Positions 1 to 32,000 of a stretch of DNA of 32,000 nt are shown piece by piece. Origin of the DNA: Nitrosospira multiformis ATCC 25196. GTDB taxonomy: Bacteria > Pseudomonadota > Gammaproteobacteria > Burkholderiales > Nitrosomonadaceae. Under the pieces are notes generated by a model. The model saw nothing but the letters and a program-made list of their open reading frames with translations. It made no database searches and was not told the origin of the DNA. Positions within the stretch are counted from its first letter, which is position 1. Each line of letters begins with the position of its first letter. Location: the NCBI RefSeq assembly GCF_000196355.1, contig NC_007614.1, positions 1,860,001 to 1,892,000 of the forward strand, read 5' to 3'. The translations under genes and the position numbers were made by a program.

Positions 1-364
1 GTGGATTGAAACCGGAAACAATAAGATTACCTTCCGGCATCAATACCCGCTGCACCTCACGGAGTATCTGATGAGGATTGGAACTGAATTCGAGCATATG
101 GGGCATAAGCACGAGGTCGGTGCTATTCGTCTCGATCGGCAGAAAGTCAGGAGCGGCAAGAACGTCGGCTCCTTTTTCAGGGGCCGCACAAAACTTGAGT
201 GGCATACGGTTCGTGCGCAGGAAATCGTATTGCGGAAACCCGACCTGCACCGCGTTGTAACCGAACACGTTTGCCACCGCCTTATCGAAATATTTCTGCT
301 CCCGTTCCAGCAGATACTGGCCCAGGCAAGTTTCAAACCACTCGACTATACTTTTGGTTTGCAT
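1..364 (-). CDS. SAM-dependent methyltransferase (YafS-like), N-terminal part; ORF runs off the left edge of the window
   Basis: My own minus-strand translation from the ATG at 364-362 gives MQTKSIVEWFETCLGQYLLEREQKYFDKAVANVFGYNAVQVGF...LVLMPHMLEFSSNPHQILREVQRVLMPEGNLIVSGFNP, open to position 2. It is absent from the ORF track because there is no stop in the window. It is divergent from gloB, as in the conserved yafS-gloB arrangement. Confidence 0.7.
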   Translation of the reverse strand, partial: MQTKSIVEWFETCLGQYLLEREQKYFDKAVANVFGYNAVQVGFPQYDFLRTNRMPLKFCAAPEKGADVLAAPDFLPIETNSTDLVLMPHMLEFSSNPHQILREVQRVLMPEGNLIVSGFNP

Positions 365-526
365 ATTTAACGTCAACTGGCGTTCAACCAGGAGTGCTAT
401 GACTCGATCATGTAAAATCGCTCAGCTCATGAATCAGCAGAAATATCCATCTGCCTGACCTGTTGCTCACCCTTCGGCACCTCCGCCGGCTGCTAGCCGC
501 CTCAAAACACCTGAATAGCGCCTATC

Positions 527-1321
527 ATGACTACTACTCCCAATATCGTTCCGATTCACGCTTTCAAGGACAATTACATCTGGCTCATCCGCGATCATTA
601 TCATGCTGCCGTTATAGATCCTGGCGATGCGTCCCCTGTCCTGGATTATCTGAGCCGCGAAAAGCTGAAGCTCATCGCCATTCTCAATACTCATCACCAT
701 CCCGATCACGTCGGCGGAAATGCTGAACTGTTGCGGGAATTTGCCGTACCCGTCTTTGGGCCGGCGAAAGAATCGATTCCGACGCTCACCCATCGTCTCA
801 AGGAATGCAGTGATATAGAAAACGAAGAAGGCTGTGTATATCTTCCGGAATTCTCACTCAGCTTCCGCGTGCTCGATATCCCTGGTCACACCTCCGGCCA
901 CATCGCCTATTATGGCGCAAACATGCTCTTTTGTGGTGACACCCTGTTTGGCTGCGGGTGCGGACGATTGTTCGAAGGTACAGCGCAGCAAATGGTCGAC
1001 TCCCTGAAAAAACTGGCGGATTTGCCCAAGGATACGCTGATCTATTGCGGCCATGAATACACGCTCAGCAATATCCGCTTCGCAAGGACAGTCGAACCTG
1101 GCAATCAAGCATTGGCGAAGCGCGAAGTGGAAGCCGAAAAATTGCGTAACGAAGGCCTGCCCACCCTGCCCTCCACCATTGCGCTGGAAAAAGCGACCAA
1201 TCCGTTCCTGCGCTGTACTGAAGCGGAAGTCATCGAAAGCGCCAGCAACCATGCGGGGAAACCGTTAAACGACCGTGTCAGCGTATTTGCCGCCATCCGG
1301 GAATGGAAAAATCACTTTTGA
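527..1321 (+). CDS. gloB: Hydroxyacylglutathione hydrolase (glyoxalase II), MBL fold
   Basis: 264-aa ORF. N-terminus IHAFKDNYIWLI, metal motif THHHPDHVGG, and C-terminal NPFLR as in GloB. Confidence 0.93.
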   Translation: MTTTPNIVPIHAFKDNYIWLIRDHYHAAVIDPGDASPVLDYLSREKLKLIAILNTHHHPDHVGGNAELLREFAVPVFGPAKESIPTLTHRLKECSDIENEEGCVYLPEFSLSFRVLDIPGHTSGHIAYYGANMLFCGDTLFGCGCGRLFEGTAQQMVDSLKKLADLPKDTLIYCGHEYTLSNIRFARTVEPGNQALAKREVEAEKLRNEGLPTLPSTIALEKATNPFLRCTEAEVIESASNHAGKPLNDRVSVFAAIREWKNHF

Positions 1322-1571
1322 CATTATCTTTTTCTATACGTCGGTTCTCCAACAGCTTGTGCCGAAAATAAATTTGAATGGTGAAGCAATTGCGTTGTCC
1401 TAATTTTGTGCTTTACTTGGGGTCTTTACTTGGGGTACTCGCTACAACCCCTGCACGCACGCAAAAAATAGCAGGATTAGCGCTCCAGTCATGGAATACT
1501 GATTTCCGAATCCATGACGTCATCCACTCCGCCGCTCACTGTAGCGGCGCTACGCTTTCGGAGGACAATAC

Positions 1572-2705
1572 ATGAACCCATTGGAACAGCTATTGCAATG
1601 CGGACAAGCCGTCTGGCTGGATTCGATCAGTCGCGACCTCATCAAGAGCGGGCAACTGCAGCGCCTGGTAACCGGAGACAAGCTGCATGGCCTGACAAGC
1701 AATCCCACTATTTTCGAGCAGGCGATCGGGCACAGCGATGCTTACGACAACGCGCTGCGCCAGCTATTGCGAACCAATGAAAAACAAACCGAAAAGGCCC
1801 TGTTCGATGCGCTGGCTATCGAGGATATTCGCATGGCCGCAGATGTGTTGCGGTCCGTATATGATGAAACCCATGGTGGGGACGGGTACGTCAGCCTGGA
1901 GGTATCACCCCACCTGGCACGCGATACCGGAGGCAGTATCGCAGAAGCCAAGCGCTTATGGCAAGCCGTGGAGCGGCCCAATCTCATGATTAAAATCCCC
2001 GCTACTCCCGAGGGAATTCCAGCAATTGAGCAACTGATAAGCGAAGGCATCAACGTCAATGTCACCCTGATGTTCTCCCTGCGCCACTATGAGGCCGTGG
2101 CACATGCATACATTACGGGGCTTGAACGCCGTGATGCTTATTCGCCCGGCGGAAACAAGATATGGCCCGTTTCGGTCGCCTCTTTTTTTGTCAGCCGGGT
2201 GGATAACATAATCGATCCCATGCTGGAAAGGATCGGCACCCAGGAAGCGCTCGCCTTGCGCGGGAAAATTGCCATTGCCAATGCCAAACTTGCCTATCAA
2301 CGCTTCCGTGAGATATTTTACGGAGAGCCATTTGATTCCTGGCGCAAAAAAGGTATACACGCCCAGCGGCCATTATGGGCCAGCACCAGCACAAAAAATC
2401 CTGCATATTCGGATGTGTTGTACGTCGAGGAATTGGTCGGCCCCGACACCGTCAATACGATGCCACTCAAAACGCTGGAAGCATTCCGGGATCACGGGCG
2501 GACTAGCAAAACCCTTGGAAAAGGACTGGCACAAGCTGAGGCCGACGTGGCCCAGCTTAAGGAGCTGGGGATCGATCTCAATGCAGTTACCGAAAAACTT
2601 CAAAATGACGGAGTCGATTCGTTCGCCGCATCCTATGACAAGCTTCTTGCCTCACTGAGGAAAAAGCGCCAGGAAATTCTCACTACCAGCGACCAGACAG
2701 CCTGA
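1572..2705 (+). CDS. tal: Transaldolase (long, ~370-aa type)
   Basis: 377-aa ORF with LLQCGQAVWLDSISRDLI..., TSNPTIFEQAI and NLMIKIPAT motifs typical of transaldolases. It is followed by gnd. Confidence 0.9.
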   Translation: MNPLEQLLQCGQAVWLDSISRDLIKSGQLQRLVTGDKLHGLTSNPTIFEQAIGHSDAYDNALRQLLRTNEKQTEKALFDALAIEDIRMAADVLRSVYDETHGGDGYVSLEVSPHLARDTGGSIAEAKRLWQAVERPNLMIKIPATPEGIPAIEQLISEGINVNVTLMFSLRHYEAVAHAYITGLERRDAYSPGGNKIWPVSVASFFVSRVDNIIDPMLERIGTQEALALRGKIAIANAKLAYQRFREIFYGEPFDSWRKKGIHAQRPLWASTSTKNPAYSDVLYVEELVGPDTVNTMPLKTLEAFRDHGRTSKTLGKGLAQAEADVAQLKELGIDLNAVTEKLQNDGVDSFAASYDKLLASLRKKRQEILTTSDQTA

Positions 2706-2755
2706 ACCGGTCCAAGATTATTATTCAACAGAGAACAATTGCCAAGGGAGGGATC

Positions 2756-3661
2756 ATGGAACTGGGAATGATTGGATTGGGGCGAATGGGAGGCGCGATG
2801 TCGCAACGGCTGCTGCAGGCGGGACACCAGGTGTCGGGTTACGCCCGCAGCACTGATACCATGAAGCAGTTGGAAGAAAAAGGCCTCGTCGCCGCCTCCT
2901 CGGTGGAGGATCTGGTTAGCAAATTGAAGCCACAACGCATCATCTGGCTGATGATTCCGTCAGGAAAACCGGTGGATGAAACCATCGGCATCTTGATGCC
3001 GCTGCTGGAGGCTGATGACGTTATCATCGATGGCGGAAACTCGGATTACAAGGATACTCTGCGCCGGGCGGAAACGCTCAGGGCACGTCAGATTCACTAT
3101 GTAGACGTGGGCACCAGCGGCGGTGTCTGGGGCCTTGAAAACGGCTACAGTATGATGGTGGGCGGCGACGATGGCGTGGTGTCACACCTGGAACCCCTCT
3201 TTGAAACTCTTGCTCCCGGCCCAAATAAAGGATGGGGTCACGTTGGTCCGTGCGGGGCCGGTCATTTTACCAAAATGATCCACAATGGCATCGAGTACGG
3301 AATAATGCAGGCCTACGGCGAAGGTTTTGCGATCATGCACCATAAGGAAGAATTCAAGCTGGACTTGCATCAGGTTGCGGAAATCTGGCGCTACGGCAGC
3401 GTGATTCAATCCTGGCTGCTCGATCTGACCGCTGCTGCCCTGGAAAAAAACCCGGGTCTTGAAGGCATTGCACCCTATGTTGCCGATTCCGGAGAGGGAC
3501 GCTGGACGGTAGCCGAGGCGATAGACCTGAACGTCGCCGCGCCTGTCATTACCTTGTCGTTGTTGCAACGATTGCAATCACGGGATTCTGATTCGTTCTC
3601 CGACAAGCTGCTATCGGCGCTCCGCAATCAATTCGGCGGACATGCGATGAAGAAGGAGTAG
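2756..3661 (+). CDS. gnd: 6-phosphogluconate dehydrogenase, decarboxylating, short (~300-aa) form
   Basis: 301-aa ORF. It has the Rossmann motif MIGLGRMGGAM plus GGNSDYKDT, GTSGGVWG, GAGHFTKMIHNGIEYG and ADSGEGRWT, which are characteristic of the GndA/YqeC-type 6PGDH. Confidence 0.88.
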   Translation: MELGMIGLGRMGGAMSQRLLQAGHQVSGYARSTDTMKQLEEKGLVAASSVEDLVSKLKPQRIIWLMIPSGKPVDETIGILMPLLEADDVIIDGGNSDYKDTLRRAETLRARQIHYVDVGTSGGVWGLENGYSMMVGGDDGVVSHLEPLFETLAPGPNKGWGHVGPCGAGHFTKMIHNGIEYGIMQAYGEGFAIMHHKEEFKLDLHQVAEIWRYGSVIQSWLLDLTAAALEKNPGLEGIAPYVADSGEGRWTVAEAIDLNVAAPVITLSLLQRLQSRDSDSFSDKLLSALRNQFGGHAMKKE

Positions 3662-3689
3662 CCGTACGATCAAACCCTTAGACTCCGAA

Positions 3690-4082
3690 ATCTAAAGTTT
3701 TCCGAGTAGTTCAACCTTATAAAGCCTCATTTTCCCTTGTCCCATGGGGTTCCCCAAGTGGACGATCTGCGAGTGCTCAGCGGGATTATTTACGTGATAA
3801 GGAACGGCCGTAATGGAAGGACGCTCCCCAAAACCACGACCCGCACAAGGCGCTCTATAATCGCTTCGCGCGTTGGAGCGGATGAGCGTTTTCACCCGCA
3901 TTTTTGCGGGACTGGCCAAGCCAGAACACGGACTGGCTGATGATTGACCCGCGCATCTCAAGCCACGTCCTACGGCGCTCAGCCCGTTAAAAAGGAGATG
4001 TCTCCCGCTGTATCGGACGTACTAAGGGCGCCTGAACTCCAAACTTCACGCCGTCTGCGATGGCTGGGGAAATCCTCTCGTC
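3690..4082 (+). pseudogene. Degraded, 3'-truncated remnant of an IS5-family (IS427-group) transposase gene, related to the intact IS at 21717..22559
   Basis: Frames give PLSHGVPQVDDLRVLSGIIYVIRNG (intact copy: PLSHGVPRVDDLRVISGIIYVIRNG). After frameshifts they give KGA-LNSKLHAVCDGWGNPL (intact: KGGLNSKLHVVCDGQGKP). There are multiple frame breaks and no recognisable terminal inverted repeats. Confidence 0.75.
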
Positions 4083-4278
4083 CGGTTGCATAAAAGTGTT
4101 GACCTATGATTTCCTCAGTCGTATAGCCTTTAAACCTCTGCGCACCAACATTCCAACTACAGACGCGACCTTCGCGGGCTGAGCATGCCCAGCGCGCAGT
4201 CAGTGACCCTGGCAATATAAATAGCCGAAAGCGTTCTGATTCAGCATATTGACTCGATAGAAGCAGGAGAAGGTACCA
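4083..4278 (-). pseudogene. PAS (sensory-box) domain fragment, truncated where it meets the IS remnant
   Basis: Minus-strand frame reads SERFRLFILPGSLTARWACSAREGRVCSWNVGAQRFKGYTTEEIIGQHFYATGRED. This resembles the common PAS S-box pattern ERFRLL...D..GRV.SWN.GA.R.KGY..EEIIG.HF. There is no start or downstream kinase/output domain, and the frame is closed by a stop upstream at 4279-4281. Confidence 0.45.
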
Positions 4279-4365
4279 TTACGAATAATCCGGTTCTGTT
4301 GCAATGTGGAAAGAAAAACAACGCGATGGCAAATCAGCAAAAGTTGACGGATGTCATCATAAATA

Positions 4366-4413
4366 CACTTAAAACATAAACAAGTTTACAAAGTTTCGAA
4401 ATTCACATATTCT
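4366..4413 (+). promoter_or_regulatory. Putative promoter of paralog 1: conserved box CACTTAAAACATA, -35 TTTACA, 17-nt spacer, -10 TATTCT
   Basis: Box at 4366..4378, TTTACA at 4385..4390, TATTCT at 4408..4413. The same architecture occurs upstream of the other two paralogs. Confidence 0.45.
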
Positions 4414-4472
4414 TCACCCATAGAAGCTGGATGTTAACGTGACTGATCCGTTATCCAAAATGCTGAAGAGGT

Positions 4473-4913
4473 GTGATGATGAAGATCGATAAAATTATCG
4501 CTACTACGTTCTCCCTGCTCAGCTTTATAGTCGCGGTGAGCTTTCCCGTTCCGGCAACGGCCGAGGCGGAAAGTTTTGATGTCGATGCAGCGTCGCGTAA
4601 CGCGGTGACCAGAAGTGATCACGAAGCTGTCGCCAGATATTACGACAACGCGGCCGTGGAGATGCATGCAAAAGCACAAGAGCAGAAACGCCTGCTCGAG
4701 CAGTATGAGGATAAAAGCTATCTCTACGGTAGAGAAGCCCAGGACATGCTGGCCCATACTTACGCATTGGCACGCAAGTATGAGAAGGAGACGCAGGCCA
4801 ATACGAGGGAAGCAGCCCTGCATCGGCAAATGGCTGCGCAACTCGAAGAGAACACTCCCCTCACCCCCAGTGGCAGTCTTCAAAAGCTGAGCACGATTTC
4901 AGACCTGCATTAG
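4473..4913 (+). CDS. Exported helical protein, uncharacterised family, paralog 1 (signal peptide ...VPATA/EAE)
   Basis: 146-aa ORF. The likely ATG is at 4476, after GAGG. It has a hydrophobic N-terminal signal and a ~75-aa core shared with 5883..6359 and 8955..9383 (YE[ED]K.YLYG..AQD...HT.AL..KYE......REAA.HRQ). Confidence 0.8.
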   Translation: MMMKIDKIIATTFSLLSFIVAVSFPVPATAEAESFDVDAASRNAVTRSDHEAVARYYDNAAVEMHAKAQEQKRLLEQYEDKSYLYGREAQDMLAHTYALARKYEKETQANTREAALHRQMAAQLEENTPLTPSGSLQKLSTISDLH

Positions 4914-5259
4914 GCTCTGTTCCTGCCTGAGTTAACCTCAGGATAATGTAATCGGAAACGGCACTGTACGGATGAACACCTGTATATTGCTATCAATGTT
5001 TCATGCCTTCAGGCTATCTTACCCCTCGGTTCCGGGAATACTTTCCCTCTTTTCTGAATTGTTGCGGAATCTCAACCGTTACAAAACCCGCTGGACCCTC
5101 AAAATTTTCTACGTCACTCTGGAACAACGTCCCAGTAAACGCCTTTCTGATCAAGCAAAAAGCTCAATGCCGGATCAGTCATTTTTCGACTGATCGAAAA
5201 ACGGAAATTAACGCAAGATTGACAAGCCTCAACTAAAGCAAGTTTTTATCGAAAAATAC

Positions 5260-5288
5260 TTTACAAATGTGATTTCATCACATATTCT
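5260..5288 (+). promoter_or_regulatory. Putative promoter (TTTACA-17-TATTCT), a duplicated copy of the paralog-1 promoter core
   Basis: TTTACA at 5260..5265 and TATTCT at 5283..5288. The string TCACATATTCTTCAC is shared exactly with 4403..4417. Confidence 0.4.
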
Positions 5289-5363
5289 TCACACATGCTT
5301 CACAAACGTAGTAAGAAGTAACAAACGCAGCTTCAAAAAGTAGCTTTTTTCGCTATTGATTTC

Positions 5364-5564
5364 GTGGAGGGTATGATGATTAAGGGCAGAACAGTGGGCA
5401 TTTTCTATTCGATGAGCCTGGCCGTTGCGCTGGTTTTTGCTGGGTTTAATGCTGCGGGTGTCGCCACTGCCAAAGAAAACAGCTATTCCATCGCAACTGT
5501 CGATAAGAGCAATTACAGAGTAGCCGCCTTACAAAAATCCGTTGTACTTACAGAAGTTCGCTAA
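5364..5564 (+). CDS. Small exported protein (about 63 aa from the ATG at 5373/5376), function unknown
   Basis: GGAGG lies just upstream of ATGATG. The signal-peptide-like N-terminus is MMIKGRTVGIFYSMSLAVALVFAGFNAAGVATA/KE. The 5' end (ATGATGA.TAAG) resembles the 5' end of paralog 1. It lacks the family core. Confidence 0.4.
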   Translation: MEGMMIKGRTVGIFYSMSLAVALVFAGFNAAGVATAKENSYSIATVDKSNYRVAALQKSVVLTEVR

Positions 5565-5785
5565 CATTCTTTCAAAATAGAACAAACGCGCCGATGCAAT
5601 GTTGAGTGTATTTTTCTGCCCATTGCATCGGCACCCTCCTGGTAACATCCTTCCTCAGTAAAAATCCCTGCGCTATTGCCGCAGGATGCGCATATTTCCC
5701 CGGGATAACCGCTACGGCACTCGGCTCCATTCGCTATCCGCCGGGCTCTCGAGAACCTGGCTGTAACCCTGTACCTTGCCTGAGC

Positions 5786-5831
5786 CACTTTAAACATAAA
5801 AATTGACGAAGCAACTTACATAAACTAGCAT
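5786..5831 (+). promoter_or_regulatory. Putative promoter of paralog 2: box CACTTTAAACATA, -35 TTGACG, 17-nt spacer, -10 TAGCAT
   Basis: Box at 5786..5798, TTGACG at 5803..5808, TAGCAT at 5826..5831. The -10 is weak. Confidence 0.4.
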
Positions 5832-5882
5832 TAAGCACGTTCACCGTTTTTTACCTGCTAAATCCTTTGCTCCGGTAAAACA

Positions 5883-6359
5883 ATGAGACAGGCTTGCCCT
5901 CTGCTTATCATATTGATTTTACTAATACCCGTTGCCCAGGCGGCTGATCATTCTGGTATCCGGATCACCCAGACCCTTGCACAGAATGATGAGCAGAACC
6001 CAAATGCTCGCGAGGTGGTCGAGAGATATTTCGAAGATGAGCTCATGAAAAAACATGAGACGGTTGCCAAATACTACGAAGATGAAGCAGGAAAGTCACG
6101 GGCGAAGATAAGGGAACTGAGGGGGATGCTTGCGCATTACGAGGAAAAAAGCTACCTGTACGGAAAAAAAGCCCAGGACCTGCAAGCACATACTGAAGCC
6201 CTGGTAAGAAAATATGAAGAGGCTGCAAAGGCAGATGCAAGAGAAGCTGCCTCTCACCGTCAAATTGCTTTGGCATTTAAAGAAAAAAATCACCCTGATT
6301 CGAAAACTCAAAAAGTAAGCATTGTTGAATCCTATGGTTCGACTGTTCCATTAAAATAA
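5883..6359 (+). CDS. Exported helical protein, uncharacterised family, paralog 2 (signal peptide ...PVAQA/ADH)
   Basis: 158-aa ORF. Signal peptide MRQACPLLIILILLIPVAQA. Core HETVAKYYEDEAGKSRAKIRELRGMLAHYEEKSYLYGKKAQDLQAHTEALVRKYEEAAKADAREAASHRQIA. Confidence 0.85.
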   Translation: MRQACPLLIILILLIPVAQAADHSGIRITQTLAQNDEQNPNAREVVERYFEDELMKKHETVAKYYEDEAGKSRAKIRELRGMLAHYEEKSYLYGKKAQDLQAHTEALVRKYEEAAKADAREAASHRQIALAFKEKNHPDSKTQKVSIVESYGSTVPLK

Positions 6360-6760
6360 GAGTAAAGAGCGGAGGCAGGAGCATACGGAGAAATTCCAGC
6401 GGCATAGCCAAACTCCCACTTTTTCCCTTCATCGCCGCGGACGGCCGCGTCCTGCGCCAGTCCATCAAGATACTTCCCCAGATTCCCTTACTGACGACTT
6501 ATTGGAGCCGGCTGGAATCCGCTAAATGATGATGGCCTGGAGGCTACCGATATCCGCTGAAACCTGGTCGTTTGTCCTGCCTATCAACTGCCGAGCCGGC
6601 TTCCAGCCATGATATGTTGAACAGGTTATCTGGAATATGAGCATTACAAACAATTACCGCGATAATCAGCCGGTCCACAATAATTTATGAGCGGTGGATT
6701 CCAGATAAATAAGAAGCGAATGGATTTGAGCCTTCGATATTCAACTTCTCAAGGATACTT

Positions 6761-7165
6761 ATGCAAAATTTCCTCCGAAATGATGATTTAGGTAAATTGA
6801 TTCTGCGCCTGACTGTAGGAGTATTGATACTATTTCACGGGCTGCACAAAATACTTAACCCCGCATCCCTTGACTTCATCAGCAAGCAACTGACCGGCAT
6901 CGATTTGCCACCCGTACTGGCTTACGGCGTTTACCTCGGTGAAGTCGTCGCGCCGCTAATGGTGATCTTCGGCCTTTTCTCGCGTCTCGGCGGTTTGCTG
7001 ATCTTCGGTAACATGATTTTTGCGCTTTTATTGGCCCACTCTGATCAGTTATTTACGTTCACCAACACGGGAGGCTGGGCGCTTGAATTGCAAGGGTTTT
7101 ATTTATTCTCGGGTCTTGCGATATTTTTCCTGGGTAGCGGAAGATGGGCCGTCCGGCAAGACTGA
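6761..7165 (+). CDS. DoxX-family inner-membrane protein
   Basis: 134-aa ORF with four predicted TM helices. N-terminal DLGKLILRLTVGVLILFHGLHKI is typical of DoxX. An AAGGA RBS lies 5 nt upstream. Confidence 0.8.
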   Translation: MQNFLRNDDLGKLILRLTVGVLILFHGLHKILNPASLDFISKQLTGIDLPPVLAYGVYLGEVVAPLMVIFGLFSRLGGLLIFGNMIFALLLAHSDQLFTFTNTGGWALELQGFYLFSGLAIFFLGSGRWAVRQD

Positions 7166-7228
7166 CCAAGCCCCCCATGTCAATGTTCATTATGGTTACA
7201 CATCAAAATAACAAAGGAATCTCTACTG

Positions 7229-7942
7229 ATGGAATCAACCGATCTCCGACAATACAGATGGCATGAATACGCCGACCTGACCGCCCTTCAGGATGCAGCG
7301 GTGGCTGCTATCCTGGATAGCGCCGCCTCTGCCATTCAGGAGCGTGGACGCTTTAATCTCGTTCTTGCCGGGGGTGAATCACCGCGTGCAATCTATCGGA
7401 GATTATGCAGCGCCCCAGCAGATTGGTCTCTCTGGCATATCTATTATGGAGACGAACGCTGCATGCCACCCACTCAGGAAGAACTGAATTCCCATATGGT
7501 AGAGGAAGCATGGCTTAGCCATGTGCCCATTCCTCCAGTCCAGATTCATACCATCCCCAATGGTCCTCGCGCAGATAAAGCTGCGGAAGCGTACGCACAA
7601 ACACTGCGCGGTGCAGGTTATTTCGACTTGACGCTGCTCGGGCTCGGTTCGGATGGCCACACCGCAAGCCTGTTCCCGGGTAATGATTGGGGAATGGCGC
7701 CGGATTCGCCCGATACACTGGCAATATTCAATTCCCCCAAGCGGCCCCCACAGCGCGTGTCACTGAGTGCGGCACGTTTAAATCGTTCGCGAAGGATAAT
7801 ATTTCTGGTAAGCGGTGAATCAAAGCATAAGGCGGTAGCAAGGTGGCGCGCCGGGGAGAATATACCGGCCAGGGCTATAATGGGAGAAAACGGTGTGGAT
7901 ATACTTGTGGAATCGACGTTACTGTTGCCGTCGAAGGGGTGA
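7229..7942 (+). CDS. pgl: 6-phosphogluconolactonase
   Basis: 237-aa ORF with FNLVLAGGESP, YYGDERC and LLGLGSDGHTASLFPG motifs of the DevB/Pgl family. Confidence 0.88.
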   Translation: MESTDLRQYRWHEYADLTALQDAAVAAILDSAASAIQERGRFNLVLAGGESPRAIYRRLCSAPADWSLWHIYYGDERCMPPTQEELNSHMVEEAWLSHVPIPPVQIHTIPNGPRADKAAEAYAQTLRGAGYFDLTLLGLGSDGHTASLFPGNDWGMAPDSPDTLAIFNSPKRPPQRVSLSAARLNRSRRIIFLVSGESKHKAVARWRAGENIPARAIMGENGVDILVESTLLLPSKG

Positions 7943-7983
7943 TGGGATTTAAATCAATAAAAAATAAAATAGAAAATAGAGGC

Positions 7984-8013
7984 AAAAAAAAGGAGTAGAA
8001 ACTACTCCTTTTT
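7984..8013. terminator. Bidirectional rho-independent terminator between convergent pgl and the regulator gene
   Basis: An A8 run, GGAGTAG, loop AAA, CTACTCC, then a T5 run (AAAAAAAAGGAGTAGAAACTACTCCTTTTT). A U-tract follows the stem on both strands. The stem overlaps the stop codon of 8002..8643. Confidence 0.65.
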
Positions 8014-8643
8014 GGATACAAACCTGAATCGACATAATTCTCCCCCGCGAGCCATACATTCATGTTGCTCAACCTTGCTGTCGGTAAAAGTTTCCATGAG
8101 GCCGCGGTCGAGGTGGCAGATTTCCATATCTTTTGCCGCCATCTGGTGGAATACGCAATTATCCGCTTCAATCACCTTTTCGCCGTTTGGCAAGGTAGCA
8201 CTTTTCGCGTTGTAGCCAAGCTGATCCATTACTTCTGTCAGCTTGTCAATTTTTTCCTCCTTTGTATTCAAGTCCGGATATTGACCCCGTATCTGCTCTG
8301 CGATACCTGCACCGATTTCGGACAAACGCTTACCCATGTTTTCAACGCCTTCTTCGCGCCGAACCGAGGCCAACACCAGTTGGGCCAGCCAGGAATACTG
8401 GCGGGGAAAACTCTCCTTTCCAAGTTCGGTAAGAACGTAAAGCTGTTGAGGCCTTCCGCCCCCTGACGGGCGTGTATTTCCAGCCGTTACCAGACCGGCG
8501 CCCTCCAGGGAAGAAAGATGTTGCCGAACTGCGTTTCTTGTAATCTCCAGACCTTTTGAAAGTTCATCCACGCTCAGGCCTGGCCTGCTCCCACGCAAAA
8601 GCTTGAGCAATTGCTTCTGCCGTTCACCTATCGTATTTAGCAT
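8002..8643 (-). CDS. ArsR-family (COG2345-type) winged-helix transcriptional regulator with a Cys/His-containing C-terminal sensor-like domain
   Basis: 213-aa ORF. The N-terminal wHTH is LSVDELSKGLEITRNAVRQHLSSLEGAGLV...GGRPQQLYVLTELG. The C-terminus has ADNCVFH, EICHLD and HECMARGGELCRFRF, as in COG2345 regulators. It is divergent from paralog 3. Confidence 0.8.
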   Translation of the reverse strand: MLNTIGERQKQLLKLLRGSRPGLSVDELSKGLEITRNAVRQHLSSLEGAGLVTAGNTRPSGGGRPQQLYVLTELGKESFPRQYSWLAQLVLASVRREEGVENMGKRLSEIGAGIAEQIRGQYPDLNTKEEKIDKLTEVMDQLGYNAKSATLPNGEKVIEADNCVFHQMAAKDMEICHLDRGLMETFTDSKVEQHECMARGGELCRFRFVSKKE

Positions 8644-8726
8644 CTGATATACCCCCTTCCACCCCCGTCATATGAGAATTAGCGGCTTCATTATAGACTA
8701 CTGGCAGCCTGCGCCTTGTCTTTAGA

Positions 8727-8774
8727 CACTTTAAACATATAATAGTTGACAAAATAGCTATAATTTCTTACAAT
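8727..8774 (+). promoter_or_regulatory. Putative promoter of paralog 3: box CACTTTAAACATA, -35 TTGACA, 17-nt spacer, -10 TACAAT
   Basis: Box at 8727..8739, TTGACA at 8746..8751, TACAAT at 8769..8774. It is near-consensus sigma70 and implies a ~180-nt leader. Confidence 0.5.
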
Positions 8775-8844
8775 TCCTTCATAAATAAAGAATAATCGGG
8801 GCCCGATCCGCCTTGATTCTGCTTTCACCCTAACCCTGCCCCTG

Positions 8845-8869
8845 ATTTCAGGCAGAGCTGTCCTGAAAT
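8845..8869 (+). promoter_or_regulatory. Inverted repeat / hairpin in the predicted 5' leader of paralog 3
   Basis: ATTTCAGG (8845..8852), a 9-nt loop, then CCTGAAAT (8862..8869). The 8-bp stem is perfect. Function unknown. Confidence 0.3.
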
Positions 8870-8954
8870 TGTGATTTATTCTACTCCACTGTTTTTTGTA
8901 ATCTTTTCGCTATCTTTTGGCATTAACCGCATTGATTTTAAAGGAAAGTGCGAC

Positions 8955-9383
8955 ATGAAAACAAGGAGAATTTTCGCCATTTTATCCTTCAGTTTACTGG
9001 CTGCATGTGCGCAAATGAGCCCGCATGAGGCTGTCCAGAACACGAATATTCGCAGGGCAGCACAGAACGCCAGAACTCCCAGTGATCATGATGCGTTGAG
9101 CAACTATTTTGAGAACGCGGCCAAGGAAATGCAAACCAAGGTTGATGAGCAAAAAAAGCTACTCGAGTATTATGAAGAGAAGGGGTATCTCTACGGACGC
9201 CAAGCGCAGGATTTGAAGTCGCATACCGCAGCCCTCCTTCATAAATACGAGGCAAATGTGGAAGAGAACATCAGGGAAGCTGCCGCCCACCGGCAAATGG
9301 CGCTAGAGCAGGCGAAACGTGAATATGCCATACGTGAAGGACAGACTGTGAACGCGGAGGGTCGCGCTCACCCCTCGAAGTAA
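8955..9383 (+). CDS. Lipoprotein member of the uncharacterised exported helical family, paralog 3
   Basis: The ATG at 8955 is internal to track ORF 8871..9383. MKTRRIFAILSFSLLAAC carries a lipobox (LAAC). Core HDALSNYFENAAKEMQTKVDEQKKLLEYYEEKGYLYGRQAQDLKSHTAALLHKYEANVEENIREAAAHRQMA. Confidence 0.85.
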   Translation: MKTRRIFAILSFSLLAACAQMSPHEAVQNTNIRRAAQNARTPSDHDALSNYFENAAKEMQTKVDEQKKLLEYYEEKGYLYGRQAQDLKSHTAALLHKYEANVEENIREAAAHRQMALEQAKREYAIREGQTVNAEGRAHPSK

Positions 9384-9444
9384 GCAGAAGGCGCAGTAAA
9401 AATATCGGGAATCCTCTTGCCGCGGCCCACCCACCGTCTTTTTC

Positions 9445-9885
9445 AGTCCCTCCAGGCAGGGAAACGTGGCAAGCTCATGAAAAAATCCATATCGTGGTTA
9501 GGCCAGAGCTCGCACTTTTCGCTGCTCTCCAGCGCCTTTAACTTCCGGATACTGGCCAGCACCAGGGACGCGTTATCCTGCCAGCAATATCCCGGCGCAA
9601 TTTCCTCCACCAGATTCTCCCTCAGATCGGCAGCGGCTCAACCAGGGGATGCATGGGATCAAATGACGTGCGCAAGATGGGATCGGAAATCTTGCGATAG
9701 TCGCAACCCGTATCATATAAGATGCGTCCGTTCGACGTTTCGATCAAATAAGCAAGAATTGGCGCCGCGATAAATTCCCCATGCCCACGGTTACGGGTCG
9801 AAATGGTCTTTTCATAACGGATTGTTCCCGTCAGCAGCGGCCAGACTTTTGTGATATGAGGCATATCGGTTCGCTGGTTCGGCAT
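9445..9885 (-). pseudogene. MBL-fold N-acyl-homoserine-lactonase-family gene with internal deletion/frameshift
   Basis: The N-terminal 87-aa ORF (…PILAYLIETSNGRILYDTGCD…) stops at 9622. A second frame continues with NASLVLASIRKLKALESSEKCELWPNHDMDFFHELATFP (the C-terminal HD region). The HxHxDH metal motif and roughly 100 aa are missing. Confidence 0.5.
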
Positions 9886-9927
9886 GTGCGATCACCTCAG
9901 CTGTGGATGAAAGTAAATCGCCGCAAG

Positions 9928-10182
9928 CTAATAATCACCCCGCTGGGAAGACGCCTCTTCCGAGTGGCCGGAACGATGTTCAATACTGGATATCAGATGA
10001 GCGGAAAAATTCATGGCAAAAGGCACGAGCAGCATGGCTGCGAGCAGCACCAGAAGCGCGATGTGGCTGCCCATGCTGATTTCTCCCCGCGCCATTTTTC
10101 GAAAGAACCACACGACCAGTAGAAAGAAACCTGCCAGAGCGAGGATGGCGAGGATGCTGATCGTTACAAAGCTGCTATCCAT
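9928..10182 (-). CDS. Small membrane protein (2 predicted TM helices), hypothetical
   Basis: 84-aa ORF with two hydrophobic stretches (ISILAILALAGFFLLVVWFF and IALLVLLAAMLLVPFAM). A purine-rich GGAAGGGG lies upstream. It is co-directional with the BASS gene. Confidence 0.45.
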   Translation of the reverse strand: MDSSFVTISILAILALAGFFLLVVWFFRKMARGEISMGSHIALLVLLAAMLLVPFAMNFSAHLISSIEHRSGHSEEASSQRGDY

Positions 10183-10265
10183 CTATCACTGCCCCTTCCG
10201 CTCGCTCTGTCTGCATTTGATGAGCACTATATTACTGCAATTTCCTGCAGGTCACGAAAATAGCA

Positions 10266-11246
10266 CTATTCCTCCTGCCGCACGGAGATTGTCTGCGGTA
10301 CAGGCGAAATGAACTCTTTCTGAACTGGAGCCGGATTTCGGCGCCATAATGCCGCAAGCACACTGCCCAATAGCGAATGCATAACGGCGGAAACCGCGCC
10401 AACGACGGGTGCAAGCGGCAACAATGGAAAAGCCTGTTTGGCCAGCACGACGGCAAGTCCCGAGTTTTGCATCCCCACCTCGATGGCAATCGTGCGTGCG
10501 CTGTTACCGTAACAGCCAAACAAGCGGGCAAAGCAATAACCGAACAGGAAGCCGACCCCATGCAATAGCGCAGTCGCCAGGATAAGCTCTCCGCTATAGG
10601 CAAGAATAGCCTCTGCATTGGCGGCAAATATCACCGTACAGATAAAAACCACGCCTGCCACTGAAAGCAGCGGAGCAACAGGCAGAACCCGCATGACCAG
10701 GCGAGGTGCCCACCGGTTGAGCAGCACGCCCAGAAAGACAGGGATAATCACGACTTGAAAGGTCTGCTTGAACAACAACCAGGCATCGACCGGCACGAGA
10801 GCGCCCGCGAAAAGCTGGGTCAGCAAGGGTGTGAGCACAACGGCTGCGAGCGTGGAGCAGACCGTCATGACGACTGAAAGTGCAACATCGGCGCCGGCGA
10901 TGTAGCTGATCAGGTTTGAAGCGGTACCACCCGGAGCGCACCCCACCAGGATGAGTCCCACCGCGAAATGAGGAGGCAGGCTCAACGCCTCGGCGACTGT
11001 CCAGGCCGTCAAAGGCATGATGGAATACTGCGCGGCGAAGCCGATGGCTACCGCGCGCGGGCTCCGCGCGATGCGGCGAAAATCCTCCACCGATAGCGTG
11101 AGTCCCATGCCCAGCATGATGCAGGCAAGAACGACCACCATCAGGGGACCCTGGTTGAACGAAGCCAGTGACTCCGGCGCATACAAGGCGAGCAGCCCCG
11201 AGAGGATCATCCAGAAGGGGAACAGGAGGGTCAACTTCTGCAACAT
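10266..11246 (-). CDS. Bile acid:sodium symporter (BASS/SBF) family transporter
   Basis: The track ORF runs to 11393, but the start is placed at the ATG at 11246 (MLQKLTLLFPFW...) to avoid overlap with the upstream gene. It has GMGLTLSVEDF, AQYSIMPLTAW and GCAPGGTASN motifs typical of the SBF family. Confidence 0.85.
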   Translation of the reverse strand: MLQKLTLLFPFWMILSGLLALYAPESLASFNQGPLMVVVLACIMLGMGLTLSVEDFRRIARSPRAVAIGFAAQYSIMPLTAWTVAEALSLPPHFAVGLILVGCAPGGTASNLISYIAGADVALSVVMTVCSTLAAVVLTPLLTQLFAGALVPVDAWLLFKQTFQVVIIPVFLGVLLNRWAPRLVMRVLPVAPLLSVAGVVFICTVIFAANAEAILAYSGELILATALLHGVGFLFGYCFARLFGCYGNSARTIAIEVGMQNSGLAVVLAKQAFPLLPLAPVVGAVSAVMHSLLGSVLAALWRRNPAPVQKEFISPVPQTISVRQEE

Positions 11247-11284
11247 GGAGCCGGGTATCCTGGCATAGCTGCTTACAGCTGCTA

Positions 11285-11989
11285 TCAATCGTTTCGCGAA
11301 AATAGAAGCGTATGATGCTGCGCGTGACGGCTGATCACCCGGGTAGAACGAAGCCCGGCTTCCCCGGCCATTCTTCGCAGGGTAGAAAGGCATTCAGGAT
11401 AATCGTGATCGCGAACGTGCGCGCATGCTTCTTCCAGTTGATCCGGCGGCACGCTCGTCCACTTTTCCCGCATGAAATTGAGATAATCGTCCAGAAAATC
11501 CTCCCGTGCCTCATTTTCTTCACGTACCACATCCACCAGTATCAGCCAGCCTTCTTTTGAGAGGCAGTGTCGCGCCGCCTGGAAAAACCGCGCCTTTTCA
11601 TCCAGATTCAGATGATGAATGGCAAACCCGGAGAAAATAATATCCCACGTCTGATTCATGGACTCGATGGTCTGCAGGAGCTCTCCTTGGGTCAGGCTGA
11701 CTTCGCCTGGCACTTCTGCGAGATATTCCCTCGCCTCCTTCAACGCAGCCTCGGACAAATCCACACCTTCGTATCTCAAAGGAGGAGAGCGTTTCAGGCA
11801 AGGCGCAAGATAGCGGGCATTGCCACATCCCAGGTCCAGCAGGCGATACTCTGCCCGCTCAGCACGCGACCTCAAAAGCTCCCCAACCCCGGCATAGATC
11901 TCCCGGTGAAACATGTAGTTGTGCTCCGTGATCAGATCATAAAGCGACCAGGACCGGGTGAAGATGGCAACAGGTTCAGCGGATAGCAT
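11285..11989 (-). CDS. Class I SAM-dependent methyltransferase
   Basis: 234-aa ORF with motif I LLDLGCGNARYL and the later IIFSGFAIHHL and GWLILVD. Confidence 0.8.
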   Translation of the reverse strand: MLSAEPVAIFTRSWSLYDLITEHNYMFHREIYAGVGELLRSRAERAEYRLLDLGCGNARYLAPCLKRSPPLRYEGVDLSEAALKEAREYLAEVPGEVSLTQGELLQTIESMNQTWDIIFSGFAIHHLNLDEKARFFQAARHCLSKEGWLILVDVVREENEAREDFLDDYLNFMREKWTSVPPDQLEEACAHVRDHDYPECLSTLRRMAGEAGLRSTRVISRHAQHHTLLFSRND

Positions 11990-12075
11990 GAATCGGGAGG
12001 GTCTTCATTACAATGGTAAAATTTCGACCGATTTTCATAATAGATGGGAGAATTCCTTTATTTTAACCTTTTGAA

Positions 12076-12101
12076 AATGAGTTGGCGACAACCAACTCAT
12101 T
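12076..12101. repeat. Perfect 10-bp inverted repeat (AATGAGTTGG-N6-CCAACTCATT) in a divergent intergenic region
   Basis: Read directly from the sequence. It lies 87 bp upstream of the methyltransferase start and 258 bp upstream of 12359. It is a possible operator; there is no adjacent U-tract. Confidence 0.4.
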
Positions 12102-12358
12102 GATAAGACAAGAGGCCTTTGCACCTGGCACGCTCATACGCCCCGCGTTTTTTACTACAATATGGAACCCGCGGTAAAGCCGCAGCAGGGGGGCGAAATG
12201 AGTCCTTCAGGGTATCCCATACCAAAATACATGTAAGATCGATAGGGAATCTGGAGTCTCCAAAATAGGAAAAAGAGTACGAACGCCTGAGTATGAGTAT
12301 CGAACACTACGACTGCAAAGTCCGGGAGACATCACTTTCTTGATTACGAGGAAATGGA

Positions 12359-13108
12359 ATGAATATACCAGCGGGATTCGATAAAGAAGCTTTGCGATAC
12401 GTAGCCGACGCTCTTGAGATGGAGGCGAAAACTGTTGAAGTGGACAACGCGACAGATTATCCATGCCATCCAGAGAGTGCCCCCGCGCAAGCGGCTCGCT
12501 TTATCCGGGCTGTCATTGCCGATGCTCCACTGCCGCCCGCACATCCAATTGCACCCAAACCATTCCACCTCGAGAGCCTTCTTGATCAGGAGGACCAGAG
12601 CATGGACTGGTGGCAAGATGCCATCGAAAATGCATTGGGGGCTGCGCACACGCATTATCAGGAACGGAAGGAGAATGCTTCGATACTGCCAACACAGAAC
12701 AGCGAGCATGAAAACAATGCACGTGAAAATAGCGGGCGTGAAATGTGGCAGCTTGCAAGCGAGCTTGACAGCGCTACCGAATGGGCCGATAAACTGGCTC
12801 ATGCGATAGCGGAACGTCTTGGTGTTGATATTGGCGAACTCCGCAACGCAAGCAATCCATGGCAGAAAGCGCTGGATTATTGCGAAATGCCCGTCCCGGA
12901 GATTGCTCCTCATGAGCACGTGCCAGGACATGCTCCTTCTCATAATGGGTTGAATGCCAGTGATGCTAATGACAAACTCAGGAGAGCGGCCGAGGAGGTT
13001 GTTAACTTCCTGGATATGGACGTCAACGAGGAGCAACTCGTAGATGGATTGAAGCTACTTGAAAGCGCTATTGAAAATCTCCGCGACGCACTGAAAGGGA
13101 GGTCCTGA
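12359..13108 (+). CDS. Hypothetical acidic soluble protein (249 aa), no recognisable domain
   Basis: A good RBS (GAGGA, 6 nt before the ATG) and a long ORF. The antisense ORF 12344..13036 lacks an RBS and is judged a shadow. The product is rich in D/E/H/P and has no TM segment or signal peptide. Confidence 0.6.
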   Translation: MNIPAGFDKEALRYVADALEMEAKTVEVDNATDYPCHPESAPAQAARFIRAVIADAPLPPAHPIAPKPFHLESLLDQEDQSMDWWQDAIENALGAAHTHYQERKENASILPTQNSEHENNARENSGREMWQLASELDSATEWADKLAHAIAERLGVDIGELRNASNPWQKALDYCEMPVPEIAPHEHVPGHAPSHNGLNASDANDKLRRAAEEVVNFLDMDVNEEQLVDGLKLLESAIENLRDALKGRS

Positions 13109-13111
13109 GTC

Positions 13112-13500
13112 AGGGAAGTTCAGTTTTGCCCTCATCTCAGCCCATCGCTGCTGCTTCGAATTGCGTATCCGCTACGAGTTCTTCAAGTAGTTCCCGTACA
13201 TCCACCTTTTCGGGCATGAGCGGAATCCACTTCTGCTTCCAGGCGGGAGAGTTCGAGTAGGCGCCCGATGAGCTCATTCAAGCGTTCTATTTCCGTCTCC
13301 ATGCGGCTCAATTCCTTTTCAGCCTGCTCGCCTGACCGCTGCCACACAAGCTCCAGGGCGACCTGTAACCTTGCGAGAGGAGAACGAAGCTCATTTGAGG
13401 CGTCGCTCAGCAATTGCCGCTGCGCCAAGTACCCTCTCGAGTGGTTTCTGCACAATACCTGGAACACAGCCATCCCGCCCGATCACGTTCTTTAAAATGC
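13112..13500 (-). pseudogene. CpxA-like sensor histidine kinase remnant (HisKA region only, frameshifted, no ATPase domain)
   Basis: QRQLLSDASNELRSPLARLQVALELVWQRSGEQAEKELSRMETEIERLNELIGRLLELSRLE matches the CpxA H-box region, but with Asn in place of the phospho-accepting His. After a frameshift it reads PEKVDVRELLEELVADTQFEAAAMG and then ends. An upstream KPLERVLG lies in yet another frame. Confidence 0.6.
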
Positions 13501-13868
13501 TTCCAAGCTTCACTCTCTGCATTGATACTGCAATAAACCCCCGTCAAAATAGAAGCTTCGATATAACCGGGAAGGAGTTATGCCTAAATACGCCGTCTAT
13601 GCGAGAACTCATACAGGACATGTCAAACGAGTAAGAAATTTTTCCAGCAATTATCCCCACGATCTTTTCAGGCGCCATTTCCATCAAGGATCGCTCAAGG
13701 GTTTTCCAGAAAACACCGTATTCTGGATAAACCCTGAAGGCCCAAGCATCGGCTTTGCGCCGCTCCTCGAAGTACAAAAAACAGCTGATTGAAAAAAGAA
13801 AAGGCAAAAACAAAAAAACCAGCGGAGTTAAGAGCTAGTTTCAAAATGAGCTTGCTCAGCCGATCGAA

Positions 13869-14003
13869 ATACTTCTTCTTCCAGATATAAAACGTGGCTT
13901 CAGATATGCCAGGACTGCGACACACATCCGTTACTGCCGTACCGGCCTCTGCCTGCCGCAACGCATACGCTACTTGAACCTCGGTGAATCGGGATCTCTT
14001 CAT
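13869..14003 (-). pseudogene. IS3-family transposase OrfA stub (first ~45 codons)
   Basis: MKRSRFTEVQVAYALRQAEAGTAVTDVCRSPGISEATFYIWKKKY matches the HTH N-terminus of IS3/IS407-group OrfA. Similarity is lost afterwards and there is no orfB. Confidence 0.6.
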
Positions 14004-14669
14004 CGCTTCATACTCCTTCAATAAGGGAGCCAGAAGGCGACTTTACTCTAATTTAGAACTGCTACAGTTTTTGGGGATGACGTCATTTGCAGTCTTCATG
14101 ATGAAACTCCTTTCCCCTCTCTTATATAAAGATTTCCCAGGCTATCAAAAATTTATAGAAGGATATGCGGCTTTCGGATTTATTTAGATATAGCACCTCC
14201 TGCCTGGAGCGCTAGAGACAATTGCGCTCTCTAAAGCGCCGAGGACTGGAGGGATGGCGGACACTACGATGTCCAGTACCAGGTCACTGCGTGTTCGGAT
14301 GCAGTAAATTTTTGAGTAAGTACCTAAACGTCTTGGCTCTATTGCTTTTTCAACGGCGGTAAAGTTGCTGCTTTGGCAACGCGAGCTTCTTGATGACGTG
14401 ACAGTCATCCTTCGCGTAAGTTGCCGTGACGGTAAAGGCAAAGAGCAAACCAAGCGCGATATGTCGTCTCAGCGATATGGGTCTCATTGTTAAATAACGG
14501 AATGATCGAGGAAGAGCAGGAAACAACGTCCGGCACGGCTAGCTGCTAAAAATCACACTGCACCCTCGAACTGAAAAGGGTGAGGATTTGATGCTTTAGG
14601 CGTGCTTGAGGGTTCTTATAGGTCGAAATAATTAATACTGGAAATGAAAACTATATCTTTTAATGATTG

Positions 14670-15008
14670 TTATTCCGGTCTGGAAGGGGAATCTTCCTGA
14701 TGACGTTCTCCGCTGCTGATATTCCCACTTCCACTCACATCTATGATGTAAATTTTGCCTGCGCCGTCCTGATAGGTGTTGGCGGTCTGCATGACTGTGC
14801 TGAAAATATTGTCCACCTGCTCATCGGAGGCAAAGATTTCGATGCGTTTTTTCGGCATATAAGGATCGAAACTGCTATCGGCGACCCGCTCTCTGCCAAA
14901 ACCATGGCAATCCGAGACACTCATGCCTGGGAAATCCGGAATTTCAAGTAACGCCTGCGTTACCTTGGATAACATGAAGGGCTCAATGTATGCGCGGATT
15001 TCTTTCAT
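14670..15008 (-). CDS. PII (GlnB)-like signalling protein, last gene of the efflux operon
   Basis: 112-aa ORF. MKEIRAYIEPFMLSKVTQAL...GMSVSDCHGFGRE...KRIEIFA...GAGKIYIID follows the GlnB fold pattern. The T-loop region is about 6 residues shorter than in E. coli GlnB. Confidence 0.78.
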   Translation of the reverse strand: MKEIRAYIEPFMLSKVTQALLEIPDFPGMSVSDCHGFGRERVADSSFDPYMPKKRIEIFASDEQVDNIFSTVMQTANTYQDGAGKIYIIDVSGSGNISSGERHQEDSPSRPE

Positions 15009-15026
15009 AAGAGCAGGGTGTTGTGG

Positions 15027-18000
15027 TTATTTTTCAAAATTGGAGTAGAGCGCAGGAAGCATGGTCAGGGTAAGAATGGTGGAACTCATGAGCCCGCCGA
15101 TAATGACCGTTGCGAAAGGTTTGACTGCTTCCGCTCCCACACTGGTGGAAAGCGCGGCAGGCAACAGCCCCAGCATTGCCACGAGCGCTGTCATCGCGAC
15201 AGGCCGCAGGCGGCTGATGGAGCCTTGCAGAACGGCTTCATGTAAAGGAAGCCCCTCCCGCCTGAGCAGGTTGACCTTGGATATCAGGATCACCCCATTT
15301 TGCACGGCGATTCCAAATAAGGCAACAAAACCTACCGCTGCCGATACACTCAAGTGAATGCCTGTCAGCAGGAGGGCGACCAGGCCGCCGATCAGCGCGA
15401 ACGGTACATTCATGACAATGAGCGATGCATGCCTGGTCGACCGGAATGTCCAGAACAGCAACAGGAAAATCAGGATCAGACTGACGGGCACGATAAACGA
15501 CAGTCGTTTCATCGCGCGCTGCTGATTCTCAAACTGGCCGCTCCAGACAATTTCGTAACCTGGCGCCAGATGAACCTGCTGCGCGACTTTTTTTTGCGCC
15601 TCTGCTACGAAACTCCCTTGATCGCGTCCGATCAGGTTACATTTGATGGCGATACGCCGCATGTTATCCTCCCTGCCGATACGGGAAGCACCCTGATTGA
15701 CCTTGATTTCAGCCAGCTCGGCCAGTGGAATGCGCCCGCCATTAGGCGAGAGAACGGTTATATCTTCAATCGCTCCCACGGAATCACGCGTCACCGCCGT
15801 CAGCCGCACGGTGACATCGAAGCGGCGCTCTCCTTCAAGAATTTGCGTTGCCGCCTTGCCGCCGACGGCCATGGCGATTACATCTTCTACGTTGGAAATA
15901 TTAATACCATAGCGGGCAATTTTAGCCCGGTCTATGGAGATAAGGAGCTGAGCCAGTCCGGATTGCTGTTCAGCAGCCACATCAGTAGCGCCCCTTATGG
16001 TTCTCAGAATTCCTGTTATCTGGTTGGCTTTCTCCTGGAGGATCTTCAGGTCCTGACCAAAAATCTTGATGGCGATTTCGCCCTTGACGCCGGAAATCGC
16101 CTCTTCGACATTGTCCTGAATCACTTGGGAGAAATTAAGCAGCAGGCCAGGGAACACTTGCAGGCGCTTATTCATGGCCTTGACCAGATCGTCTTTCTTG
16201 CCATACCGCCAGGTTTCCTTCGGCTTGAGATCGATGAGAAGTTCCAGATTGTTGAAACCTTTGGGATCGGTGCCATCCTCCGGGCGTCCAAGTTGTGTGA
16301 GCACGGACTTGACCTCGGGAAATTCGAGTATGCTTGCCCGTATCTCTTGTTCCAGAAGTTTTGCCCGGTTCAACGAAACCGGTGTTGGCAAGGTGATGGT
16401 CAGCCAGATATTGCCCTCATCGAGCTTGGGCATGAACTCGGTGCCGATCAGCGGCGTGGAAGCCAGTGACAAGGCCAGCGCGATTCCGGCGAGAGCAAAT
16501 AATTTTCTGGGCTTGGCCAATACCGCTTCCAGTAATTTGTGGTAGCGTTGTTCCATTGCCTGCACCAGGGGATTATGCGTCTCCGTGAGCTTTGGCCCCA
16601 GCATATAACTCAATAGGACGGGTATCAGGGTCAGGCTGATGATCAGGGAGCCCAGCATGGCGAAAGTAAGTGTATAGGCCATCGGAGAGAAGATTTTCGC
16701 CTCAACCCGCTGGAAGGTGAAAATCGGCAGAAAAGCGACGATCACGACCGCTTGGGAAAAAAGCATGGGCCGGGACATCTCCGCCGCAGTGATGAGCATC
16801 GATTGCCGCATGTGCGCCGCAGTAGCGTGCTGGCGCATTTCCAGCGTTACCTTGACCATGACAGCTTCGACCAGCACGATCGCCGCATCCACAATAAGGC
16901 CGAAGTCGATCGCGCCAAGCGAAATGAGATTGGCGGAAATATGCCAGGTTTCAATCAGGATAAACGCGAACAGCAAGGACATCGGAATGACGATGATCAC
17001 CACCAATGCGGCCCAGAACCGGCGAAGGAAAATAACCAGTATCGCCAGCACGAGTGTTGCTCCGAGCAACATATTGTGCTCGACCGTATGAACGGTGTGC
17101 CGCACCAGTTCAGTTCGGTCGTAAAAGGGAATGATCTTGATGCCGGGCGGCAGTCCGTGATTATTGAGAAACTCGATTTTGGCCTTGACGCCTTTCAGTA
17201 CTTCATTCGCGTCCTTGCCCTTGATAAGGAGGACGATGCCTTCAACCACATTATCGTGCTCGTTGAAACCAACCAGCCCGGTGTGCGGCGCTGCGCCAAT
17301 GACCACCTCGGCAACATTCTTGACAAAAACGGGAACTCCCTCCTGGTTGCTAGCGATAACGATATTGCCGATTTCTTCCAGTGATTTCAGCAGCCCGGCG
17401 CCACGAACCACCAATGCTTCGTTGCCGTGCTCGATGTAGCCGCCTCCGATACTGGCGTTGTTGGCGTTGATGGCCGTATAGACATCGGTAATCGTCAGCT
17501 TGTAATTCTTGAGCTTGTTCGGGTCCACCTGAACCTGGTATTCCTTGATGCCGCCTCCGAAGGCCACCACATCCGCTACGCCATGGACGTACCGAATGGT
17601 GCGTTCGATTACCCAATCCTGCAGTGCGCGCTGTTCCACCAGCGGAACCCCCGGTGCTTCCAGACGGTAGCGATAGATTTCTCCTATGCCCGTTGACAGA
17701 GGTCCGAGCAGAGGCCTGGTCTCCGCTGGCAGGCTGACTGATTTCAACCGCTCCAGCACTTGCTGCCTCGAAAAATAATCCTCGGCGGCATCGTCGAAAG
17801 TCAGGGTAACCACCGATAAGCCAAAAATGGATACTGAACGTATGTTGAGCAGGTCAGGCAGGCCGTTCATTTCCTTTTCGATCGGCAGGGTGATAAGTTT
17901 TTCCACCTCTTCCGGGGCCTGTCCCGGGTATTGCGTCACGACCTGGACGAAAACATTCTGAACGTCGGGGAAGGGTTGTATCGGCAGACGCTCGAACGAA

Positions 18001-18086
18001 AAGAGGCCGATGACCGCCAGCAATCCTGATGCAATAAGGACCAGCAGGCGCTGCTGCAGGCAGAACGCAATGATTTTATAAGTCAT
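15027..18086 (-). CDS. czcA: Heavy-metal-efflux RND permease (CusA/CzcA family)
   Basis: 1019-aa ORF with 12-TM RND architecture. The TM4 motif is AIDFGLIVDAAIVLVEAV (HME-type DFG...D...E). ATGA start/stop overlap with the upstream adaptor gene. Confidence 0.93.
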   Translation of the reverse strand: MTYKIIAFCLQQRLLVLIASGLLAVIGLFSFERLPIQPFPDVQNVFVQVVTQYPGQAPEEVEKLITLPIEKEMNGLPDLLNIRSVSIFGLSVVTLTFDDAAEDYFSRQQVLERLKSVSLPAETRPLLGPLSTGIGEIYRYRLEAPGVPLVEQRALQDWVIERTIRYVHGVADVVAFGGGIKEYQVQVDPNKLKNYKLTITDVYTAINANNASIGGGYIEHGNEALVVRGAGLLKSLEEIGNIVIASNQEGVPVFVKNVAEVVIGAAPHTGLVGFNEHDNVVEGIVLLIKGKDANEVLKGVKAKIEFLNNHGLPPGIKIIPFYDRTELVRHTVHTVEHNMLLGATLVLAILVIFLRRFWAALVVIIVIPMSLLFAFILIETWHISANLISLGAIDFGLIVDAAIVLVEAVMVKVTLEMRQHATAAHMRQSMLITAAEMSRPMLFSQAVVIVAFLPIFTFQRVEAKIFSPMAYTLTFAMLGSLIISLTLIPVLLSYMLGPKLTETHNPLVQAMEQRYHKLLEAVLAKPRKLFALAGIALALSLASTPLIGTEFMPKLDEGNIWLTITLPTPVSLNRAKLLEQEIRASILEFPEVKSVLTQLGRPEDGTDPKGFNNLELLIDLKPKETWRYGKKDDLVKAMNKRLQVFPGLLLNFSQVIQDNVEEAISGVKGEIAIKIFGQDLKILQEKANQITGILRTIRGATDVAAEQQSGLAQLLISIDRAKIARYGINISNVEDVIAMAVGGKAATQILEGERRFDVTVRLTAVTRDSVGAIEDITVLSPNGGRIPLAELAEIKVNQGASRIGREDNMRRIAIKCNLIGRDQGSFVAEAQKKVAQQVHLAPGYEIVWSGQFENQQRAMKRLSFIVPVSLILIFLLLFWTFRSTRHASLIVMNVPFALIGGLVALLLTGIHLSVSAAVGFVALFGIAVQNGVILISKVNLLRREGLPLHEAVLQGSISRLRPVAMTALVAMLGLLPAALSTSVGAEAVKPFATVIIGGLMSSTILTLTMLPALYSNFEK

Positions 18087-19237
18087 GGTGCGCTTTCCCC
18101 GGTTTGATGCTCGGTGTCCTGCTCGGTGCGCAACAGCAGGGCGCCATGCACGACCAGGCGCTCACCCGGCTTCAGGCCCTCGAGAATTACGGCGCGGTCC
18201 TTGAGACGCAGGCCTACTTTAACCGGACGCCTGCGGTAGCGGTAATCTCCGATGTTCACATAGACCCAGTCGGACTCGTTCTCGGTAAATAGTGCCGTTA
18301 ATGGCACGACAATTGCAAGATCGCCCGCATCGCTTTGGACATCGATGGCGGCAAACATGGAAGGCAGCAGGCGGCCATCCTCATTAGGCAGAATGCAGCG
18401 CACTTTTACCGTGCGCGAGCTTTCGTCCACCACCTGACTGATGTAGCTGACAGTCGCATTAAAATTCCGGCCGGAATAGGCAGGCACTTTCAGCACAATC
18501 TTCGTGCCTATGTGAATCTGGCCGATATCCTTCTCGAAAATATCCATCTGCACCCATAACTGCTGCAGGTCGGAAATGACAAACAGCGGTGCAACAAGGT
18601 CCGGCCTGACTTCCATCCCAGGATTGATATTGCGTTCCGTAACCGTTCCCGGAATGGATGCGCGCAGGGAAAAGCGGTTATCCATTCGTCCCGGACGCGC
18701 CCCCAGGTTTGCAAGCTTGAGCCTGGCCCGTTCGGCCTCGCTGCGCGTGCGTGTCAGATTATCTTCGGCCTGCTCGTGCTCCTTGCGCGGCGCAATGCCG
18801 TTCTCATACAACTCCTGTATCCGCTGAAAATTCCTCTCGGCGAGATTCAGATCGGCCACGGCGGCCGCGTAAGCGGATTGCGCTTCTCCAAGGTCCGGAC
18901 TATCCAGCACCGCCAGTGTGTCGCCTTTGCGAACCGGTGCCCCCAGGGGGGCAATGTCGCCGATTACGCGTCCGGCAATCGGCGAGGAGACACGCGCCGT
19001 GCGGATTTCGTCATAGGTAATCTTGCCCGTGACAGGATCCATCAATGGCCGCTGAACGAGTTCGATAACGGCCTCCCCGATATACTGACGCTTGGGCGAT
19101 TCCGGCCGCAATATCACTTCGTCTGCAGGCGGCAGAACAGCCGTGTGTTGGGGTTCGCTGTTGTTTTGCTGCTGGCAGGCCAGCAGGGACAGGCACAGCA
19201 ATCCTGTCGCAAGCTGAATAACAAGGTGTAACTTCAT
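18083..19237 (-). CDS. czcB: Efflux RND periplasmic adaptor (membrane fusion protein), lipoprotein
   Basis: 384-aa ORF. Lipobox LSLLAC, a coiled-coil hairpin (AQSAYAAAVADLNLAERNFQRIQELYENG...EHEQAEDNLTRTRSEAERARLKL), and beta-barrel/MP domains. Confidence 0.9.
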   Translation of the reverse strand: MKLHLVIQLATGLLCLSLLACQQQNNSEPQHTAVLPPADEVILRPESPKRQYIGEAVIELVQRPLMDPVTGKITYDEIRTARVSSPIAGRVIGDIAPLGAPVRKGDTLAVLDSPDLGEAQSAYAAAVADLNLAERNFQRIQELYENGIAPRKEHEQAEDNLTRTRSEAERARLKLANLGARPGRMDNRFSLRASIPGTVTERNINPGMEVRPDLVAPLFVISDLQQLWVQMDIFEKDIGQIHIGTKIVLKVPAYSGRNFNATVSYISQVVDESSRTVKVRCILPNEDGRLLPSMFAAIDVQSDAGDLAIVVPLTALFTENESDWVYVNIGDYRYRRRPVKVGLRLKDRAVILEGLKPGERLVVHGALLLRTEQDTEHQTGESAP

Positions 19238-19349
19238 TTCATATTCAAGCCGTTCAGGCGCTGTGGATTAGCTTCATGAAGGAATGATGCAGGATGCGGA
19301 CTGTCAGGATCGGGAAGATGGGATAAACGGCACGTCAGCCTGCAAAGGG

Positions 19350-20789
19350 TTATTTACCGAAATTCACCCGGTGGGAACGCGCGGACCGCCAATCATCCTG
19401 GTTGCTGCCGGATTGATAGCGCGGATTTCCGGTTTCCTCGCCATATGCCATCAGCAAATCAGCCCAGGCTTTGCTGCGGTTTGCCAGCGCGGCATAATAA
19501 TCCAGCATAATTGTCCGATAGCTTCGCTCAGCATCGATCAGATCCAGCACTCCCACTGCCCCTTTTTGATAAGCAATTTCCTGTGCCTTGCGCAATGCCT
19601 CGATTTTTTTGACCACGTAAGTTTCAAAGCGCCGGGCTATGGCGTCGGCGCTTTGCCAAGCTGCCGAGGCCTTCATGACTTCAGCGCGCACGTCATACTC
19701 GGCCTGCCTTAATGCCAGTTCGCTGGAAGTCAAACCTACGCGAGCCTGGGAAATTTCACCTTTTTGCTGGTAGAACAAAGGGATTGGTATGCTGATACCC
19801 ACGCCGCCAGTACGCGGAAACTGGTTACCCTGATCCCGATCGTAGAACGCGCTTATTGTCACATCGGGAATAACCTGCCGTTGCGCGAGTGTGAGCACTT
19901 TTCGCGCCTGGGCGATGCGTATCCTTGCAGCGCGCATATCCGGACGTCGTTCCAGCGCGCGTTCAACCAATTGATCCTGCGTCGCCAGCGCAATCTCGGG
20001 CGTTGCTTGAGGCCAGGTTTCGGCGGCATTGATTTCTATGCTGTTTTCAGGCCAGCCCAGCAGCAATAGCAGGTCGGCCCGTGCCTGATTCAATGCAGCC
20101 CTTGCCTGATCCTGATCGCTTTGAACCTTGAGGCTTTCAACCTCGATACGAACGAAATCCATCTCCGCAACATCGCCTACCTTGAGCCGTATTTCGTTTA
20201 CCCTCAGAATTTCCCGGTAATGCTCGAGGTTATCCCGTGCAACCTTGATCGTCTTCTGGGCCAACAGGAGGTTGTAAAAACTGCGCCGCACGGTGTTTGT
20301 GAGCACGCGTGCAACGTCTTGCACGTCGAAGTTCACAGCCTCGGTAGCCAGCTCGCTGCTTTCTATCCGTAAACGCCGTTTTCCGGCCGTTTCTATGAGC
20401 TGCTGAATCTGCGGTAAATACGCGGGGACTGCCAGGTGACGGCTTTCCGGCGCGAATGCCTTTGGGGCCAGTTCGTGAACTGTAAAACTGAATACCGGAT
20501 TGGGAATCGCTGCGGCGATGATTTCCTGGGCCCTGGCGTTATCGATGTTGAGGCTGGCTGCGATCAAGCCGAGGTTGCGCTGATAGAACAGTGCGATCGC
20601 TTGCTGTTCGGTGATGGAAAATTCCTCTTTTGCAGGTTCTGCCTGAACCGTGAAAGAAGCTGCATGAAGCATTGCCGATATACTCGAAAACAGCATGATC
20701 CCCAGAGCAATTCGTACTGCAGGCAGCACATTGCTCAGAAGATTAAGCACATCAACTTGCTCACGATCAACTAGTACTCCGGGATACAT
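19350..20789 (-). CDS. czcC: TolC-family outer-membrane efflux protein (CzcC-like)
   Basis: 479-aa ORF with two OEP repeats. A signal-peptide-like segment ends ...AASFTVQA/EP. The true start may be internal (for example the Met at 20696) because no clear RBS precedes 20789. Confidence 0.85.
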   Translation of the reverse strand: MYPGVLVDREQVDVLNLLSNVLPAVRIALGIMLFSSISAMLHAASFTVQAEPAKEEFSITEQQAIALFYQRNLGLIAASLNIDNARAQEIIAAAIPNPVFSFTVHELAPKAFAPESRHLAVPAYLPQIQQLIETAGKRRLRIESSELATEAVNFDVQDVARVLTNTVRRSFYNLLLAQKTIKVARDNLEHYREILRVNEIRLKVGDVAEMDFVRIEVESLKVQSDQDQARAALNQARADLLLLLGWPENSIEINAAETWPQATPEIALATQDQLVERALERRPDMRAARIRIAQARKVLTLAQRQVIPDVTISAFYDRDQGNQFPRTGGVGISIPIPLFYQQKGEISQARVGLTSSELALRQAEYDVRAEVMKASAAWQSADAIARRFETYVVKKIEALRKAQEIAYQKGAVGVLDLIDAERSYRTIMLDYYAALANRSKAWADLLMAYGEETGNPRYQSGSNQDDWRSARSHRVNFGK

Positions 20790-21788
20790 ATCTTTACCGC
20801 TGAGTATTACCTAAGCAAGGTGAGGGGCTTTCGGTCCGGATAATTCCGGCACCAGGAAAATGCCTTTCGCACGCCTTCAAGCATGTTCAAAACTCCTACG
20901 AGATGATACGTGAGAGCCTCTGGTACCGAGGGAATAACGCCCGCCTGGTGAGAATCAGGTAGAACCAAAAGAGCGCAGCCTGGTATGTCACATGATAATC
21001 AAATGTTCTTCAACGAGTGTACTTTCCATGAGACTTTTGCTGGGCGAAGATGATGATGGTACTCGCCCCCCACTTTAGTAGATACTCTGCTGGCGGTTGA
21101 AATATGCGCGCGCCTGTGAGGACCGCCGGAATTTTTCTTGGGGATTCCAGGGATTGGAAACAGAAGAAGCAGAAGAAGCAGAGCGCATCAGGCTTCCCAG
21201 AAACAGATCGACGACACGCAGCTGCTTAAGGAACAGCTAATGATGGAGCTGCGGTATGGATTGTGCAGCACCCTCTCAAACATGCAGAAGCGGCGAAGAT
21301 ATTGATGGTTTCGCGCCCGTGTGTATCGGATCAACAAAAAAACCACCAAAATAACTATTTATGGGGTCACCATTCCATACCGAGGTTCTATCTAAAGGGA
21401 TTTTCTGAAGACCAGGCGATATGACGGCATCGACGGGTTAATCCAAATTGCCCCGTCTGCTGATGCCCTCAGTCGAACTCAATTTTCTTGATCCAACGAT
21501 CTTGCTCGTCAAAATAATCGACCTCATAGAATATTGTTGTCAAGGTATACACTTTTTCGACAACGATTTTTGCGGCTCCGCCCCGCAAGGATTGAACGTA
21601 GTGTTGCCGTTCGATCGAAAGAGACGACAGGGGAACGACCTTTTCGAACTCTAATCCTCTATTGTAATTAAACTCCACCGAATAGATCAACGTCTTCCAG
21701 GTCAATCTAGCCTCTAGGTTCAGGACCTATTAATTTCATGATTCACGAATAGGATCAAATGTGATTCACTTATGGCGGAGGTGCTGCC

Positions 21789-22157
21789 ATGAGAGATTTG
21801 TTTTACCTGTCGGAAACACAGTTCAACCGTATAAAACCTTATTTTCCCTTGTCCCACGGAGTTCCCCGTGTTGATGATCTGCGGGTGATCAGCGGGATCA
21901 TCTACGTCATTCGGAATGGCCTGCAATGGAAGGATGCCCCCAGGGAATACGGGCCGCACAAGACACTGTATAACCGTTTCGTGCGCTGGAGCCGACTGGG
22001 CGTGTTCAACCGCATCTTTGTGGAACTGACCGGTAAAGAGGAAACGCCCGAGAGGCTGATGATCGACGCCACGCATCTGAAGGCCCACCGCACGGCAGCC
22101 AGCCTGCTAAAAAAGGGGATGTTCCCCGCCGTATCGGTCGCACAAAGGGCGGCCTGA
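21789..22157 (+). CDS. IS5-family transposase OrfA
   Basis: 122-aa ORF. MRDLFYLSETQFNRIKPYFPLSHGVPRVDDLRVISGIIYVIRNGLQWKDAP is typical of the IS5/IS427 N-terminal domain. Confidence 0.9.
   Translation: MRDLFYLSETQFNRIKPYFPLSHGVPRVDDLRVISGIIYVIRNGLQWKDAPREYGPHKTLYNRFVRWSRLGVFNRIFVELTGKEETPERLMIDATHLKAHRTAASLLKKGMFPAVSVAQRAA
22109..22115 (+). other. Candidate -1 programmed ribosomal frameshift heptamer A AAA AAG joining OrfA to OrfB
   Basis: The orfA frame reads CTA AAA AAG GGG. A -1 shift reads ...KKGDVPRRIGRTKGGLNSKLHVVCDGQGKP, running continuously into OrfB. Confidence 0.65.
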
Positions 22158-22171
22158 ACTCGAAGCTTCAT

Positions 22172-22546
22172 GTGGTCTGCGACGGTCAGGGCAAGCCTGT
22201 GGCCATGCTCCTGTCCGAAGGGCAGATGAGCGATTACAAGGGAGCACGTGTGCTGCTGCCGTCATTGCCCAAAGCCAAAACCCTGATTGCAGACCGCGGC
22301 TATGACGCTGCCTGGTTCCGGGCAGCGTTGCGTGCCAAAGGCATGACGCCCTGCATACCGACAAAAAGGAATCGCAAAATCCAGATCAAATACGACAAGA
22401 CCCTCTACAGGCAAAGGCACAGGATCGAGAACATGTTCGCTCGGCTCAAGGACTGGCGCAGGATCGCCATGCGTTACGACCGCTGTGCCCATACCTTCTT
22501 CTCTGCCATCTGTATCGCCGCAACTGTCATCTTCTATCTCAATTAA
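22172..22546 (+). CDS. IS5-family transposase OrfB (DDE domain part); probably expressed as an OrfAB fusion from about 22115
   Basis: 124-aa ORF with ADRGYDA, TPCIPTKRNRK and YRQRHRIENMFARLKDWRRIAMRYDR, the DDE_Tnp_1-type C-terminus. Confidence 0.9.
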   Translation: MVCDGQGKPVAMLLSEGQMSDYKGARVLLPSLPKAKTLIADRGYDAAWFRAALRAKGMTPCIPTKRNRKIQIKYDKTLYRQRHRIENMFARLKDWRRIAMRYDRCAHTFFSAICIAATVIFYLN

Positions 22547-23102
22547 TGAGTCCTGAGCCTAGTTCTTCAGCCAAAAAAATCACTCTAAGATGGGGATCAT
22601 TTGCAAGTTTGATATGAACAATTGCGCTGTTTAGCATCAATACGCCAGAGATCACCATGGCGCTGTAGCCAACCCGCATGAATAGTCCTCTAGATACCCT
22701 GGGCAAGACGAATTTCATGAAGCCAGAGGATAGAATGGCGGCTAGCGCAACTATCAGGCCGAGTCCTATGGTTTTTAGCTGAAACAAACCCAATGCCGCA
22801 TAAAGATAAAGCTTGATTAAATGCAATAAGACTTCATTCGCAGCACGGGTTGCAATAATTTCATGGCTGCCCAGACCGTAGCGAAAATAAAAACGGTTAA
22901 ACAGGACCCCCACGGCACCGGTCAAACCAGAAATAAAGCCCGCCAAAAAACCGACCATTCTGAGCTGCCATGGTGGAACAGGAAACAATACGACGTGCTT
23001 TTGCTCCTGTTTTCTAAAAAGCCAGGGAAGATTAGAGATAAGAAACAAGCTCATGCACAACTCCAGATACATCGGCTCCAGATAACTTAGGCTCAGGACT
23101 CA

Positions 23103-23477
23103 TTAATTGAGATAGAAGATGACAGTTGCGGCGATACAGATGGCAGAGAAGAAGGTATGGGCACAGCGGTCGTAACGCATGGCGATCCTGCGCCAGTCCT
23201 TGAGCCGAGCGAACATGTTCTCGATCCTGTGCCTTTGCCTGTAGAGGGTCTTGTCGTATTTGATCTGGATTTTGCGATTCCTTTTTGTCGGTATGCAGGG
23301 CGTCATGCCTTTGGCACGCAACGCTGCCCGGAACCAGGCAGCGTCATAGCCGCGGTCTGCAATCAGGGTTTTGGCTTTGGGCAATGACGGCAGCAGCACA
23401 CGTGCTCCCTTGTAATCGCTCATCTGCCCTTCGGACAGGAGCATGGCCACAGGCTTGCCCTGACCGTCGCAGACCAC
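23103..23477 (-). CDS. IS5-family transposase OrfB, copy 2
   Basis: The 124-aa product is identical to 22172..22546. Confidence 0.9.
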   Translation of the reverse strand: MVCDGQGKPVAMLLSEGQMSDYKGARVLLPSLPKAKTLIADRGYDAAWFRAALRAKGMTPCIPTKRNRKIQIKYDKTLYRQRHRIENMFARLKDWRRIAMRYDRCAHTFFSAICIAATVIFYLN

Positions 23478-23491
23478 ATGAAGCTTCGAGT

Positions 23492-23860
23492 TCAGGCCGC
23501 CCTTTGTGCGACCGATACGGCGGGGAACATCCCCTTTTTTAGCAGGCTGGCTGCCGTGCGGTGGGCCTTCAGATGCGTGGCGTCGATCATCAGCCTCTCG
23601 GGCGTTTCCTCTTTACCGGTCAGTTCCACAAAGATGCGGTTGAACACGCCCAGTCGGCTCCAGCGCACGAAACGGTTATACAGTGTCTTGTGCGGCCCGT
23701 ATTCCCTGGGGGCATCCTTCCATTGCAGGCCATTCCGAATGACGTAGATGATCCCGCTGATCACCCGCAGATCATCAACACGGGGAACTCCGTGGGACAA
23801 GGGAAAATAAGGTTTTATACGGTTGAACTGTGTTTCCGACAGGTAAAACAAATCTCTCAT
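23492..23860 (-). CDS. IS5-family transposase OrfA, copy 2
   Basis: The 122-aa product is identical to 21789..22157. Confidence 0.9.
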   Translation of the reverse strand: MRDLFYLSETQFNRIKPYFPLSHGVPRVDDLRVISGIIYVIRNGLQWKDAPREYGPHKTLYNRFVRWSRLGVFNRIFVELTGKEETPERLMIDATHLKAHRTAASLLKKGMFPAVSVAQRAA

Positions 23861-24658
23861 GGCAGCACCTCCGCCATAAGTGAATCACATTTGATCCTAT
23901 TCGTGAATCATGAAATTAATAGGTCCTGAACCTAGCATTTTTACGCCTAAAATCACTCCTACCATAGCTGTTGGCAGAAACAATTTAGCCATATCCCAAC
24001 GAATGGCTTTGAAAAATATCCAGATTCTGGAAAATGAGCTTGTTACGGCTCCAAGAGTAAGTGCTGCTGGAACTTGATTTACCGGAAGAGAATAGCCAAG
24101 GATGGGAATCAATAATAATCCGGCGCCTCCTCCACAAAATGCGCTAAGTGAAAATGCCAGAAAGGCGGCGAGAAAGAGGTAGAGATACAACATGATAGTG
24201 AAAGAAGCCGGTAAAGAAGCAGGCTGGACTTAAGCTAAGTTTAGTACGATCATCCAATTACGGCCGGGAGGCTTATCTGCAGCTGCTGGAGTTGCCCCTA
24301 TGAAACCGGACAGGATGCGGTTAGTGTTAGTAATTGACCGCGGGATGAATAGTCATGGGGATTTCATCTCCAGCCCTTTATGAGATACTCATTGTAATCC
24401 TCGAACCCCTGGTCAAACTGTGACATGACGGTTTTTACATGGAGGACCATCAATGCACATGGACATAATCCCTTTTAAGGGTTTCACGAAGATTCGCCAT
24501 TGGCGCATACAGTTCTGGCCCTCTCGGACTTGGAGCAGCTTATCGATGGCTAAGCTGATCGTTCGTGAGCGGTGGGACCAATAGCTTGCAGATTCTCCGC
24601 GCACTTCCGGGCAGGGTGCTAGCCTTAATATCACATAATTTCGCTCGTTATCCTTCGT

Positions 24659-27217
24659 ATGGACAAGCCACCTGAAGTTGATCCGCTGGCCGGCTTGACT
24701 CATGATGAAGCATCCCGGCGCCTCGCCGAGAATGGATATAACGAACTTCCTTCAGCAAAGCCGCGCAACGTGCTCGCCATCGCAATTTCAGTGGCGCGTG
24801 AGCCCATGTTCATGCTTCTGGTCGCCTGCGGCACAATCTATCTGCTCTTGGGAAGCAAGCAGGAGGCCCTGATGCTGCTTGGCTTCGTATTCGTTGTCAT
24901 GGGCATCACTTTTGTTCAGGAGCGCAAGACCGAAAGGGCGCTGGGGGCGCTGCGCGATCTTTCCAGTCCTCGCGCGCTGGTTATCCGCGGAGGAAAGCAA
25001 GAGCGCATTCCCGGCCGTGAGGTTGTTCGTGGCGATCTCATCATCTTGTCTGAGGGAGATCGTGTTCCAGCGGACGCCATTCTTCTGGAATCTGCTCACA
25101 TGTCCGTCGATGAATCGGTCCTCACCGGTGAATCTGTCCCGGTGCGCAAACGGGTAAATGATGGCCATCCTCGGGAAATCGGCGCGCCGGGCGGGAATGA
25201 CTTGCCATTTATCTTTTCCAGCACGCTTGTCGTGCAGGGAAAAGGAGTGGCGGTGGTAATCCGGACAGGCACTGACACCTCTATTGGCCAGATCGGCAAG
25301 GCGCTCGCGACCATAGAGCAGAAACCAACCCGCTTGCAAAGCGAGGTCGCGCGGGTAGTGAAGCAAGTATCCGGAATCGGTTTCGCGCTGGCGGGCATTG
25401 TTGCGCTTTGGTATGGAGCCACTCGAGGGGACTGGCTGAATGGCTTTCTCGCCGGGTTGACGCTCGCAATGGCGCTTCTTCCCGAGGAATTGCCTGTTGT
25501 CCTCACGGTCTTCTTGGGATTGGGCGCATGGCGCATCTCGAAGGAAAAAGTGCTGACTCGGCAAATTCCCGCAATCGAAATGCTCGGGGCGGCGACCGTG
25601 CTTTGTGTTGACAAGACAGGGACTCTCACCCAAAACCGGATGGCGGTTGCACGGATATTCAGCGCAGGCCAGGTCTTCGATGCCGCGGGAAAAGATCCAT
25701 TTGCTCTGCCAGAAAAATTCCATGAAACCCTTGAATTCGCCGTTCTGGCAAGCCACCGGGATCCGTTTGACCCGATGGAGATCGCAATCCGCTACTCCGG
25801 ACACGAGTTGCTGGCGGATACCGAGCATTTGCATGGAGATTGGCAGTTGATGAGCGAATATCCCCTCTCGCATGGCTTACTGGCCATGTCCCGCGTCTGG
25901 CAGTCTCCTGATCAGGTGAACTATATCGTTGCCGCCAAGGGATCGCCCGAAGCGATCATCGACCTGTGCCATCTTGATGCGGATTCTGCGCAAGGAATTG
26001 TCATTCAGGTCAATGACTTGGCTGATCAGGGCTTGCGCGTGCTGGGAGTAGCCAAGGCTGAATTCAACGAGCAGCGGCTGCCTGATCTCCAGCATGATTT
26101 CCCGTTTCAGTTCCTCGGTCTGATTGCCTTGGCGGATCCTATCCGCCTGCAGGTTCCTGCTGCAATCGAGGAAAGCCGGGCTGCGGGGTTGAGGGTCGTA
26201 ATGATTACCGGGGATTACCCGGCTACGGCAATGTATATTGGGCGGCAGATCGGCATTCAATCGCCCGAAAACGCGATCTCGGGGTCGATGCTGGAGAGCC
26301 TGAGCGATGCCGAGCTTCAGGAGCGTATCCGGTCGGTAAATATCTTCTGCCGAGTCGTGCCCGAACAAAAGCTTCGCATCGTGGATGCATTCAAGGCGAG
26401 TGGCGAAGTCGTGGTCATGACGGGTGATGGAGTCAATGATGCGCCCGCACTGAAGTCGGCGGACATTGGTATTGCCATGGGGAAGCGGGGGACGGACGTC
26501 GCGCGCGAGTCTGCCGCGCTGGTGCTGCTAAATGACGATTTTTCTTCAATCGTCTCGGCAGTGAGACTTGGACGACGGATTTTCGACAATCTGCAAAAGG
26601 CCAGCGCTTTCATCATTGCGGTCCACCTCCCGATCGTTGGTCTGTCTGTCATTCCCGTGATAATGGGCTTGCCCGTAATTCTTATGCCCGTGCATATTCT
26701 ATTCCTGGAATTGATCATCGACCCGGCATGCTCCATCGTTTTCGAGGCAGAGCGCGAGGAGGCGGATATCATGCGGCGACCTCCGCGATCACCGGATACC
26801 CCGCTTTTCGATCGTGAACTGTTGGTCCTGGGATTTGGGCAGGGCTTGGTTCTGCTTTTGATCGTACAGGCAATATTCAGCTTTGCGCTCTACCGCGGGC
26901 TCGGAGCCGATGAGGCGCGAGCAATAACTTTCGTGACTCTGGTCTTGGCCAGCCTGGGTCTGATTTTTACAAACCGGTCTCGATCAAGATCGGCATTTGC
27001 CTCCCTTCAATCGCGGAATACGGCTCTTTGGTGGGTGACAGGAGGAGCAATGGGCGGCCTCGGGCTGGTTATCTTCGTTCCGGCACTAAGCGAGTTGTTC
27101 TCTTTTGGCAGGCTACAGCTTGCGGAGGTCGCATTTTGCCTTTTTGCCGGCTTGGCAACATTCGGTCTATTTGAAACCATGAAGCTGATCCGGGCACACA
27201 AGCAAGTATCTGCGTGA
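24659..27217 (+). CDS. Cation-translocating P-type ATPase (P2-type), substrate not assignable
   Basis: 852-aa ORF. It has an N-terminal Cation_ATPase_N-like GLTHDEASRRLAENGYNEL, TGES, the TM4 motif LPEELPVV, the phosphorylation site CVDKTGTLTQN, then MITGD and GDGVNDAPALK. Confidence 0.92.
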   Translation: MDKPPEVDPLAGLTHDEASRRLAENGYNELPSAKPRNVLAIAISVAREPMFMLLVACGTIYLLLGSKQEALMLLGFVFVVMGITFVQERKTERALGALRDLSSPRALVIRGGKQERIPGREVVRGDLIILSEGDRVPADAILLESAHMSVDESVLTGESVPVRKRVNDGHPREIGAPGGNDLPFIFSSTLVVQGKGVAVVIRTGTDTSIGQIGKALATIEQKPTRLQSEVARVVKQVSGIGFALAGIVALWYGATRGDWLNGFLAGLTLAMALLPEELPVVLTVFLGLGAWRISKEKVLTRQIPAIEMLGAATVLCVDKTGTLTQNRMAVARIFSAGQVFDAAGKDPFALPEKFHETLEFAVLASHRDPFDPMEIAIRYSGHELLADTEHLHGDWQLMSEYPLSHGLLAMSRVWQSPDQVNYIVAAKGSPEAIIDLCHLDADSAQGIVIQVNDLADQGLRVLGVAKAEFNEQRLPDLQHDFPFQFLGLIALADPIRLQVPAAIEESRAAGLRVVMITGDYPATAMYIGRQIGIQSPENAISGSMLESLSDAELQERIRSVNIFCRVVPEQKLRIVDAFKASGEVVVMTGDGVNDAPALKSADIGIAMGKRGTDVARESAALVLLNDDFSSIVSAVRLGRRIFDNLQKASAFIIAVHLPIVGLSVIPVIMGLPVILMPVHILFLELIIDPACSIVFEAEREEADIMRRPPRSPDTPLFDRELLVLGFGQGLVLLLIVQAIFSFALYRGLGADEARAITFVTLVLASLGLIFTNRSRSRSAFASLQSRNTALWWVTGGAMGGLGLVIFVPALSELFSFGRLQLAEVAFCLFAGLATFGLFETMKLIRAHKQVSA

Positions 27218-27303
27218 TCCGGAATATCTGGCGGTATGGGGGATGGGCGCGGGAAGCTTAGCCCAGCGAATGAGGAATTTTTGCATGCGAAAAAATGAAG
27301 GGA

Positions 27304-27483
27304 CTAGAGCTCTTTACAGTAGCCAGAACACTGGATCCCCGTTCCCAAAACTGGATACCCGTTCCCAAACTTAGGCGGCAGGTCGCCAGGGGTTTCCAAT
27401 CCGCCCCCTATAGCGCTGCCTCGACCAAAAGTAATGCAAAGGGCAATGCCTGCACCCATGGGAAAGGGCTGGTTACATATCAT
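27304..27483 (-). CDS. Unlisted 59-aa Gly-rich small protein (glycine-zipper-like), downstream of the BON gene
   Basis: My own translation gives MICNQPFPMGAGIALCITFGRGSAIGGGLETPGDLPPKFGNGYPVLGTGIQCSGYCKEL. AAGGAGGAGAGGG lies immediately upstream of the ATG at 27483, which is very close spacing. Met9 is an alternative start. It is too short for the ORF track. Confidence 0.4.
   Translation of the reverse strand: MICNQPFPMGAGIALCITFGRGSAIGGGLETPGDLPPKFGNGYPVLGTGIQCSGYCKEL
27331..27370. repeat. Tandem 20-bp direct repeat, 2 units (18/20 identical)
   Basis: CTGGATCCCCGTTCCCAAAA / CTGGATACCCGTTCCCAAAC. It lies inside the small Gly-rich ORF (encoding FGNGYPV/LGTGIQ). Confidence 0.85.
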
Positions 27484-27552
27484 CCCTCTCCTCCTTCATA
27501 TTTAGAGGCATTAATCCAACATATGCAATACGGAGAACAATCTCAGAATGCA

Positions 27553-27945
27553 CTAATACTGCCACCTGAATTGCATCTCATCTTTCACCTCTTTTACCCC
27601 TTCCACCCTGCGCGCGACTTCGATTGCTTTTTCCATGATAAGTATAGAGCTTACTGCGCCTGTCAACCTGACCTTTCCCTGGCAGGTTTCAATGGCGACC
27701 TCTTCGCCCTTGAGCGACGGTTCGTTGTAAATTGCCTCTTTCACCCGGGCCGTAATGGCGCCATCAATGTTGCCGTCCCTTTCAGTGGCATTCATTCCTT
27801 CGCCGGGCTTGCGCGTACCCATCTCTGCAGTTGCCATTGAGCAACAAGGAGACACGGTCATTAGAATGACAAAGAAGAGCAACATAAGGCCGTTGAGCAT
27901 GTTGAGTAAGGCAAGCGGGTGCACTCTTATAATATAGGCCAACAT
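27553..27945 (-). CDS. BON-domain protein (OsmY-like), exported
   Basis: 130-aa ORF. DGAITARVKEAIYNEPSLKGEEVAIETCQGKVRLTGAVSSILIMEKAIEVARRVEGVKEVKDEMQ is a canonical BON domain. The N-terminus is hydrophobic, and the start may be the Met at 27900. Confidence 0.8.
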   Translation of the reverse strand: MLAYIIRVHPLALLNMLNGLMLLFFVILMTVSPCCSMATAEMGTRKPGEGMNATERDGNIDGAITARVKEAIYNEPSLKGEEVAIETCQGKVRLTGAVSSILIMEKAIEVARRVEGVKEVKDEMQFRWQY

Positions 27946-28137
27946 GACGTTATTGCATTTCCCACGCTTTTTCGGGAAATACCTTGCATGATGACCTGCG
28001 AGATGAGCCAGATTTGCTGGGATACGTGCTAACGGCTGCTTTCGCTCGATGGTATCAATATCTAAAGAGTGGACTCAGAAAGCGGAAAATAAGGTGGCGC
28101 GGTTCAAATCGGTCGCAAAGTTTCTGAGAATGGGGGG

Positions 28138-28920
28138 TTAGACCAGGCCAGACACGAGTCCAGCTCCAATCGCTAACATCGCTACAGCTACAATGAGTCG
28201 TACAGTATGCAAGGTGACTTTCTCCAACACACGCTTGCCCAGGAATGCTCCGACGAAGGCGCAGACCGATCCGACGATAATCGGCGTGACCGTTGCCTGT
28301 ATCTCTTCGAAATGCGTTGCAATGACAGCGGCCCCATACACTACAAGTCGCGCCGCATCAACAATAACGGCAGAAACAACTCCGGTGGCAACAAACGCTT
28401 CTTTCGATAGACCTGCTTTCAATAGGAAGGCAGAGCGCAAAGCTCCCTGATTACCCGATAAGCCGCCGAAGAATCCGGAAAGCGCGCCGCCGACGGGCAA
28501 CCAGCGCGGCCGAAATGCCAGGGCCTGAAAGCGGGGCCAAAGCTCCAGTAGAGCGAAGATCACGATCAGAACCCCGATGACGACCTTGACGACGGTGACC
28601 TCGAAGGTCGATCCGCCGAGCATGTAGCGCGTAATGACCGGTAAGCGGTCGAATAGATTGAGAACGAATGCCCCAGCTATTGCGGCTACTGCGGCAGGCA
28701 CGCTGAACCGCGCCACCACCCCCCAATCGGCCTGCTTGGCCATCAGTCCAAATTTGAAGAGATTGGTGGCAAAATGCACAACGGCTGTGGCTGCTATTGC
28801 CAGCGGCACAGGAAAGAATAGCGCGAACACTGGCATCAGGATCGTTCCGAGCCCGAATCCGGAGAAGAACGTCAGTGCGGAAGTGAGCAGTGCCATCACG
28901 CCTATGAGAACGAGTTCCAT
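28138..28920 (-). CDS. TauE/SafE (DUF81) family anion exporter, intact paralog
   Basis: 260-aa ORF with about 8 TM helices. FFSGFGLGTILMPVFALF and GFFGGLSGNQGALRSAFL are the duplicated DUF81 motifs. Confidence 0.88.
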   Translation of the reverse strand: MELVLIGVMALLTSALTFFSGFGLGTILMPVFALFFPVPLAIAATAVVHFATNLFKFGLMAKQADWGVVARFSVPAAVAAIAGAFVLNLFDRLPVITRYMLGGSTFEVTVVKVVIGVLIVIFALLELWPRFQALAFRPRWLPVGGALSGFFGGLSGNQGALRSAFLLKAGLSKEAFVATGVVSAVIVDAARLVVYGAAVIATHFEEIQATVTPIIVGSVCAFVGAFLGKRVLEKVTLHTVRLIVAVAMLAIGAGLVSGLV

Positions 28921-29079
28921 GTGAGTGCTTTATCAAATAATCGGATTTCTCCCGAGGCGATTCCGGGCAACCAAGTTGTTTAGAGCTATTCTGCAGGGCA
29001 TGCAATACTCATTCGGGAAGGAAACGGCGCCGTATCCCCCGGCTCCTTTGGCTGAATCTTTTCTGACACCACCGTTTTC

Positions 29080-31790
29080 ATGAGCATATTATTAGTGGGG
29101 GAGGTCGGCCCTACTTTTATGAATATGACGAGAACCCGCATTTACACCTTCTGGCGAAACTCGACTCTGGGCCATCCGATTACGGTCCTGACAATACTGG
29201 TTGTGCTCGCTACCCTGGCCTTTCAATACACTTTTGTCCATTTACGCATAAACACCGACACTGCGAAACTGGTCGCGCCGGATGCGCCTTTTCAGCAATA
29301 CAGCCGCTCTTATGAGGAAGCCTTTTCACAGGATTTGCACACGCTTTTGCTGGTGGTTGAATCGGAGATACACCCGAATTAACCAAATCCGCCAGTAAAA
29401 GATTACTGCGCCTGCTCCGCGACAACACGGATCATTTCAATTCGGCCTATATCCCCTACGACAACGAATTTTTTCGTCAGAACGGGTTGCTTTATCTCGA
29501 TACTGGTGAACTGGAGAGCTTATCCAACAGCTTGTCACTCGCCCAGCCGTTCATCGGCAGAATTGCCCAGGAAACCAATCTAACCGGTTTTTTTTCTATT
29601 TTAGAGGATGCGCTAAAGTCCGGAGACACGACTCGTGCTGCAATCATTGATCTAACCCCGCTAACCGATAAAGTCACACGGGTTTTAGATAAAGTACTCA
29701 GTGGCGAAAATGCTTTGCTCTCCTGGGAATCGATGATTTCCGAGAAGAAAACGCACTCCAGCAAGGAGTTTATTATTGTCTCGCCTAAATTCGATTACTC
29801 ACATATCCGTCCTGCGAAAAATGCGATTGAATCCATCAACAAAGCTATTGCCAGCATTCAGGATCCCTATCTCCCCGCTGTCAAGGTGTGGGTGACTGGC
29901 GAAGCTGCCCTTGAAGATGATGAACTGGCAGGCATTAGTACCGGCACTTTTAACGCCAGTATTTTCTCGGTTGTACTGGTGTTGTTTATTTTAGTAATTG
30001 CCTACCGTTCCATTTTGCTGACAGTAGCCACGTTGATAACTCTAGCCTTAGGAGTAATTTTTTGCGGGGCATTCGCCGCCTTTTCCGTAGCAGAATTAAA
30101 TCTGATTTCACTCGCATTTGCAGTAACCAATGTCGGCTTGGGCGTGGAATATGCGATCCACTTCTGCTTACGCTATCGGGATAAGCTGAATCGCCACCGT
30201 AAAGAACGTGCACTACGTATGACTTTAATGACCATAGCTCCCTCACTTCTATTGGCCGCCGGTACTACATCCATCGGACTTTATGCTTTTATACCGACCG
30301 ATTATAAAGGCATCGCCGAGCTTGGTCTGCTGGCAGGAACAAGCCTGTTTATTTCCCTGTTAGTTACGCTGATTGCCTTGCCGGCATTATTAAAACTTTT
30401 GCCAGCACCGGCAAAATTCCGATCGGCAAAAGCTCCTCATTCTCCTTCGGAGCTTTCAAAGAAACTGGCGACTTTGCCGCTTCAATACGCCAAACCGATT
30501 TCCCTTATGACACTTGTTGTTTCCCTGATCTCCGGCGTGTTGGCATTCAATGTAAAAACGGACTTTAATCCGATTAATATTCGCGATCCTGATACCGAAT
30601 CTGTTGTCGCTTTCAAAAAATTAATGGAGGACGAGGAAACCACTCCGCTGACCTTGGCTGTCCTGAGCAGGGATGAAAGCAGCACCAAAATCTTGCAACA
30701 GAAGCTTTCGGCATTACCTTCGGTTGATAAAACTGTCAGCCTTTTTGACCTTCAACCCGCTGATCAGGACAGAAAATTGGCCTTGATCGAAGAAATGGGA
30801 CTGATGCTTGGTGCAGAAGTAGAGAACTTCCCCCAGCTCAAAGCGCATAGTGATCCAGCTCCGCAGATCACCCGCTTGATTGGAACTATCGACACCATCC
30901 TGCCTGAAAAATCCAATATGGAGGAGCGTGCTTCACTCACACGCTTAAAAAAGGAATTGCAGGATATTTTGATCGAGCTTGATACACGGTACCAACCCAG
31001 CCGGGAGATGTTCATTGAAAAAATCCAGACCGCACTGCTCGGCACGCTGCCGGCTGTGATGAACGATCTATCAGTCAGCTTGAAAGCCAGAACAATCACG
31101 CTATCTGACCTGCCCCCTGATATCAGGGATAAATGGCTGAGCAGGGACGGTTTGTATCGCATCCAGATCTTTCCGAAAAAAGACCTGAACGATTTAGCCA
31201 GTCTGGAAGAATTCATCACGGAAGTGCAATCAATCACTCCCGAAACCACCGACTTACCCATCATCTACTGGGAATCCATGAGAGAGGTTACCAAGGCTTT
31301 TCAGAAAGCTGTTTTAATCGCCCTGGTTGCCATCGCACTGCTACTGCTCGCTATCCGGCGCAGCATGCTGGATACCGCCCTGATCATGACGCCGCTCGTA
31401 CTAGCCGGACTTTTTACCCTGGCAAGCGCAACGATCACCGGCACCGCCATTAACTTTGCCAACATCATCGCCCTGCCGCTGTTACTAGGGTTAGGAGTTG
31501 ACAACGGCATTCACATGCTGGTAAAGCTGCGCCATTCGCTTGCGGAAGCTCGCGATATCTACCAATCCAGCACTGCTAGAGCCATATTTTATGGGGCTCT
31601 TACCACTTCCTCCGGTTTTGGGGGATTGGCGTTCTCCCCGCATCCGGGCATTGCCAGTATGGGTTTGATTATTACTATAGGCATATTCTGGATTATGGTA
31701 TGTACGTTTATTATTCTTCCCGCACTTGGCAAATTGGTGTTAAAGGACAGAAAAGATGCAATACGTTTTCAATCCCGCTTGGCAGGATAG
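29080..31790 (+). pseudogene. hpnN: HpnN-like RND/MMPL-superfamily transporter, interrupted by a frameshift near 29365..29373
   Basis: ORF 29080..29382 (…LRINTDTAKLVAPDAPFQQYSRSYEEAFSQDLHTLLLVVESEIHPN*) continues in another frame, open from 29361, as …TPELTKSASKRLLRLLRDNTDHFNSAYIPYDNEFFRQNGLLYLDTGELESL… into ORF 29487..31790. Together they match the N-terminal pattern of HpnN-type exporters. The start may be at Met14 or Met16. Confidence 0.8.
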
Positions 31791-32000
31791 AGCGCGCATA
31801 CTTCAAGCTTTCTAGAACAGGCACAACGTCCATCTGCAAGCCTGCCCATCCACTGCACCGCTGAATATCGGAGCTACGTCACCTTATTCGATTAGCCTCC
31901 CATGCAGAGATAGAGTGTGAGTTAACCGATCTGTCACGCACTGTCACGACACTGAATGGTAGCGATCTAAAATGCTTCTTGACTGGGAGGCAGGGCCTAT

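Follow-up and report, generated by a model that had tools for sequence, protein, structure and literature searches.

Three paralogous genes in a 32,000-nt stretch of the Nitrosospira multiformis ATCC 25196 genome (the window, that is, the whole stretch of DNA analysed, whose numbering is used here) share the 13-bp box CACTT[T/A]AAACATA upstream of their promoters, and the locus raises the question of whether this box defines a regulon and which protein, if any, reads it. The box had been described in an earlier note as lying 4 to 6 bp upstream of a -35 hexamer at all three genes, and the coordinates of the boxes and promoters are all correct. The box-to--35 distances are 6, 4, and 6 bp for paralogs 1, 2, and 3, respectively, and a promoter scan recovers all three promoters. 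As that note had also stated, the window holds no further copy of the box, and a search allowing two mismatches adds none. The genome-wide search for the 13-mer that it proposed finds exactly three exact copies in the whole 3.23-Mb genome, each before one of the window paralogs (about 0.1 expected by chance, as estimated from base composition). A fourth box with two mismatches, CACTTTATACATT, precedes an unlinked paralog at C1:1619533/1619649 with the same spacing to TTGACA, and when the whole genome is scanned under relaxed settings, the box-plus-(-35) module turns up at paralogs 1, 2, and 3 and this fourth gene and nowhere else. The idea of a small regulon of three paralogs therefore stands insofar as the module is common to all three, but the genome has four such promoters, and the gene family has 11 copies rather than three, 7 of them without the box.

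Paralog 1 (4476..4913, plus strand) encodes an exported helical protein whose signal peptide ends in ATAEA. Its control block, from -60 to -26 (4360..4394, plus strand), contains the box CACTTAAAACATA at 4366-4378 and the -35 hexamer TTTACA at 4385-4390, then AAGT; the corresponding sequence in close strains is TTGAC. The -10 hexamer TATTCT (4408..4413, plus strand) follows 17 bp after the -35, at a TAnnnT position that is conserved genus-wide. Paralog 2 (5883..6359, plus strand), also an exported helical protein, has its control block at 5786..5812 (plus strand), with the box CACTTTAAACATA at 5786-5798, a linker of only A5, against A6 or A7 in close strains, and the -35 hexamer TTGACG at 5803-5808; the -10 hexamer TAGCAT (5826..5831, plus strand) again lies 17 bp after the -35. 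Paralog 3 (8955..9383, plus strand) is a lipoprotein with the lipobox LLAAC and a predicted long helical hairpin. Its control block (-60 to -26; 8721..8755, plus strand) lies between the regulator gene and the paralog and contains the box CACTTTAAACATA at 8727-8739 and the -35 hexamer TTGACA at 8746-8751. With the -10 hexamer TACAAT (8769..8774, plus strand) 17 bp after the -35, this promoter matches the consensus at 11/12 positions. The divergent regulator gene (8002..8643, minus strand) is single-copy in the genome and encodes a 213-aa protein. Alignment of orthologous spacers, in which TATAAT or CATAAT is kept, places its putative -10 hexamer TATAAT at 8690..8695 on the minus strand; no good -35 was found for this putative -10.

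Conservation extends over a block of 35 bp, from -60 to -26 (TTaAGACACTTTaaaCATAAaAAAGTTGACAAAgT), and the box forms its upstream part. When about 50-60 distinct Nitrosospira promoters are aligned, positions -60 to -26 together with T-12, A-11, and T-7 carry much information, while the spacer and the flanking DNA show no conservation. Orthologous promoters do not keep the middle AAA of the box but do keep bases flanking the 13-mer. The block contains the sigma-70 -35 hexamer TTGACA, which is near-invariant, and TAnnnT follows 17 bp later, with T-12 in 46/53, A-11 in 44/53, and T-7 in 45/53 promoters. These hexamers conserved at 17 bp around a variable spacer mark the promoters as predicted sigma-70 promoters. 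The shared promoter module of the earlier note is thus genuine in its sigma-70-type -35 and -10 elements, but its functional unit is the whole 35 bp, which extend over the -35, rather than the box alone. An ECF-sigma promoter with GACACTT as its -35 is ruled out by the TAnnnT conserved 17 bp from TTGACA.

Within the block, G-56, C-54, C-52, and C-45 are invariant or near-invariant, only -42 to -37 is A-rich, and AAgT is conserved after the -35. The block includes the A/T tracts TTTAAA, AAAAA, and AAA. A homodimer is expected to favour a symmetric site. The best dyad axis lies at -39.5, with the arms ACTTT and AAAGT; its score exceeds the all-axis mean by only about 2 sd, three other axes are near-equal, and the right arm is missing from P3-type sites. 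With symmetry this weak, we make no claim of a palindrome. In orthologous spacers the block lies anywhere from 25 to 48 bp from the -10 of the regulator gene, a variation that we weighed against an operator reading. The box was also considered as the regulator's own promoter and rejected, as the regulator -10 lies elsewhere at this variable distance and the box also occurs where there is no divergent gene.

We searched for the block pattern across the genus and the order. It occurs 90 times in 39/43 Nitrosospira genomes, compared with 4 occurrences of a reversed control, and 200 genomes from the rest of the order have 25 occurrences, compared with 13 for the control, which means that outside the genus the pattern is at background frequency. 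A family gene lies directly downstream at 24/30 and then at 10/11 sampled sites; the remaining sampled sites are mostly contig ends or places where the paralog has been lost, and one resembles a chance match. In this genus of soil nitrifiers, the block almost always precedes a gene of the paralog family. The family itself is a Nitrosospira-expanded, uncharacterised family of small exported helical proteins, with 5-24 copies per genome. No family was assigned to the paralogs by Pfam or NCBIfam, and a fold search with paralog 3 matched generic helical hairpins only and gave no hint of function. In the sister genus, the family genes use another promoter module, which shows that the box does not go with the family in general. 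An Rfam scan of 4000-9600 gave nothing relevant and hence no known RNA element, and a literature search on N. multiformis expression, made without locus tags, gave nothing usable for these genes.

The gene at 8002..8643 had been described as a COG2345 ArsR-like winged-helix regulator with a Cys-rich C-terminal domain, and the hallmarks of that family are present. The N-terminal winged helix-turn-helix (wHTH) scores above the cut-offs of Pfam HTH_5, HTH_11, and HTH_20, and the AF2 model has helices at 25-32 and 36-48 and wing strands at 52-58 and 66-71. The recognition helix carries R40-Q41-H42, an R-R-H-type motif that is invariant in the alignments, and the wing carries an invariant GRP AT-hook, G63-R64-P65, inside RPSGGGRPQQLY. 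In the C-terminal domain, which scores above the cut-off of Pfam MetOD1 and below that of V4R, C163-X12-C176-X2-D179, C196, and C204 are all invariant, as in a sensor domain recognised by sequence only. Foldseek with the regulator returned wHTH regulators only, and sequence and fold searches of the PDB gave generic wHTH matches with no full-length relative. These hallmarks point to a member of the COG2345/SufR-like family. The HTH and the GRP-hook wing are almost invariant among 29 genus copies and 121 homologues, so that covariation of DNA-binding residues with box variants cannot be evaluated.

SufR (Mycobacterium tuberculosis Rv1460, Synechocystis, Streptomyces) is a COG2345 [4Fe-4S] repressor of the suf operon, and ArnR of Corynebacterium glutamicum, another COG2345 repressor with a [4Fe-4S] cluster, responds to NO and controls narKGHJI and hmp. 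According to the one structural study of the family, they are the only members of the widespread COG2345 group with known targets, and both are repressors (10.64898/2025.12.26.696629). COG2345 proteins combine an R-R-H helix (R50 and H52 of M. tuberculosis SufR) with a GRP AT-hook and have a [4Fe-4S] site of the form C-X12-C-X2-E...C (10.64898/2025.12.26.696629). In the complex of the SufR dimer, 37 bp of DNA are resolved and A/T tracts flank a weakly specific core; the palindromic core is CAAC-N6-GTTG or ACACT-N5-TGTGA with A/T tracts at the flanks, the readout is reported as mostly DNA shape, and the ArnR footprint covers about 30 bp with two A/T tracts (10.64898/2025.12.26.696629).

The Nitrosospira regulator resembles SufR, as judged by sequence, in its wHTH with R-x-H, its GRP AT-hook wing, and its C-X12-C-X2-(acidic) motif with further Cys. 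Like sufR, its gene is divergent to a target gene, here a predicted one, and the candidate site is A/T-rich, about 30-35 bp long, and overlaps the promoter, with ACACT and GTTG elements resembling the reported half-sites. Unlike SufR, the regulator is not encoded beside suf (sufB lies at C1:802370, 1.06 Mb away), and the module is absent from suf and present only at four family promoters, whose products, the predicted targets, are exported helical proteins. The protein also scores only 57.3 bits against the cut-off of 178.8 of TIGR02702, the cyanobacterial SufR model, and has Asp in place of the Glu ligand plus a fourth Cys. In addition, the Nitrosospira site is not a clear palindrome, and its invariant GACAC and CAT suggest base readout, unlike SufR, which we also weighed against an operator reading. 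The resemblance to ArnR lies in a non-SufR COG2345 member controlling genes outside Fe-S assembly (a control that is predicted here) and in a site of about 30 bp with A/T tracts. A response to NO would suit an organism that is its own source of NO and nitrite. The two differ in phylum, in the absence of nar or hmp targets here, and in the fourth ligand, which is His in ArnR.

The regulator is present in 27/28 high-quality genomes of the genus and is divergent to a P3-type paralog in 21/28 loci, with the block inside the shared spacer. The only high-quality genome without it, the complete genome G056, has no module even at three mismatches, while four control genomes have 3-4 modules each in the same search. 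G056 keeps five family genes, which have other promoters, and the box-bearing paralogs are absent; its syntenic doxX-pgl locus has neither the regulator-P3 pair nor the P1/P2 insert. In three incomplete genomes (62-85% complete), the box is present and the regulator was not detected. The COG2345 homologues of the sister genus share only 34-37% identity and do not follow the distribution of the family. Within Nitrosospira, the distribution supports a joint occurrence of the regulator, the module, and the family subset, and their joint absence from one complete genome, although it is confounded by shared descent and by the linkage of the regulator to one site, and the co-absence is that of one genome.

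We consider it somewhat better than an even chance that the block is the operator of the neighbouring regulator, acting as an Fe-S repressor, with a four-gene regulon. On the model of SufR, the regulator would bind as a dimer carrying an Fe-S cluster, its GRP AT-hooks reaching into the A/T tracts and its R-x-H helices contacting the neighbouring major grooves. Binding there would keep RNA polymerase off the promoter, as the site includes the -35. The three window genes and the one at C1:1619533/1619649 would be released together once oxidants, nitric oxide, or iron shortage removed or modified the cluster. The regulator-box link, the cofactor, the signal, and whether control is negative or positive are all inferred. 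A different, unlinked factor using the block, for example a monomeric or tandem-binding one, with the COG2345 gene as a passenger or co-regulated, would account for the asymmetry of the conserved bases (GACACTTT...CATA), an uncommon property in the site of a homodimer, for the 3/4 sites in this genome that do not adjoin the regulator, and for the three incomplete genomes with an undetected regulator. This is unlikely in view of the regulator-module-paralog layout kept in most loci and the joint loss of module, box-bearing paralogs, and regulator in G056, and no other candidate regulator is conserved beside the sites. Comparison with the consensus sequences of NsrR, IHF, and Fur sites gave no convincing match.

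The position of the block, directly upstream of and overlapping the -35, and its A-rich stretch also recall a class-II activator site or an UP element, as the earlier note had proposed. A class-II site is centred near -41.5 in a promoter with a poor -35. Activation by the same regulator, bound near -40, would fit the weak dyad, if real, which lies near this classical position and overlaps the -35; TTGACAAAGT could then be conserved as operator sequence and not as a -35, and in this genome paralog 1 has a weaker -35 and paralog 2 a weaker -10. We regard this as decidedly unlikely, as nearly all promoters have TTGACA spaced optimally, 17 bp from TAnnnT, consensus -35 promoters at optimal spacing normally need no activator, and the two COG2345 members with known targets repress. 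It is quite unlikely that no dedicated factor is involved and that an UP-like A/T element bound by the alpha subunit of RNA polymerase, or DNA curvature, was inherited by duplication. In its position from -40 to -60 and in its A-tract, the block does look like a proximal UP subsite, and since the box-bearing genes fall into a few orthogroups, duplication does account for part of the sharing. However, the consensus of an UP element, which the alpha C-terminal domain reads, consists of A/T alone and spans -59 to -38, and the block departs from it at its four conserved G and C positions and in the AAgT after the -35. The module is also missing at family members with other promoters and, the three incomplete genomes excepted, is confined to regulator-bearing genomes, and gene conversion or recent duplication fails to explain its conservation because the remaining promoter DNA has diverged completely. 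With a self-sufficient, near-invariant consensus -35, invariant C and G, and repressors as the nearest known systems, a class-II activator site or UP-like element is thus less likely than the repressor operator.

The operator reading adds a testable regulator-operator-regulon prediction for a cultured betaproteobacterial ammonia oxidizer and gives a first functional handle on an uncharacterised exported-protein family. If an Fe-S sensor controls the family, its role is probably in redox, nitrosative, or metal stress at the envelope of a soil nitrifier. A bolder proposal, which we hold to be doubtful, is that this Nitrosospira-restricted SufR-like regulator takes its signal from ammonia-oxidation by-products (nitric oxide, hydroxylamine-derived or oxidative stress) and controls nitrifier-specific exported helical proteins via an unusually asymmetric, promoter-embedded AT-hook site. 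If true, it would represent a new envelope stress response of nitrifiers and a third type of COG2345 target set; the kind of system is already known, and the gain is incremental unless the signal proves nitrification-specific. The locus offers four defined promoters, natural spacing variants, a natural regulator-less species, and a natural box-less control. The last lies at 5260..5288 on the plus strand, where the core promoter of paralog 1 (TTTACA, 17 bp, TATTCT) is repeated without the box ahead of a 62-aa signal-peptide mini-ORF (5376-5564).

Three paralogous genes for small exported helical proteins (paralog 1, 4476..4913; paralog 2, 5883..6359; paralog 3, 8955..9383; all on the plus strand) are each preceded by the 13-mer box CACTT[T/A]AAACATA. 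The box lies at 4366-4378, 6 bp before TTTACA-17-TATTCT, for paralog 1, at 5786-5798, 4 bp before TTGACG-17-TAGCAT, for paralog 2, and at 8727-8739, 6 bp before TTGACA-17-TACAAT, for paralog 3. The box and -35/-10 positions in the earlier note were all correct on re-check, and its observation that the box is absent elsewhere in the window holds even at two mismatches. The whole-genome search that it had proposed (3,184,243 bp plus three small plasmids, 54% G+C) returned exactly three exact copies, all at these sites, where about 0.1 is expected by chance as estimated from base composition. The genome encodes 11 family members, including a broken one, and the member at C1:1619649 has a two-mismatch box, CACTTTATACATT, with TTGACA at the same distance. 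The shared box is confirmed for the three paralogs, and the candidate regulon has four promoters rather than three. The upstream regions of the remaining family members are unrelated to the box promoters.

To define the conserved element, we fetched 28 loci of the divergent regulator gene (8002..8643, minus strand) from other Nitrosospira species, with 76-100% protein identity, and aligned their intergenic regions, anchored on TTGACA, together with pattern-found promoters (about 50-60 distinct sequences). The results show one high-information block from -60 to -26, TTaAGACACTTTaaaCATAAaAAAGTTGACAAAgT, followed by conserved T-12, A-11 and T-7, which form TAnnnT 17 bp after TTGACA. No conservation is seen in the 17-bp spacer, in the leader or beyond -60 on the upstream side. 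The 13-mer itself is not the conserved unit, as its middle three bases vary (AAA, AGG, ACA, CGA, TAC, GAT and others) and the block extends beyond it. The four box promoters of this genome share the conserved block positions only, so recent duplication or gene conversion does not account for their similarity. The block is a phylogenetic footprint in which a protein-sized site is joined to a sigma-70 promoter.

The specificity of the module was evaluated with the pattern CACTTW-N3-CAT-N5-7-TTGAC, using the reversed pattern as a control. It gave 90 matches in 39 of 43 Nitrosospira genomes versus 4 for the control, and 25 versus 13 in 200 genomes drawn from other genera within the order, where the linkers are mostly G+C-rich and the matches are background. 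A family gene lies directly downstream at 24 of 30 sampled sites; one further site meets a contig end just past a lipoprotein start, one looks like a chance match, and at four the paralog has been lost while module and promoter are kept (L048, L050, L053 and L061). The regulator stands alongside three of these four (L048, L050 and L053), and the stub MKTRTSS followed by a stop remains at L061. A relaxed search of four more genomes gave 11 matches, 10 of them in front of family genes. Genomes carry 5-24 family copies, with the module on only 1-5 of them, and in a tree whose sampling favoured box-bearing loci, the genes with the box form at least three orthogroups (the paralog 3 type, the C1:1619649 type and the paralog 1/2 type), interleaved with box-less genes. 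The predicted target proteins either are lipoproteins or have a signal peptide, and they share an invariant core containing His/Tyr/Asp; they are confidently predicted as long helical hairpins, and structural and family searches gave no informative match.

The regulator (213 aa) combines an ArsR-type wHTH domain with a MetOD1/V4R-like C-terminal domain. The COG2345/SufR-like family, as defined from a cryo-EM structure, is marked by a helix 3 carrying an R-R-H motif, a wing whose GRP AT-hook inserts into A/T-rich minor grooves, and a [4Fe-4S] site of the form C-X12-C-X2-E...C (preprint 10.64898/2025.12.26.696629). R40-Q41-H42, G63-R64-P65, C163-X12-C176-X2-D179, C196 and C204 are invariant in our alignments, and these residues and the domains support the earlier assignment to COG2345. 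The helix-turn-helix and the hook are near-identical in all 29 genus copies, matching the constancy of the DNA block. The match to the cyanobacterial SufR model spans the whole regulator and scores 57 bits, far under the cut-off of 179. An identity with SufR itself was rejected: unlike SufR, the regulator is not near sufB, which lies 1.06 Mb away without such a block. Its homologues comprise 651 cluster representatives at E < 1e-10, the closest outside the genus having at most 48% identity, and a search of solved structures found no match beyond the wHTH domain.

A paralog of the paralog 3 type is divergent to the regulator in 21 of 28 loci, with the order regulator-block-paralog conserved, and further box-bearing paralogs are frequently found within a few kb. 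Of the 28 high-quality Nitrosospira genomes, 27 encode the regulator. G056 (99% complete) is the one that does not; allowing three mismatches revealed no module in it, as compared to 3-4 modules in each of four genomes scanned likewise, and every one of its five family genes has another promoter. On a 98.6-kb contig of G056, the syntenic genes orf2756-doxX-pgl are contiguous (L105, G056:C42:33000-43000; compared with window intervals 3662-6760 and 7943-9400), the paralog 1/paralog 2 insert is missing, and the regulator-paralog 3 pair was not found in the approximately 5.5 kb beyond pgl. This contiguity argues that the paralog 1/mini-ORF/paralog 2 stretch and the regulator-paralog 3 pair are accessory inserts flanking doxX-pgl, and the joint absence of regulator and module in this one genome suggests that the subsystem is present or absent as a unit. 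In three incomplete genomes (62-85%), by contrast, the box was seen and the regulator was not. The conserved arrangement, the presence of the regulator across the genus and its joint absence with the module in G056 give three lines of indirect support for a link between regulator and block, with a co-distribution that is confounded by relatedness.

The earlier note took the position of the box as typical of a class-II activator site or an UP-like element. An UP element leaves the invariant G-56, C-54, C-52 and C-45 and the conserved AAgT downstream of the -35 unexplained, and a class-II activator would be unusual where the -35 is perfect, so both readings are less likely. The most economical model is repression by occlusion, because SufR and ArnR, the only members of COG2345 with known targets, are both repressors (10.64898/2025.12.26.696629), the site covers the -35, and the promoters are near consensus. 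The regulator would occupy the block over the -35 and occlude the promoter, and loss of its predicted cluster would relieve repression. A/T tracts occupy -51 to -46, -42 to -37 and -30 to -28 of the A/T-rich block, and its length, about 35 bp, is near the 37 bp of DNA resolved in the SufR complex, which has a weakly specific core between A/T tracts (10.64898/2025.12.26.696629). Counting against this model, the block shows no clear symmetry: ACTTT/AAAGT, the best dyad, with its axis at -39.5, is only about 2 sd over the mean of all axes, three other axes are nearly equal, and the right arm is absent in sites of the paralog 3 type. The putative -10 of the regulator (TATAAT, minus strand, 8690-8695) is conserved and lies 25-48 bp from the block, depending on the species. 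Such a regulator with its operator is a known type of system; new here are the predicted operator, which appears asymmetric and built into the promoter, and the predicted target set of a COG2345 regulator in a betaproteobacterial nitrifier, a soil ammonia oxidizer.

Strain-level differences were also observed. Where the close strains G007, G012 and G020 have TTGAC in the paralog 1 -35 (4385-4390), this strain has TTTACA, owing to one G-to-T change that has weakened the promoter. In the paralog 2 linker between box and -35 (5799-5802), the A-run has 5 A here, 6 in G012 and 7 in G007 and G020, although the regulators of those strains are 95-100% identical; this is a slippage polymorphism that shifts the phasing by 1-2 bp. 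A second, box-less copy of the paralog 1 core promoter (TTTACA-17-TATTCTTCAC) lies within 5260-5564 and offers a natural control; the mini-ORF that follows it encodes 62 aa with a signal peptide but without the family core. At 8716-8743, an A-to-T change found only in this strain converts CATAAAATAG to CATATAATAG and creates a second promoter-like pair, TTGTCT-16-TATAAT, which overlaps the box and is not conserved among relatives. The paralog 3 leader (8782-8954) is predicted at about 173 nt in this lineage versus roughly 60-75 nt in most orthologues; within it, around 8845-8869, lies the inverted repeat ATTTCAGG...CCTGAAAT, and Rfam gave no match.

A different module, GGTTTCCC repeats plus CCCCAATAT, precedes sister-genus family members and two members in this genome, at C1:849548 and C1:2817778. 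Here its parts are the palindrome CTAAGGGTTTCCCTTAG and, after it, GGGTTTCCCCAATATAC, at G000:C1:849350-849548 (L002) and, on the minus strand, at C1:2817778-2817950 (L003), and likewise at L098 and L099 of G056; in the sister genus (L070, L071 and L073) it takes the form of repeated GGTTTCC units plus CCCCAATAT. This module probably marks another regulon of the family, older than the box-bearing one. Immediately before the copy at C1:849548 lies the end of a gene for a LuxR/FixJ-type response regulator. In addition, the family members at C1:77089-77463 and C1:679887-680261 are two identical copies with identical upstream regions, 600 kb apart, and presumably both belong to a larger repeat.

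Follow-up and report, generated by a model that had tools for sequence, protein, structure and literature searches.

An undescribed family of exported helical-hairpin proteins in ammonia- and methane-oxidizing bacteria, with a probable role in periplasmic metal handling

Three genes (P1, P2 and P3) in a 32,000-nucleotide stretch of the Nitrosospira multiformis ATCC 25196 genome (the window) belong to an undescribed protein family whose members in methane and ammonia oxidizers usually lie beside heavy-metal efflux pumps; these proteins therefore probably represent a novel type that handles metals in the periplasm. We give about an even chance to the fuller reading, in which P1-P3 make up a regulon of putative metal-binding buffers or chaperones of the periplasm.

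All three genes lie on the forward strand, where the ORFs proposed in an earlier note are present and the core peptides quoted there are exact ORF substrings. P1 (Nmul_A1625; 4476..4913), recognized by its ORF, paralogy and orthologues (72-90% identity), had been given a GTG start at 4473. The deposited products begin at ATG 4476 (145 aa, WP_238529783) or at ATG 4479 (144 aa, ABB74925 = Nmul_A1625), and the 146-aa product from GTG 4473 was not found in the protein collection; GTG 4473 and ATG 4479 are kept as alternative starts. P2 (ABB74926, presumably Nmul_A1626; 5883..6359) is identical to the cluster representative P0002 and carries an N-terminal extension, and P3 (8955..9383) is the lipoprotein paralogue (ABB74930, presumably Nmul_A1630). 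The proposed export signals, two of the SPase-I type and one lipobox, were seen on inspection of the N-terminal residues: a hydrophobic core followed by ATA/EA in P1, the cleavage motif AQA/AD in P2, and the lipobox LLAAC with Ala at position +2 in P3. Pairwise BLASTP among the three gave E values of 1e-18 to 1e-34, and core identities were 45/74 for P1/P3 (the same figure as the earlier count by eye), 40/74 for P1/P2 and 34/74 for P2/P3, with 31 positions identical in all three and the invariant motifs reproduced. P1, P2 and P3 are thus true paralogues, and no fourth family copy was detected within the window by tblastn.

These are real genes: purifying selection acts on more than 1,000 homologues, and each of the three is preceded by a conserved promoter. 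That they might instead be chance ORFs or decaying duplicates is effectively refuted: an IS remnant adjoins P1, and the products are missing from the proteome tables examined for batch-grown N. multiformis, as such a reading would predict, but it cannot accommodate the hundreds of intact orthologues and paralogues with conserved motifs and a helical periodicity of conservation, the ribosome-binding site that accompanies each promoter, or the regulator synteny kept across genera.

The family comprises 675 clusters at 50% identity (E <= 1e-3), and its named members come only from Nitrosomonadaceae, Methylococcales methanotrophs and Ca. Nitrotoga. The suspected local expansion proved stronger than claimed, since the 13 named strains sampled have a median of at least 5 and a maximum of at least 11 copies (counts per strain being lower bounds), Nitrosospira reaching 11 or more per genome, and some loci are arrays of 3-5 family copies. 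The family is also uncharacterized, as had been proposed: no Pfam or NCBIfam model reached its cut-off for P1-P3 or 51 diverse relatives, no homologous solved structure was found, and P1-P3 neither contain the LTxxQ motif nor are captured by the profiles of Spy, CpxP and ZraP (hhalign probability <0.3%). In UniRef, two of the three proteins, P1 (Q2Y8J6) and P3 (Q2Y8J1), bear the label DUF4398 (PF14346); the current Pfam model does not reproduce it, matching neither P1-P3 nor the UniRef-labelled relatives even at E <= 10.

The metal connection comes from gene context. In methanotrophs and nitrifiers, the usual home of the family gene is the last (sometimes the first) position of CusCBA/CzcCBA-type operons, or a site beside P1B-ATPases. 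Among the sampled lineages of the shorter branches, 12 of 14 have it within three genes of a CusCBA/CzcCBA-type (HME-RND) efflux operon or an HMBD P1B-ATPase, which gives comparative support to the periplasmic metal role that had previously been offered as an inference; in the other two, the metal context is absent and the gene lies in a DUF3570/ApbE cluster and in a urease/porin locus, respectively. The gene is directly downstream of ACR_tran in loci L082, L084, L091-93 (which also have CusF and a P1B-ATPase), L094-96, L097-99, L101, L106 and L107, and upstream of OEP-MFP-RND in L102 and L108. Plasmids carrying the family are few (5 of 72,556, all from methanotrophs), and their copies lie inside mercury, chromate and Tn3 islands. 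In such mobile metal-resistance islands, hitch-hiking could partly explain the adjacency of the family gene.

P1-P3 themselves share no operon with the RND pump of the window or any other pump; they are surrounded by genes of the pentose-phosphate pathway, DoxX and a regulator gene. Of the two nearby pumps named in the earlier note, the heavy-metal efflux operon is present on the reverse strand (14670..20789; OEP, CusB/CzcB-type adaptor, CusA/CzcA RND pump and P-II-like gene, from Pfam and TIGR00914 at 1049 bits, above the cut-off), 5.3 kb from P3, where it serves as context only, but the P-type ATPase (24659-27217) belongs to the type-II cation (Ca/Mg-like) ATPases and is not a heavy-metal P1B pump. 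An IS-related remnant lies on the forward strand between a gnd-like gene and P1 (3710..4030; tblastn E = 3.5e-19, 43% identity to orfA of the IS of the window), suggesting that a mobile element brought P1/P2 into the tal-gnd-DoxX-pgl cluster; N. tenuis has this cluster without P1/P2.

The same contexts could be read structurally, with the family proteins as structural accessories to tripartite RND pumps or to outer-membrane porins, small lipoproteins that dock on the pump or porin and affect its assembly or gating while binding no metal themselves. The co-oriented family genes directly behind the pump gene, separated from it by short gaps, a lipobox in 110 of 120 members of the short, pump-linked subfamily, and a BBP2 porin neighbour that recurs in Methylotetracoccus and at 8 Nitrosospira loci would all fit. 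Yet neither pump nor porin is near many of the copies (P1, P2 and the tandem arrays of 3-5 among them), only half of the Nitrosospira copies are lipid-anchored while the others are soluble, and the most conserved His, Tyr and Ala lie on an inward-facing stripe instead of a surface patch. Such a role appears improbable.

The earlier note had expected a pair of long helices with YLYG as the turn between them, in agreement with the AlphaFold2 model of P3, a long helical hairpin (helices 42-80 and 82-137) with a mean pLDDT of 83 and 86-98 over the core; a pump-linked member is likewise predicted to be a hairpin (pLDDT 87.7). Foldseek gave no significant match to either model. Helical hairpins are a generic fold, which counts against reading function from it. 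Three His that face the core are kept throughout the family. In P3 numbering, the conservation in the Nitrosospira branch, the 50% representatives and the short subfamily is 100/85/99% for H45, 95/71/100% for H90 and 100/84/100% for H112. The short subfamily additionally has H51 (97%), H66 (99%), C91 (99%) and M108 (100%), the same four positions being Y51 (98%), Q66 (86%), T91 (97%) and E108 (94%) in the Nitrosospira branch. The branch of P1-P3 has lost the Cys, Met and two His that make the pump-linked subfamily resemble a metal binder. Conservation has a helical periodicity of 3.6 residues, which shuffling reproduced in only 2 of 2000 cases in helix A and in 51 of 2000 in helix B. By heptad reasoning, the most conserved d layer holds H45, H/Q66, C/T91 and H112, with H51 and H90 at flanking c positions and M108 at a g position, and the a layer is filled by Ala.

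Core-facing invariant His and Tyr might also suit a cofactor: two hairpins could pair into a four-helix bundle holding haem or some other redox cofactor for periplasmic electron transfer or haem handling, and methane- and ammonia-oxidizing hosts have haem-rich periplasms. We regard this as very improbable, because metal efflux dominates the contexts, none of those examined shows a recurring gene for haem handling or cytochrome maturation, and Sec-exported proteins with non-covalent b-type haem are, to our knowledge, uncommon. Binding of c-type haem is excluded, as the CXXCH motif is absent.

A shared promoter architecture links the three genes, each being preceded by the box ACTTTAAACAT or, for P1, ACTTAAAACAT, with the common arrangement ACTTTAAACAT-N5-7-TTGACA-like -35. 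On the forward strand, the P1 promoter (4365..4413) has the box at 4367-4377, a -35-like TTTACA (4385-4390) and a -10-like TATTCT (4408-4413); the P2 promoter (5787..5831) has ACTTTAAACAT at 5787-5797, a -35-like TTGACG (5803-5808) and a -10-like TAGCAT (5826-5831); and the P3 promoter (8726..8774) has ACTTTAAACAT at 8728-8738, a -35 TTGACA (8746-8751) and a -10 TACAAT (8769-8774), an 11/12 consensus match in a block invariant across 13 regulator-P3 modules. The box occurs 63 times in 1.2 Mb; 56 of these copies precede a co-oriented family gene by no more than 450 bp, 52 of them with a -35 element at fixed spacing. Divergent from P3 on the reverse strand is a gene (8002..8643) for a SufR-like regulator with an ArsR-type HTH and a C-terminal four-Cys V4R/MetOD1-like domain, based on Pfam and on a full-length alignment to NCBIfam SufR_cyano (E = 1.7e-15) whose 57 bits are far below the cut-off of 178.8. 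This regulator is always beside P3-type genes (30 loci) and has been duplicated together with them in three genomes, and it is most likely the candidate controller of the box regulon.

Other regulatory neighbours could point to stress signalling. The proteins might be periplasmic signalling modulators or ATP-independent chaperones, functional analogues of ZraP/CpxP/Spy that bind unfolded envelope proteins or a kinase sensor domain and adjust a stress response in which metals serve as no more than a cofactor or signal. The hairpin fold would fit, the gene directly follows those of a HisKA_3 sensor kinase and a NarL-type response regulator at about 26 Nitrosospira paralogue loci, and a Methylocaldum gene stands between an RND pump and a ZraSR-like kinase with a sigma-54 regulator, mirroring the zraP-zraSR layout of E. 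coli. However, an adjacent kinase is absent at most pump-linked copies, the missing LTxxQ motif and the profile comparisons described above give no relation to these proteins, and the correlated swap of His/Cys/Met for Tyr/Thr/Glu at fixed positions resembles ligand tuning rather than a client-binding surface. This alternative is therefore considered unlikely, if less so than the other rivals.

In the favoured reading of metal-binding buffers or chaperones, P1, P2 and P3 are Sec-exported to the periplasm, with P3 lipid-anchored, probably to the outer membrane. The family is predicted to fold as a long antiparallel two-helix hairpin with one core layer of small Ala and another of His, Tyr, Met and Cys, and would bind transition-metal ions through the His triad H45, H90 and H112, joined by H51, H66, C91 and M108 in the pump-linked subfamily. 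Dimers or higher bundles probably bury the ligand-rich stripe, and the likely role is that of a periplasmic metal buffer or chaperone protecting the envelope in metal stress. In Nitrosospira, the family has expanded, Tyr, Gln, Thr and Glu have taken over the four soft-ligand positions, implying a changed metal preference, and many copies have left pump operons; many, including P1, P2 and P3, have come under one common promoter architecture and hence form a regulon, whose controller is most likely the SufR-like four-Cys ArsR-family regulator divergent from P3.

Several known systems invite comparison. DUF4398, a helical lipoprotein-associated domain of unknown function, shares the UniRef name of P1 and P3, but its Pfam model is unmatched and the label would assign no function anyway. 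The Leptospira small lipoproteins of NCBIfam LIC10421/LIC12816, similar in length, give a weak full-length profile alignment (P1 residues 3-110 to positions 1-104 of 111, E = 3.5e-4), but at 20.6 bits against a cut-off of 100, with 3 of 51 members matching, and that family is likewise without known function. Csp1-type copper storage proteins are exported four-helix bundles of methanotrophs with a core lined by many Cys; their metal-ligand core resembles the ligand-rich d layer, whereas the family has at most one Cys, and structure and Foldseek searches matched it to them in neither sequence nor fold. Among the Foldseek neighbours of the pump-linked model, the best is Dld1 (PIIN_05872, PDB 5LOS; DELD family, Serendipita indica; rmsd 1.5 A over 74 columns, TM 0.62/0.77), a secreted monomer folded as an antiparallel two-helix hairpin and rich in His/Ala, which is reported to be an effector regulating metal-ion homeostasis (title cited in PMC9252488; summary in PMC13655452). 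It is, however, a fungal protein of the plant apoplast, and the match, at 19% identity and E = 0.2, is not significant. ZraP, CpxP and Spy are exported, all-helical hairpin proteins induced by envelope or metal stress, and the ZraSR-like system adjoining the Methylocaldum gene recalls ZraP; the family differs in matching neither Pfam LTXXQ nor Metal_resist and in hhalign probabilities of 0.15, 0.09 and 0.27% against E. coli Spy, CpxP and ZraP. The CusF/CopK/CzcE-type accessories have no sequence similarity to the family (Pfam CusF_Ec is unmatched), CusF is a beta-barrel whereas the family is predicted to be all-alpha, and the ligand set of the family is His-based, with Cys and Met in one subfamily only; yet they too are small exported proteins encoded in or beside CusCBA/CzcCBA operons with a likely role in periplasmic metal handling, and in Nitrosospira sp. 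56-18 the family gene lies between cusA and the cusF gene.

The three paralogues P1 (4476-4913), P2 (5883-6359) and P3 (8955-9383) all lie on the (+) strand of the window, at the positions given in the earlier note apart from the start of P1 (4473 there), and the core peptides quoted there are exact substrings of the ORFs. P2 and P3 match ABB74926 and ABB74930 exactly, and P1 equals ABB74925 (Nmul_A1625) if translation starts at ATG 4479 or WP_238529783 if it starts at ATG 4476; the 146-aa product that a start at GTG 4473 would give is not among the deposited proteins. The identity of P1 and P3 in the shared core, estimated by eye as about 45 of 74 positions, was counted as 45/74; the core identities listed are 45/74, 40/74 and 34/74, with 31 columns the same in all three proteins, and BLASTP comparisons between the paralogues gave E values of 1e-18 to 1e-34. 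No further family copy was found in the window by tblastn. Two SPase-I type export signals and one lipobox had been proposed, and reading the N-termini directly (a hydrophobic core, then a cleavage site or lipobox) placed cleavage between ATA and EA in P1 and between AQA and AD in P2, with the lipobox LLAAC in P3. P1-P3 do not appear in those supplementary tables that were searched from the proteomics paper on N. multiformis, and a literature search with Nmul_A1625, Nmul_A1626, Nmul_A1630 and neighbouring locus tags found no paper; the idea that the three ORFs are not genes can effectively be excluded. The fold suggested earlier, two long helices with a YLYG turn, was recovered in an AlphaFold2 model of P3 (helices 42-80 and 82-137, joined at G81; residue numbers here and below are those of P3), with pLDDT 86-98 across the core from an input alignment of 30 sequences. 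A member linked to an efflux pump was also predicted to form a confident hairpin (pLDDT 87.7).

When the profile was searched exhaustively, E values of 1e-3 or lower were reached by 675 clusters (clustering at 50% identity), and of 1e-10 or lower by 216; the family has two main branches. The long branch, with the motif YEEKSYLYG and including P1-P3, gave 144 finds in reference genomes, all from Nitrosospira, Nitrosovibrio or other Nitrosomonadaceae, in a search with a closer alignment rather than the most diverse one. The short branch consists of lipoproteins of about 112-120 aa in Methylobacter, Methylomonas, Crenothrix, Methylococcus, Methyloglobulus, Methyloterricola, Methylocaldum, Methylomagnum, Ca. 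Methylocalor, Nitrosospira and Ca. Nitrotoga. Only five of 72,556 plasmids carry the family, all five from methanotrophs. The local expansion noticed in the window extends to the genus: the best 80 of the 144 loci, which make all counts lower bounds, contain at least 11 copies in strain Nl5, at least 10 in NpAV and at least 8 in N. multiformis Nl7, with a median of at least 5 over the 13 named strains in the sample, and arrays of 3-5 copies occur within some 12-kb stretches of Nitrosospira DNA.

The three histidines seen as invariant in P1-P3 are conserved throughout the family: H45 is kept in 100/85/99%, H90 in 95/71/100% and H112 in 100/84/100% (first value, Nitrosospira branch; second, 50% representatives; third, short branch). 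The short, pump-linked branch has further ligand-type residues at four sites (H51 97%, H66 99%, C91 99% and M108 100%), which are occupied in the Nitrosospira long branch by Y51 (98%), Q66 (86%), T91 (97%) and E108 (94%). Conservation follows a helical periodicity of 3.6-3.7 residues in both helices, which was reached by 2/2000 shuffles for helix A and 51/2000 for helix B. In a heptad register the a layer is rich in Ala (A56, A109 and A116, with Ala at position 49 in most relatives), and the d layer comprises H45, F/Y52, M59, Q/H66, Y73 and Y80 in helix A and T/C91, Y98, N105 and H112 in helix B; H51 and H90 occupy c positions flanking the d layer, and M108 a g position. Structural coiled coils do not usually show such a predicted inward row of His, Tyr, Cys and Met above a tightly packed layer of Ala, which would rather be expected where a bundle binds a metal or a cofactor. 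That the cofactor is haem or another redox group is a reading we consider very improbable. Read from the heptad register, the correlated replacement of soft by hard residues suggests ligand tuning.

The chief evidence for a metal-related role is the association with efflux genes. The earlier note had offered a metal or stress role, as inference, from the three invariant His and the neighbours in the window, and the metal link is supported elsewhere in the family: in 12 of 14 sampled lineages of the short and divergent branches, a CusA/CzcA-type RND pump or an HMBD P1B-ATPase is encoded no more than three genes away from the family gene. Most commonly, genes for an OEP, a CusB/CzcB adaptor and an ACR_tran protein are followed, after a short gap and on the same strand, by the family gene, and in one lineage the family gene is located 5' of the pump operon. 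Nitrosospira sp. 56-18 has the order OEP, CusB (with a CusF domain), CusA, family gene, CusF and P1B-ATPase. The gene is present in tandem duplicate in Methylococcus sp. EFPC2, with the pump on one side and a type-II cation ATPase plus a methyltransferase on the other. In Ca. Nitrotoga the family gene follows RND, ATPase and methyltransferase genes and directly adjoins a full set of bufferin genes (locus L086, 6867-9184), which encode a BufA1 precursor, an MbnB-like enzyme, HvfC and DoxX and come with an ECF sigma/anti-sigma pair; bufferins are copper-chelating peptides (PMC11626156). Two lineages had no metal context. One is a urease and porin locus, and the other, in Crenothrix (locus L088, 2380-7407), places the family gene amid redoxin, DUF4266, DUF3570 and ApbE genes, a context of periplasmic redox chemistry or flavinylation, not metal efflux. 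The plasmid copies are found inside mercury, chromate and Tn3 islands, and it is possible that the efflux association partly reflects hitch-hiking in mobile islands. The type-II (Ca/Mg-like) ATPase and SAM methyltransferase genes stand side by side near family genes in both EFPC2 (locus L084) and Ca. Nitrotoga (L086), and the window also has both, an ATPase at 24659-27217 and a methyltransferase at 11285-11989, about 13 kb apart; the two gene types seem to form a conserved pair in metal islands.

The best-supported reading, held with middling confidence, is that the family comprises putative periplasmic metal-binding buffer or chaperone proteins. Their ancestral role would have been as accessories of heavy-metal efflux systems, and in Nitrosospira the family would have been expanded, retuned in its ligands and placed under separate sensors. 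Counting against a metal role are the loss of the soft ligands in the Nitrosospira branch, the fact that P1-P3 share no operon with any pump, and their absence from the proteomics tables. Placement directly beside pumps, and beside a BBP2 porin for some copies, might also be expected if the proteins were structural accessories of pumps or porins, an explanation we regard as unlikely. Somewhat less doubtful, and still improbable, is a signalling modulator or chaperone of the ZraP/CpxP kind. The copies linked to kinases speak in its favour, such as that of Methylocaldum, which lies between the pump and a ZraSR-like kinase with a sigma-54 regulator. On the other hand, the LTxxQ motif of these proteins, reported missing in the earlier note, was found by a regular-expression search in none of P1, P2 and P3, Pfam LTXXQ matched neither P1-P3 nor 51 diverse relatives, and hhalign of a 51-sequence family alignment against the E. 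coli proteins gave probabilities of just 0.15% for Spy, 0.09% for CpxP and 0.27% for ZraP. In about 26 Nitrosospira loci (L034-L073), one paralogue type is always preceded by a HisKA_3 sensor kinase (about 810 aa) with a NarL-type response regulator, and 11 of these loci also have an SBP_bac_6/TOBE_2 ABC importer alongside, possibly importing Fe(III).

With regard to control of the metal-binding proteins proposed here, P3-type genes were divergently paired with a regulator of the type encoded at 8002-8643 (-) in all 30 loci. The pairing persists at loci that lack DoxX and pgl neighbours and occurs twice per genome in Nitrosovibrio Nv6, N. tenuis and Nitrosospira Nl5. The regulator combines an ArsR-type HTH with a C-terminal V4R/MetOD1-like domain containing four Cys, the first spacing of which reads C-X12-C. 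It aligns end to end with SufR (TIGR02702) at E = 1.7e-15, with 57.3 bits against a cut-off of 178.8, and so resembles cyanobacterial SufR, a score that does not imply membership. The intergenic region between P3 and the regulator contains an invariant block made up of GACACTTTAAACATAAAATAG and then TTGACA, a 17-nt spacer and TAnAAT. The same box, ACTTTAAACAT, a putative cis element, precedes -35-like hexamers upstream of P1 (4367) and P2 (5787); the hexamer comes 7 nt after the box in the P1 and P3 promoters and 5 nt after it in that of P2. The 28-nt pattern gave two matches with 0.00 expected by chance, and the 11-nt core of the box three with 0.43 expected. In the 1.2 Mb of loci examined, the box ACTT[TA][TA][AC]ACA[TC] occurs 63 times; 56 of these occurrences fall in the 450 bp ahead of a family gene with the same orientation, of which 52 are followed at fixed spacing by a -35 hexamer. 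Box-bearing copies are those of P1, P2 and P3 type and those linked to a BBP2 porin; the box is absent from the roughly 26 kinase-linked loci and from the short branch. As the identity among paralogous proteins is just 35-50%, retention of the box indicates selection. P1-P3 are therefore best seen, from these sequence patterns, as a putative single regulon, for which the SufR-like protein encoded next to P3 is the natural candidate regulator. An Rfam search of the window found nothing, so the long leader of P3 is not explained by a riboswitch.

The genes around P1 and P2 appear less informative. The window has the order tal, gnd-like gene, P1, P2, DoxX and pgl, and N. tenuis has tal-gnd-DoxX-pgl with P1 and P2 missing; the stretch that separates the gnd-like gene from P1 is exactly where an IS remnant is found (3710-4030; 43% amino-acid identity to orfA of the 852-bp IS described below, E = 3.5e-19). 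From these two observations, P1 and P2 were probably inserted by a mobile element, and it is probably only by chance that DoxX and pentose-phosphate genes adjoin them. DoxX beside P2 was considered as a link to bufferin clusters like that of Nitrotoga and was rejected, since the N. tenuis order makes an insertion accident likely. A 66-aa ORF with a signal-like N-terminus (5364-5564) lies between P1 and P2, has no family match and is kept only among N. multiformis strains (72-94% amino acid identity); it may encode a small exported protein, or the similarity may reflect conserved intergenic DNA.

Other mobile elements are present in the window. An 852-bp two-ORF insertion sequence occurs in inverted copies at 21714-22564 and 23084-23935 (99.9% identical), and with the TauE/SafE-type gene fragment between them (22539-23072) it resembles a composite transposon. 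The (-) strand, which encodes the RND operon (14670-20789), has downstream of that operon a fragment of a HisKA-like sensor kinase (13183-13473) together with an IS3 OrfA-like ORF (13695-14021); by eye the two look like a CusS/CzcS-type kinase broken by an IS. The CusA/CzcA operon itself is closed by a P-II-like gene at 14670-15008 (-), taken from locus-tag order to be Nmul_A1638, a P-II family protein that does appear in the N. multiformis proteomics tables.

Ammonia and methane oxidisers rely on periplasm-exposed copper and iron enzymes and are inhibited by metals in soils and wastewater, and their periplasmic metal management is understood just in part. The family is so far almost confined to bacteria that depend on copper membrane monooxygenases and their close associates. 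A more speculative and rather unlikely proposal is that it is a new periplasmic 'His/Ala-zipper' metal-binding family, with a many-paralogue Nitrosospira regulon under a SufR-like Fe-S sensor, through which Fe-S or redox damage in the cytoplasm would be linked to metal buffering in the periplasm. If true, nitrifiers and methanotrophs would have a new level of copper and metal homeostasis of their own. The likely role, a periplasmic metal-resistance accessory, is of an already-known kind; the interest lies in the narrow host range (methanotrophs, ammonia oxidisers and Ca. Nitrotoga), the size of the expansion, the exchange of ligands that sets the subfamilies apart, and the dedicated regulon box with its SufR-like partner, in a widespread family defined here that has no curated model or structure.

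The family is outside every described family testable here. The earlier note could place the core in no known family, and in agreement with it no Pfam or NCBIfam model matched above cut-off in P1-P3, in 51 diverse relatives or in 12 further members; sub-threshold and inconsistent matches, such as those to HAUS6_N, Tropomyosin and Apolipoprotein, are attributable to helical composition. The dissimilarity to CnrX also holds at the profile level, as Pfam Metal_resist (the CnrX/NccX family) was unmatched by P1-P3 at E <= 10 and by the 51 relatives at E <= 0.01. UniRef names P1 and P3 'DUF4398 domain-containing', and the current Pfam model (PF14346) gives no match at E <= 10 for P1-P3 or for UniRef-labelled relatives (representatives P0011, P0040 and P0102), nor at E <= 1 for short-branch members; the names may go back to an earlier version of the model. 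For another relative (P0424), the Pfam scan did not reproduce the precomputed label PF26467. NCBIfam LIC10421/LIC12816 of Leptospira is the sole recurring weak signal (3 of 51 relatives at E <= 0.01), with a best score of 20.6 bits (P1) against a curated cut-off of 100. Sequence and profile searches of the PDB returned designed coiled coils only, and a Foldseek comparison with the PDB brought up nothing but generic hairpins, EsxB among them, all at E >= 0.2 and none at E <= 0.001.

Among known systems, WXG100/EsxB-like hairpins are similar in fold to a non-significant degree (E ~0.3, with sub-threshold Pfam matches), and they are defined by a WXG turn motif, no Sec signal and a type VII secretion context, whereas P1-P3 have Sec or lipoprotein signals and the turn YLYG. 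CusF is a beta-barrel, in contrast to the all-helical fold predicted here, and Pfam CusF_Ec found no match. The top Foldseek neighbour of the pump-linked model is Dld1 (5LOS; rmsd 1.5 A over 74 columns, 19% identity, non-significant E = 0.2), a secreted His/Ala-rich antiparallel hairpin of Serendipita indica from the DELD histidine-zipper effectors, published as a regulator of metal-ion homeostasis (cited in PMC9252488, summarised in PMC13655452). Its likeness to the pump-linked member is taken here as an analogy only. If metal binding is confirmed, the family would provide markers of metal stress in nitrifying and methanotrophic communities and would join CusF, CopK, ZraP, Csp and the bufferins as components of periplasmic metal handling.
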